Virus genome (UHGV): UHGV-1366437
Reading direction: 5' to 3' (one strand)
DNA: 39,224 nt
Origin: a virus
Part shown: piece after piece, positions 1-39,224 of the stretch
Numbering within the stretch: position 1 is the stretch's first letter
Layout of the letters: the number at the start of each line of letters is the position of its first letter
Program-made: the position numbers and the translations under genes
Notes under the pieces: generated by a model
Databases searched by the model: none
Seen by the model: only the letters and a program-made list of their open reading frames with translations
Told to the model about the DNA's origin: nothing

Positions 1-2
1 AA

Positions 3-37
3 AGAAAAGCCCGCAAGCGATTAACTTGCGGGCTTTA
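3..37 (-). terminator. Rho-independent terminator hairpin after the tRNA fragment; its shape would also work on the plus strand
   Basis: Perfect 11-bp inverted repeat AAGCCCGCAAG / CTTGCGGGCTT around a 6-nt loop. On the minus strand it is followed by TTTTCTTT, and on the plus strand by TTTATTT. Confidence 0.6.
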
Positions 38-39
38 TT

Positions 40-89
40 TGGTGGAGCATAGCGGGTTCGAACCGCTGACCTCTTCAATGCCATTGAAG
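40..89 (-). tRNA. Partial tRNA: the 3' ~50 nt (anticodon stem to CCA) of a tRNA-Ala(GGC)-like gene; likely the duplicated att core (attR-type copy)
   Basis: The minus strand reads CTTCA-ATGGCAT-TGAAG (anticodon arm, U33, anticodon GGC), AGGTC variable loop, AGCGG-TTCGAAC-CCGCT T-arm, ATGCTCC acceptor 3' strand with U70 (the Ala G3:U70 identity position), discriminator A and CCA. The sequence upstream (91-135) is AT-rich and cannot form the D-arm or the 5' acceptor strand, so the gene is truncated. Confidence 0.6.
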
Positions 90-135
90 AGATTTTCACC
101 AAATAATTATTTATAATAAATTAGTTATGAAAACA

Positions 136-160
136 TTGTCTTTTATTTGTCTATTATTTT
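136..160. repeat. Left copy of a ~24-bp direct repeat (TTGTCTTTTAT + TTGTCTATTAT tandem half-sites); putative integrase arm-type site
   Basis: TTGTCTTTTATTTGTCTATTATTTT here matches 39090..39112 (TTGTCTTTTATGTCTATTATTTT) in the same orientation with one indel. Both copies lie just inside the prophage ends. Confidence 0.45.
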
Positions 161-3100
161 TCTCTTGCATTTTTCATCTCTTTCCTTATTTGCGCCTTCA
201 GTTCTTTTCTATCCTTAGCATCATCCTGTATCCCGAGATTGTCCAACAACCCAACAGTAAATTTCGATAGATTAGCAAATGTTGATCCCATAAGTCCAGT
301 TGCGTAAATTGTCCCGCCCAATTTCGTCGCGCCAATCATAGTCTTCGACGCCACGGCCCCGGCAATGCCGCCGCTCTTCACAACATTGGCTCCAGCCTTG
401 GCATAGTCAATCCATGAGTCTTCCTTGTCGTCATTTGCCATTTTCCATATTTTGTTCAATGCCCTCATGGCTCCGACCGGATTAAACAAGGCATTCCCGG
501 TCCCGCCAAATCGTTGTTCAACGCCAGCGGCCCAATTTAATGCTTCACTGATGCCTCCCAAAAATGGGAGAGCATTTGCCGGACCAAGTAAAATACCAAG
601 CATATAGTCTTCCCATTCCGGCATGCCCGGCTCATCGTCATTAAACCAATCGATTGCAAAAGCAATCATCTGATTCAACAAACCCGATATAAACCATGAA
701 GCTCCGGCTCTCCCCATCTGCTTCCAGGCATCAATCTTCTTGCCTTGCCTCATAAGCATCCTTCCCTCTTCCAGGTACATAATTGAACGGGCCGCCGATT
801 TTATGGCATCATTCCCCATAAACGTAAATACTTGAGACCATGTCCCGGACAATAATGATCTGGTCCATGGGTCGATCGGAGCGGCGCTAACAGCAAGGCC
901 GTATTCCACATCATTGCGTGCTGCTTCATTCGCCTGATCTTCAATCTGCCTCTCGCTTAAACGCTCCCTTTCTGGAGCTCTTTTATTTTCTTCTTCAATC
1001 CTCTTCTTGTATTCCAACACCTTGGAATCATATACAGCCGCGAAGGAAAGAACATTTGCCCCTGCGTCCACATATTCCATGGGAACCATTCCCATTTGCA
1101 CCTGCCGCAGCAATTCGGGATAATGCATTCCGGATGGCGTAGACATCGCCTCAGTTGCCATCTTGATATCAAACCGTCCATCCCTGGCTCCATTTACACG
1201 GCGCTTGAATATATTGCTCTTCCAGAGCCTCGCAATGGTCTTATTGGAACGCCCTGTTAAAACACTCCCCATAGACCCAATCCATGCGACCGGAGAAACA
1301 CCAGGAGCCACAGCCCCATTGGCTATTGCCTCCAGCTGACGGATAACTGTATTCACATTGCCCGACAAGAGCCCTAATGCCTGGGGTCCCATGCATGCCT
1401 GCATCATTGCAAAATCAGATTTTAAGCGTCCGGAATCTTTCATTCCTGCATTCTCAAGCATTTTGATTCTGTCAATAAGTGCACTATAAAAAGATTCGCC
1501 GGCATTTAACTTGATCGCATCAGATACCTCTTTCCTTCGCAGAAGCGTCTTGGCATTATTGAGAGTTTCCGCAGTACATATCCATGTATTTGTTTCCGTC
1601 ATGTGCCTCAAATAAACCTCCGTGGCGCTCATTGTTAGATCAGGTTTGGCATTATGTCGAATTCGAGACATCAGGAAACGATTGAATCCCCCAAACATGC
1701 CCGACGGTGTTCCGCCGGCAGGCTTATCATCTTTGTCGCTCTTCAGGGTTTCTGCTACATCAAACTGCCCCGGCCAATAATTTTCCTCAGAAGCAAAAGG
1801 AACGCCAAACATTTTTTCATACACAGGAGCTATTCCCTTGTCGCGGTTCCAGTCCATTTCCCTTCTCATATATTCGCCAAGCTCAAGTACTTCCTTCCCG
1901 CAAAATTTCTCGATCTTTGCAACAACATCATCAGAGAATCCGGCAAGAGCATAATTGAACCTGTATCTTCTTTGCCTCAATCCAAGCAAATCGTTCAATG
2001 CGGACATTTTGCTGGCTACATATTTCTGGCGTTCACCATACGTGACATATTCATATTGCAGTTTTTTATGCCGGTCTCTATCAATCTCTTCCCGGCTCCT
2101 GCCGTTGTATCTTTCCAGGGCATCCCTGATTGCCGCACGTTCCGCCGGGACAAAATCACTTCCCGAAAAATCAGTTTCGACAAACTTCTTTGCATCATCT
2201 ATTGAAATGCTTTTCTTGTGCGCCTCTGCCGGCTTGATCCATATGCCAGTGTCCCGCACCTTTAATGCATCATTCTGCCATCTGTAAAACTCGCGCCCTT
2301 TCTTGCCCGTTATTTTCTTCGCAGCCTTGACAAGCCGATCCTTGATTTCGTGCATCCTTGTATCGACTTGCGTTGATACTGATCCAAGTTCACGGCCAAA
2401 CTCATCAGCGTATCGACTAACCCCCGGTATTGTTTTCAATACTTCAAATAACTGCGGGCCATTTAATGCTGCAGCAAGCATTTTACCCATTGGCACAGGA
2501 GCCCCTCCTGTATGCAATTTGCCTTCGCCATCCTCCCATTCCGCCACCTTCTGTTTTGTCAATGTGTTGCCGCTCTCGGCCTTAATAGTGGATTCCGTAA
2601 TGATCTCATCAGCGATTTTGTCAATACGTTCCTTACGATCATCAAGAACCTTTTTCCATCGTTCCTTCCCGGATGAAACAAAATCAAGAAGCACATTAAC
2701 CGCAGTACTCAGCTCATCAATGGAAGCTTCTTGAATATTTCCAAACGTCTTGAGTCGCAGTATTTCCGTGTCTATCTCATCCATTTGACGGTTTCTATCC
2801 GATGCGTCCAGCCTGGAATCAGCGGAAATATTATTCTGTTGCTCCATCAAGTCGGCAATAGCCCCCTGCATCTGGCTCCCATCAAGATCCATATACTTTT
2901 TTATTCTCATCAGGATAGCCTGATCTTCGGCTCCCATTTTTCGAGACACCCCATATTTCTCGGTCTTTTTATTGACTACACTCAGATTTCCGTCCGCAAT
3001 TCGCCTCAACGACTCTCGATATTTATCGGCTGCATACTCCTCAATCTTTTCATCCACTCTGTCCAGGAAGCGGCGAAAAAGCACATCGGCCTTCTCTTCC

Positions 3101-6100
3101 GCCCAGGATTCAACTCCATGCGCCGCCTCAAGTTCATCAATTCTCTTCGCCATTGGTTCTGAAATGAAATCGGGAACATCATCCAACTTCATTTTTCCCG
3201 TAGTAGCAGCTTCGGCATACTTTGTCATCCAAGTAACATACGGATCTATACCAAATTTGTAGCCACGCGGAAGCATGTTGGCCGCCGTATTAATCACAGA
3301 GGATGAACGAATGACGGCCTTTAAGAACTCGACTCTTTTCGCCTTTGATGTTTTCAATAGCCCGTTTACCCGGTCGATTTCCTTGCGAGCCCGTTTTGCT
3401 GTAGCATCCCAGAACTTTGCCTTCGCGGCATGCCCCGAGTTATCCAGTTTACGCATGAAATCATCGAATGACTCACGGGAAGCAACGGAGAAATCTACAC
3501 CCGGTTTCCCATTGACATTGGAATCATTTTCATTCTTAATCTCTCTGGAAGTACGGGGAGTATAAACCTCCATTGTGTTGGGCATTGATCCAATGGTACT
3601 CCTAACCCAGGCCGTCTTAAACGACAGTCTGGGCTTTTTACTTCTTCTCAGGGTTGTTTCTATGACATTCTCTACCGTGTGAATTTCTCCATGTGGATAT
3701 TGTTTAACGTAAATCACTGACGAAGAATTCCCATCCCCTTTTTTGAAATGCATGGCATCATAATTATCAATCACATCCAGAATAAGCTTTATATCTTCTT
3801 TCGTAAGATCAAGCTGGCCTCTGTTCAATGAACTGTCGTTTCCGTGTCTATTGATAGCATGGACAATTGCCTCCGCCCTGAATTCGTGCATCATGCCGGA
3901 AACATCTATTCCCAAACCGCTTTTAATGTCTTCAATCTCTCTGGGTGAGACCTCTCTATACGAAATCGCGCCAAGTTTCGTCTTGTCTTTTTCCTCGCTC
4001 TCAAAAATACGATCAACAAAATCAAAGACATTCTTCTTATTGGGATCTCCCTCAAGAGACCTTATTGTTTCCGAAACGGAAAAACCAACCGCATGCCGGG
4101 ATGATTCCCGAATCATGTCGGCAGCAGCCTTATTGCCTTCCAGCCTATAGCTTTCACTGGAAACTCCGGCCATCTCATAGACAAACCTGTGCCAATCCCC
4201 CTCAATTTTTCCAGATTTTGCGGCACTATCCACAGCCGCTCCCAATCTGGCGAGATTACGAATAGCCGCCCATACTCTTTTAAGCCAATTGATAAACCTG
4301 CGGCTTTGTTCCGGAAGCTTCGTTTCGTCAATCCTGTTGGTCATGACAGATTTGCCGACTCTGGACAAAGCTTCAACAACACGGGATTCTTCCACATTTC
4401 CCTCTGCGGGAACAAGTTCTCCCAAGTCCAGCTTCTTGTAATACTCGGTCATCTGCAATGCCCGCAAATTATCGATATGCCATTGGGTTCCCCCTCGTCT
4501 GGCAAAGTCTCTCCTGGCAAAAATTTCCATTCCTTCTTCCAGGATTTCATTCATGGAAGCACGTTCTTCAACCCATCTGATCAAGGCTTTCCCGTCATCC
4601 AGAATAAAATTGTAGGCATTCGTCGCTGCATTCTGTTCAGTAATGACTTCGCGGCCTGCCATTTCATTTTCCGTACGTATGCGCTCGCGGAGTTTGCCGG
4701 GAAGATCACGGATGGCTCCAAGAGGCATATAATTAGACAAAGACGGGTCAACAAGTGATTCGGCGTTCCTTGCTCCCTCAAGGTTGAGTTTGGCGATAGC
4801 ATCGCTCGCAATCCTGGCTTGTGCCTCCAGGCGTGCAATAGTTTGGACTCCATTCATTCTCTCAAAAACAAGTCCGGGGTCCTTATGCTGAAGATACTCG
4901 ACGGCTCCACGTGCAGCCGCCCTGTTTTCTTCGACAAAAATATTTTGCCTTTGCGCCGCGGTTAATTGAGCGTTCATATAATGGATTGCCTGGTTTTCAT
5001 CCATAGATAGTTTTTCGCCAGTATCCCGTCTAGTCACAATCCACAACCCGTCATTACCCCGCTCAAATAAGTCAATCTCTCCCGCCTTCATGAGATCCCG
5101 CACGGATGGGAAATCAATAGGAACAGCTACAACATCAGTTTCTGATAACTCTTCCGTCTGGCTGGATTGTGATTCTTCTGAGGTTGCCGTCTTGTCAGAA
5201 TCATTGCTGCCTACTTGTTTTTCTTCATCTATCTGAGTTTGACGCCTAAGATCCCATGCTGCTTTCATATCAAGAAAACGGCCAATCTGTTTATCCGGGT
5301 TGGCAGTATTGGAAATCCTTGCAATTTCCTGCTCCGTAGCTCCCAGCTCGCGCAGCAAATCGGGAGATTCGCAAACCTTTAAGATGCCATTTCTTTGAAC
5401 CATTCCCATCTCTCGTACGGCATCACGGATTTCCCTGACGCGATCAATCTTTCCATAACCGGCAGTAACTCCCCCCATCAATGCAGACACCAAAAATGTC
5501 TCAACGTTTGTTTTCCAATCAGCGGCCGCATGAAATTCATCCATCGCTTCCTCCCACCTCATTAACTTCCCCGCCCCCAGCATATAGGAAAGACTATTAT
5601 CAAGACCATATTCCACAAGGGGTGTAGCAAAGTTTTCCCCTATTTCACCCAATGTGTTTACAGCCGTCCCTTTAGCATACCTTTTAAATAAGCCGCCTTT
5701 GTTAATCCAATTGTCCACAGCTCCGTTCATTTTACCGAACGGGGTACGGATACCGAACCTTCGAAGTTGCCCGAATGATCCAAGAGTTACTCTTTCGACA
5801 GCATAGTTTGCAGCGGCATTATTAGCTCCGGCAATAAAAGACTGGTAGACGGAATTACCCTCTGCCCGTTTCTGACGAAATCTCTCTTCCCCTCCGGCAA
5901 TAACACTTCCGCCTTTAGTAGCCATAAAAGCTAGAGTTTGTGCAATTGCCGTCCCTGCTCCATCGGCAAGCTCTCTTACAATCCCGGATCCCTCCGGTGC
6001 CTGCCATGACAAGTCGGCCACACTTCGCAAATCAATTAGAACCTGACTTTCCTCTGGAGTTAAGCCCTTGGTGGCAATTCCAAGGGCAGTAGACCGAAGT

Positions 6101-7050
6101 CCTCTGACTATGCGAAGCAATTCACCTGCTCCAGATGACAGGAAAGGAATATTATTGTCCTGTTCTCCCTTCATCTCGGATGTAAAAGCATCCATGACAA
6201 GATAATAAGCCTCCTTATCATCTGTCCTCAATGCTGCCAGCGACCTGACAAATTCGTTCTGGCTCAGGGCCCCGCCATATTTCTGCTGCATGAACTCATA
6301 CGTCCATTTGGCGGCCCAATCACGCGCACGGTATGCACTCCATCGGATACGCTCCCATTCTTGCAAGCTTTCGGCACTATCAAAGACAGGTTCTCCTCCA
6401 ATCACCTCAGGATTACCGGACTGATTCAGAACATATCCAATCGCCGCTTGGCGAGCCTTGGAAACCTCATTCTTAACTCGCAAGAATTCATTTCGCCTTT
6501 TGTCTCCTATCGTACGCAAGGTCTCAAAAATAGAATCAGTTTTGGAATCCTTTGCCTTCAATTTTTCTGCAAGAAGATTCCGATTCATCATTGTGTCCGT
6601 TCCATAATATGCTTCGGTCGCCGCTCCCACTGCCCAATCCTTCCGTGATTCCAGTGGCATCGATTTCAAAATATCTGCCTCATCACCGAGAGCCTCTTTT
6701 GCCTCTTGAAACACCTCCGGGCTTTCCAAATCAAGGGAGGCGTATGTAGCGAAATCGGTTTTCCTGACAGCTCTTGAAGTTCTCATTTCCTGTAATGGAT
6801 TTTTCCCGACAGCCTTCATGCGGTCCTCATAATCCATCATGGAAAAAACAAGTCTCTTCTGCATCTCGCTTTCATGATTCAAAACAGGCAGGTAATCCCA
6901 CGCATTTTCAAAATCCTCCTGAGAATCAACCACAAAAGGATTCTTTAGCCCCAATTTTGAAAAAATATCATTGTCGCCAGTCAGTTGACCCGGCATAGAA
7001 AAAGTTTGTGTATTCATGGCATTATTGAAAATCGGACATTTGTTGTGCAA
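154..7050 (-). CDS. Giant (2,298 aa) virion internal-core / DNA-ejection protein, in the position of T7 gp16 but far larger
   Basis: Single uninterrupted ORF, last gene of the structural operon after the gp14- and gp15-like genes. The C-terminal 300 aa carry glycine-zipper hydrophobic segments (GGIAGAVASKTMIGATKLGGTIYATGLMG, MLGILLGPANALPFLGG) typical of membrane-channel-forming ejection proteins. No lytic transglycosylase motif was recognised. The start may instead be the Met at 7017, which sits 7 nt after the upstream stop. Confidence 0.5.
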   Translation of the reverse strand: MHNKCPIFNNAMNTQTFSMPGQLTGDNDIFSKLGLKNPFVVDSQEDFENAWDYLPVLNHESEMQKRLVFSMMDYEDRMKAVGKNPLQEMRTSRAVRKTDFATYASLDLESPEVFQEAKEALGDEADILKSMPLESRKDWAVGAATEAYYGTDTMMNRNLLAEKLKAKDSKTDSIFETLRTIGDKRRNEFLRVKNEVSKARQAAIGYVLNQSGNPEVIGGEPVFDSAESLQEWERIRWSAYRARDWAAKWTYEFMQQKYGGALSQNEFVRSLAALRTDDKEAYYLVMDAFTSEMKGEQDNNIPFLSSGAGELLRIVRGLRSTALGIATKGLTPEESQVLIDLRSVADLSWQAPEGSGIVRELADGAGTAIAQTLAFMATKGGSVIAGGEERFRQKRAEGNSVYQSFIAGANNAAANYAVERVTLGSFGQLRRFGIRTPFGKMNGAVDNWINKGGLFKRYAKGTAVNTLGEIGENFATPLVEYGLDNSLSYMLGAGKLMRWEEAMDEFHAAADWKTNVETFLVSALMGGVTAGYGKIDRVREIRDAVREMGMVQRNGILKVCESPDLLRELGATEQEIARISNTANPDKQIGRFLDMKAAWDLRRQTQIDEEKQVGSNDSDKTATSEESQSSQTEELSETDVVAVPIDFPSVRDLMKAGEIDLFERGNDGLWIVTRRDTGEKLSMDENQAIHYMNAQLTAAQRQNIFVEENRAAARGAVEYLQHKDPGLVFERMNGVQTIARLEAQARIASDAIAKLNLEGARNAESLVDPSLSNYMPLGAIRDLPGKLRERIRTENEMAGREVITEQNAATNAYNFILDDGKALIRWVEERASMNEILEEGMEIFARRDFARRGGTQWHIDNLRALQMTEYYKKLDLGELVPAEGNVEESRVVEALSRVGKSVMTNRIDETKLPEQSRRFINWLKRVWAAIRNLARLGAAVDSAAKSGKIEGDWHRFVYEMAGVSSESYRLEGNKAAADMIRESSRHAVGFSVSETIRSLEGDPNKKNVFDFVDRIFESEEKDKTKLGAISYREVSPREIEDIKSGLGIDVSGMMHEFRAEAIVHAINRHGNDSSLNRGQLDLTKEDIKLILDVIDNYDAMHFKKGDGNSSSVIYVKQYPHGEIHTVENVIETTLRRSKKPRLSFKTAWVRSTIGSMPNTMEVYTPRTSREIKNENDSNVNGKPGVDFSVASRESFDDFMRKLDNSGHAAKAKFWDATAKRARKEIDRVNGLLKTSKAKRVEFLKAVIRSSSVINTAANMLPRGYKFGIDPYVTWMTKYAEAATTGKMKLDDVPDFISEPMAKRIDELEAAHGVESWAEEKADVLFRRFLDRVDEKIEEYAADKYRESLRRIADGNLSVVNKKTEKYGVSRKMGAEDQAILMRIKKYMDLDGSQMQGAIADLMEQQNNISADSRLDASDRNRQMDEIDTEILRLKTFGNIQEASIDELSTAVNVLLDFVSSGKERWKKVLDDRKERIDKIADEIITESTIKAESGNTLTKQKVAEWEDGEGKLHTGGAPVPMGKMLAAALNGPQLFEVLKTIPGVSRYADEFGRELGSVSTQVDTRMHEIKDRLVKAAKKITGKKGREFYRWQNDALKVRDTGIWIKPAEAHKKSISIDDAKKFVETDFSGSDFVPAERAAIRDALERYNGRSREEIDRDRHKKLQYEYVTYGERQKYVASKMSALNDLLGLRQRRYRFNYALAGFSDDVVAKIEKFCGKEVLELGEYMRREMDWNRDKGIAPVYEKMFGVPFASEENYWPGQFDVAETLKSDKDDKPAGGTPSGMFGGFNRFLMSRIRHNAKPDLTMSATEVYLRHMTETNTWICTAETLNNAKTLLRRKEVSDAIKLNAGESFYSALIDRIKMLENAGMKDSGRLKSDFAMMQACMGPQALGLLSGNVNTVIRQLEAIANGAVAPGVSPVAWIGSMGSVLTGRSNKTIARLWKSNIFKRRVNGARDGRFDIKMATEAMSTPSGMHYPELLRQVQMGMVPMEYVDAGANVLSFAAVYDSKVLEYKKRIEEENKRAPERERLSERQIEDQANEAARNDVEYGLAVSAAPIDPWTRSLLSGTWSQVFTFMGNDAIKSAARSIMYLEEGRMLMRQGKKIDAWKQMGRAGASWFISGLLNQMIAFAIDWFNDDEPGMPEWEDYMLGILLGPANALPFLGGISEALNWAAGVEQRFGGTGNALFNPVGAMRALNKIWKMANDDKEDSWIDYAKAGANVVKSGGIAGAVASKTMIGATKLGGTIYATGLMGSTFANLSKFTVGLLDNLGIQDDAKDRKELKAQIRKEMKNAREK

Positions 7051-9166
7051 GTTCTGCTTCTTTCTCTAGCGGCGGAAGCAGAGAGGGATCATCAGGATCC
7101 ATGAGATCCCCATACGGCATTCCTGCTGGATCAATGGGCACGAGTCCGGCATCCGCCCCCTTTAAGCGATCATCATCGCTATTAATGATCCCAACCTTCT
7201 TGTATCCGGGAGGCATGTTCCTGTTCTTCGGTATTGTAATGACGGCTCCATTTAGCGAAGGCTTGGATCCATTAGTATAACACCTCTCATTGGCTTCAAG
7301 TGTTCCGAAAGAAATCTGTCCATTCACAAGACTTTTATCCACGCCAACAATACGGGTTTTAATCCTGTACCCATCTGATGTAGTCATCGTAATTTCAGCT
7401 CCGGATACGGCATCTTCCAATTTCACCTTACCAGATGCGACATCGTTTCTAACGGACTCCGGCAGGCTCATTGCAATATCAGGAGAAACAAGAACTCCCT
7501 TCGATTGGACATTCTCGTTAATTTTCGTGTATTTCATATCAATAGACGCAGTACGTGCGGCATAAGATTTTGCCGCTTCCATCATAGCGTCATTCTCCAA
7601 GTCAATAGACGATTTTGCATACTGCCGGCTCCGTTCGCGCCCCCATCGCATATAAGCCAGACTCTTTTGCTGTTCATCCCGGTTCCCGAAATTTTGCACG
7701 GTAACATGAGAAAAATATTTTCCTGTTCTGGCACCAATCAATTCCCGGATCTTCTTATCCTGCATGGCAGGAGAAGCCATTCTTCCTTCGGTTGTTTGCC
7801 GCCATTCCCTGAATTTTACATCAACCCATTGTTCATTTTCGTATGCCTCTTGTTCAGAAAGCATATATCTGTTGAAAAGAACAGGATTCCCTGCAGCATC
7901 CTTCCGTTTCTCTCCTTTTTCATCCATCAGAGGTACTCTTTCCCCATCCTTGTATCTCATTAAAAGAGTTCCGCCATTATCCTTATATGGAGAATAGTTC
8001 TTGTTGAGATTTCCTGATTCTCTCGCTATCCGAAGAAGCCCGGTAACGTCAATATCAGGATGTTCAGGATCCACATCCTTCATTCCATTAATAATATTTC
8101 CAATATCCTTTTCACTCAAATTCAACCCTTTCCATCTAGTCGTAAACTGCCCCGCCCAATCTTCAAATTCCGGGTTTGGCTTTCCATTTGGGAGAATTGG
8201 ATCCGGGGCGGCATTGGCTTCATAACGGGCTTTTCTTTGCATGATAGGATAAGCGAAGTCCATTCTTCCGGATGCCTGGAGCATGAGAATATTTGCATCT
8301 CCAATCCTGATAAATCCATTATCAACCCCATCCCTGACCATCTCAGGAGTCAATTTGCCGCTCTTGTTGTCCTTATAGATCTTCTCTTCATTTGCTTTTC
8401 TGTATTGCGCAAGGCTGGATTCCAGAACATTCCTTTGCTGTAATGTCAAATAAGTCAGATCACTAGGATCATTTAGTCGTTTTGCTGCTTCTTGGGGGGA
8501 TATATTAATGAGATCTCTCATGCCATTAAATTCTTTCATTCCATTTATTTCCCAAATTTGAGCCTGTTTTTCACCTTCCGTTAGAGTCGGATTTGACTTT
8601 GCAGCTTCAACAGAGGCATCATAATTTCCCTGTTTGATGTACATATCTGTCAGGGCGGCGGCATTTCTCCCCGCGACCCGAATCTTCCCGTCCTGCACAC
8701 CCTTGGCGGTATTGATAAGCAATGCCTTAGCGTCCTCCTCCTGCTGGAATCCCTCAAACCGGGCGATCAGCATCTCATCATTAAACTTCGGCTTCAGCTC
8801 CCTGATTCTGGCAGCCGCCTCATCTGCCCACTTCAAGTGCTTGTCGAACGCAAAAGGCTCCGCCGCAATCTTCTCCTGGAGCTGGGCATTAATGTCATTG
8901 ACTCTGATTTTGTATCCAGACGCAGCTCCATCGTCTTCAATCTTGTTAATCTTCTCAATTTGATCGCCCGCTTCCTGCTGAAGAAACGCCATAGCCTGGG
9001 ATGCGGTACTAAGAGAATTCGCCGCCGCTCCCGCTGCCATGCCTCCGTATCCTGGGTTAGCCTGGTTGCCAAGTCGTCCGTCCGCCGGCCTGTAATAGGG
9101 GATTTGTGCCATAGTTTTATCTTTGTGTGAATTGTTGCGCCGCAATAGAGCCAATCTGTCCTCCAA
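7022..9166 (-). CDS. Internal virion protein, gp15-like (714 aa; alternative start at 9112)
   Basis: Size and position parallel T7 gp15 (747 aa), between the gp14-like gene and the giant gene. No catalytic motif seen. Confidence 0.4.
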   Translation of the reverse strand: MEDRLALLRRNNSHKDKTMAQIPYYRPADGRLGNQANPGYGGMAAGAAANSLSTASQAMAFLQQEAGDQIEKINKIEDDGAASGYKIRVNDINAQLQEKIAAEPFAFDKHLKWADEAAARIRELKPKFNDEMLIARFEGFQQEEDAKALLINTAKGVQDGKIRVAGRNAAALTDMYIKQGNYDASVEAAKSNPTLTEGEKQAQIWEINGMKEFNGMRDLINISPQEAAKRLNDPSDLTYLTLQQRNVLESSLAQYRKANEEKIYKDNKSGKLTPEMVRDGVDNGFIRIGDANILMLQASGRMDFAYPIMQRKARYEANAAPDPILPNGKPNPEFEDWAGQFTTRWKGLNLSEKDIGNIINGMKDVDPEHPDIDVTGLLRIARESGNLNKNYSPYKDNGGTLLMRYKDGERVPLMDEKGEKRKDAAGNPVLFNRYMLSEQEAYENEQWVDVKFREWRQTTEGRMASPAMQDKKIRELIGARTGKYFSHVTVQNFGNRDEQQKSLAYMRWGRERSRQYAKSSIDLENDAMMEAAKSYAARTASIDMKYTKINENVQSKGVLVSPDIAMSLPESVRNDVASGKVKLEDAVSGAEITMTTSDGYRIKTRIVGVDKSLVNGQISFGTLEANERCYTNGSKPSLNGAVITIPKNRNMPPGYKKVGIINSDDDRLKGADAGLVPIDPAGMPYGDLMDPDDPSLLPPLEKEAELAQQMSDFQ

Positions 9167-9686
9167 TAGGTCCGCCTATCAGCGTGCCGCCAACCTTTGC
9201 CGCCGAATTAATCGCGGAGCTCAAGACACCCCACTTGGCAGCCTTCCTTGTCTGTCGTGCCTCCCACCTCTTAAGGTTCGCCTGGTAATTGATTATCTGC
9301 GCCTCCTGTACAGCCTTGCCCGCCGCATCATTGATTGCCACCTCCGCCTGTTGAGCAAGAGAAAGCCCCTGCCTGCCTCCCGAACCGTCCGCCGTCATGC
9401 CCCGCGCTCCGAGAGCCGCCGAAGCCTGGCTAACGGTATCGGCCTGATTGTGCCTTGCCCGCCGTCCATTGATGCCCGAATCAATCAGCGTCTGCTTCGC
9501 CGCTAGATCCAGACTGGCCGCGTTCTGATCAAGCACTCGTGCCTGACCCATGGCAGACTGATAGCCCATGATGCCGGAAAGGGCTGACGAGCCGACCGAC
9601 AGGACGCCAGCCGTGTTCCCAATCGCATTCAGGGTTTCTTTGTCGGTTATGCCTTCCAGCCCGAAGTTTTCTTTGCTAAAGCTCAT
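9117..9686 (-). CDS. Internal virion protein, gp14-like (189 aa)
   Basis: Ala/Gly/Gln-rich, 189 aa, start overlaps the upstream gene as ATGA. Matches T7 gp14 in position and size. Confidence 0.35.
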   Translation of the reverse strand: MSFSKENFGLEGITDKETLNAIGNTAGVLSVGSSALSGIMGYQSAMGQARVLDQNAASLDLAAKQTLIDSGINGRRARHNQADTVSQASAALGARGMTADGSGGRQGLSLAQQAEVAINDAAGKAVQEAQIINYQANLKRWEARQTRKAAKWGVLSSAINSAAKVGGTLIGGPIGGQIGSIAAQQFTQR

Positions 9687-11866
9687 AGTTTGATTCCGTA
9701 TAGTTCAAATTTGCCATTACCCGAAACGCGGATACCCGCCCGATGCGAGTAGTCCCAGGACGGCATACCCCAGAACGCCGTCCATCCGTTCATTTCTGAA
9801 ACAGGAATCCCCGGTGAATACCACTCCACGCCGTCATTGCTGACCGTCACCACATTGTCGCCATCGCGCCGGACATAAGCCATCAGCTTGCTATCCTGCT
9901 TCTTCACGCCCATGGATTGCACGAACTCAAGATCGTTCGTCACCATCTCGGAAACGTAATCCGAAGAGCCATCCACAAAAGGATTGTCCGGCTTGATTGC
10001 CTCGAGGCACCACGTCCCCCGGTCGACCAGCATCCATATCTCATCGGCCAAACCATCCGCCCGCGGCAGGATAGCAATGCTCTTGATGGAGCCGGCAGTA
10101 TCGACTCTCCCCCATGCCTTGACCTGCTGGAGCATATTATACGTCAAACAAGCACACGTCCCATCTTCGAGAAGGCACCACAGAACCGGGTAGGGGCTCC
10201 GCTGATACGCCACTTCAACAACCCCAGCCTGAAGGATGTGATCCGCCAGCAAAGTAAGATCCTCGGCCATGTAGCCGTCAGCCTCCAAACTATACGCATA
10301 CTGCCTGACGTGCCGCTTGTCCCTCTGCACATACACAAGGCCGTTTTCGATTCCTGCAGCATCAACATCAGCCGCACTCCCAACGTGAGACTGCACCGAG
10401 AAGAAAGCCCCCTCGGCATCAATAATCCCCTTGTCACCTGTGAGAGTCCATTCCGCGTCAGTCGTGCCAACAGCAAGCCCGCGCTGAGGAGAAATCCAGC
10501 AAATCATGTTCTGCCCGGAAGAAGCCATCGTGAAGCGAAGGGAAGCATCAGCTCCATCCTCGTCAGCGTCAAAATTGTAGTAGTCACCAACTGCGCTTGC
10601 CCAAACAGTCTGCGGCTGCTTGGCCGTACCGCCAAACCAGATGCGGTCCTGGTGGAAGCCAATGGCGCGGGGGTAACCGTTCTTGTGGCCGAATGCCTCC
10701 AAAGACCAGTCATGAGTTTCCCACGAGCCGGAAAGCCCGATGTAATTAGAGACGACGAACCCGGCAAATCCAGGCCTCTTTGAAGTGATTTTGCAGTATT
10801 GCTTTAAGTCGAAGCCGTCCACGTCAAGTTGTGGATTTCCCACATTGTTCCCGCTCGACCAGCAAATCACAAGGCCAATCAAGCATAGATCATCCTCCAG
10901 GCCGGAAAGCGAATAATTACGCATATTTCCATCTGAGGATTCCATGTATTTCATCGTTTCCCAATCCCAATCGAAATACCCGTTAAGCACCCCGGCACCC
11001 TCTTTTTGCCGGACGATATACCAGCCTGCTTTCCACTCGCCCGCCGTTGTTACAGACCATGCAGTTTTACAAGGTAGAGGCTGTTTTCCGGTGACAAACG
11101 CCCCCCAGCGGAAATAATTACCATACGATCCCGGATCATTAGACTCTCCCTTGTAACTCGGATCCCAGTCCTGGATGCATGTATAATAATTGATTGTCGA
11201 TCCGCTGCTGTACTGGACAGACATGCCTCTCAAAACAATCTGGTTAAGAGGAGTTGAGCTGGACTGGTCATAAGGCTTGGGATGAATCAGAGACGTCCCC
11301 GGAAGCCTGCGTGTAACTCGGACAATGTCGCCAACCTGGACGTCATCCACGCCAGACCACGACAATTCCCCATTGATAGCCTTCATGAGATCGTCTTGAT
11401 AGAGAGACGTTTCCTCCGGGATATTATCCCAAGCAATTTTCTCAAGCTGCCAGTTGCTATCCGCATACCGCGTCAGCATATAAGGCGGCATGTCGGGACT
11501 CACCAGGTACACTACGTCATTGATCTGCTGATACCGGATCCGGCGCAAAGCAGCCTGACTCCAACCACTGAACAGACTGGTAGCCGTCGTGTTGACCAAC
11601 GCGCCATTCTTGAACACCCGTACATGAGTGTTAGACAATTCAACAATCGCCGTGTCTCCGCTGTTATAGACAAACGGAATAATCCTGCTGCCAGTCTTCG
11701 CATCGGCCATGTGCTTCAGGCCGCGGCGACGCCGAAGACCTCCCGTTTGATCAATATCGAAATTGACGAGCGACGAACAAGCCTGATGGAACTTGTCGAA
11801 ATCCGCACGAAGCACCGCCGAAGGCGAAATCTCCCCGTAAAAAGCATTGCGTATCATAGAGACCAA
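9683..11866 (-). CDS. Tail tubular (nozzle) protein B-like, gp12-like, 727 aa
   Basis: Large beta-rich protein immediately after the gp11-like gene. Size is close to T7 gp12 (794 aa). Assigned by synteny. Confidence 0.4.
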   Translation of the reverse strand: MVSMIRNAFYGEISPSAVLRADFDKFHQACSSLVNFDIDQTGGLRRRRGLKHMADAKTGSRIIPFVYNSGDTAIVELSNTHVRVFKNGALVNTTATSLFSGWSQAALRRIRYQQINDVVYLVSPDMPPYMLTRYADSNWQLEKIAWDNIPEETSLYQDDLMKAINGELSWSGVDDVQVGDIVRVTRRLPGTSLIHPKPYDQSSSTPLNQIVLRGMSVQYSSGSTINYYTCIQDWDPSYKGESNDPGSYGNYFRWGAFVTGKQPLPCKTAWSVTTAGEWKAGWYIVRQKEGAGVLNGYFDWDWETMKYMESSDGNMRNYSLSGLEDDLCLIGLVICWSSGNNVGNPQLDVDGFDLKQYCKITSKRPGFAGFVVSNYIGLSGSWETHDWSLEAFGHKNGYPRAIGFHQDRIWFGGTAKQPQTVWASAVGDYYNFDADEDGADASLRFTMASSGQNMICWISPQRGLAVGTTDAEWTLTGDKGIIDAEGAFFSVQSHVGSAADVDAAGIENGLVYVQRDKRHVRQYAYSLEADGYMAEDLTLLADHILQAGVVEVAYQRSPYPVLWCLLEDGTCACLTYNMLQQVKAWGRVDTAGSIKSIAILPRADGLADEIWMLVDRGTWCLEAIKPDNPFVDGSSDYVSEMVTNDLEFVQSMGVKKQDSKLMAYVRRDGDNVVTVSNDGVEWYSPGIPVSEMNGWTAFWGMPSWDYSHRAGIRVSGNGKFELYGIKL

Positions 11867-12480
11867 TTCCCCCTTCTGTATCTCAAAGACCTGTTCCGGA
11901 TCCCTCTTCCGGGGTGTTGGTCGTTACTCCACGATTGCACCATCTCCGCATGCAAAGCAGCCGGAAGAGCAACAGAATGATACTCCTGCCTGAGAGCCTG
12001 AGTGAGGTTGAAGTCACCCGTCACACCAGGAGCAATCTTGGCGGCCAACAAACACACAAGAGCCTCGATGAACAAAGGCGCATGATCCGGTAACTCATCC
12101 AAATCACGCGTCAAATACGTAATCCGCAACCGCTCCGGCCCGTCTCCCTCCACGACCAACTCCCGCCCAACCATTGACCAATGCGGTTCCCGGCACTCCA
12201 AAAGACGAATACAATCATCCGGCAAAGCGTAGTGCGTGCCAGTCTCCCGCGGGCACCCGCAAAGCATCTCCAAACGGGTTGCGAAACTCCACCGCCCGGC
12301 ACAGAGCAATTCATTCAGTGCGCCGGCATATTCCCGCACGCAATGCGCCCCCTGCGGCGATCCCTCCGCATACCTTGCCGCCCCCACGCGACCCAGAGCC
12401 AAATTATAAACGTCTTCCTTTTTCATAAGCTTGAAAGAAAACTGGGGACGGAGCCTCTTGAACCCCGCCCCCAGGAACAT
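11854..12480 (-). CDS. Tail adaptor / tubular protein A-like (gp11-like); probable true start at 12426 (MKKEDVYNL)
   Basis: About 190-208 aa, following the capsid block. A terminator-like hairpin (12441-12471) sits between the two candidate starts and favours the downstream one. Confidence 0.35.
   Translation of the reverse strand: MFLGAGFKRLRPQFSFKLMKKEDVYNLALGRVGAARYAEGSPQGAHCVREYAGALNELLCAGRWSFATRLEMLCGCPRETGTHYALPDDCIRLLECREPHWSMVGRELVVEGDGPERLRITYLTRDLDELPDHAPLFIEALVCLLAAKIAPGVTGDFNLTQALRQEYHSVALPAALHAEMVQSWSNDQHPGRGIRNRSLRYRRGNWSL
12441..12471 (-). terminator. Hairpin plus T-run after the capsid block (attenuator or terminator)
   Basis: Minus strand reads GGGGCGGGG-ttcaagaggct-CCGTCCCC followed by AGTTTTCTTTC, which is 7-8 bp of GC-rich stem then a T-rich tail. 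It lies downstream of the capsid and 147-aa genes. Confidence 0.45.
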
Positions 12481-12503
12481 ACAACAATAATACCACCAAA
12501 GAA

Positions 12504-12947
12504 TTATCGAACCGAGTAGGCAATCAGCACATTCGTGACCGCGCCAGCCGTAGGGGCCGTAGCCGCCGTCACCGTAGCCGTCACCCAGTACCCGCCGTCA
12601 TGCTTCACCGGAGCCTTAACGCCCCCGGTAAACGCCACATCGTGAGCAGCCTTGATGTCCAACGCCGTCGAATAGGCGTCATCGTCAACACCGTCGCCGA
12701 TCTTGACACTCAGGGCAGTACCCAGAGCGGCACCCTGCACGCGGCAGAGATGCGGCAGCACCACGGCATTACCGGGCAGATAGACCAGTTTCACCGTGTC
12801 ATCCGCGGCTTCGGCGCCAGTCATCTCAACAACGGCAGTAGCCATGCACACAACCGGAGACACGTCCGTACTGTTCGCCGTCATCGGCCCCGTACCGTCC
12901 ATGCTCTGGTTCTGCAGCTTCCCGACTTTGGAAAAATATTCAGCCAT
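12504..12947 (-). CDS. Hypothetical virion protein (147 aa), possibly capsid-associated or decoration
   Basis: Ala/Thr/Val-rich small ORF 29 nt downstream of the capsid gene. Confidence 0.4.
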   Translation of the reverse strand: MAEYFSKVGKLQNQSMDGTGPMTANSTDVSPVVCMATAVVEMTGAEAADDTVKLVYLPGNAVVLPHLCRVQGAALGTALSVKIGDGVDDDAYSTALDIKAAHDVAFTGGVKAPVKHDGGYWVTATVTAATAPTAGAVTNVLIAYSVR

Positions 12948-12976
12948 TTTATTAAATCCTTTCTATTTGTTTGAGA

Positions 12977-13888
12977 TTAAGCTTCCTTGCAAAGAACCTT
13001 CACAAAGCCCTCTTCCTGAAGACGAGTAGCCCCGCAAGAGAACTTCGCGCGAATCTGAAGGGCTTCCTCCATGTCGTCGCGGATGGAAGTCTTCACGGAG
13101 AAATCCTTCCAGAGACCGAACTGAGCCTTGCTCTTCACCCAGGCCATACAGGTACGTACGCCGCCGACAATCGGAAGCAATTCGGTACGCAGGAACTTGA
13201 AGCCCATAAACGTATCGACCTTGCCTTCATAAAGAGCCTGAACAGCACTGAAGTCACGGGACGTTACCTCAGTGGTAGCCAGCAGGTTGATGATCTGCTC
13301 GGCAGAGCAGGCAAAAACAAGCTGATCGCCGTAGTTTTCCGAACCCTGTCCCCAGGCTTCATTCTTCATGAAAGTACCCAGGACCTTGCGGAGCTTGGCA
13401 ACCGTCAGCCCGGAATCGGTAGCGGAACCGGATTCGACATAGTTGACGGGGACAATCTGCTTGGACGGGATTTCAACAGGATCCAGCCCGTCGGCTCCGA
13501 TACGGTTTGTGCCGAGGAAGGAATCGATCATCACTTCGTCCATCTTGCGGCCTGCGGCAGCGCGAAGACCCTGAATCGTTTCGGAAACCGGAAGATCCAA
13601 ATCGGCAAGCTGATTGCCGTCGAATTCATCGTATCCGATAGCCTTCGAAAAAATGCGCGGACGCATTGAACGGCGTTCAGTCGGAGCTTCGTCGAGCTTG
13701 GTTTTACCCATGCGCTCAGTCTTTTCGTCAAAGCTCAAAAGCCCGAATTGGTCGAAGAAGACCACCTTTCCGGAGAGCCCGCTTTTCACCGTGACATACG
13801 GCTCAAGACGGGAAACAGTCTGCTGAATCAGACCTCCCCATTTGTTTGTGTATTTCAGTTGCCACTGATCTGTGATTTGTAATGCCAT
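12977..13888 (-). CDS. Putative major capsid protein (303 aa)
   Basis: Follows the scaffold gene. It is preceded by a copy of the conserved 24-nt motif and followed by a terminator-like hairpin. The size fits an HK97-fold capsid. Assigned by synteny only. Confidence 0.5.
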   Translation of the reverse strand: MALQITDQWQLKYTNKWGGLIQQTVSRLEPYVTVKSGLSGKVVFFDQFGLLSFDEKTERMGKTKLDEAPTERRSMRPRIFSKAIGYDEFDGNQLADLDLPVSETIQGLRAAAGRKMDEVMIDSFLGTNRIGADGLDPVEIPSKQIVPVNYVESGSATDSGLTVAKLRKVLGTFMKNEAWGQGSENYGDQLVFACSAEQIINLLATTEVTSRDFSAVQALYEGKVDTFMGFKFLRTELLPIVGGVRTCMAWVKSKAQFGLWKDFSVKTSIRDDMEEALQIRAKFSCGATRLQEEGFVKVLCKEA

Positions 13889-13935
13889 AATAGTTTACCT
13901 TTCGTTGTGTCTGTAGTTTGCGGATTTTTTTCAGG

Positions 13936-13962
13936 ATAAAAACAACACCTTTGTCCGTTTCC
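13936..13962 (-). promoter_or_regulatory. Degenerate copy of the conserved motif GGACAA(A/C)GGTGT..TTTTTAT, about 50 nt upstream of the capsid gene
   Basis: Minus strand GGACAAAGGTGTTGTTTTTAT matches 14 of 15 core positions of the 16962 and 22298 copies (ACACC(g/t)TTGTCCGT on the plus strand). Confidence 0.4.
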
Positions 13963-14814
13963 TTAAATCCCCATCAACTGGTCATATTTCCTGTTCGCCA
14001 CAGCGTGCATCGGATCATTCACATCCATGTACGCCTTATGCAAAGGATGCGTTGGATCGGATTCAATCCGTCTTGCTTCTTCCATGCCGGAACGGAACTG
14101 TTCATTGCCAAGCCCCTTCACGGCACCCTCGCCCAAAAGCTCGGAAACCTTGTAGAACACCTTCACCAGGGCGGCATTGTCATCAATCCCGCGCTGGGAA
14201 AGAACGGAAGGATCCACTCCCGCCATCTGGCAAAGCTTCTTCGCGGCAACCGCTGCGGAATCACAATGCGCCTGGAAGTCCTGTCCCCACTCGGACTGAA
14301 GATCCTTGAAGCTCTTGCCGACTTCCTGCAGGTAAGACTGCTCGGCCGCTGCATCAGCAACAGACTGGGCCTCCGTGAAATCCTTGACCAGACCAGCCAT
14401 GGCACCCGGAGCGATACCGTAATCCACGCCAGCCTTCGCCAGCAATGCCTTCATGGAATCGTCCATTCCTTCCGGCGCGTCGAACTTGTATGCTTCGGGC
14501 GCATCCGGGATTCCCATTTGCTTCCTGAACTCAGACAGCTTCTGAGGATCACTCAGATAATCCGCCAGAGAAGCACCCTCAGCCGGAGGAGTACCAGTAG
14601 TGCCAGCATCAGCAGGCGGCTCGCCACCAGCAGGAGGAGCATCATTGCCGCCGCTAAACAGCTTGGGAACCTCAGCAGCTCCCTCACCACCAGCCGGAGG
14701 AGTTGCCGGAGGCGTGTCGCCAGCCGGAGGAGGTGCAGAGCCGCCACCTTCACCGCCGCCAGTAGGAGCTTCTTCACGGCAGAACATATTACCCATCAAT
14801 AAGCGTCGTATCAT
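13963..14814 (-). CDS. Putative scaffolding protein (283 aa)
   Basis: The N-terminal 90 aa are a Pro/Gly/Ala-rich low-complexity region with PPAGG repeats. The rest is acidic and helical. It sits between portal and capsid, as gp9 does in T7. Confidence 0.45.
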   Translation of the reverse strand: MIRRLLMGNMFCREEAPTGGGEGGGSAPPPAGDTPPATPPAGGEGAAEVPKLFSGGNDAPPAGGEPPADAGTTGTPPAEGASLADYLSDPQKLSEFRKQMGIPDAPEAYKFDAPEGMDDSMKALLAKAGVDYGIAPGAMAGLVKDFTEAQSVADAAAEQSYLQEVGKSFKDLQSEWGQDFQAHCDSAAVAAKKLCQMAGVDPSVLSQRGIDDNAALVKVFYKVSELLGEGAVKGLGNEQFRSGMEEARRIESDPTHPLHKAYMDVNDPMHAVANRKYDQLMGI

Positions 14815-15073
14815 CTTCTTCTATTTCTTTGTTTGTGTTATTCGCCAACAGTTCGATGTAGGCAAAAACTTCCTTGTAGGCATCACGCCTCATGGCATCC
14901 AGAGGATCAAATGCTCCCCGGCTTCCTTGAAAAGCAGGCAAATGAACCTCAAACTTCTTCGCCAGATCCTTCAGGACGTATTTCCCATCACTAGAGCCAA
15001 AAACGCGTCTGTAGACACGCTTCTTCTGGACGAAATACCTTTCCAGCTTTCCAAGTTTGTCTTTGATATTCAT
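14789..15073 (-). CDS. Hypothetical protein (94 aa)
   Basis: Small basic ORF between portal and scaffold. Its start overlaps the portal stop as ATGA. Confidence 0.4.
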   Translation of the reverse strand: MNIKDKLGKLERYFVQKKRVYRRVFGSSDGKYVLKDLAKKFEVHLPAFQGSRGAFDPLDAMRRDAYKEVFAYIELLANNTNKEIEEDDTTLIDG

Positions 15074-16881
15074 AAGCTAATTCCAGCTTCCCTGGCCTGC
15101 GCCGCGGCATCGACGCCATCCCTGGCCGCCTTTGCCACAGTTTGAGCAGTTTCCATCTCTTGTTGTTGAGCGGCAGCCTGTGCCTGCTGCTGTTTCGCCG
15201 CCTGTACCTCTTCTTCATCATTAAGCAAATCTTCCGGAGCGTGGCTTGACCTCCACTTCGTTCGGACAAGCTTGTCCATGTCGATATTCATCAGTACTCC
15301 CGGGTCAAACTGGGCTAGCATGGCCGCGAACTGAATACCCCTGTCAATCCCGTCGCTCTGGAGCAAGTCAAGGGCAAGGGACATCTTCCCGGAATAAGTC
15401 ACAACAGGCTCAAGAACTTCGGTTTCTCCTCCATGCCCGACAAAAATGGCTTCACGGGGAGGAGGCCCGAATTGATCGAATTCTCCGGCCCTCATCAAAA
15501 TAGCGAACAAACGTTCGTGCCATGGCCGGAAATCCGATACCATCAATGTAAACGCCGGAGCAAAGGAAAGCACCGTCTCGCTCTGACGGGCAATAACCTC
15601 GGTTGCCGTCATCTCTCGATCCACATTGCTGACAATCCTGAACACATCCGCATAGAAAGCCTTCCGGATCTTCTCCTCCGTCTTTTCAATGCGGTCCGCC
15701 CCAATGTCATACCGGGCTTGCGTGCCCAGCTCGCGAGGCATATTGAGCCGGGCCGCCTCTTCGGAAATAACCGTCATGCCTCCCGCCCTCATATCCACCT
15801 CTCCCGATTGCTGGGCAAGGATGGCAAAACGCGGATTAACTGACAATTCGCCAAGGGAATCCATTGTGTCGTCAAGGAACAGCTCCCGGCGGATATCCGG
15901 GAACGCAAACAAGCCGGGAGGCAAACCATACGGGCCTGTCCCCCACTTCAGGAACCTTGTGACCAGATAGGGAAATTCGTAGTATCCCGATTCCTCAATA
16001 ACAATTGCATCCTCGACGGATACATAAATACTCTGAAACTGCCTGTTCATGGGGTCTGTCTCCCCCGGCTTCCACTTTTTGCGCGGCCGCACAAGATGGA
16101 TGAACTCAAAGCAGATATCATACTTCTTCCGGCTGTCACCCAGGGCTTCCCGGACTTTCTTCCCAAGCCTTTCCTCCCCCCATTCATCCGCCGCCTGCTT
16201 TGCCGAAAACTTGAACCGCCGCCCCAAAGTATCAATGACGCCGGAAGAATTTTCAGCAGCCGCATAGGTCTTGCAGGGGATATATTTGAAAGAAATCGTC
16301 CTGGAATTCTCGCCCCCCATATACAGGCAGCCAATGCCATAAAGGCACCTGTCAATATACATCTCGTGAGCTTCGGGATAGAAATTGCTTCGCCCCAAAA
16401 TCGACCACGTATATTCCGAGCATTGCGTATACCATTTGTCAGAAGGCTCTGACTTAACCTGGCAGTTATACTTGAACCACACCTGGTTGAACGGCGTGAT
16501 ATGCGTCAGGTGTCCGGCGGCAAGAGTATTGAGGGCATCACACGCCACAGACGAGAATTCATAAATGTCATCCTCGGGAATCTGCGATTGCGTTTCATCC
16601 GTCCCGCGTCTCGGCATGATACGCCGGCGCAGCTTGTCCCAGATGCCTTCCCATGGACGGCGGAGATCCTCCAGTCCCTCCATCGTCTTAATGACTTCCT
16701 TCGCGCGCAAATCATCCATATCAGCCAAGAGTTCTACGGAGTTGATTGCCGTTTCCGTCAGTCGTGCCGCCTCCGGAAAGATAACTTGCTGCCGGCTTCT
16801 TGATTGTGGATGCCAGACCGCGCTTCTTCTTGAGTTTGTCCTGAAGATTATCTTTTGCATCCAACTTGGAATCACCGGCAT
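15070..16881 (-). CDS. Putative portal protein (603 aa, or 549 aa from the Met at 16719)
   Basis: Large protein at the head of the scaffold-capsid block with a Gln/Ala-rich C-terminal tail. Assigned by synteny (T7 gp8 position). The internal start at 16719 abuts the stop of the small upstream gene. Confidence 0.5.
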   Translation of the reverse strand: MPVIPSWMQKIIFRTNSRRSAVWHPQSRSRQQVIFPEAARLTETAINSVELLADMDDLRAKEVIKTMEGLEDLRRPWEGIWDKLRRRIMPRRGTDETQSQIPEDDIYEFSSVACDALNTLAAGHLTHITPFNQVWFKYNCQVKSEPSDKWYTQCSEYTWSILGRSNFYPEAHEMYIDRCLYGIGCLYMGGENSRTISFKYIPCKTYAAAENSSGVIDTLGRRFKFSAKQAADEWGEERLGKKVREALGDSRKKYDICFEFIHLVRPRKKWKPGETDPMNRQFQSIYVSVEDAIVIEESGYYEFPYLVTRFLKWGTGPYGLPPGLFAFPDIRRELFLDDTMDSLGELSVNPRFAILAQQSGEVDMRAGGMTVISEEAARLNMPRELGTQARYDIGADRIEKTEEKIRKAFYADVFRIVSNVDREMTATEVIARQSETVLSFAPAFTLMVSDFRPWHERLFAILMRAGEFDQFGPPPREAIFVGHGGETEVLEPVVTYSGKMSLALDLLQSDGIDRGIQFAAMLAQFDPGVLMNIDMDKLVRTKWRSSHAPEDLLNDEEEVQAAKQQQAQAAAQQQEMETAQTVAKAARDGVDAAAQAREAGISL

Positions 16882-16936
16882 CCGTAATCGGCGTTGGAGT
16901 AGGGGCGGGAGGTGGTGCGGATTGTTTGAAGCTCAT
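16721..16936 (-). CDS. Small Pro/Gly-rich hypothetical protein (about 71 aa)
   Basis: ATG at 16936 lies 25 nt downstream of the conserved 24-nt motif. The stop is adjacent to the portal internal start (TGAtATG). Confidence 0.35.
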   Translation of the reverse strand: MSFKQSAPPPAPTPTPITDAGDSKLDAKDNLQDKLKKKRGLASTIKKPAASYLSGGGTTDGNGNQLRRTLG

Positions 16937-16937
16937 G

Positions 16938-17324
16938 TCACAAACATGAACGACCGCCGCAAAAATAAAAAATACACCGTTGTCCGTCCACCTTGTGCAA
17001 TCGCTCATCACCCCTAAAACACCGCTGGAAAGTCACAAAAGGGAACATCCCGGCCAGCCCCAAAACATCCGCCACTCCCGACAAATCACCGGCAGCATAA
17101 TGAATGTGCCAGGCATCGCACGCATCAACCGGGAACACATGTTCCGGATCCACCACATAACGAAGAGGCGCACCCGAAACAACCGGGCGCGCCATCAAAA
17201 CCAACTCAGGAGACCAGACGCACACCCCGGAACGCTCGTGCAAATACCTGTCAACATCCAGATACCGCCCTGAGTCGGAGTAATACGCCAGTGTCTCCTC
17301 AATCGCGTTCATCATGGCGCACAC
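16938..17324 (-). CDS. Hypothetical protein (128 aa), possibly tail-fibre associated
   Basis: ORF immediately after the short tail fibre gene. Its 3' end contains the conserved motif. Confidence 0.4.
   Translation of the reverse strand: MCAMMNAIEETLAYYSDSGRYLDVDRYLHERSGVCVWSPELVLMARPVVSGAPLRYVVDPEHVFPVDACDAWHIHYAAGDLSGVADVLGLAGMFPFVTFQRCFRGDERLHKVDGQRCIFYFCGGRSCL
16962..16985 (-). promoter_or_regulatory. Conserved 24-nt motif GGACAACGGTGTATTTTTTATTTT (minus strand), copy 1, upstream of the head-gene block
   Basis: 24/24 identical to 22298..22321. The next ATG is 25 nt downstream. TATTTTTG at its 3' end resembles a Bacteroidota-type -7 element. Confidence 0.5.
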
Positions 17325-17971
17325 ACAGCACCTCCGGTAACAATACGCAAGGTACCAGTCCCAATCTTCGGACTCGACAGAGCAATTATGCCACCTGCAT
17401 TGTTTCCATTAAGGGTGATTCCGGATCCTGAACCCGGATCCCCCGAAGACACAGCAGCATAATTCGCATCCAGGACAAGCAGAGATTTCCCGTTCGCACT
17501 CTTCAATGTGAAATCTTCCTGGTGGCCGTTAAGCCAATAAGTCAACGCACCATTGGACACAGACATGCCATTACCCGGACGGGACACGCCCAATGTGGAG
17601 TTTGTCGCAACTGGCACCGATATCTTGCCCGTGGTATCAACAGTCAAATTGTCGCCAATCTGCACAATACCCGCCTTCGTCTTCGTCGCCTTGTCAGTCC
17701 ACTTCACGCAGTTGTCCGCCACATTCGTATTCGTCGCATTAAGGGCGGTCTGTAACTCCGAATCCGCCGCTTGGAACTCACTACGAAGATTCGCCTCCGA
17801 TGTTGTCATTTCGCCACGAAGAGTCTGCGCCGTCTGAGAAACAAGCTCATTCGCCGATGATTGAAAATCGCCGTACTTGCTCAGAATCAATGCCGCCGCT
17901 TCCGCTGCTGTCTTGGCTGATGCGGCCGCCGCCGCTGCGGCAGCCGATGCCGCTTGATCAAACGTTGCCAT
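17312..17971 (-). CDS. Short tail fibre / receptor-binding protein (219 aa)
   Basis: Poly-Ala N-terminus (AASAAAAAAAASAKTAAEAAA) and a Gly/Ser/Thr-rich beta C-terminus (GDPGSGSGITLNGNNAGG), typical of fibres. Confidence 0.5.
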   Translation of the reverse strand: MATFDQAASAAAAAAAASAKTAAEAAALILSKYGDFQSSANELVSQTAQTLRGEMTTSEANLRSEFQAADSELQTALNATNTNVADNCVKWTDKATKTKAGIVQIGDNLTVDTTGKISVPVATNSTLGVSRPGNGMSVSNGALTYWLNGHQEDFTLKSANGKSLLVLDANYAAVSSGDPGSGSGITLNGNNAGGIIALSSPKIGTGTLRIVTGGAVCAP

Positions 17972-18746
17972 GGTCTTCCTCCTTTTTATTGTTTCCTTGT
18001 GATTCTTCTTCCCGCCTGGCTCGCTCCAGCATCAACCGTTGCGCTTCAAGCACCTGATCCTTGCCAATGCCGGGATTCCCCAATGTCATCATCCAGATTT
18101 TCCCATCTTTTTTGAACAGGCGATCAATATACTTTACGCGTTCATCACCCTCATGCTTGTAGGCAAACCCTCCCGTTCTCCCACCGAGACGGCCATCATA
18201 TAAAATTTGGCAGTGGTAGTTCAGCATGAGCGAACACGCATAAGCAAGGGAGCCAATAGTGACATCCTCATGCGCCCCCTGCAAAATCGCAGACGGAGAC
18301 GGAAGCCACCTTCGAACAAATGACAGGACATCAGCGCGGATCAAATAAAAATACCCTCCGAAAAGGTAATCCGCAACCTGTGCGGCCATAAATCCAAACC
18401 CCGCGCCAACTGCCTTCTGGAGAAAATCCTTGTCAACAAACAAACTGTCCGCATCCGTCTTGATGAGGACTTCATCCGTTTTCAGGTGCTTCGCATATAC
18501 ATCCAGCATCCCAATGATGCACCCCGGACCATTCAAATTTCCGTAACGCGGAAAATCCGACTGCTCATACAATACCCCCATTTCCTGCAACTCCCTGGCG
18601 CATTTCGGAGATATGGGGTTCTCCTTGTCGTCAATCAAATGAATCGGAGCATCCGGGAACACCCAGCGGATGTTCTCAATACGCCCGGGAAGCAACTTCG
18701 CGTCCCCCCGGTAACAAAAAACAAAAAAACGTGGCTTCATCATCAT
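17958..18746 (-). CDS. Putative GT-A-fold glycosyltransferase (262 aa) placed between the two tail-fibre genes
   Basis: N-terminal beta-alpha-beta (RFFVFCYRGD), HLIDD and TDAD (DxD-like) motifs. No signal peptide. The start ATGATGATG lies 6 nt after the tail fibre stop. Confidence 0.35.
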   Translation of the reverse strand: MMMKPRFFVFCYRGDAKLLPGRIENIRWVFPDAPIHLIDDKENPISPKCARELQEMGVLYEQSDFPRYGNLNGPGCIIGMLDVYAKHLKTDEVLIKTDADSLFVDKDFLQKAVGAGFGFMAAQVADYLFGGYFYLIRADVLSFVRRWLPSPSAILQGAHEDVTIGSLAYACSLMLNYHCQILYDGRLGGRTGGFAYKHEGDERVKYIDRLFKKDGKIWMMTLGNPGIGKDQVLEAQRLMLERARREEESQGNNKKEEDHGNV

Positions 18747-18752
18747 AAAAAA

Positions 18753-20885
18753 TTAGATATCAAGAGGCGTTGCATACGGATTGATTGGAGTATCATTATA
18801 AAAAAGACCATTCGCAACCATCCTGATCTCTGAATTGTTATCAATTTCAAACACTCCCGATCCCATACTCAGAGACACATGATCCTGAGTCTGTACCTCA
18901 AAATCAAAAGACTCCACATGTACTTTCCTGCTCGAAAAACCAATCGTGATCGTGTCCGAATCAGAATCATATTTCAAAATATTATATCCGCTGTGGTCGG
19001 CAATACTCACATTCCCTCTGTAGTTCGAAAGATCAACGCTTCCGCTTCCTCCACCGCCAGAAGCATTCAGCGTATTACCCGAAAAACTCAAATTCGTGCC
19101 AATTCCGAGCGCACCATGTTTCCCGCCCAACTCAGTTACAGCATGTTCGGCAATATTATCCGTCGTAATCACATTTTCCGGTACCGAACCGCCGCTTCCG
19201 GCTTGGGCAACCGTGGCCGCATCCGTGGGAGCTGTGCCTGAAGCGACATTGAGAATTTTATGAGACCTCATGTCCAATCCTCCTTCATACAGGACCGCAG
19301 TCCTACCGGTAAACGCCAAGACTGGATCAGGTGATACTCCTGTAGTAGTCATAGCTTTTGCTGACAATTGAGCTCCATTAACTTCCCCGTTATTCATCAC
19401 TAACCAGCCATGGTAAACCCCATCTGCGGCTGTTGTCACTGCGCCTATTTGCACAGGCGTTCCTGTTTTCGTGTAATAAATACCGCTCTCATTGATGATG
19501 CCATTCTTGAACACGGCCTCACCGGCAGAAGTGAAATTGACTAATGTAGTTATACGGTTGGCATAGAAAATAGAATTTTTATCAAAACGCGCAAGTTGTA
19601 TACCAGTCTCATTATCAAATGACAGGTTACCAATATCCTGCATTTGAATGGTAATCGTTTTTTCGGTATTTGGATGGGTGAAAGTAATCCCGCCTTCCGT
19701 CACCATCCGAGTTTTGAAAGTGTTATTTCCCGTAAACACATTATCGCCATCCAACAGAGGAACATTCCTCAAAAGCCCCTGCATTTGAGAAAGGATACCC
19801 TCACAAGCCGTCTTGCTGTCCGCCGCCGACTTCGCACTGTTAGCCGCATTTGTTTCCGACGTTTTAGCGTTTGATGCTGACGTAGCCGCCGCTTTTTTGG
19901 AACTGTCCGCCGACGTCGCACTGTTAGCTGCATCCATCGCGCTATTAGCTGCCTCCGTTGCTTTAGAGGCCGCAGTCGCCGCCGCATTTTGTGCTGCCTC
20001 CACCTGATCACCAACCCCGGCAACCCCAGCCACCAAATCCGCCGCAATCTTTGCCTGGTTTGTGCTCACAACCGCACTATTTGCCGATGCTTGTGCCTGC
20101 TGATAAGCGAATTGTTTGAACAACTCACAATCCGCCCTACTGCTTGCCGCCGAAGTCGCCGCATCACTGGCCGTCTGAGCATACTGTTGACCGTAAGTCG
20201 CCCAATGCAGAGCCGAGTATTTAGCCGTCGCACCTGACCCAGTCACGGGTAAATCACGCGGGTTAATCGCCCATTTCTGAGCCAGTGATTCACTGTTTGC
20301 CGCATTCGTGGCCGATGTAGCAGCATTGTTTTTAGACTGTTCGGCGGCTTCCGCGCTGGACGCCGCATCGTTTGCCATGCCTGCCATCTCATCCATCTTG
20401 TCTGACATGATGTCATCCACCTGAGACTTGACCTCCTGTCCGAGTTCATCCTTGGTGACGTATGACGGCGCAGGCACAGGTACACCCTCATCACCCTTAA
20501 TGATGTCGTTTGAGACAACCAGCTTCAATAGCTTGGTCTTGTACACGGTATCCTTGCCTGAAAATTCGAACTGGGCATCCAGCGTCACAGACTTCTCATC
20601 GCCTATCAGGTTCAAGAGGTTTGTCGTATTGAGCTGCAGGACACCCTTGTAACAGCCGGATTCGTCCAAAACAAAAGTATCGCAGTACACCATAATCGGC
20701 TCACTGGAAGCATATTTCCCGGCTTCTTTCGCCCCGAACTTAATGGCAAGCCCCGGATCATACACTTTATCCCAGTTCGGGCCATGGAACCACACCTCCA
20801 ATTGCAACTTCTCCCCGCGCTGCAACTGCAACCTGCTCGGCTGCACATCCTCTAAATCATAGCATACGTCAATCTTCATCTTCAA
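18753..20885 (-). CDS. Long tail fibre protein (710 aa)
   Basis: N-terminal globular domain, a long Ala/Ser/Asn/Thr-rich coiled region with imperfect DNA-level repeats at 19815-19933, and a beta-rich C-terminal domain. Confidence 0.6.
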   Translation of the reverse strand: MKMKIDVCYDLEDVQPSRLQLQRGEKLQLEVWFHGPNWDKVYDPGLAIKFGAKEAGKYASSEPIMVYCDTFVLDESGCYKGVLQLNTTNLLNLIGDEKSVTLDAQFEFSGKDTVYKTKLLKLVVSNDIIKGDEGVPVPAPSYVTKDELGQEVKSQVDDIMSDKMDEMAGMANDAASSAEAAEQSKNNAATSATNAANSESLAQKWAINPRDLPVTGSGATAKYSALHWATYGQQYAQTASDAATSAASSRADCELFKQFAYQQAQASANSAVVSTNQAKIAADLVAGVAGVGDQVEAAQNAAATAASKATEAANSAMDAANSATSADSSKKAAATSASNAKTSETNAANSAKSAADSKTACEGILSQMQGLLRNVPLLDGDNVFTGNNTFKTRMVTEGGITFTHPNTEKTITIQMQDIGNLSFDNETGIQLARFDKNSIFYANRITTLVNFTSAGEAVFKNGIINESGIYYTKTGTPVQIGAVTTAADGVYHGWLVMNNGEVNGAQLSAKAMTTTGVSPDPVLAFTGRTAVLYEGGLDMRSHKILNVASGTAPTDAATVAQAGSGGSVPENVITTDNIAEHAVTELGGKHGALGIGTNLSFSGNTLNASGGGGSGSVDLSNYRGNVSIADHSGYNILKYDSDSDTITIGFSSRKVHVESFDFEVQTQDHVSLSMGSGVFEIDNNSEIRMVANGLFYNDTPINPYATPLDI

Positions 20886-21195
20886 TCAGTGACTTGTTGG
20901 CCGCCTGAGCCAAAACACAGGTCGGGCATTTGTTAATAAGCTGAGTCATCAACTCTTCAATCCGGGCATCCTTGCGGTTCAGTCTCTCCTGAAACTCTTC
21001 TCTCTCAGCCTTCATCTGCTTCTCGTGAAATTCGCGTGATTCCTTCTGGGATCTTATCACGGTTGTAACAATCCAGGCCATCGTACCCAATGCTCCGAAC
21101 CCGGCAAATTCGGAAAGGATAGGCATATCCGTTACCACACTGCTCACGCCAGCAGCGGATGCCATAATCCAGGTCATTGTACAGATGTTCGTCAT
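20869..21195 (-). CDS. Putative holin (108 aa, two TM helices plus a charged coiled C-tail)
   Basis: Two hydrophobic segments (WIMASAAGVSSVV, FGALGTMAWIVTTVI) followed by a highly charged C-terminus. It sits next to the amidase gene. Confidence 0.45.
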   Translation of the reverse strand: MTNICTMTWIMASAAGVSSVVTDMPILSEFAGFGALGTMAWIVTTVIRSQKESREFHEKQMKAEREEFQERLNRKDARIEELMTQLINKCPTCVLAQAANKSLIEDED

Positions 21196-21713
21196 TGTAA
21201 GTAATCCTTAATACCCAAAGCAATTTGCTGGGCGATTGTGTTAGGTGCCGTGCGCATGATTTCGGCATCATAGAAGTTACTGATAAAGCCGCATTCGACG
21301 AGCACCCAAACGGGTTTGGTTTGCTTCAGGACGGCGAGATTTTCACGCTTGACGGTCTCCTCTGCGCGTCCCGGAAGGATTCTGCAAAGCCTGTCGGCGA
21401 TGGATTTTGCCGCTTTTTGACCGGATGCCGAGTAGTAGCAGACGTGGGCACCATGTGCATTCGGATTGTCGGAGCAATCGCAATGGATGCTGATACCCAA
21501 CTCATAACATCCCTCATTGGCGGCTTTGATTGTCTTATTCAGGTCGTCGGAATTCGAGAGTTTAGGAAAGTCGATGACATCCGTCTTATGCCCCATTTCT
21601 TCCAGCATCACAGCTAAGTGGGTGCCTATCTTCGTTGCCACAGCATGTTCTTCCAACCCATTGCCGAGTGCTCCCGTTCCTTCCGCGTGTCCTATATCAA
21701 TTGCAATTTTCAT
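21192..21713 (-). CDS. N-acetylmuramoyl-L-alanine amidase (endolysin, Amidase_3-like); start taken at MKIAIDIGH
   Basis: The MKIAIDIGHAEGTGA zinc-binding start is typical of MurNAc-LAA amidases. The ORF track extends to 21785, but that extension overlaps the intergenic inverted repeat. Confidence 0.6.
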   Translation of the reverse strand: MKIAIDIGHAEGTGALGNGLEEHAVATKIGTHLAVMLEEMGHKTDVIDFPKLSNSDDLNKTIKAANEGCYELGISIHCDCSDNPNAHGAHVCYYSASGQKAAKSIADRLCRILPGRAEETVKRENLAVLKQTKPVWVLVECGFISNFYDAEIMRTAPNTIAQQIALGIKDYLQ

Positions 21714-21832
21714 AAATTGAACATGTAAGCTTTTCTTACAAGTTGCCCCGGCCTGAACGCGTTTTTGTGCAGTCTGTCCGACCACACTACAGGCCGGGGC
21801 TTTTCTCTCTCTTTTGCACTATTCCGAGAAAA

Positions 21833-22279
21833 TCACTTGCCCTTTTGAACAATCACGGGGGGATCAATGATGCTTGGCGTCGGCTGGCTGAAGCTGAAGA
21901 AGCCCTTGCGTATCACCATGGCGGAACCATCTTTAGTGATAACAGTGGCATCCGGTGTAACGTGGACATCATGCCCGCACCCGGTAAGTCCCAGGGTGGC
22001 CAGTCCGCCAATAACGGCAGCCGCAAGCCACAGCAGGATCTTTTTCAAGCCCGATTCGCCATCGGCTTTGCTGCCAAGGTAGTCTTTAATGTCTCCAAGA
22101 GCGTACTTGCCGATGATCGGAAGTGACTTTTGAGCAAGCACTTTGATTGCATTTCGTTGGGTTTCAGTCAGCTCACCCCAAGGCTTCCACGGCTTTTCAA
22201 CAGCGTTTTCAGCAGCTAGGACGGCGTAAAACTCCTTGGCAATGGCCTCGGTATGGTCGCATTTCGTAGTCATGACCAT
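21833..22279 (-). CDS. Lysis-associated membrane protein (148 aa) with an in-frame internal lipoprotein signal (MKKILLWLAAAVIGGLATLGLTGC if started at a TTG)
   Basis: The ATG at 22279 is 18 nt downstream of the conserved motif. Residues 76-100 form an n-h-lipobox (LTGC) signal followed by a 46-aa Pro-containing tail, which resembles an o-spanin. Confidence 0.45.
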   Translation of the reverse strand: MVMTTKCDHTEAIAKEFYAVLAAENAVEKPWKPWGELTETQRNAIKVLAQKSLPIIGKYALGDIKDYLGSKADGESGLKKILLWLAAAVIGGLATLGLTGCGHDVHVTPDATVITKDGSAMVIRKGFFSFSQPTPSIIDPPVIVQKGK

Positions 22280-22297
22280 ATCATGACCATATCTCCG

Positions 22298-22321
22298 AAA
22301 ATAAAAAATACACCGTTGTCC
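22298..22321 (-). promoter_or_regulatory. Conserved 24-nt motif copy 2, between the large terminase stop and the lysis cassette
   Basis: Identical to 16962..16985. It lies 18 nt upstream of the ATG at 22279. Confidence 0.5.
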
Positions 22322-22322
22322 A

Positions 22323-23987
22323 TTATCTCCACTTCAGCCGCAAAGCACCGGGGCCAGTCTTCGGCGTCTTATGCTTCGCGTTGACCATCCCAGATTGGTA
22401 TGAGTCCACAAAGCCATTTGCAAATGCCTCGGCAAAAGTCCTGAACGCATCCGCAGAATGAGAACAAATATCATGCAAGGGCATTTCCCGCATCACCCCA
22501 TTAGTTCCCGGAGGCTGAGATCTGTAATTCATCAGAGCATTCAGCCCTGAAATATACTCAACACCATTAGCAACAACAGGTTCACCACATCGTTCATGAA
22601 ATACGCAATCCTTCAACAAGTCTCTTGTCGAGCTAATGCCCTGCCAAATATCCGGAGTCCGCGGAACAACCTTTGTTATGAATCCCGCTTCCTGCAGACG
22701 TTGTTCAAAGCTTGTCTTTTCCCAATCTCTCTTAACAGCATCATGAGGGAGGAAAACCCGTCGGATCATTCCGTACTTGCGCTCCCACTCACGCAGAAGC
22801 TGGACATAAAATCCTAAACCTTCGTTACTTGCCTGAAAGTGATCAAGCACTCGATGTTCCGTCCTCATTTCCTGAAAAGCCCAGATAGACATTGAGTCAC
22901 TCATCCCGATATCAAACGACACGTAAAAGGGAGCCATTTTGTCAAACTCAAACCGGCAATTAAGCCGTCCCTGCTCGCTCAATTGGCTGAAAATCGCTCC
23001 ATAAATCGCGCCTTCGGCTTGACGATCAAAAGCTTCTTGCGGGGTACTCGGATACTCCTGACGCATCGAATACCCCTGTGTCCTCTCCATCGACACATAC
23101 CAGGCAATCTGCTCCATCGACAACTCAATCCCAGCCTCCTTCAGGCTCGCAAAATACCTCCTCTGATCCTCCGTCATCCTTACCTCTCCATTGACAGGCA
23201 ATTGATATTCAGGACTTCTCCACCACGGGAAAAAGAAAAACTTGAAATCCAACTGCGACAAATCCCGCCCCGACATTTCCATCGCCTTTTTCGTCATCTC
23301 GTAGTTGAGACCAAATCTTCCCCCTTCGTGCGTCGATTCGCGAATAACAATCCCATCAACAGGCACAGAATTAATGGCTCCAGTCAGAATTTCCCTTGCT
23401 CTCATCGGGTCATGGATTGAAACATAGCCCATTTCCGACACATGAAGAAGCTGGAGAGTTCTTCCACGCATCGACATTCCGACTTTAACAGACGACCCAT
23501 TTTTGAAGCACATCTCGGTTTTGCTTTTCGATTCAACCGGGCACCACTTTTTTATCTCCGCTCCAACATGAGCCAAAGCAATATCCTCATCAGTTGGATC
23601 CATAGGGAGATAGTCAAGCATGTCGTATGCCAGATTAATCTTCCCAAGCTTCTGCTGCGCATCCGGAATTGTCCTGTCAATAATTCCTGCTGAAAAATTG
23701 GAATTATAAATCATAGCATCAAGAATCAGCAACGCGATCAAGGTCGAAAACCCAAGCTGACGAGCCTTCAAGATATCATTCCTGTACCAGATGCTGTCAT
23801 AAAAACTCTCCTGTTCATCCTTCATCCGGAAGCGAATCAACTGCCCGTTCTTGTCAGTGATCCAATAAAGATGGTTCAGTCTCCATTTCCTGTCTTCCAG
23901 GAGTTCTTTAAGTTGCTCAGACTCGCTCATGGTTCTTTTTGATGATAGGACTCGATAAAATTCCAGCCAGCACGGAGCCGACCACAC
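22323..23987 (-). CDS. Terminase large subunit (554 aa; alternative start at 23930)
   Basis: Immediately downstream of the small subunit. Walker-A-like ARQLGFST, Walker-B-like LLHVSEMG, and a C-terminal nuclease-like region with acidic residues. Confidence 0.6.
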   Translation of the reverse strand: MWSAPCWLEFYRVLSSKRTMSESEQLKELLEDRKWRLNHLYWITDKNGQLIRFRMKDEQESFYDSIWYRNDILKARQLGFSTLIALLILDAMIYNSNFSAGIIDRTIPDAQQKLGKINLAYDMLDYLPMDPTDEDIALAHVGAEIKKWCPVESKSKTEMCFKNGSSVKVGMSMRGRTLQLLHVSEMGYVSIHDPMRAREILTGAINSVPVDGIVIRESTHEGGRFGLNYEMTKKAMEMSGRDLSQLDFKFFFFPWWRSPEYQLPVNGEVRMTEDQRRYFASLKEAGIELSMEQIAWYVSMERTQGYSMRQEYPSTPQEAFDRQAEGAIYGAIFSQLSEQGRLNCRFEFDKMAPFYVSFDIGMSDSMSIWAFQEMRTEHRVLDHFQASNEGLGFYVQLLREWERKYGMIRRVFLPHDAVKRDWEKTSFEQRLQEAGFITKVVPRTPDIWQGISSTRDLLKDCVFHERCGEPVVANGVEYISGLNALMNYRSQPPGTNGVMREMPLHDICSHSADAFRTFAEAFANGFVDSYQSGMVNAKHKTPKTGPGALRLKWR

Positions 23988-24411
23988 TCACAGTTGTCTC
24001 CACCTTCTCCGGCTCATAAGCACCGTCCATACGATTTAGCTCTTGTATAGCCTGAATTTTTGAAGGCATTTTGTACTTCGTGGACGAAAATGTGTCCCCT
24101 TGTGTCTCTGTGTACTCCTGACACAGATCTGACTCACCATCAACGGAATTGATAGGAGTTCTAACCACACGGGACAGCCATTCCATGCGTTCCTGCTTGC
24201 TCATAATGGCTTTTTTGTCCAATTCGGCGTTTAATTCATCAATATAGCGACAAATTTCATCATCCTTGGACAACCTGCTTGCCGCCTTAGATGCCGCCGG
24301 ATTGCTCAAATCCTTGCGCTTGAACGCCTTACGATATGCGTCCGGTTTGGACAATCTGTCCTCGACCAAGAGTCTGCAAAACTCCCTCTGCTTATCCGTC
24401 AATCCTGCCAT
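23917..24411 (-). CDS. Terminase small subunit (Terminase_2 / P27 family)
   Basis: The N-terminus LTDKQREFCRLLVEDRLSKPDAYRKAFKRKDLSNPAASKAASRL is the characteristic helix-turn-helix of P27-type small terminase subunits. Confidence 0.7.
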   Translation of the reverse strand: MAGLTDKQREFCRLLVEDRLSKPDAYRKAFKRKDLSNPAASKAASRLSKDDEICRYIDELNAELDKKAIMSKQERMEWLSRVVRTPINSVDGESDLCQEYTETQGDTFSSTKYKMPSKIQAIQELNRMDGAYEPEKVETTVSVVGSVLAGILSSPIIKKNHERV

Positions 24412-24697
24412 CGAACAACCTCCTTACAAAGCCATCGCCCTGCTCACTGAGCCTCCACACACGGGCCATCTTCGTTGCAGTCGTCGCCACACCAGACGGC
24501 ACCACATCCCCAATCTCACAGAGCCTCTTGACCGTCTTAACCACACCTTCGGCGCTCAGCCCCGTCAATCCCCCGATCTCCTGCACCGTAGAGGGTGCAA
24601 TCGCCAGCACAGACAGCACCTGCACCTGGCTAAGCGTCAGACCACTAGCACGCGCTCGGCGCAATAACTCACAAAAATCAGAACTCCCGAATATCAT
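24392..24697 (-). CDS. Winged-helix (MarR-like) DNA-binding protein (101 aa)
   Basis: LTLSQVQVLSVLAIAPSTVQEIGGLTGLSAEGVVKTVKRLCEIGDV matches the wHTH pattern. Confidence 0.45.
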   Translation of the reverse strand: MIFGSSDFCELLRRARASGLTLSQVQVLSVLAIAPSTVQEIGGLTGLSAEGVVKTVKRLCEIGDVVPSGVATTATKMARVWRLSEQGDGFVRRLFDGRIDG

Positions 24698-24799
24698 AAC
24701 AAAATGATACCCGGGAGTCCTTCAAGTTCAATTCACCAATATACGGCGGTATTCATGCCACATGGTGAGATTTAACTACAATAAATCTGCTCTGCGATT

Positions 24800-25315
24800 T
24801 CAGATTCTGTGTTCTTTTTTAAGTTTTTCCATGTATTGCAAAAGTTTTGTTTTATGCAATGTAAACCTAACAGTCGCATAAAAAACATATTCACAAAGAA
24901 TACCGCTTTCAAACAAAACAATTTCTAATTTATATCCATCAATAAAAATATATTTTCCTCTTATATATTCTGTTATAAAAACCAACCATTTGTCCGCTTC
25001 ATCTTTTTTGTCAGTAGCGATAAGAATCTCTCCGTGTAAAAGTGGATTTTTTAGTATGTATTTGACTAATGAATCAACATACGATTTTATCCTATCTTGC
25101 GTTGCAATTGTATCAACTGTTTCGTTGTCAGATTTTTTAGCATCAGCTACTACAAAACGTGTTGGATGATTCTTATCCCCTATAACCAGGCCCGCAGCAT
25201 CAGGCATAATGTCTTCACCGAGATTTAAATTCTTTGTACCTCGAGTATCCGCAGTACCGCCAAAAACAACATCAACGATAGAGGCAACTATTTTTTCATG
25301 TTTAGAACCAGGCAT
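24800..25315 (-). CDS. Stand-alone PD-(D/E)xK nuclease-fold protein (171 aa) in an AT-rich (about 33% GC) insertion
   Basis: The motif GEDIMPDAAGLVIGDKNHPTRFVVADAKK contains E...PD...(17 aa)...DAK, the canonical restriction-endonuclease-like core. Local GC is about 20 points below the flanking DNA. Confidence 0.45.
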   Translation of the reverse strand: MPGSKHEKIVASIVDVVFGGTADTRGTKNLNLGEDIMPDAAGLVIGDKNHPTRFVVADAKKSDNETVDTIATQDRIKSYVDSLVKYILKNPLLHGEILIATDKKDEADKWLVFITEYIRGKYIFIDGYKLEIVLFESGILCEYVFYATVRFTLHKTKLLQYMEKLKKEHRI

Positions 25316-25353
25316 ACTCGCAGAATACCCCCATCATGTTCATTCATGCAACA

Positions 25354-25389
25354 TAAAAAATGCCCCACCCAGAAAACCCAGGTGAGGCA
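25354..25389 (-). terminator. Rho-independent terminator after the tandem-HTH gene
   Basis: Minus strand GCCTCACC-tgggttttctg-GGTGGGGC followed by ATTTTTTAT. Confidence 0.5.
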
Positions 25390-25412
25390 TAACACTTTTA
25401 CAACTCAGATAC

Positions 25413-25898
25413 TTACTTCGCCTCGGAATACGTCGTTAACCGGGCTTGTCTCTCATGATGTAAACGTTCTAACTCTATGATAGAATATCCGCTGACCTCC
25501 CTGATCCCGCGCCTGCCCCTCACGCGAAACTTGCGCTCCGTCAACCTACCGTGAGTCACAAGATAGTAGAGCCGCGCCCTGATTACTCCGAGCATCACCT
25601 CCGCCTCACGGGTTGATACCCACCCATTCGGCAGCCCCTCGACAAGATCAGGTCTGGAGTTGGCGAGAGAATTAACCTTGTGCCTGTTCCAATACAGGAC
25701 GCCCTTAACACTCACGCAACGCACCTTGTGCCTGGCAAGATACGCGCGTACCCCGCTCATGCTTATCCCAAGCAATCGCGCCGCATCCCTCGTCGTCATG
25801 CCCCAGTCTGGCGGTTCGCTCATTGATTCACTCACCTTCACCTTGCGCCGCGGAGGGTCGGGGAAGATAATACCTGGATGATTAATCCGTTCAGTCAT
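25413..25898 (-). CDS. DNA-binding protein with two tandem excisionase/MerR-type HTH repeats (161 aa)
   Basis: Two similar segments, TTRDAARLLGISMSGVRAYL and STREAEVMLGVIRARLYYLV, each followed by a basic wing. Confidence 0.4.
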   Translation of the reverse strand: MTERINHPGIIFPDPPRRKVKVSESMSEPPDWGMTTRDAARLLGISMSGVRAYLARHKVRCVSVKGVLYWNRHKVNSLANSRPDLVEGLPNGWVSTREAEVMLGVIRARLYYLVTHGRLTERKFRVRGRRGIREVSGYSIIELERLHHERQARLTTYSEAK

Positions 25899-25928
25899 TG
25901 CTATTCTCCTCTCTGTTTTTGTACTTAT

Positions 25929-26657
25929 TCACCTTGCACCTCCTTTTCGGTAGCTTCCCCAGTCTAGCGAAACAAAGCTTCCAGTGCCCTCGACTCTGGA
26001 CGCCACAGACCTCGGCAATGTCGCCACGGCATCATTGCCTACTTTGTTGGTCAGTATCAGCACCGGCATCATGTCGGCATACCGATGATCAATCAGCGTG
26101 TTCAGGATCATGTTTTCCCAGTCTCCAGCCGATCTATCCTGGATCTCATCAACAATCAGCAACGACACTTCCCGGAACTCTTCGAGATAGTCTTTCTCGC
26201 CAACTTCTGACTGCTTCGCCCAGGTCGCTTTTAACCCGCAGAAAAAATCAGCTGCCCGAACATATCGGACATCTCGCTTTCGTTCCTGCCAGACCTTGCC
26301 AATGGCAGCGGCCATCACCGTTTTCCCGGTTCCGCAGTCGCCAGCCAACACGGCAATACCCTTACCGTCCATGATCTCCAGGACTCGCTTCAGCTTCGCA
26401 TGCCACCCGTCGCCCTTCAGGTTTCCATGGCAGACAGCCTCCGCCTCACGTCGTCCAAAGCCAGCCCTGACAAGACGCCTGACATCTGGAGTGCCGTTCT
26501 CAGCTTCGTATCGCGCATTTTCTTCTGCTTCAACACGTCGGTTCAGCTCCTCAATGCGAGCAGCTTCATCGTCTGATATGGCATGCTCCATGAGCTTTTT
26601 CATCCGCTCTTCAAACCTTTGTTCTTCGAGTATTTTCTTTAGATCATTCATTCCCAT
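25929..26657 (-). CDS. DnaC/IstB-like AAA+ helicase-loader ATPase
   Basis: Walker A VLAGDCGTGKT and Walker B LLIVDEIQD. It sits directly downstream of the replication initiator. Confidence 0.7.
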   Translation of the reverse strand: MGMNDLKKILEEQRFEERMKKLMEHAISDDEAARIEELNRRVEAEENARYEAENGTPDVRRLVRAGFGRREAEAVCHGNLKGDGWHAKLKRVLEIMDGKGIAVLAGDCGTGKTVMAAAIGKVWQERKRDVRYVRAADFFCGLKATWAKQSEVGEKDYLEEFREVSLLIVDEIQDRSAGDWENMILNTLIDHRYADMMPVLILTNKVGNDAVATLPRSVASRVEGTGSFVSLDWGSYRKGGAR

Positions 26658-27448
26658 TTGATTCCTAAGTCGTTAGTGTCCATTCGGACATTTCCTTTCT
26701 TTCCTCCCGGTGCCAATGGCGCGTTGTTCCGTGACCACCGCAGAGCGTAGGACAAGGCTGTAGCTTGCCAGTTATTGACAGGCCGCATCTTGTAGTCCAC
26801 CCATCCGCACCCCTCCATATCCGCCCAGAATTGAAGCGCGCAGTCGTCAATCTGTCTCGGAAACAGGCAGAGAACAGAACGGTTTACCTCGCCCTGAAGA
26901 TAATTCTTCACCTCATCAGCAGATAAGGGGAGGGTCCTTGTCTTTCCCGGAATAGACTTTCTTTTTTCATTGCTGTTCGTATCCGCATTCGTCTTCGTAT
27001 TCGTATACGACTCCGTATTCGTCTCCGACTTAGTAACGGGTGGTAACGACTCGTTACGGTTCGTAACGGATGGTGACGGATTGTATCGTTCCGTATCGCT
27101 CCGCAACGGATTGATTAAATCCGCATCGGATGGTAACGGGTATTTAGGCTTTGATTTGATCTGTTGCCCAAAGTCCCGTATTTGCAAAAATGATTTGCCA
27201 TTCCTGGCAAAAAGCAGAATAAGCCCCGCAGCCTCGCACGCGGCAAGACAGCGTTGAATATTGCACTCACTCATTTTTTCAAGCTGAAGGGGATACAGGG
27301 CAGACCTCAGAATCGCCGGCCTCGCGTCATAGAGTCCGTAATCGTCGGCAACAGACATTAGACGACGGTAAAAGACCTCGGCTTCCCAAGACAGCGAAGC
27401 GATTCGCTCAGAAGTAAGGATGCCTTCTCTGATCAATCTTGTTGGCAT
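26648..27448 (-). CDS. Replication initiator (replisome organiser) protein with an internal iteron-bearing linker
   Basis: The N-terminal domain LIREGILTSERIASLSWEAEVFYRRLMSVADDYG resembles phage replisome-organiser N-domains. The central low-complexity linker is encoded by the 10-11 bp repeat array. A DnaC-like gene follows. Confidence 0.55.
   Translation of the reverse strand: MPTRLIREGILTSERIASLSWEAEVFYRRLMSVADDYGLYDARPAILRSALYPLQLEKMSECNIQRCLAACEAAGLILLFARNGKSFLQIRDFGQQIKSKPKYPLPSDADLINPLRSDTERYNPSPSVTNRNESLPPVTKSETNTESYTNTKTNADTNSNEKRKSIPGKTRTLPLSADEVKNYLQGEVNRSVLCLFPRQIDDCALQFWADMEGCGWVDYKMRPVNNWQATALSYALRWSRNNAPLAPGGKKGNVRMDTNDLGIKWE
26975..27140. repeat. Iteron array: about 10 copies of (G)TAACGG-like units at 10-11 bp spacing, plus 4-5 TTCGTnTnCG units; putative phage origin inside the initiator gene
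   Basis: GTAACGG or variants occur at 27033, 27043, 27053 (inverted), 27063, 27073, 27083, 27093, 27103, 27123 and 27133. A 10-bp period is not a multiple of 3, so this is a DNA-level repeat rather than a protein repeat. Confidence 0.55.
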
Positions 27449-27921
27449 ATCAGCTCCTCCTTTCTGAAAACAAGAAATATCCCATTTCCTTTGCCGCCGA
27501 CGCGACTGCCAAACATGGCTTCCTTCCCGGCAAGAGGTAGTACATCACGCAGAGCAATCTGGACGTCAGCCCACTTGAAGATCAAAAATCCACCCGGCTT
27601 CAGAACGCGAAAACACTCTGAAAATCCGTTCCGGATCGTCTCTTTCCAGTCGCCATCGAGCGCACCATATTTCTGCCTCATGTAAGCCGTTTTGCCAACA
27701 CTCTTGAGGTGAGGTGGGTCGAAAACAACCATGGCAAAAGCATCGTCTTCCCAGGGCATATTGGTGAAATCGGCGTCAACATCAGGATCAACAACAATGG
27801 TTCTTCCGTCGCAACACGTTAATGTTTCGCGCCTGTAGTCAGCATACAAAACATCTTGGTGTCTTTTTTGAAACCACATCATGCGGGTTCCGCAACAGGC
27901 ATCAAGTATGTCTTTCATCAC
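27433..27921 (-). CDS. Small SAM-dependent (DNA) methyltransferase (162 aa) with a DPPH motif
   Basis: ILDACCGTRMM (motif I-like) and MVVFDPPHL (motif IV, DPPY-type variant). It is short for a complete N6/N4 methyltransferase. Confidence 0.45.
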   Translation of the reverse strand: MMKDILDACCGTRMMWFQKRHQDVLYADYRRETLTCCDGRTIVVDPDVDADFTNMPWEDDAFAMVVFDPPHLKSVGKTAYMRQKYGALDGDWKETIRNGFSECFRVLKPGGFLIFKWADVQIALRDVLPLAGKEAMFGSRVGGKGNGIFLVFRKEELICQQD

Positions 27922-28118
27922 TCAACCTCCTTTCCTTCAAGATCCTTCAAAATCCTGTCCCTTCTCCGCAGGGCGGTTTCAGGGTCTTTCGTCTGCAAAG
28001 AATACCGCTTCCGGTAAATGCGGCATTCGTCCACAAACGTCAGGTTGATATAATAAACTTCCTTTTGCCTGTAAACGTGGTGGAATTTCCGGGACGTGTC
28101 AGAGAGTTTTAGCTTCAT
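27918..28118 (-). CDS. Hypothetical protein (66 aa)
   Basis: ORF with ATGA overlap to the downstream methyltransferase gene. Confidence 0.35.
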   Translation of the reverse strand: MKLKLSDTSRKFHHVYRQKEVYYINLTFVDECRIYRKRYSLQTKDPETALRRRDRILKDLEGKEVE

Positions 28119-28477
28119 TGGTCGCCTCCTTTCACTTCAAGCTCCCAAGGCCATGTACGCACAACCGAACTATTCAACCATACGTTACCGCCCTTAGTTT
28201 TGAAATGATCCCTCTCTTCGTTAATATCCGATACAGTTACAAGGTCTCCATTACAAAGCTCTAAAATGTCCCCTATCTCAATACGCATGATCGGCGGGAA
28301 CTTGGAAACAAGAGCTTCCCAAGCTAACCAATGAAGCCTTACACCCCAAAAGGTTATAAACTCGCATTCCGGGCATCCATAGGCATACAATTCAGACTGA
28401 AACGGAGATTCAAACCGTTTCGGTTCTCCTCCACAAAGAGGGCATAAAGAATGTTTATTTTCCATAGCAATTATCAA
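28115..28477 (-). CDS. Zinc-ribbon protein resembling the Lar restriction-alleviation family (120 aa)
   Basis: N-terminal HSLCPLCGGEPK...YAYGCPECEF matches the CPxCGG...CxxC ribbon seen in Lar/RalR-type proteins. Confidence 0.35.
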   Translation of the reverse strand: MIIAMENKHSLCPLCGGEPKRFESPFQSELYAYGCPECEFITFWGVRLHWLAWEALVSKFPPIMRIEIGDILELCNGDLVTVSDINEERDHFKTKGGNVWLNSSVVRTWPWELEVKGGDQ

Positions 28478-29093
28478 TCTGTTTCATTAATATGTTCCAT
28501 TTTTTCCGAGCGTCGTATTCATCACCAGCGTCATCTGCCTTTAAAAAATGATTGAAACCCTCATCAATAGTAGAATCACAGTTGTAATAATTAAACGTCC
28601 TCCCGTCCTTCGAATATGCAATAAGCTCGGGAAGCTTCCCGCAAAAGCAGGGCTTTAATTCTTCTTCTGGCTTTTTGCGCTCAGTCCACTCACGGGATCC
28701 GTTGAAGCCAAAACCATCCACATAGATGTAATTTCCGTTGCTTCTGCGGAAACAATAGGCTCTTTTGCTGTCTTCACGAATCTTGATTATATCCCCTTTT
28801 ACATCAACGGCTTCCTTCCACTCGCCGGTTTCGAGTTTAACGAGAGCCTCGGACAATGTGCAAAGATCCGTTGGATTTTCCTGTTGCTTGAACGGGTCTC
28901 CGATGTTGTAGAGAATGCGGGTGATTTGGTCCATGTCAATTACTATAGATTCCACCATAAATTCCCCTAGTATTCTAACACATGGTTTTTGCTCGAATAC
29001 ATTTAGAATAATTGCTTTTTCAGTACGACTGTCATCGTATTTAATTGGTCTGTACTCAATAAGGTCCCACTGTTTAATTTGTTCTAGTCTCAT
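28455..29093 (-). CDS. Hypothetical protein (212 aa, about 38% GC) with a C-terminal Lar-like zinc ribbon (LKPCFCGK...NYYNCDS)
   Basis: AT-rich ORF immediately after the exonuclease gene. The LKPCFCG motif resembles the LKPCPFCGG of Lar. Confidence 0.3.
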   Translation of the reverse strand: MRLEQIKQWDLIEYRPIKYDDSRTEKAIILNVFEQKPCVRILGEFMVESIVIDMDQITRILYNIGDPFKQQENPTDLCTLSEALVKLETGEWKEAVDVKGDIIKIREDSKRAYCFRRSNGNYIYVDGFGFNGSREWTERKKPEEELKPCFCGKLPELIAYSKDGRTFNYYNCDSTIDEGFNHFLKADDAGDEYDARKKWNILMKQIDNCYGK

Positions 29094-29250
29094 CAGATTA
29101 ATACTTTCTTCAATTAAAAATGAATATTAAAACTCTGGCAATCAAATAACCCAATACGAATAATACCGATAACATAAATAGACCAAATGCTAAAATACCA
29201 AATAAATCCTTTATTGAATTAATCATTTCTTCTTTTAATAGTCTCATTGT

Positions 29251-30138
29251 TTATTCTCCAAATTCAAATTCTCTTCTTAAAGCCCATGACGGCAAGCCGC
29301 CTTCCAATGCCGGCAAGGGGGCCTGCCAGCCGTCATTTTGCAGACAGTTGGCATAGCTCACCAACTGGCTTTCAAACCAGGACATTCCGGCGTACAGTTC
29401 ATCCTCCGTAAACCGCACCATCCGGCACTGGTACGGAGGTTTGCTTTCCTGCATCAACAGGTTAAATCCCTTGATGAAATCCGGCTTGATCTTGTTGGAA
29501 ATCGCCGAATAAATCGCGGCCTGGACATGATACCTGTACTTCCAGATATTCCGTCTTACCTCTTCATCGTCAGCAAGATTGAATCCCGTCGTCTTCAAGT
29601 CAACCATATTCCCAGGCTCCACGGGAAACAAATCGGCCATGCCGCAAAGCTCCAGCTTCACGCCCTCGACTTCAACATCATAGGTCATGGCAACCTGCGA
29701 TTCGTGGGTTTCTCCGACAACAATTCCATTTTCTTTTGCGAAATGCCTCAGAATCAGGGCGGCCTTGCTGGCTTCGTCGAACATCTTGGAATCAATCAGG
29801 ATCCTTCCCTTAGCTTCAGCCCCGGCTTTCAGTTCCTTGTAATTCTTCGAATTCTTGTTAAGTCCCAAAGACGTAATCGAATATGTCTTTGCGACAAGCT
29901 CAGGAGTCAGGAAAAGGCAATCTACAAGACTCCCCCAGGCAAGGGCATCTGTTGTCTTCTTTTCGCCGGAGTCATAAGCGAACTTGAAACGTGAAGGACT
30001 GGCGGCAAAATCACAGATCGACGACTTGCTTACCGTGTAAAGCGTCTTCCGGGCATGATAATCAGCTGGATCCATTTTCTGAAGCGTATTCAAAGCGGAA
30101 GTTCCTCTCTTTGTTCGGTTTTCGGTTCTTCGCCCCAA
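29251..30138 (-). CDS. PD-(D/E)xK recombination exonuclease (YqaJ / lambda-Exo / Cas4-like), partner of RecT; alternative start at 30075
   Basis: Motifs MADLFPVEPGNMVDLKTT (D...ExK) and YRYHVQAAIY (QxxxY), characteristic of this nuclease family. Confidence 0.55.
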   Translation of the reverse strand: MGRRTENRTKRGTSALNTLQKMDPADYHARKTLYTVSKSSICDFAASPSRFKFAYDSGEKKTTDALAWGSLVDCLFLTPELVAKTYSITSLGLNKNSKNYKELKAGAEAKGRILIDSKMFDEASKAALILRHFAKENGIVVGETHESQVAMTYDVEVEGVKLELCGMADLFPVEPGNMVDLKTTGFNLADDEEVRRNIWKYRYHVQAAIYSAISNKIKPDFIKGFNLLMQESKPPYQCRMVRFTEDELYAGMSWFESQLVSYANCLQNDGWQAPLPALEGGLPSWALRREFEFGE

Positions 30139-31109
30139 GCCTCCGCGGAGGTTGCAAACTCATCCCCTTCCGGTTCCTGTGCTTCCTCCGCGGCGGGAGG
30201 CAGGGAAGCCTTGGGAAGAAAATCCATAAGTCCCGTGATATTCTTTCGAGGAGTCACGTCTCTAAGACTGTTTCCTCCGAATTCGGCTTCATCCGCTTCC
30301 TGCATGGCGACCTGGAATTCATAGGGCAGATCCCACATTTTGGACGCACGCTTGATGACCGTTTTAAGTGCCATCTGGTTATGATAATCAGCCCATGGAC
30401 CGACCACATTCCCCTCTTTGTCCTTCGACCTGCTTCGCGCCTTGATCGAGTCGATTTCTTCGCTCGCCATGCGCTCTCCATGAAGCTTTCCTTCACGGTC
30501 TGTCCATGTGCAATAGTAGCCGATGACTTTCGCGGTAGAGTTCCCCCATCCGGGCATATGGGACATGGCAAAATTGCCGTTCTCAATCACCCACTGGAAG
30601 GGTTCCCCTTCGCGCACAATGCCCGTGTTGAGATTCTGCACACCGTTCGAGCGTGCCATCCTCATCAACCCACGAGCAGAAGGCACGGGGGTAACGGTCA
30701 TTTCCCAGGTTTCAATCCATTGGCCATTCTCGCCCTTCCGCTTCTTCTTAGTATTGAAAGGAACAAGAAATCCATGAACCCCGTCAGGCTCACATCCTAA
30801 CTGAATAAGCGTCTTCGTCGCAGAGATAAGAGACATCGGCGTGCACTTCATGAGCTCCGGCGTCTTCTGGCAGCATTGCCACAGAATGCCCGCCAGCCTT
30901 TCCCCCGTCATCAGCCCGCGCGAAACTTCAGCCAGAGAATTCTTTACTTCATCGCTCGTTAGGATCTCATAGAGCGTCTTCTTTTTCTGGACGGTTTGCA
31001 TCAATGCGGCATTTTCCGATTGACCTGTCTGTGTCATTTGAGTAGTCATTGTTCGTTGTTTCAGTTTCTGATAAACTGGCGGTCGTCCGTTGCAGCGGAC
31101 TTCCGCCAA
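30090..31109 (-). CDS. recT: RecT-family single-strand annealing protein
   Basis: CCQKTPELMKCTPMSLISATKTLIQLGCEPDGVHGFLVPF is the RecT signature. It is paired with the downstream exonuclease. Confidence 0.75.
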   Translation of the reverse strand: MAEVRCNGRPPVYQKLKQRTMTTQMTQTGQSENAALMQTVQKKKTLYEILTSDEVKNSLAEVSRGLMTGERLAGILWQCCQKTPELMKCTPMSLISATKTLIQLGCEPDGVHGFLVPFNTKKKRKGENGQWIETWEMTVTPVPSARGLMRMARSNGVQNLNTGIVREGEPFQWVIENGNFAMSHMPGWGNSTAKVIGYYCTWTDREGKLHGERMASEEIDSIKARSRSKDKEGNVVGPWADYHNQMALKTVIKRASKMWDLPYEFQVAMQEADEAEFGGNSLRDVTPRKNITGLMDFLPKASLPPAAEEAQEPEGDEFATSAEAWGEEPKTEQREELPL

Positions 31110-31113
31110 CTTT

Positions 31114-31491
31114 TCAGGCTTCTTCCTCAGGATCTTCCGTCAGGCTTTCGCCCTGTAGTAACTTAACCACTTTGAATAACCCGGCTGATACTCTCTCGCT
31201 CATGGGTTCACTCTTAATCATGAGCTGAATCGCAATCTGAGCAGAGATGATGATGCCTATTGTTTCTTTGAAAGACTCAATGTGTACGTATTCAATTCCT
31301 CCGATTTCAAGCGTTTCCTCTTGTTCTAGAATGGATTCGAATGCTTCCTGGTGGAGCTTTAATATTTTTTCTTCGGTATTCATTGTTATTGTATTGGTTT
31401 TAGTTCTGGATTCCGTCCAGCCGGTTTCTTTTTGGGAAATCAAAACAGGGCATCGAGCAGGTAGAAGCAGCCGAGCAACCCGGCCACGCAC
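31114..31491 (-). CDS. Hypothetical small acidic protein (probable start at 31383, MNTEEKILK)
   Basis: ORF in the early operon. Confidence 0.35.
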   Translation of the reverse strand: MRGRVARLLLPARCPVLISQKETGWTESRTKTNTITMNTEEKILKLHQEAFESILEQEETLEIGGIEYVHIESFKETIGIIISAQIAIQLMIKSEPMSERVSAGLFKVVKLLQGESLTEDPEEEA

Positions 31492-31555
31492 AGCACAAAC
31501 GCGATGCCTTCGATCACATCCTTCATGCCGACTTCCTCCTCTTCATCAGATAGGT

Positions 31556-31834
31556 TCATTTCACAATCTTCAGCTTTGACTCAGCCTTAAAAGGAGAACT
31601 TCCAGAGTGATATTGAGCCCACAACCATTCGGTCACTTCCTTGCGGGAAAACCTGTACGTCCTGGGCTTCAACCCCCAATGGGGCAGTCCATAATTCCGC
31701 GCATAATTCACAACAGACGGCTGGGAAGTGAAAAACTTCGGGAACTCCTTCACAAGTTCAGCACTCGTCAAGACATCATCCATGTCTATTTCTCTGATTT
31801 CATCAGTTGGGTTCTTTTTCATAATTCGTACCAT
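31556..31834 (-). CDS. AlpA/excisionase-family HTH protein (92 aa), candidate excisionase or early regulator
   Basis: LTSAELVKEF ... RTYRFSRKEVTEWLW fits the HTH_17 (AlpA/Xis) pattern. Confidence 0.4.
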   Translation of the reverse strand: MVRIMKKNPTDEIREIDMDDVLTSAELVKEFPKFFTSQPSVVNYARNYGLPHWGLKPRTYRFSRKEVTEWLWAQYHSGSSPFKAESKLKIVK

Positions 31835-31871
31835 CCAAGTTTCTTGAGTTCTTCAATCACGGGTTCTTCGT

Positions 31872-32075
31872 TCATAGAGCTTCCGTTTTTGCTTTGTAGA
31901 TATCCATGGGATCGGGACCATAGGAGTAATCAAGAGCCTGTAGACAATCCTCCAGCTCGCTAATGCGATCCGTGTATTCCTTGATAATAGCCCGCGCTTC
32001 ACGTTCGCTGAGCGCGTTGTCCGTTTCGTCTTCGTAGATTTGTTTTTCTACGGTATTGACCGTGTAATAGATCAT
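31872..32075 (-). CDS. Hypothetical acidic protein (67 aa)
   Basis: ORF only. Confidence 0.3.
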   Translation of the reverse strand: MIYYTVNTVEKQIYEDETDNALSEREARAIIKEYTDRISELEDCLQALDYSYGPDPMDIYKAKTEAL

Positions 32076-32186
32076 TGTTTTGTTCCTTTCAAAATGGGTG
32101 AACCTGCCTCTGTATCGTCCAGGCTTTGAAACACACGCTATGCTAAATTCTTGTGTTCTGGTTCGTTTGTGTTAAGTTGATGCCCT

Positions 32187-32369
32187 ATGCAAAATAATCC
32201 TGATATTCAGAAAAGCCTGGCGGTAATGGCAAATGCTTTAGATTCAAGCCAAAGAGAATTTGGTCTTATATCTAATCCTGCCCGAATACCTACCAATCTT
32301 GAAAAAATAGCAAAATCACTCGAAAGGATAGCTATATCTCTTGAGAAGATTGAGAAGAAGCTAAAGTAA
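32187..32369 (+). CDS. Possible small coiled-coil protein (60 aa) on the opposite strand, AT-rich
   Basis: Preceded by TTGTGT-16nt-TGtTAAGTT promoter-like elements. Its 3' end overlaps the convergent 32332..32595 ORF. Real status uncertain. Confidence 0.25.
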   Translation: MQNNPDIQKSLAVMANALDSSQREFGLISNPARIPTNLEKIAKSLERIAISLEKIEKKLK

Positions 32370-32595
32370 CTTCTTCGGCATAAACCAAGAGCTTCAGCTT
32401 TCCGTCCTCGGAAACAGCGATGACGGAAAGCTTGCCGTTATAAGGATCCCATAATACCTCTGGATCCTCTGTTTCGTATTTCACCTTGATTGGAGTTCCG
32501 CATATCAGCAGAACAGCTTCTCCTTTTTTCCTTAGTTCATCAATCAACGTAAGTGAATTGACGAATCGGTAATCAATTTGTTTATTTTCTTTCAT
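32332..32595 (-). CDS. Hypothetical protein (87 aa)
   Basis: ORF only. Confidence 0.35.
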   Translation of the reverse strand: MKENKQIDYRFVNSLTLIDELRKKGEAVLLICGTPIKVKYETEDPEVLWDPYNGKLSVIAVSEDGKLKLLVYAEEVTLASSQSSQEI

Positions 32596-32779
32596 GATGA
32601 TTTTCTGGGGTTTGCTTGTTCAGTTGCTTCTTGAGAAGAGGCATTCCCAGTTGAACGGAAAGCCTCAAGAGCGCCGAGTACGGCACCCCAGTTGCCTTGG
32701 ATAAGGCCCTAAGTTCTTGATCGTCTTCCAAAAGGAGACGTGCTTGTATCGATCGTGATAGTGTTGCCATGCTTTTCAT
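32582..32779 (-). CDS. Small putative DNA-binding protein (65 aa)
   Basis: ELRALSKATGVPYSALLRLSVQLG is helix-turn-helix-like. It is the first gene to one side of the repeat-rich divergent region. Confidence 0.3.
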   Translation of the reverse strand: MKSMATLSRSIQARLLLEDDQELRALSKATGVPYSALLRLSVQLGMPLLKKQLNKQTPENHHERK

Positions 32780-32866
32780 TGTGCTGTTTTAAAGTACGGT
32801 GTCAATATTCTTTTGTGCTGCTGAACAGCACGTTTTCGTTTTGCCTTGTGCTGTAAGTCATTACAG
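32779..32866. promoter_or_regulatory. Divergent control region with three phased TTGTGCTG repeats (32779, 32813, 32846; spacing 34 and 33 bp) and two palindromes (GTGCTGctgaaCAGCAC at 32815-32831; CTGTAAgtcaTTACAG at 32851-32866)
   Basis: Direct reading of the sequence between the minus-strand 32582..32779 gene and the plus-strand RHH gene. Confidence 0.45.
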
Positions 32867-32880
32867 TGTATATTTTTTTT

Positions 32881-33096
32881 ATGCGCCCTATCGACAAAGA
32901 GAACCCCGCGACGATCTCGCTCCAGATACGATTTACAAAAAAACAAATTGAAGAGATCGACGAAGTCGCCGAGCAATTTGAAATGAGCCGCTCGGAAATC
33001 ATCCGCCTCTCCTGTTCTTCCGGCTTGGTAGCACTCAAAAAACTTACTCCGGAAGGGCTTAAAAAAGCCGTTTCCAGATTGCTGACAGAAGAGTAG
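32881..33096 (+). CDS. Ribbon-helix-helix (CopG/Arc-like) DNA-binding protein
   Basis: ISLQIRFTKKQIEEIDEVAEQFEMSRSEIIRLS is a beta-strand followed by two helices, with the conserved SRSEIIR segment. Confidence 0.55.
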   Translation: MRPIDKENPATISLQIRFTKKQIEEIDEVAEQFEMSRSEIIRLSCSSGLVALKKLTPEGLKKAVSRLLTEE

Positions 33097-33132
33097 ATCA
33101 TACAGTCTCCTATTGGTTTTCCGTTACGCCTA

Positions 33133-33342
33133 TCACTTTTCCGGTTTCGTCTCCGTATAGCTCACACGCGGAGTAATCGGATGATACTTCGGCAGCGTCC
33201 TCAACTTCTTGAGCAGCTCCCGGCTTCCCGTGCGTTGCCCCTTGAGCACCAAACGCAAATGCGTCGTACTCACATCGACGGCCCGCGCCGCGCGTGAAAT
33301 CGTATAGCCGCGCCCAGCTAAATATTCTGGTGTTAGCGTCAT
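33133..33342 (-). CDS. Cro-like HTH protein (about 70 aa), first gene of the minus-strand lytic operon
   Basis: MTLTPEYLAGRGYTISRAARAVDVSTTHLRLVLKGQR HTH. It is divergent from the cI-like gene across the operator region. Confidence 0.5.
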   Translation of the reverse strand: MTLTPEYLAGRGYTISRAARAVDVSTTHLRLVLKGQRTGSRELLKKLRTLPKYHPITPRVSYTETKPEK

Positions 33343-33376
33343 GATTTTCTTCCCTTTCTCATTCGTTTTATGTAGT

Positions 33377-33413
33377 TTCTCAGATTGCGTGACGGTCACA
33401 CCGTGCCAATGGA
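33377..33413. promoter_or_regulatory. Operator region of the cI/cro switch: 11-bp perfect palindrome GTGACgGTCAC nested in the 8-bp inverted repeat CGTGACGG ... CCGTCACG (three GTGAC half-sites)
   Basis: Direct reading of the 105-bp divergent intergenic region. Confidence 0.55.
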
Positions 33414-33447
33414 TAACCGTCACGAGAAAACAACTATAGAATTTTCT

Positions 33448-33849
33448 ATGAACGAGCAAGGAAAAACTACAGATATTTCTATATATCTAGCTCGACTCAA
33501 CTCTCTTATTCGTGAGAAGTCGTTAAGTCAAAGTGAATTGGAACGAATTACAGGCATTCGTCAAGCGACGATCTCAGACTATACTAAAGGAAAATCTATA
33601 CCGTCAGCTGAACGTTTTTTCCTAATTTCATCTGCTCTTGGTGTCTCCATGGACTACCTCTGGGGTGTCTCTGATGTCCCCATCCAAGCTACCGACACAG
33701 CAAACATTCAGGAATCCGAATGGCAGCAGAGAGCTCAAACAGCAGAACAGAAGCTCAAACACCTCAAAAGCCTTCTCTCCGACGTTGGCTCTGACATCGA
33801 AGCCCTCGGCGGAACCATAGGGAAACTCCTCAAATTCATCTCCGAATAA
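33448..33849 (+). CDS. cI-like XRE-family HTH repressor (no peptidase domain)
   Basis: LSQSELERITGIRQATISDYTKGKSIPSAERFFLISSALGVSMDYLWG is a classic XRE HTH. The C-terminal part is a coiled coil. Confidence 0.6.
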   Translation: MNEQGKTTDISIYLARLNSLIREKSLSQSELERITGIRQATISDYTKGKSIPSAERFFLISSALGVSMDYLWGVSDVPIQATDTANIQESEWQQRAQTAEQKLKHLKSLLSDVGSDIEALGGTIGKLLKFISE

Positions 33850-33851
33850 TC

Positions 33852-34679
33852 ATGACCATAAAAGAAGCTATTGCACTTGTATTCAAATTGAAGAACCAAT
33901 CGTCTCTTCATGTGAATGAAATTACAGAATACATTAAATCAAATATTGATGAGTATAAAGACCAGGAATCTACGGATATCCAAAAAAGGGTGAATGCATT
34001 TCTTGCTGCCAGCGTCAAAAGCAAAACAAACAAAATCTACAAAAAAACGATCAACCCCAAAACTGGACGTCCCAAAAAAGGAGTCTATTCTATTGCTCCT
34101 CCTAAAAAGATAAAATCCTCAATCCGCCCAGACAAAAACTCACAAACTGCTCTCCCTCTATTTCCTGCACAGCAACAGCCTCAAGCATCATCCTTCAATG
34201 AAACAGGGATAACGGCAAATACCGGAAAACTATATTTCGGCAAAGCAGGAGAATTTGCAGTAGTCAGCGAATTATTATTCAGAGGCTACAGTGCCAGCAT
34301 CATGTCCGTTGATGAAGGAATTGACATCACAGCTTCAAAAAATGACAAATTCTTTTTCATCCAAGTAAAGACAACCCTGTTTGCTGACAACAAAATATCC
34401 GTCACAATAAAGCCAAACAACTTTGTCAACAACACAAATACAAATATTTTTTACACCATTGTTTTCAGATACCTGACAAACAGCGCTTACATCAATCGCT
34501 ACATAATTTTAAGTTCCATTGATTTAGAACGACTCATCAGAAAAGGCGCCATCAGTTATCCAAACGGTAATGTATCCATTAAAATCAGAATGAATAACGG
34601 GAAACTCGAATTCTACAACGGAAACATCACCGAAGAAGTTGATTACTATTATTTAGACAACTTCGACATGATCAAATAA
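33852..34679 (+). CDS. HARE-HTH + AT-hook + Mrr-like PD-(D/E)xK nuclease (275 aa); candidate lysogen-expressed defence nuclease
   Basis: N-terminal MTIKEAIALVFKLKNQSSLHVNEITEYIK... fits the HARE-HTH winged helix. KTGRPKKG is an AT-hook. The C-terminus GEFAVVSELLF...SVDEGIDITASKNDKFFFIQVKTT matches the Mrr_cat pattern (D-G-I-D and I-Q-x-K). The ATG is 3 nt after the cI stop. Local GC is about 33%. Confidence 0.5.
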   Translation: MTIKEAIALVFKLKNQSSLHVNEITEYIKSNIDEYKDQESTDIQKRVNAFLAASVKSKTNKIYKKTINPKTGRPKKGVYSIAPPKKIKSSIRPDKNSQTALPLFPAQQQPQASSFNETGITANTGKLYFGKAGEFAVVSELLFRGYSASIMSVDEGIDITASKNDKFFFIQVKTTLFADNKISVTIKPNNFVNNTNTNIFYTIVFRYLTNSAYINRYIILSSIDLERLIRKGAISYPNGNVSIKIRMNNGKLEFYNGNITEEVDYYYLDNFDMIK

Positions 34680-34736
34680 CGATATAATTTTCTGAATAAA
34701 TCTTATTAAAAAAATATTCGACCCAAAAAATAAATA

Positions 34737-36194
34737 ATGGAACATTCTAAACAAATTGCAGTAAATCGTCTTTATCTTGATGTCCGGAATCCACGTATTC
34801 CATATGAAAAAAATATGCATGAGAACAAACTAATAGATACTCTAATTGCAGACGATCCTAAAGATTTTTTAGAAACGATGCAACGCATCCAGCGGGAAGG
34901 ATATATTCCATCAAAACCAATTGTTGCACTTAAAGTCGGAAGACGTTTTAAAGTCATGGATGGAAATCGACGAACAGCAATTATGAAGTTATTATTAGGC
35001 TATGTTGATGTTAAAAAATTGAAAAATATTTCTCCATCAATACGAGAAACCATACAAAAAACAAGTGAAATCTGGAAAGATAAGAATAAAAAAATTCCTC
35101 TTTGCGAAGCATCGTCAGAAAAAGACATACAAGCAATAGCCTTTATTCAGATGGAGCATGTTAAAAATGCTCCAGGATCAGGCAAGGACTGGGGTATTCT
35201 CATGAGACATCGATATGATAATCCAAATAGTCCTTATATTGTATTAATCGACAATTTTCTTAATTATTGCAAACAGAAAATATCTGTTGAGCTTTTTCAC
35301 AAATGGACAACAGATTATCCCCTAACATTGTTACAGGAAACCCTGAAAAGAGGTCAACTGGAATCTGTCCTTAATCTGAACATAGATGAGCTGAGTAAAC
35401 TGTATCCTCATAATCTTGATGTAGATCTAGTTGATAACATAACAAAGCTGCTCATGAAATTAGGGAAAGCAGATGATAAGGATTATCTTACATACTCAGA
35501 TGTCCGCGATGGATCATTCCCGGGAAAGCTCACAACTGAGTATCACCTCTACCCTGTTGAAGATGTAGATAAGCAGGAAAGGTTAAGCAAGATGAATTTT
35601 GAACAACAAATTCGGAATTCATCTGAAAATCAAAATCCTTCATCTCCATCTACCGATCAAACTTCTCCTCGCAAATCTAATAATAAAAAAATAAACCTTA
35701 TTCCAGAATGCATAGATAATATAAAAAAATCTTGTTGTAAATCTGAATGCTATAAATCAATCAGATGTATTGAAGAACTCAGTAAAATTACAAAAAAGAA
35801 TTCTTTTCTCCCTAATGCATCAGCTTTCCTACTCCGATGTATATTAGAATATGCAGTCAAACACGCAATACGAACAATGGGACTTGAACTATATCCACTT
35901 GGAAAATTAAAAAATTATTGTAGAGAATTGTATCGCAGAGATTTTTTCAAAAAACAATTCCCTCAAACCCATGAATTTTTGAATCGTGTAGCTAATACAG
36001 AAAACTCTGGATCTGCCCGTGATCAACTCAATAATTTTGTTCATTGTGATAGTTGGCAACCAAGCCAGGAAGACATCACAACTTTGATCGAGAATATAAC
36101 TCCCCATCTAGTCACTCTTTTTGAGTCCGTCACACCACAGGCACAAGCTCCAAGCACGGAGTCGCCGGCATCTTCACCTTGTTCCCAAGAATAA
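34737..36194 (+). CDS. ParB N-terminal-domain (ParB/Srx fold) protein with a 380-aa Cys-containing C-terminal extension (485 aa)
   Basis: DVRNPRIPYEKN ... IPSKPIVALKVGRRFKVMDGNRRTAIMKLL aligns with ParBc boxes (NPR and GxRRxxA). Very AT-rich. Its 3' end overlaps the convergent methyltransferase gene by about 65 nt. Confidence 0.45.
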   Translation: MEHSKQIAVNRLYLDVRNPRIPYEKNMHENKLIDTLIADDPKDFLETMQRIQREGYIPSKPIVALKVGRRFKVMDGNRRTAIMKLLLGYVDVKKLKNISPSIRETIQKTSEIWKDKNKKIPLCEASSEKDIQAIAFIQMEHVKNAPGSGKDWGILMRHRYDNPNSPYIVLIDNFLNYCKQKISVELFHKWTTDYPLTLLQETLKRGQLESVLNLNIDELSKLYPHNLDVDLVDNITKLLMKLGKADDKDYLTYSDVRDGSFPGKLTTEYHLYPVEDVDKQERLSKMNFEQQIRNSSENQNPSSPSTDQTSPRKSNNKKINLIPECIDNIKKSCCKSECYKSIRCIEELSKITKKNSFLPNASAFLLRCILEYAVKHAIRTMGLELYPLGKLKNYCRELYRRDFFKKQFPQTHEFLNRVANTENSGSARDQLNNFVHCDSWQPSQEDITTLIENITPHLVTLFESVTPQAQAPSTESPASSPCSQE

Positions 36195-37041
36195 AAACTT
36201 CTTTGCCCATGACTTTAGTGCGTGCGCTATACTGTAAATTGAATATGAACTGACGAAATCCTGCATAAAGATCGCGAATCGCTTCTTCAGTATCATACGA
36301 TACAATCCAATGTTCATTGGATAATACCTCTTTGATCACTTGAGCTACATTGGCATGATCATTGTGTCCATAGGAATTTAAGTACAATTGCTGTCCCTTA
36401 TGGTAATATGGAGGATCGCAATAGACAAAGCACTTTCCTTGTGACATCAAAGGAATACGTTGGATAAAATTGATCGCATCTTCATGGTAAAGCAAGATAC
36501 GATCTGAAAATGATGCATAGGATCGGGCTAATTTCGCCAATCTCTCCCGATAAAATCGAGCATCCATTTTATAATTACCTTTCTGTTCAAGTCCGCCAAT
36601 AACCCCACCACTGATTACTCCAGAAAAATTCGTACGATTTAAATAAAAAAAAGCAAACCCTACATCTTCGCGAGAATAATTCTCAAACCTTTGTATTATG
36701 GTTCTCATCTTTTTCCACTCATCAACATTCAAAACAGCGGAATCGATCCGATGAGCAAATCTTTCTGGATCATCTCTGAGAGATTCCCAAAACATCAATA
36801 GTTGAGGACACTTGTCATTGAGATGGACTCTAGCTACCTTTCCAGAAAATAAAAGTTCCATAGCAACTCCTGCTCCGCCCGCATAGGGTTCTACATAATC
36901 ACAACCTTCCAAACCATTCTCCGCAATCAACGACGCCACAAATGGGGCTAATCTCTGCTTTCCTCCCGGATAACGTAACAGGGTTTTTATATTGCGGCCT
37001 ACCATATTTTTCCTATGTATCCTACACACATCTACCTCCAT
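36130..37041 (-). CDS. Dam-family N6-adenine DNA methyltransferase (D12 class); probable true start at 37005 (MVGRNIKTLLRYPGGK)
   Basis: LRYPGGK, EPYAGGAGV (FxGxG-type) and CDPPYY motifs in the alpha-class order typical of Dam. Confidence 0.7.
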   Translation of the reverse strand: MEVDVCRIHRKNMVGRNIKTLLRYPGGKQRLAPFVASLIAENGLEGCDYVEPYAGGAGVAMELLFSGKVARVHLNDKCPQLLMFWESLRDDPERFAHRIDSAVLNVDEWKKMRTIIQRFENYSREDVGFAFFYLNRTNFSGVISGGVIGGLEQKGNYKMDARFYRERLAKLARSYASFSDRILLYHEDAINFIQRIPLMSQGKCFVYCDPPYYHKGQQLYLNSYGHNDHANVAQVIKEVLSNEHWIVSYDTEEAIRDLYAGFRQFIFNLQYSARTKVMGKEVFILGNKVKMPATPCLELVPVV

Positions 37042-37188
37042 AAGTCAAATGTATCATGGAGAAATTGGTTCTAGGATTTGGAAGACACAAAAAAGCGACC
37101 GGGGTGGCCTGCTAAGCAGGCGGCGAGTATCGCGCAGAATGCGTGACTGCGTAAACAGAAACAGGTCAGCCCTCCCTCCGAGAGATCA

Positions 37189-37217
37189 CTTGACAAGAGT
37201 ACAGAAAACTTGTACGT
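37189..37217 (+). promoter_or_regulatory. Putative toxin-antitoxin promoter (TTGACA-17-TACGTT) overlapping an inverted repeat GTACAgaaaactTGTAC (likely YefM operator)
   Basis: Perfect -35 hexamer. E. coli yefM-yoeB operators are built on TGTACA-core palindromes, and the same core is present here. Confidence 0.45.
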
Positions 37218-37224
37218 TTTATTC

Positions 37225-37509
37225 ATGACCCCATTATCCCTTTCATACAGTGAAGCCCGGCAGCATCTGGCCGATACCATCAAGACCTGCGTCGACGATT
37301 CCGTGCCCGTCATCATCAAATCGCGACAGCGAGAAGTAGTCATGATCCCCCGTGAAGAATACGACTCGTGGATGGAAACAATCCACCAGCTAGACACCCC
37401 GTCCAACATACGCCACCTGGACCAGTCCCTCGAAGAAAAACGCCGTGGGGAAACCATCGTCATGACAGCGGATGACCTCATGAACTTCATGAACACCCCT
37501 GGAGCATGA
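37225..37509 (+). CDS. yefM: YefM/Phd-family antitoxin
   Basis: MTPLSLSYSEARQHLADTIKTCVDDSVPVIIKSRQREVVMIPREEYDSWMETIHQL is a typical Phd/YefM N-domain. Its stop overlaps the toxin start as ATGA. Confidence 0.7.
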   Translation: MTPLSLSYSEARQHLADTIKTCVDDSVPVIIKSRQREVVMIPREEYDSWMETIHQLDTPSNIRHLDQSLEEKRRGETIVMTADDLMNFMNTPGA

Positions 37510-37769
37510 AACTTGAATTCTCAAAAACAGCCCTGTCAGATCTCGCCTTTTGGAAAAAGGCAGATCGCAAGGCTGCGCAGAAAGTAACCGCCCTATTGCT
37601 GGAAATACTTGAAACCCCCTATGCCGGCAAAGGCAAACCCGAGCAGCTTGTCGGCAACCTCTCCGGTTACTGGTCCCGTCGCATCAACACCAAAGACCGC
37701 ATCATCTATTCCGTAGACGAAGAAACGGCAACCATCTTCATCCGCTCCCTCCGCAAACACTACGAATAG
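37506..37769 (+). CDS. yoeB: YoeB/Txe-family (RelE-fold) toxin
   Basis: KLEFSKTALSDLAFWKK ... PYAGKGKPEQLVGNLSGYWSRRINTKDRIIYSV ... RKHY closely follows the YoeB consensus. Confidence 0.75.
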   Translation: MKLEFSKTALSDLAFWKKADRKAAQKVTALLLEILETPYAGKGKPEQLVGNLSGYWSRRINTKDRIIYSVDEETATIFIRSLRKHYE

Positions 37770-37829
37770 CCCTCACCCCTGGAACTGCACCCGCTTGGCA
37801 GATTCCAGACTTTAATCCAAGAAGTCCTA

Positions 37830-37854
37830 CCATTTTGTGACATCCAACAAAATG
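37830..37854. terminator. Convergent stem-loop between yoeB and int (CCATTTTG-9nt-CAAAATGG)
   Basis: 8-bp perfect stem. There is no strong T-run. Confidence 0.3.
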
Positions 37855-37857
37855 GTC

Positions 37858-39078
37858 TCACATCTCCTCCAACCCAATTTGCCAATACTCCTCGGCAGCC
37901 TGCTTTGAGACAGCAGCTCTGTAATGCTTGAACAGCATATCCGAGCCCTTGGCATGCCCCATATCTTCACGGAGACGGTCAATATTCGGATCAATTGCCA
38001 GAGAATACGACGCAAACGAATGGCGCGCTGCATCGGACCTGTTCTGAAGGCCGGCCGCCTTTCGCACAATCTTCGCCTTCCTCACCCAATTCGTCGGCCT
38101 CAAAAGACCTTTCCGATCTGATTCCGGAACAGCCTCAAAAAACCTTCTCAAATTATCCTTGATCGTCACATGCCTCACCTCGCGAGTCTTCGCGATCGAT
38201 GGAGGAACATTAATAAACCCCTCATCCAACAGCACGTGATCCCACGTCAACTTCTGGAACTCCTCCGGACGAATCCCTGCGAACAACAACACAGCAAACG
38301 GAAGCAAAGCATCCGTACAATCCAACTTGTAAATCGCTTCAACATGGCCATCCTCACCAGCCATCGGGTGCCCCTCCTCATCCTTGTAAGACCTGCACGA
38401 AGCCAGAAGACGTTTGACTTCCTCCACCGTGAACACATCCACGCTATCTGAAGAAACAATCTTTCTCTTCTCAATCTGACTCCACGGAGACCTGGAAATG
38501 ATCCCCTGCTTCACCGCCCAGGTAAACGCCGGACTCAACACCCCCAGAGCAGAATTGAAATACGTCGCACTCTTAAAAGAATCGGCCAGCCACACCCTGA
38601 TATCATGCGCCTCAAGATCGGCCACATTCCTATTGCCAAACACCTCAACAAAACGTGAAGAATAATGGCGCCAATTTCCCTCATACTTCACCGACCACCC
38701 CCTGTCAGCAGACACCACATCCCTATACTTCGTCATCAGTTCATTTACAGACAGGCCGGCCATCCTGGCCTTCTGCTGCTCAATACCAATCCTTACCGCC
38801 TCAAGAAGAGACAAACCCAACCCAGAATCTTTTAGTAACCCATATGCATCCTTGGCTTCACGTATTTGAGTGGGAGCCAGTACATTATTATCCGATAGCT
38901 CGCCTTGTGAAAAGCGATCGCGTAGCATCATCTGATCGCGCGCTGCTTCATCACGAGTCTCATAATAGAGAGCCGTAATTTTGCCACTTGCGGAAAACCT
39001 TGCCGGAAGCCAGATCCTATACAGAGTCTTTTTGCCGCGCTTCGTTTTGTGGATTGCAAACTTGAGAGACCGTCCCAT
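37858..39078 (-). CDS. int: Tyrosine site-specific integrase (406 aa) with an N-terminal arm-binding-type domain
   Basis: C-terminal catalytic motifs ARHSFASY (HxxR), LLFAGIRPEE (R box) and HAKGSDMLFKHY (His...Tyr). The Lys-rich N-terminus resembles the arm-DNA-binding domains of Bacteroidota-type integrases. Confidence 0.85.
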   Translation of the reverse strand: MGRSLKFAIHKTKRGKKTLYRIWLPARFSASGKITALYYETRDEAARDQMMLRDRFSQGELSDNNVLAPTQIREAKDAYGLLKDSGLGLSLLEAVRIGIEQQKARMAGLSVNELMTKYRDVVSADRGWSVKYEGNWRHYSSRFVEVFGNRNVADLEAHDIRVWLADSFKSATYFNSALGVLSPAFTWAVKQGIISRSPWSQIEKRKIVSSDSVDVFTVEEVKRLLASCRSYKDEEGHPMAGEDGHVEAIYKLDCTDALLPFAVLLFAGIRPEEFQKLTWDHVLLDEGFINVPPSIAKTREVRHVTIKDNLRRFFEAVPESDRKGLLRPTNWVRKAKIVRKAAGLQNRSDAARHSFASYSLAIDPNIDRLREDMGHAKGSDMLFKHYRAAVSKQAAEEYWQIGLEEM

Positions 39079-39089
39079 AGGCGAATTCT

Positions 39090-39112
39090 TTGTCTTTTAT
39101 GTCTATTATTTT
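39090..39112. repeat. Right copy of the ~24-bp direct repeat (putative integrase arm-type site), 12 nt upstream of the int start codon
   Basis: TTGTCTTTTATGTCTATTATTTT matches 136..160 in the same orientation. Confidence 0.45.
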
Positions 39113-39224
39113 CAGAAATTCAACGGAAAAAGCCTCAAATCATGAAAATGACACACCTTTTTGAAAATCGCCGCAAACTCCTCAGAAGGCATTATTTCTC
39201 TTCATAACTCATTGAAAATAAGCA

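Follow-up and report, generated by a model that had tools for sequence, protein, structure and literature searches.

Three copies of a conserved motif at late gene junctions in a temperate podovirus of an Akkermansia-like host: possible activator-dependent late promoters

The window considered here, 39,224 nt long, is the complete 39.2-kb genome of a temperate podovirus, integrated at a tRNA-Ala, with gatCA and a GH95 gene adjoining in the host flank. Its structural genes are T7-like (a PF12236 portal, tail tubes A and B, and internal virion proteins), and in its 24.5-kb late region non-coding sequence amounts to just 284 bases, spread over eight gaps. The named sequences closest to its portal and capsid come from Akkermansia or Verrucomicrobiales throughout, and neither these relatives nor the integration flank gave any pointer to Bacteroidota. 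Judged by these sequences, the phage is related to those of Akkermansia and not to those of Bacteroidota, and the host is Akkermansia-like; the same evidence contradicts the Bacteroidota host that the original prediction had implied. Akkermansia is a gut bacterium of medical interest. To our knowledge, almost nothing is known of gene regulation in its phages, and the host phylum is unstudied.

On the minus strand, which is the coding strand here, the 24-nt sequence GGACAACGGTGTATTTTTTATTTT occurs twice with all 24 bases identical (copies A and B; Table 1). A third copy (C, GGACAAAGGTGTTGTTTTTATCCT) does exist, and matches it at 19 of 24 positions overall and at 11 of 12 in the core, GGACAAMGGTRT; it had been credited with 14 of 15 matches, but 13 of 15 were counted for ACGGACAAMGGTGTW. 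Matches with three or fewer mismatches did not arise by chance in any of 100 dinucleotide-preserving shuffles, and a weight-matrix scan of the whole genome found these three sites only (scores 27, 27, and 26.8), with the next best at 16.5. All three copies are at gene junctions before late blocks, and their distances to the genes behind them were given correctly: 18 nt to an ATG at 22279 (copy A), 25 nt to an ATG at 16936 (copy B), and ~48 nt to that of the capsid gene, at 13888 (copy C). Two of the three largest gaps in the late region are filled by the motif; the remaining copy, B, overlaps coding sequence and precedes a 71-aa gene and the portal gene. The next start codon after copy A is indeed where it was placed, although the conserved start of that gene is the second ATG, at 22273 (ATGACT). 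The gene had been taken for the first of the lysis genes; it has no recognizable lysis function, and the amidase is the next gene.

Table 1. Features of the repeated motif, its surroundings, and the candidate regulator (positions in the 39,224-nt window).
Feature	Position	Strand	Remarks
Motif copy A	22298..22321	-	One base past terL stop codon
Copy A core GGACAACGGTGT	22321-22310	-	T-rich tract 22309-22298
Site A -10-like hexamer CATGAT	22280..22285	-	Motif positions 37-42
Motif copy B	16962..16985	-	Within last 14 codons of 128-aa gene (16938-17324)
Site B -10-like hexamer CATGTT	16943..16948	-	Motif positions 38-43
Motif copy C GGACAAAGGTGTTGTTTTTATCCT	13933..13956	-	Between scaffold/protease gene and major capsid gene
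Site C -10-like hexamer CAAACT	13915..13920	-	Motif positions 37-42
Intrinsic terminator, hairpin + TTTTCTTTC	12442..12474	-	After capsid gene and 147-aa gene
MarR-like winged-helix (wHTH) gene, 101 aa	24392..24697	-	Pfam MarR_2, E = 2.5e-7
Canonical sigma-70-type promoter TTGAAC-16-TATCAT	24704..24731	-	6 nt before wHTH ATG

All related lineages recovered carry the core at these three junctions, with the motif at matching junctions in L119-121, L122-124, L230, L231, and L125/126. Copy A is identical in L122, L230, and L231 except at core position 7 (A or C), while the terL beside it is just 43–44% identical at the amino acid level in these three; it stands out as a patch of identity, with the swapped terL on one side and a gene of 71–92% identity on the other. 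Copy B is kept in L119, L122, and L230; in L125/126, where portal identity is 52%, only GGACAAAGGTATTATTC survives at this site. Copy C is kept in L119, L122, and L125, and a block CGCAAA..ACACA at site C is conserved in all lineages. A further ~1.3 Mb of Akkermansia DNA, from other prophages and from hosts, lacks the motif except for two unrelated coding matches to a nine-base version of the core, and it is absent from capsid relatives at 64–68% identity. It looks lineage-specific, and a phage-encoded reader is therefore indicated.

Such copies could conceivably be module-boundary sequence only, kept identical as a crossover point for the exchange of gene blocks among related phages. Mosaic joints do adjoin the motif: terL at 43–44% meets a motif at 100% identity; the terL of L231 is foreign apart from the final ~30 nt, which resemble those of this phage, and in L122 the capsid is 72% and the scaffold 85% identical to the ones here. 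Crossovers are to be expected at any conserved functional site, however, so that the joints more probably result from that conservation. Three direct copies in one genome would also invite deletions, the core alone survives in the otherwise unalignable L125, and the fixed downstream geometry described below would go unexplained, all of which makes this explanation very improbable.

At the RNA level, no secondary structure is predicted at the motif (fold z-scores between -0.8 and +0.4), no Rfam family matches it at gathering score, no hairpin lies ahead of the T tract, and a terminator scan calls none of the three sites. There is likewise no terminator just upstream of any of the three copies, and read-through from the terminase operon could thus express the genes behind them without extra promoters. 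The motif, which is therefore probably transcribed from upstream, might act within the read-through transcripts: as a U-rich ribosome (S1) loading enhancer for starts without a Shine-Dalgarno site, as the site of an RNA-binding protein, or as that of a processing nuclease. The U-rich tract is well placed for the first of these, 18–25 nt ahead of two start codons lacking a Shine-Dalgarno site, but an enhancer of this kind would not need the invariant GGACAA.GGT, and copy C is 48 nt before a gene with a Shine-Dalgarno-like site of its own. The lack of structure and of any Rfam match, and a conserved hexamer register downstream for which action on RNA offers no explanation, also count against this reading, which is improbable overall.

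The original prediction had named a shared late promoter, an activator site, or an antiterminator site, and the last of these would have to work during transcription: in the manner of ops and RfaH, each copy, read on the non-template strand, would be where the elongating polymerase pauses or takes on a processive antiterminator, and the repeats would renew the modification along a 24-kb operon. The layout would suit this, since a G-rich element of 12 nt leads into a T-rich, pause-prone tract three times on the coding strand of a long co-directional gene array. The motif does not match the ops consensus, GGCGGTAGnnTG, searches of the phage genes turned up nothing NusG-like, and there are no terminators between the copies to override, the sole clear one following the capsid unit. 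A fixed distance to the start codon and a -10-like hexamer would, moreover, be unnecessary. Antitermination is accordingly the less likely part of the prediction, and somewhat less probable even than action on RNA.

Two further premises, that the 3' end of the motif resembles the Bacteroidota -7 element (TAnnTTTG) and that Shine-Dalgarno sequences are lacking, needed correction along with the host assignment. TAnnTTTG is present in one of the three copies, which ends in TATTTTTG where the others have TATTTTCG and TATCCTGA, and is absent in the toad-gut lineage/L125; the octamer is conserved neither among copies nor among lineages. Strong Shine-Dalgarno sites are common in the phage, AGGAGG, GGAGGT, or GGAGGA preceding at least seven genes, and they are missing only from the genes directly behind copies A and B. 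Bacteroidota promoters (-33 TTTG / -7 TAnnTTTG) do share with these sites an A/T-rich element near the start and downstream genes without Shine-Dalgarno sites, but there is no -33 TTTG here and the host belongs to another phylum; a promoter of this type is hardly credible. The missing Shine-Dalgarno sites behind A and B fit leaderless transcripts instead. In Akkermansia muciniphila, promoters are of the -35/-10 type and ~10% of transcription starts are leaderless (PMC4782308).

An alignment anchored on the core, comprising 13 motif instances from the three sites and several lineages, brings out a regular arrangement downstream. All 13 have a weak xAxxxT hexamer at motif positions 37–42 or 38–43, with A(-11) and T(-7) present throughout, and six nucleotides after it all 13 have C|A, at positions 48/49 or 49/50. 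The hexamer register holds while the intervening sequence varies by site and lineage. Every lineage has a core-to-ATG distance of 49 or 50 at sites A and B, and of 69 at site C; since the lineages are few and mostly close relatives, this constant spacing may partly reflect shared descent. There is no -35 match, and no conserved -35. At site A, the A of C|A is that of the ATGACT start, so that 22273 is a predicted leaderless transcription start; the L122 hexamer in this register is GACAAT, although the sequence around it differs. At site B, the A of C|A opens the ATG at 16936, where a leaderless message for the 71-aa gene is predicted to begin; the register is occupied by CATGAT in L119 and CATGCT in L125. 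For site C, transcription is predicted to start at 13908 (A), leaving 20 nt to the capsid ATG, with an AAAGG Shine-Dalgarno-like site in between; the hexamer is CAAAAT in L122 and AAAACT in L125. The A of ATG forces part of the C|A pattern at sites A and B, and CATGTT and CAAACT are weak as -10 hexamers.

A second candidate -10 lies within the motif itself: TATTTT at positions 12–17, or TATTAT at 11–16 in the toad-gut lineage, with GGACAAMGG directly ahead of it (about -23 to -14). Transcripts from it would begin near motif position 24–26 (22298-22296, 16962-16960, and 13933-13931), with leaders of ~25 nt and ~45 nt, and would need an unusual factor reading a single extended element, for example a phage sigma-like protein. 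One or other hexamer follows the core in 12 of the 13 instances, there is no conserved -35, and conservation of the T tract alongside the core would be accounted for. Against the fixed core, however, the TA step shifts among positions 11, 12, and 13; in copy C, TTGTTT fills positions 12–17 and the first TATNNT is TATCCT at 19–24; and searches of Pfam, PHROGs, and NCBIfam found no sigma-like or polymerase-binding protein. The xAxxxT-N6-CA register and the missing Shine-Dalgarno sites at A and B would also be left unexplained. This is the least unlikely of the alternatives, but unlikely all the same.

The reading of the motif as a shared late promoter or activator site fits the evidence best, because of its conservation at junctions in diverged relatives and the -10-like hexamer at a fixed distance. 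In its specific form, for which confidence is about evenly balanced, the three copies would be the upstream halves of three activator-dependent late promoters, two of them giving leaderless transcripts. Each promoter would consist of the 12-bp core, a T-rich tract of ~12 bp, free sequence, the weak -10-like hexamer, six bases, and C|A. With the hexamer always 36–37 bp past the first core base, the core would occupy roughly -48 to -37 beside a poor -35, which is where activators contacting RNA polymerase beside a poor -35 usually sit; the host sigma-70 polymerase would need a core-bound phage factor to initiate. Transcription from sites A and B would begin on the A of ATG, the unit at A comprising the 146-aa gene, the amidase, a holin-like gene, and the tail fiber, and that at B the 71-aa gene, the portal, a Bbp19-like gene, and the scaffold; the capsid message from site C, which would have a 20-nt leader, would cover the capsid and 147-aa genes, up to the terminator. 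The motif, its conservation and fixed geometry, and its co-occurrence with the wHTH gene are observed, whereas promoter activity, the positions of the starts, and which factor acts are inferred. This model leaves unexplained why the T tract is so strongly conserved in the main lineage; the tract holds a TATTTT of its own, which could be the real -10.

The most likely factor to read the motif is the MarR-like wHTH protein, whose gene opens the terS-terL operon. It is 89–94% identical in all four motif-bearing lineages with a known regulatory region, which are closely related, and stays in place where terS, terL, and a DnaC-like gene are swapped. It was one of two regulators originally proposed; the other, a tandem-HTH protein (25413-25898), is gone from L230 and L231, which keep the motif exactly. 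A 171-aa gene is missing from L122. A 66-aa DUF6538-like protein, the other candidate, is common to at least three of the four wHTH lineages. No member of the Mor/C, Ogr/Delta, RinA/ArpU, or Q families is encoded according to Pfam, PHROGs, and NCBIfam, and no ORF of the complete genome matches PF00940 or any other polymerase. MarR-type proteins usually bind palindromes as dimers, whereas the only symmetry in the core is ACA..TGT, which is no dyad and is itself lost in L125 (TAT); this counts against the wHTH protein as reader. A structure prediction for it (pLDDT 53) was too poor for use.

The wHTH protein would be made together with terminase from its own canonical sigma-70 promoter, and expression would begin with wHTH and terminase and move on to lysis, portal, and capsid. 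The 6-nt leaderless spacing of this promoter matches that of sites A and B, and the phage thus appears to use leaderless starts. The promoter is kept in L122 and L232, L230 and L231 carrying TTGACT/TTGACA instead, and a palindrome with 14-nt arms covers its -10 and start. The full proposal, that this 101-aa protein is a positive late switch, co-transcribed with terminase, which binds a non-palindromic 12-bp core at ~-43 and drives leaderless messages, is doubtful.

The regulatory principle is not new, since sets of activator-dependent late promoters are in use in several well-studied phages; what is new is the sequence of the element and its host, the kind of element being ordinary. The late promoters of Mu (Plys, PI, PP, and Pmom) are activated by protein C, a reader of the Mor/C family, at a dyad site. 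As would hold here under the proposed model, one phage has several late promoters with a shared upstream recognition sequence, a usable -10, a poor -35, and an activator site overlapping the -35 region and centered in the -40s; one promoter precedes lysis genes and the others head genes, and the activator comes from an earlier transcription unit. This phage differs in its non-dyad core, the lack of a Mor/C protein, a MarR-like wHTH protein as candidate reader, and two predicted leaderless transcripts. In P2, 186, and P4, Ogr/B/Delta zinc-finger proteins act at TGT-N12-ACA, centered near -55; their four late operons also combine a conserved activator site with a poor -35 and have boundaries at packaging, capsid, lysis, and tail blocks, but no Ogr-like protein was found here. 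T7-like podoviruses likewise repeat a conserved ~23 bp sequence before structural blocks, with one copy directly before the capsid gene and a terminator after it, but the present phage has no RNA polymerase and, being temperate, must use the host enzyme. With the RinA/ArpU/LtrC systems of Gram-positive siphoviruses it shares a small DNA-binding regulator gene immediately upstream of terS; those proteins act on one promoter ahead of terS, whereas the motif of this phage follows terL and recurs further downstream, and the candidate regulator matches MarR_2 rather than ArpU.

If the three promoters are real, they provide a parts list (three predicted starts, a 12-bp core, and one small candidate activator) that could be used to follow Akkermansia prophage induction and to build inducible expression tools. 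Were the wHTH switch also real, it would be a late-transcription scheme undescribed for any phage and the first defined regulatory circuit of a Verrucomicrobia phage.

The terminator behind the capsid and 147-aa genes closes the first transcription unit of block C and is kept in L119 and L122; a tail-tube-A-like gene begins past it, at ~12426. Blocks B and C match stand-alone cassettes in Akkermansia chromosomes, one with portal, Bbp19, and scaffold and the other with capsid and the 147-aa gene, and most of those whose sequence was read end in a hairpin terminator.

The 24-mer GGACAACGGTGTATTTTTTATTTT is found in two exact copies on the minus strand of the window (copies A and B), together with a degenerate third copy, C (GGACAAAGGTGTTGTTTTTATCCT), which matches at 19/24 positions overall and 11/12 over the first twelve bases. 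Chance matches to the 24-mer with three or fewer mismatches were absent from 100 dinucleotide-preserving shuffles. A weight matrix built from all motif instances picks out only these three sites in the window (scores 27, 27, and 26.8; next best, 16.5), and the originally stated distances from the copies to the next start codons were confirmed. A further sequence, weakly resembling the motif but with an extra base (GGACAAATGGTTGGTTTTTAT, score 11.8), is probably a chance occurrence; it lies within the non-conserved gene for a 171-aa protein, and its downstream geometry differs. All late genes are on the minus strand, and the window encodes neither an RNA polymerase nor a sigma factor.

Features of the window, with late genes in order of transcription
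Feature	Coordinates	Strand	Remarks
MarR-like wHTH gene	24392-24697	minus	first in late transcription order
Promoter region of wHTH-terS-terL operon	24680-24731		TTGAAC-16-TATCAT
terS	23917-24411	minus	follows wHTH gene
terL	22323-23987	minus	followed by copy A
Copy A	22298-22321	minus	exact
Genes behind copy A		minus	146-aa gene, amidase, holin-like gene, tail fibre, three unknown genes
Copy B	16962-16985	minus	exact; inside last 14 codons of 128-aa gene
Genes behind copy B		minus	71-aa gene, T7-type portal, Bbp19-like gene, scaffold/protease; then copy C
Copy C	13933-13956	minus	degenerate
Genes behind copy C		minus	major capsid gene, 147-aa gene, terminator, tail tube A and B, internal virion proteins, 2298-aa protein
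A of C|A, sites A, B, C	22273; 16936; 13908		
Paired CATG repeats, sites A, B	22274-22297; 16937-16961		just ahead of gene starts
Region of terminator after 147-aa gene	12427-12503		conserved
Canonical hairpin terminators	25390-25360; 12474-12442		
2298-aa gene	154-7050	minus	last of virion block
Motif-like sequence	24975-24995	minus	
171-aa protein	24800-25315		
Tandem-HTH protein	25413-25898		excisionase-like
66-aa DUF6538-like protein	27918-28118		
Early region			RecT, PDDEXK nuclease, methyltransferases, replication initiator, DnaC-like loader, integrase, CI-like repressor
Mosaic segments	22323-24411; 25929-26657		compared with L122, L230, L231
Low-GC block	33385-36194	plus	GC 0.33-0.36

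The motif is present at the same junctions in every lineage recovered (sequences with related loci are given L-numbers here), wherever the contig reaches them: sites B and C in L119-121 (portal 95-98% identical to that of the window); A, B, and C in L122-124 (portal 86%); A and B in L230 (wHTH 89%); A in L231 (wHTH 94%); and B and C in L125/126 (portal 52%), one of whose two contigs is from toad gut. Close lineages retain the full 24-mer, with variation only at position 7 (A/C) of the core (motif positions 1-12), while in L125 only GGACAAAGGTATTATTC is common to its two sites and the window, and the flanks are unalignable. The motif at site A forms an island of identity: 37 consecutive bases around it are the same in the window and L122, yet terL of the window is 43-44% identical at the amino acid level to that of L122, L230, and L231.

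Outside these lineages, neither the motif nor an analogous repeated one was found in distant relatives (portal ~40%, capsid 64-68% identical), including upstream of the capsid genes themselves. The exact 24-mer has no match in IMG/VR, a 14-mer search gave chance matches only, mostly in coding sequence, and a metagenome scan yielded no further lineage. In ~1.3 Mb of other Akkermansia prophage and host DNA, the 9-base core version GGACAANGGT has just two matches, in unrelated coding contexts. Its presence at the same junctions in relatives and its absence from the other Akkermansia DNA searched therefore mark the motif, as judged by sequence comparison, as a functional cis element specific to these lineages, rather than a signal of general use in the host. 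It could also be imagined as purely a linker for recombination, but this fails to account for three direct copies in one genome.

Thirteen instances, aligned on the first core base, share a common layout. Positions 1-12 are GGACAAMGGTRT, positions 13-24 are T-rich, and positions 25-36 vary freely among sites and lineages. At positions 37-42 or 38-43, all 13 have a hexamer with A second and T sixth (CATGAT, GACAAT, CATGTT, CATGCT, CAAACT, CAAAAT, or AAAACT), and always, six bases past it (positions 48/49 or 49/50), the dinucleotide CA. Its A belongs to a conserved start codon at sites A and B (ATGACT and ATGAGC, respectively), the core-to-ATG distance being 49 or 50 in every lineage, and no Shine-Dalgarno site precedes the genes behind them. 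At site C the A is 20 nt ahead of the capsid ATG, with an AAAGG Shine-Dalgarno-like site in between. Paired CATG-containing repeats (ATGGTCATGAT/ATGGTCATGAC, TCATG..CATGA, or two copies of CGCTCATGA) are found just ahead of the gene starts behind A and B, in the window and at the same sites in L119, L125, and L230. The upstream repeat of each pair is read here as the -10-like hexamer, and the pair could form a small hairpin holding the start codon.

The motif is a real conserved regulatory element, and its three copies most likely represent a set of late promoters, for which we infer promoter activity, start points, and factor. They would be the upstream parts of promoters that host sigma-70 polymerase could not use alone, since they lack a -35. 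A phage activator would bind the core, at about -48 to -37. At sites A and B the message would begin at the ATG itself and be leaderless; at site C it would begin 20 nt ahead of the ATG. Alternatively, the -10 may be a TATTTT lying within the motif; the core would then directly precede it, and transcription would start near position 25. This would account for conservation of the T tract, but the TA step is not at the same position in all copies, and the phage encodes no sigma-like reader.

Several other classes of element were rejected or judged less likely. Predicted folding energies at each site are no better than for shuffled sequences (z from -0.8 to +0.4), no Rfam family matches the motif sites, and a terminator scan does not call them, there being no hairpin ahead of the T tract; a terminator or structured RNA was thus rejected. 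The phage does use canonical hairpin terminators elsewhere, as do Akkermansia loci. Inspection of the 13 aligned instances by eye revealed no conserved partner element for sigma-54 (-24 GG/-12 GC) or ECF-type (-35/-10 at 16-17 nt) promoters, and a promoter on the opposite strand would have no conservation at its -10. A frameshift site (TTTTTTA) was considered as copy B is inside an ORF, and rejected because copies A and C follow stop codons. Because no terminator precedes any copy, a role at the RNA level in read-through transcripts is possible, but would leave the invariant core unexplained; an ops-like antitermination site is likewise possible, but would not need the geometry observed.

The originally proposed reading, in which the motif contains a Bacteroidota -7 element, is contradicted. 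Neither premise behind it, a Bacteroidota host and a lack of Shine-Dalgarno sequences, was correct, since all named portal and capsid relatives are from Akkermansia, Akkermansiaceae, or Verrucomicrobiales, and many of the element's genes have a strong Shine-Dalgarno sequence (AGGAGG, GGAGGT, GGAGGA, AAAGGAGG) ahead of them.

As late promoters, the copies have their closest analogues in the C-dependent promoters of Mu and the Ogr-dependent promoters of P2, where several late operons share a common activator site and have a poor -35. The core here differs in sequence and lacks dyad symmetry, however, and the phage has no Mor/C or Ogr proteins; its candidate reader is MarR-like, and leaderless starts are predicted. 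T7 promoters have a similar layout, but this phage has no polymerase of its own. The motif is of a commonplace type, in a phage whose host phylum is unstudied.

The capsid unit is closed by a conserved terminator after the 147-aa gene, much as T7 gene 10 is followed by a terminator; the tail-tube-A-like gene therefore starts at ~12426 (190 aa), not 12480. The wHTH-terS-terL operon has a canonical promoter, with its -10 six bases ahead of the wHTH ATG, a placement that predicts a leaderless start. The -10 and start codon are covered by a palindrome with 14-nt arms (CTCCCGGGTATCAT/ATGATATTCGGGAG), probably an operator. The region upstream of this operon differs in L230 and L231, which have TTGACT/TTGACA there. 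In Akkermansia muciniphila, promoters are of the -35/-10 type and ~10% of starts are leaderless (Cappable-seq of mouse gut bacteria; PMC4782308).

Of the two late regulators originally suggested, the wHTH protein is retained as the candidate activator. Its gene is 89-94% identical in all four lineages with a known regulatory region, while its neighbors have been exchanged: terL, terS (48-74% amino acid identity), and the DnaC-like loader (44-47% in L230 and L231, but 98% in L122). Its conservation tracks the motif, not the terminase type. The other, the tandem-HTH protein, is disfavored because L230 and L231, which retain the motif exactly, lack its gene in the 10 kb upstream of the wHTH gene. 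The 171-aa protein was rejected because it is absent from L122. The 66-aa DUF6538-like protein, common to at least three lineages, is a further candidate. A search of a protein collection found only four wHTH homologues, all very close, and AlphaFold without an alignment gave an unusable model (pLDDT 53).

Blocks B and C are also found as self-standing cassettes on Akkermansia chromosomes. Where the sequence was read, most of these end in a hairpin terminator, which fits separate units of expression. Homologues of the capsid and 147-aa genes (68% identity) form an isolated two-gene cassette among housekeeping genes (yidC, rnpA, lpxC/fabZ, and maf). Portal-Bbp19-scaffold homologues (~40% identity) are located elsewhere, in L133 adjoining cas3/cas4/cas1. 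Loci of these two kinds include L233:10001-11388, L234:3854-5232, L133:9992-12778, and many of L127-L206. The capsid homologues number 910, and there are 167 portal loci in a collection with one genome per species; neither cassette is within 10 kb of the other (capsid search by tblastn, E <= 1e-5). These look like dispersed, domesticated phage structural genes (perhaps resembling gene transfer agents) and not prophages; a search of a paper collection for gene transfer agents in Akkermansia gave no relevant result.

The window covers a phage genome in full and is circularly permuted; the prophage occurs in metagenome scaffolds from human gut. In L235, a 113-kb metagenome scaffold with an integrated copy, window bases 89-1 run straight into 39224-27858 at 100% identity, and the window ends (1-153 and 39079-39224) are contiguous; the scaffold segment concerned is L235:9740-9854. 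The integration junction is at a tRNA-Ala(GGC) gene, whose 3' part, followed by a terminator, is the attachment site; gatC, gatA, a diacylglycerol kinase gene, and a GH95 gene adjoin it. Relative to L122, L230, and L231 there is strong mosaicism, representing exchanges between genomes otherwise 85-100% identical; terL of L231 is foreign apart from its last ~30 nt. The low-GC block, on the strand opposite the late genes, holds the CI-like HTH repressor followed by 275-aa and 485-aa genes without assigned function, which may be a defense or moron cassette expressed in lysogeny. A ParE/YoeB-Phd toxin-antitoxin pair adjoins the integrase in related copies. The 2298-aa protein, probably an ejected polyvalent protein, contains a PBECR3 (barnase/EndoU/colicin-like) nuclease domain at residues 1038-1149.

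Follow-up and report, generated by a model that had tools for sequence, protein, structure and literature searches.

The interval downstream of the repressor gene in a tRNA-Ala-integrating Akkermansia prophage very probably holds two independent cargo modules: a PD-lambda-5 system, made up of a ParB/HEPN protein (B) and a D12 methyltransferase, and a stand-alone predicted nuclease (A). An apparent new defense architecture, for which the preliminary description recognized no named system, resolves into two identifiable parts: B and the methyltransferase correspond to PD-lambda-5, both by PADLOC models and by the published prototype (PMC9519451), and A, which had been cast as the partner nuclease of B, is found without B, just as B is found without A.

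The window, by which we mean the whole 39,224-nt stretch of DNA that was analyzed, is one entire integrated prophage, the first 89 bp of which recur just past the window end, in tRNA-Ala(GGC). At three loci (L006, L007, and L009), window position 39224 is followed by window positions 1 to 89 at 100% identity and then by host genes, and tRNA-Ala(GGC) is called at this site. The host is Akkermansia, B and QET93_011475 (Akkermansia sp. N21116) being 100% identical. The open reading frames and their order (cI-like repressor, A, B, and a convergent methyltransferase) are as first described, as is their position in an AT-rich cargo slot that follows the repressor gene and adjoins int (Table 1); the cargo region has a GC content of 36.5%, the lowest in the window (1-kb windows elsewhere are at or above 38.8%), but the remainder of the window stands at 49.0% rather than the roughly 55% given for the phage backbone. 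No S24 peptidase is present in the cI-like repressor (33385-33849), whose start is placed at 33409 by other gene callers. Its TAA stop codon (33847-33849) is followed after 2 nt by the ATG of A, the spacer between A and B is 57 nt long with a GC content of 17.5%, and no terminator-like site was found on the plus strand from 33850 to 36194, a spacing from which we infer that cI, A, and B are cotranscribed. The arrangement resembles that of lambda rexAB, in that cargo genes lie directly downstream of the repressor on the same strand and are presumably expressed in the lysogen, but there is no similarity in sequence or domains, and PADLOC returns no match to a Rex model.

Table 1. Features of the prophage and of its cargo region (window coordinates).
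Feature	Position	Strand	Remarks
Attachment-site repeat (attL copy)	1-89	.	Overlaps 3' part of tRNA-Ala(GGC); prophage boundary
Cro-like gene	33133-33459	-	Divergent from cI-like repressor
cI-like repressor	33385-33849	+	Pfam HTH_3 1.2e-13; C-terminal helical part
A cassette	33816-34702	+	98.6% nt identity to L001 3165-4052 (blastn); L001 and L002 flanks differ on both sides
Gene A	33852-34679	+	275 aa
A, residues 1-81	33852-34094	+	HARE-HTH winged helix, N-terminal
A, residues 82-121			Disordered basic linker
A, residues 122-275	34215-34679	+	PD-(D/Q)xK endonuclease domain
PD-lambda-5 cassette	34703-37128	.	L001 homology ends at 34702 and restarts at 37129
Gene B	34737-36194	+	485 aa
B, residues 1-125	34737-35111	+	ParB/Srx-like domain; N18/R20 and G76-N-R-R79 (34962-34973)
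B, residues 131-297	35127-35627	+	Helical
B, residues 298-317			Disordered linker
B, residues 318-463	35688-36125	+	HEPN-like helical bundle; family-invariant K340, E347, R367, H436 (36042-36044)
B, C-terminal tail			Disordered
Tail-to-tail ORF overlap, B/methyltransferase	36130-36194	.	65 nt; also in L011 (9334-9398)
D12 adenine methyltransferase	36130-37041	-	303-aa ORF, convergent with B
YefM/YoeB toxin-antitoxin pair	37210-37769	+	Pfam PhdYeFM_antitox 2.9e-14, YoeB_toxin 1.6e-24
Tyrosine integrase	37858-39078	-	Pfam Phage_integrase 3.8e-06; context

Judged by profile matches and gene neighborhood, B and the methyltransferase are a divergent PD-lambda-5 system that is inherited as a unit. 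B, whose 485 aa fall within the range of about 430 to 580 aa for PD-Lambda-5_A proteins, matches the PADLOC PD-Lambda-5_A models PDLC03997 (1.3e-35) and PDLC03998 (4.6e-32, with residues 1-463 on model positions 1-465 of 466), and the methyltransferase matches the PD-Lambda-5_B model PDLC04018 (1.9e-102, residues 18-294 on model positions 4-278 of 291), making it the partner of the ParB-domain protein and bearing out its suggested role as the modification component. The prototype, from E. coli ECOR7, is listed as “ParB/HEPN, methyltransferase” (PMC9519451, Table S), its domains being ParBc (96.4%, residues 6-89) and MethyltransfD12 (99.9%); it functions as two genes, is broadly protective, and was termed a compacted prophage RM+Abi system (PMC9519451). 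The Akkermansia pair shares with this prototype (Vassallo et al. 2022) a ~485-aa ParB/HEPN protein, a ~295-aa D12 methyltransferase, and a prophage location, in a cassette of about 2.3 to 2.4 kb here versus 2,461 bp in ECOR7, and differs from it in residing in a member of the Verrucomicrobiota; the protection phenotype is that of the ECOR7 prototype. The assignment places a divergent PD-lambda-5 in prophages of a prominent human gut commensal.

Linkage of the two genes is consistent across the family: a B-family gene abuts a ~295-aa D12 methyltransferase gene in all six independent contexts (the window, L011, L012, L013, L100, and L102). The closest of these, L011, has a B that is 71% identical, the same 65-nt convergent overlap, and the same neighboring tRNA-Ala, with neither integrase nor A present. 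In the other four, B relatives of 24 to 26% identity are each directly followed by the methyltransferase gene, there in a codirectional rather than convergent orientation. The L011 cassette aligns to window positions 34737-37005 at 74% nucleotide identity, and because this homology ends exactly at 37005 and most gene callers agree, the real start of the methyltransferase is probably M13 (37005), giving a protein of 291 aa. Its match to Pfam MethyltransfD12 (1.1e-19) and its DPPY motif, VYCDPPYY, assign it to the D12-class N6-adenine type; the Dam-family label originally attached to it is too specific, as its score against TIGR00571 (dam) is 79 bits, below the cutoff of 115.

The NPR and VMDGNRRTAIMKL motifs reported for B are present in its translation, and its predicted structure combines a ParB/Srx-like N-terminal part, as proposed, with a C-terminal HEPN domain, which lies within what had been taken for 380 aa of unknown sequence. 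Eight residues (N77, R79, H141, W152, K340, E347, R367, and H436) are invariant across 76 B-family members. Outside its Akkermansia-lineage branch, which comprises the window and L011, B is only 20 to 32% identical to members of the family. The HEPN motif of the family is atypical, consisting of N432-x3-H436 and the distant invariant R367 instead of Rx4-6H. A Pfam ParBc search of B itself gave no match; distant relatives of B carry the NCBI label “ParB N-terminal domain-containing protein.” With GmrSD, BrxU, and SspE, the systems to which B was initially compared, it shares the coupling of a ParB/Srx-superfamily N-terminal domain to a nuclease output within a defense protein, but the output of B is HEPN, not HNH/DUF1524, and GmrSD and BrxU are type IV systems without a methyltransferase, whereas B has a cognate one. 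GmrSD_N matches only 2 of the 76 B relatives (1.2e-4); B itself matches none of GmrSD_N, HNH, and DUF1524, and PADLOC finds no GmrSD, BrxU, or SspE system.

A working model for PD-lambda-5 can be drawn from these features. The D12 methyltransferase would mark lysogen DNA with N6-methyladenine, and B would be the effector. Its N-terminal half, which resembles the nucleotide- and DNA-binding part of ParB/Noc and has an invariant GNRR, may load on DNA and sense the missing mark on incoming DNA; its C-terminal HEPN domain, with the invariant R367 and H436, would then provide the nuclease output, most likely RNA cleavage, that stops infection. Such an output would conform to the logic suggested for the prototype from E. 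coli, “compact RM + Abi.” As we know of no published mechanism for PD-lambda-5, sensing by B and its HEPN step are necessarily inferential; the predicted ParB/Noc-like plus HEPN plan and its invariant residues could give the first mechanistic studies of the system a starting point.

Gene A appears to be a separate cargo gene of an already known architecture, with a predicted nuclease activity. The GRPKKG and VDEGIDI...FIQVK motifs are present in its translation, and its C-terminal domain has a PD-(D/E)xK restriction-endonuclease fold with the catalytic residues intact, the family-invariant positions being E134 (34251-34253), D154, D158 (34323-34325), and Q171-V-K173 (34362-34370). The preliminary description of A as a HARE-HTH winged helix with an Mrr-like, D...QxK-type PD-(D/E)xK nuclease therefore stands, except for the AT-hook that it listed with them. 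GRPKKG forms the turn between wing strands 63-67 and 74-81 (pLDDT 88-98, block means), which is the hairpin of the wing, and the GRP is unconserved among homologues (e.g., KKGGYKKG), which together argue that there is no AT-hook; the sequence T-G-R-P-K-K-G also lacks the leading R of the R-G-R-P core.

To our knowledge, no member of the HARE-HTH/REase family to which A belongs has been experimentally characterized. HARE-HTH domains fused to restriction endonuclease domains have been described by comparative genomics as modified-DNA readers in restriction-modification (R-M) systems (PMC4738411, PMC10853773), a class defined only computationally (Aravind & Iyer 2012; Iyer et al. 2016). A is like these fusions in its HARE-HTH and PD-(D/E)xK domains. 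At the family level, half of 80 genomic loci (40/80) belong to R-M operons of type I, II, or III, with HsdM/S, HsdR, Res (type III), or DNA methyltransferase genes as neighbors. R-M-linked members are mostly the last codirectional gene, typically abutting hsdR or res. A and its close relatives differ in being solitary genes that occupy prophage cargo slots and lack a methyltransferase of their own, and no cognate R-M genes were seen adjacent to either. The family comprises widespread nucleases of ~250 aa that form the last gene of type I/III R-M operons in many phyla and solitary mobile-element cargo in Akkermansia-related contigs; it is missing from PADLOC models, among which A has no match.

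The HARE-HTH domain of A would read DNA, possibly including modified bases, and a flexible basic linker connects it to the predicted intact PD-(D/Q)xK domain. Since close relatives of A occur without any methyltransferase, A presumably spares ordinary host DNA and may restrict DNA that enters the cell, either in a type-IV-like manner or in some other context-dependent way. In overall plan it resembles E. coli Mrr, a type IV modification-dependent restriction enzyme, with an N-terminal winged helix, a C-terminal nuclease of the D...QxK variant (D158...Q171-V-K173 in A), and a solitary position without a methyltransferase of its own. Membership in the Mrr HMM families was considered and rejected, the motif and the overall plan being all that is shared: among 52 A relatives, Mrr_cat matches 1 (0.009), Mrr_cat_2 matches 5 (0.0037 or weaker), and Mrr_N matches none, and the window A matches none of the three. 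E. coli Mrr does not tolerate the PD-lambda-5 methyltransferase, and cloning of the system needed a strain without the mrr region (PMC9519451), whereas A coresides with a methyltransferase of this type; that the Mrr-like A can do so constrains what it might recognize.

A role for A outside defense, as a selfish free-standing homing endonuclease or as an Hjc-like, structure-specific nuclease for phage recombination or DNA processing, has to be considered because its best structural match is a homing endonuclease, closely followed by Hjc resolvases. We regard such a role as unlikely, given the R-M operons that house half of the family and the company kept by its close relatives, which lie in cargo slots near integrases, repressors, and an Old-like ATPase and away from genes for replication or recombination. 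Moreover, the phage has a RecT/exonuclease module elsewhere, and 0 INPHARED phages contain a detectable homologue.

The separation of A from PD-lambda-5 rests on how the genes assort. Protein-identical copies of A (98.6% nucleotide identity) are present in a related prophage (L001 and L002), and L001 has, in addition, the same int and the same YefM/YoeB pair; in place of the PD-lambda-5 cassette it carries a 1.37-kb block with two unrelated genes. Conversely, no A-type gene lies beside the B-methyltransferase pair in L011, L012, L013, L100, or L102, and at 80 genomic loci of the A family, the surrounding 6 kb contain neither a B-family gene nor a methyltransferase of the PD-Lambda-5_B type. 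Close homologues of A occupy other mobile-element cargo positions, likewise without B or a PD-lambda-5-type methyltransferase. Because A occurs without the pair and the pair without A, we consider A a separate cargo gene. The YefM/YoeB genes, which are retained in L001 despite its lack of PD-lambda-5, are context only and belong to neither module.

Within the Akkermansia lineage, A might nonetheless be functionally coupled to PD-lambda-5 in a layered system of three parts that is expressed with the repressor, in which the winged helix of A would read the N6-adenine mark of PD-lambda-5, A would cut unmarked invaders, and B, through HEPN, would serve as an abortive backup. A local link of this kind is conceivable because cI, A, B, the methyltransferase, and YefM/YoeB occur together on a different prophage backbone in L008 (Akkermansia sp. 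N21116, 96% nucleotide identity). The methyltransferase-less copies of A are known only from short contigs (7.5 kb for L001 and 1.8 kb for L002), and the L001 host could encode an equivalent methyltransferase elsewhere in its genome. Even so, coupling strikes us as quite improbable.

Marginally less probable again, and largely refuted by the independent assortment of its parts, is a single new three-component system in which A would cut DNA, B would sense or load, and the methyltransferase would provide self-protection. The three genes form a contiguous low-GC stretch that follows cI; the entire cI-to-YoeB block has moved to another backbone; HARE-HTH nucleases are reported in N6-adenine R-M systems; and a D12 methyltransferase gene immediately precedes the A-family gene in 5 of 80 distant loci. 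Those methyltransferases, however, belong to a different subfamily of ~360 aa that is unrelated to the window enzyme (E > 0.2), and the prototype PD-lambda-5 works with two genes. Together with the copies of A that lack the pair, the pairs that lack A, the 0/80 count, and the fact that every A-B co-occurrence found is a near-identical copy of a single Akkermansia block, this returns us to two independent modules.

That B is instead a phage partition or nucleoid-organizing ParB, with the methyltransferase an orphan Dam for antirestriction or packaging, is very improbable: the N-terminal half of B is structurally like ParB/Noc, and the NCBI label of its distant relatives points the same way, but B has nothing beyond its N-terminal fold and the GxRR motif in common with canonical ParB (ParABS), HEPN replaces the ParB C-terminal dimerization domain, the element is an integrative one with an att repeat and int, the window was found to contain no ParA-type Walker A ORF, linkage to a D12 methyltransferase is kept down to 24% identity, and the prototype pair is an experimentally validated defense system.

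The ORF map reproduced the gene coordinates of the preliminary description (table below). The cI stop codon and the ATG of gene A are 2 nt apart, an AT-rich spacer of 57 nt separates A from gene B, and the ORFs of B and the methyltransferase overlap tail to tail by 65 nt. GC content is 36.5% in the interval, which is the GC minimum of the window, versus 49.0% in the remainder; the low-GC island first described is therefore present, but its backbone value of about 55% was too high. Bases 1 to 89 of the window, which overlap a tRNA-Ala(GGC), reappear directly after its last base (39224) in several metagenomic contigs (L006, L007, and L009, positions 12489-12603), and the host genes DAGK_cat, gatA, and gatC lie beyond this attachment repeat. 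The window corresponds to an entire integrated prophage, and the 89-bp repeats are its attL and attR. The B protein has a 100% identical counterpart, annotated as hypothetical, in Akkermansia sp. N21116. Scanning 32500-39224 against Rfam recovered no family, a repeat search at the cassette borders found only short, chance-level repeats, and megablast yielded no match for the region among E. coli genomes or for half of the window in the phage collection.

Genes of the lysogeny and cargo region
Feature	Coordinates	Strand	Details
cI-like HTH_3 gene	33385-33849	+	ORF map; Pfam
Gene A	33852-34679	+	275 aa; ORF map
Gene B	34737-36194	+	485 aa; ORF map
Methyltransferase, convergent with B	36130-37041	-	ORF map; Pfam
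YefM/YoeB, then tyrosine integrase	beyond methyltransferase		Pfam

Public gene calls conflict on identical DNA immediately past the methyltransferase, some placing a YefM antitoxin at 37210-37509 (+) and others a 139-aa ORF at 37071-37496 (-); the plus-strand gene is favored by its PhdYeFM_antitox Pfam match (2.9e-14).

Scans of B against Pfam and NCBIfam gave no match, but in PADLOC, B matches PD-Lambda-5_A (1.3e-35; full-length match, 4.6e-32) and the methyltransferase matches PD-Lambda-5_B (1.9e-102). The region, initially regarded as an unnamed new system, thus holds a known system, PD-lambda-5, in divergent form. PD-lambda-5 was recovered from E. coli ECOR7 in a functional selection, its cloning needed a strain without the mrr region, and its entry in the supplementary tables reads “ParB/HEPN, methyltransferase” (PMC9519451). 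By HHsearch, the first prototype protein is assigned to ParBc (96.4%, residues 6-89) and the second to MethyltransfD12 (99.9%) (PMC9519451). The ParB-type N-terminal domain originally proposed for B is borne out by these matches, and the “380 aa of unknown sequence” consists of a helical region and a HEPN domain. Because low-complexity words crowded the candidates, a word-indexed homologue search with B returned only 2 proteins, and an exhaustive HMMER search, used instead, yielded 369 representatives. Across 76 full-length aligned members, N77 and R79 (of the GNRR box), H141, W152, K340, E347, R367, and H436 are invariant. The B sequence ARDQLNNFVH was considered as a DUF4145-type R-x3-N-x3-H motif and set aside: its R is variable in the family, while N432 and H436 are conserved. 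Searching PDB chains with profiles of the A and B families produced spurious matches only, and fold comparison was used in their place.

Inspection of the B-methyltransferase pairing contig by contig shows that the two genes are inherited together. In the contig carrying the closest relative (L011), a 71%-identical B and a D12 methyltransferase are convergent with the same 65-nt overlap as in the window. Integrase and A are both absent from this locus, the same tRNA-Ala is 600 nt away, and nucleotide homology to the window begins exactly at the B ATG and stops exactly at the methyltransferase start codon M13. At four distant loci (L012, L013, L100, and L102), in which B retains 24 to 26% identity, a D12 methyltransferase of approximately 295 aa directly follows B in the same direction. 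HMM scans confirmed the B and methyltransferase families at L011 and the distant loci and detected no A-type gene at any of the five. B and the methyltransferase are a unit. The L011 cassette (7268-10900; Logan SRR27226211) stands alone, with no integrase and no phage genes; it is flanked by a Pyr_excise gene and by the tRNA-Ala(GGC) that is the prophage's att site, and it looks like a remnant or mini-island kept after prophage decay.

Gene A reaches only subthreshold scores in Pfam (Forkhead, 0.0019; PDDEXK_5, 0.017), and tblastn against phages gave no match. Scanned singly, however, its 52 full-length homologues match PDDEXK_5 (27/52), HARE-HTH (8/52; best, 5.6e-19), DUF4365 (7/52), and Mrr_cat_2 (5/52). 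Invariant positions are G130, G133, E134, E140, D154, G156, D158, and Q171-V-K173, from which we take the D...QxK nuclease motif to be intact. The GRPKKG sequence, previously read as an AT-hook, lies within the hairpin joining both wing strands, and its GRP varies in the family; it is no AT-hook. In L001 (2075-5421; Logan SRR29936053), the end of a sister prophage whose integrase and YefM/YoeB are those of the window, the A cassette is preserved (98.6% nucleotide identity to 33816-34702; protein identical), but window positions 34703-37128, containing B and the methyltransferase, are exchanged for two unrelated genes, which encode 84 and 325 aa. These have no Pfam or PADLOC match, and the 325-aa product has only a marginal PHROGs match (0.006); both are candidates for unknown defense genes. 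Such swaps imply that the slot behaves as an exchangeable cargo hotspot. The repressor of L001 differs as well: a short HTH protein and ORFs of 104 and 176 aa take the place of its C-terminal half.

Other close A homologues (40 to 52% identity) occupy cargo regions of mobile elements, except for one that is chromosomal, with neighbors that include an S24 repressor with an Old/AriA-like ATPase, integrase, Bro-N/ANT, and phage proteins of 2,400 to 2,500 aa; none of these loci carries B or the window-type methyltransferase. Nearly all of 80 species-representative genomes of the A family encode the full two-domain protein, and in 0/80 does a B-family or PD-Lambda-5_B-type gene occur within 6 kb of it. 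Half of the loci (40/80) instead adjoin restriction-modification (R-M) genes: HsdM/S (21 loci), HsdR (14), type III Res (5), D12 (5), and N6_N4 methyltransferases (7). There the A-family gene usually comes last in the co-directional series, directly against hsdR or res or overlapping the gene of a D12 methyltransferase whose subfamily (about 360 aa) is unrelated to the window methyltransferase. These neighborhoods agree with the computational description of HARE-HTH-restriction endonuclease fusions, which assigns them the reading of modified DNA in an R-M setting (PMC4738411, PMC10853773). A is therefore independent of PD-lambda-5 and, contrary to the preliminary description, no partner of B and the methyltransferase, each being found without the other; it is a separately mobile HARE-HTH/PD-QxK nuclease of predicted function and known architecture, of which no family member has been characterized experimentally. 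Overall, the initial observation was real and its domain calls largely good, but the unnamed new system at its center is not upheld.

Among the distant loci (L032-L093), A-family genes of about 245 aa end type I (hsdM-hsdS-hsdR-A) and type III operons (e.g., L034, L058, L083, and L090), especially in Patescibacteria/CPR and Bacteroidota, and reverse transcriptase, AbiU2, and SNase genes recur nearby. At five loci (L041, L043, L045, L046, and L052), the gene overlaps the end of the ~360-aa D12 methyltransferase, and at three of these a further N6_N4 methyltransferase lies upstream; this arrangement looks like a type II R-M system. A 357-aa D12 methyltransferase of the same subfamily (L003, 1231-2304, minus strand) lies 3.7 kb from the chromosomal A homologue (52% identity), with housekeeping-type genes between, and the two may be a dispersed R-M pair. 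This subfamily is extremely widespread and conserved (60 to 67% identity across phyla), and a homologue search with the L003 enzyme brought up near-ubiquitous methylases by the thousand, which was uninformative. A type II R-M pair of A and its neighboring methyltransferase, with B inserted, was rejected, given that the methyltransferase travels with B and the partners of A relatives belong to this other D12 subfamily.

A three-gene system of A, B, and methyltransferase is disfavored by their independent assortment in both directions, although the block from cI to YoeB has moved whole (96% nucleotide identity) onto a second Akkermansia prophage backbone, which indicates that the lysogeny and cargo arm moves between phages as one piece and leaves a small residual probability of lineage-specific coupling of A with PD-lambda-5. 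The moved block (L008, 5870-11085; Akkermansia sp. N21116 chromosome, CP139035.1) comprises cI, A, B, methyltransferase, and YefM/YoeB; the prophage that holds it has a different integrase and a recombination module of YqaJ type and is inserted beside tRNA-Arg(CCT). The top structural matches of A would fit a homing endonuclease or resolvase, but they are outweighed by the R-M neighborhoods of its family. We reject partition as a role of B, since no ParA is encoded in the window, the element integrates, and B has a HEPN C terminus and a conserved methyltransferase linkage.

From the observed family membership, folds, invariant residues, and linkage, we infer how B and A may act. The PD-lambda-5 methyltransferase would place an m6A mark on self DNA, and the ParB/Noc-like half of B, with its GNRR nucleotide-binding box and helical DNA-binding region, would sense unmarked incoming DNA; the HEPN domain would supply the nuclease output, probably as an RNase, with an abortive or growth-arrest outcome. 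In A, the winged helix may direct the PD-QxK nuclease to DNA. Close relatives lack a cognate methyltransferase; A would therefore presumably spare ordinary host DNA and act in a type IV-like or otherwise context-restricted manner. Whereas E. coli Mrr does not tolerate a PD-lambda-5-type methyltransferase, A resides with one and thus should not recognize the m6A mark. Co-transcription of A and B with cI is a plausible prediction: the three genes share a strand, only 2 nt separate cI from A, and no terminator-like site occurs on the plus strand between 33850 and 36194; the promoter/terminator scan performed at chance level (11 promoter-like sites versus 11.3 expected).

A three-gene relative occurs in P2-like phages (L094, 2980-6016, Escherichia phage vB_EcoM-12474III; L095, 3001-5968, Pseudomonas phage vB_PaeM-D14A), where it occupies the P2 hotspot that follows the portal gene or lies downstream of the gene for a putative transcriptional regulator. 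Its first protein, of about 360 aa, has in common with PD-Lambda-5_A only the ParB-like N-domain and also matches PADLOC PDC-M38A; it is followed by a 300- to 330-aa protein without family match and a convergent C5-cytosine methyltransferase. This set looks like a split cousin of PD-lambda-5 that is based on m5C.
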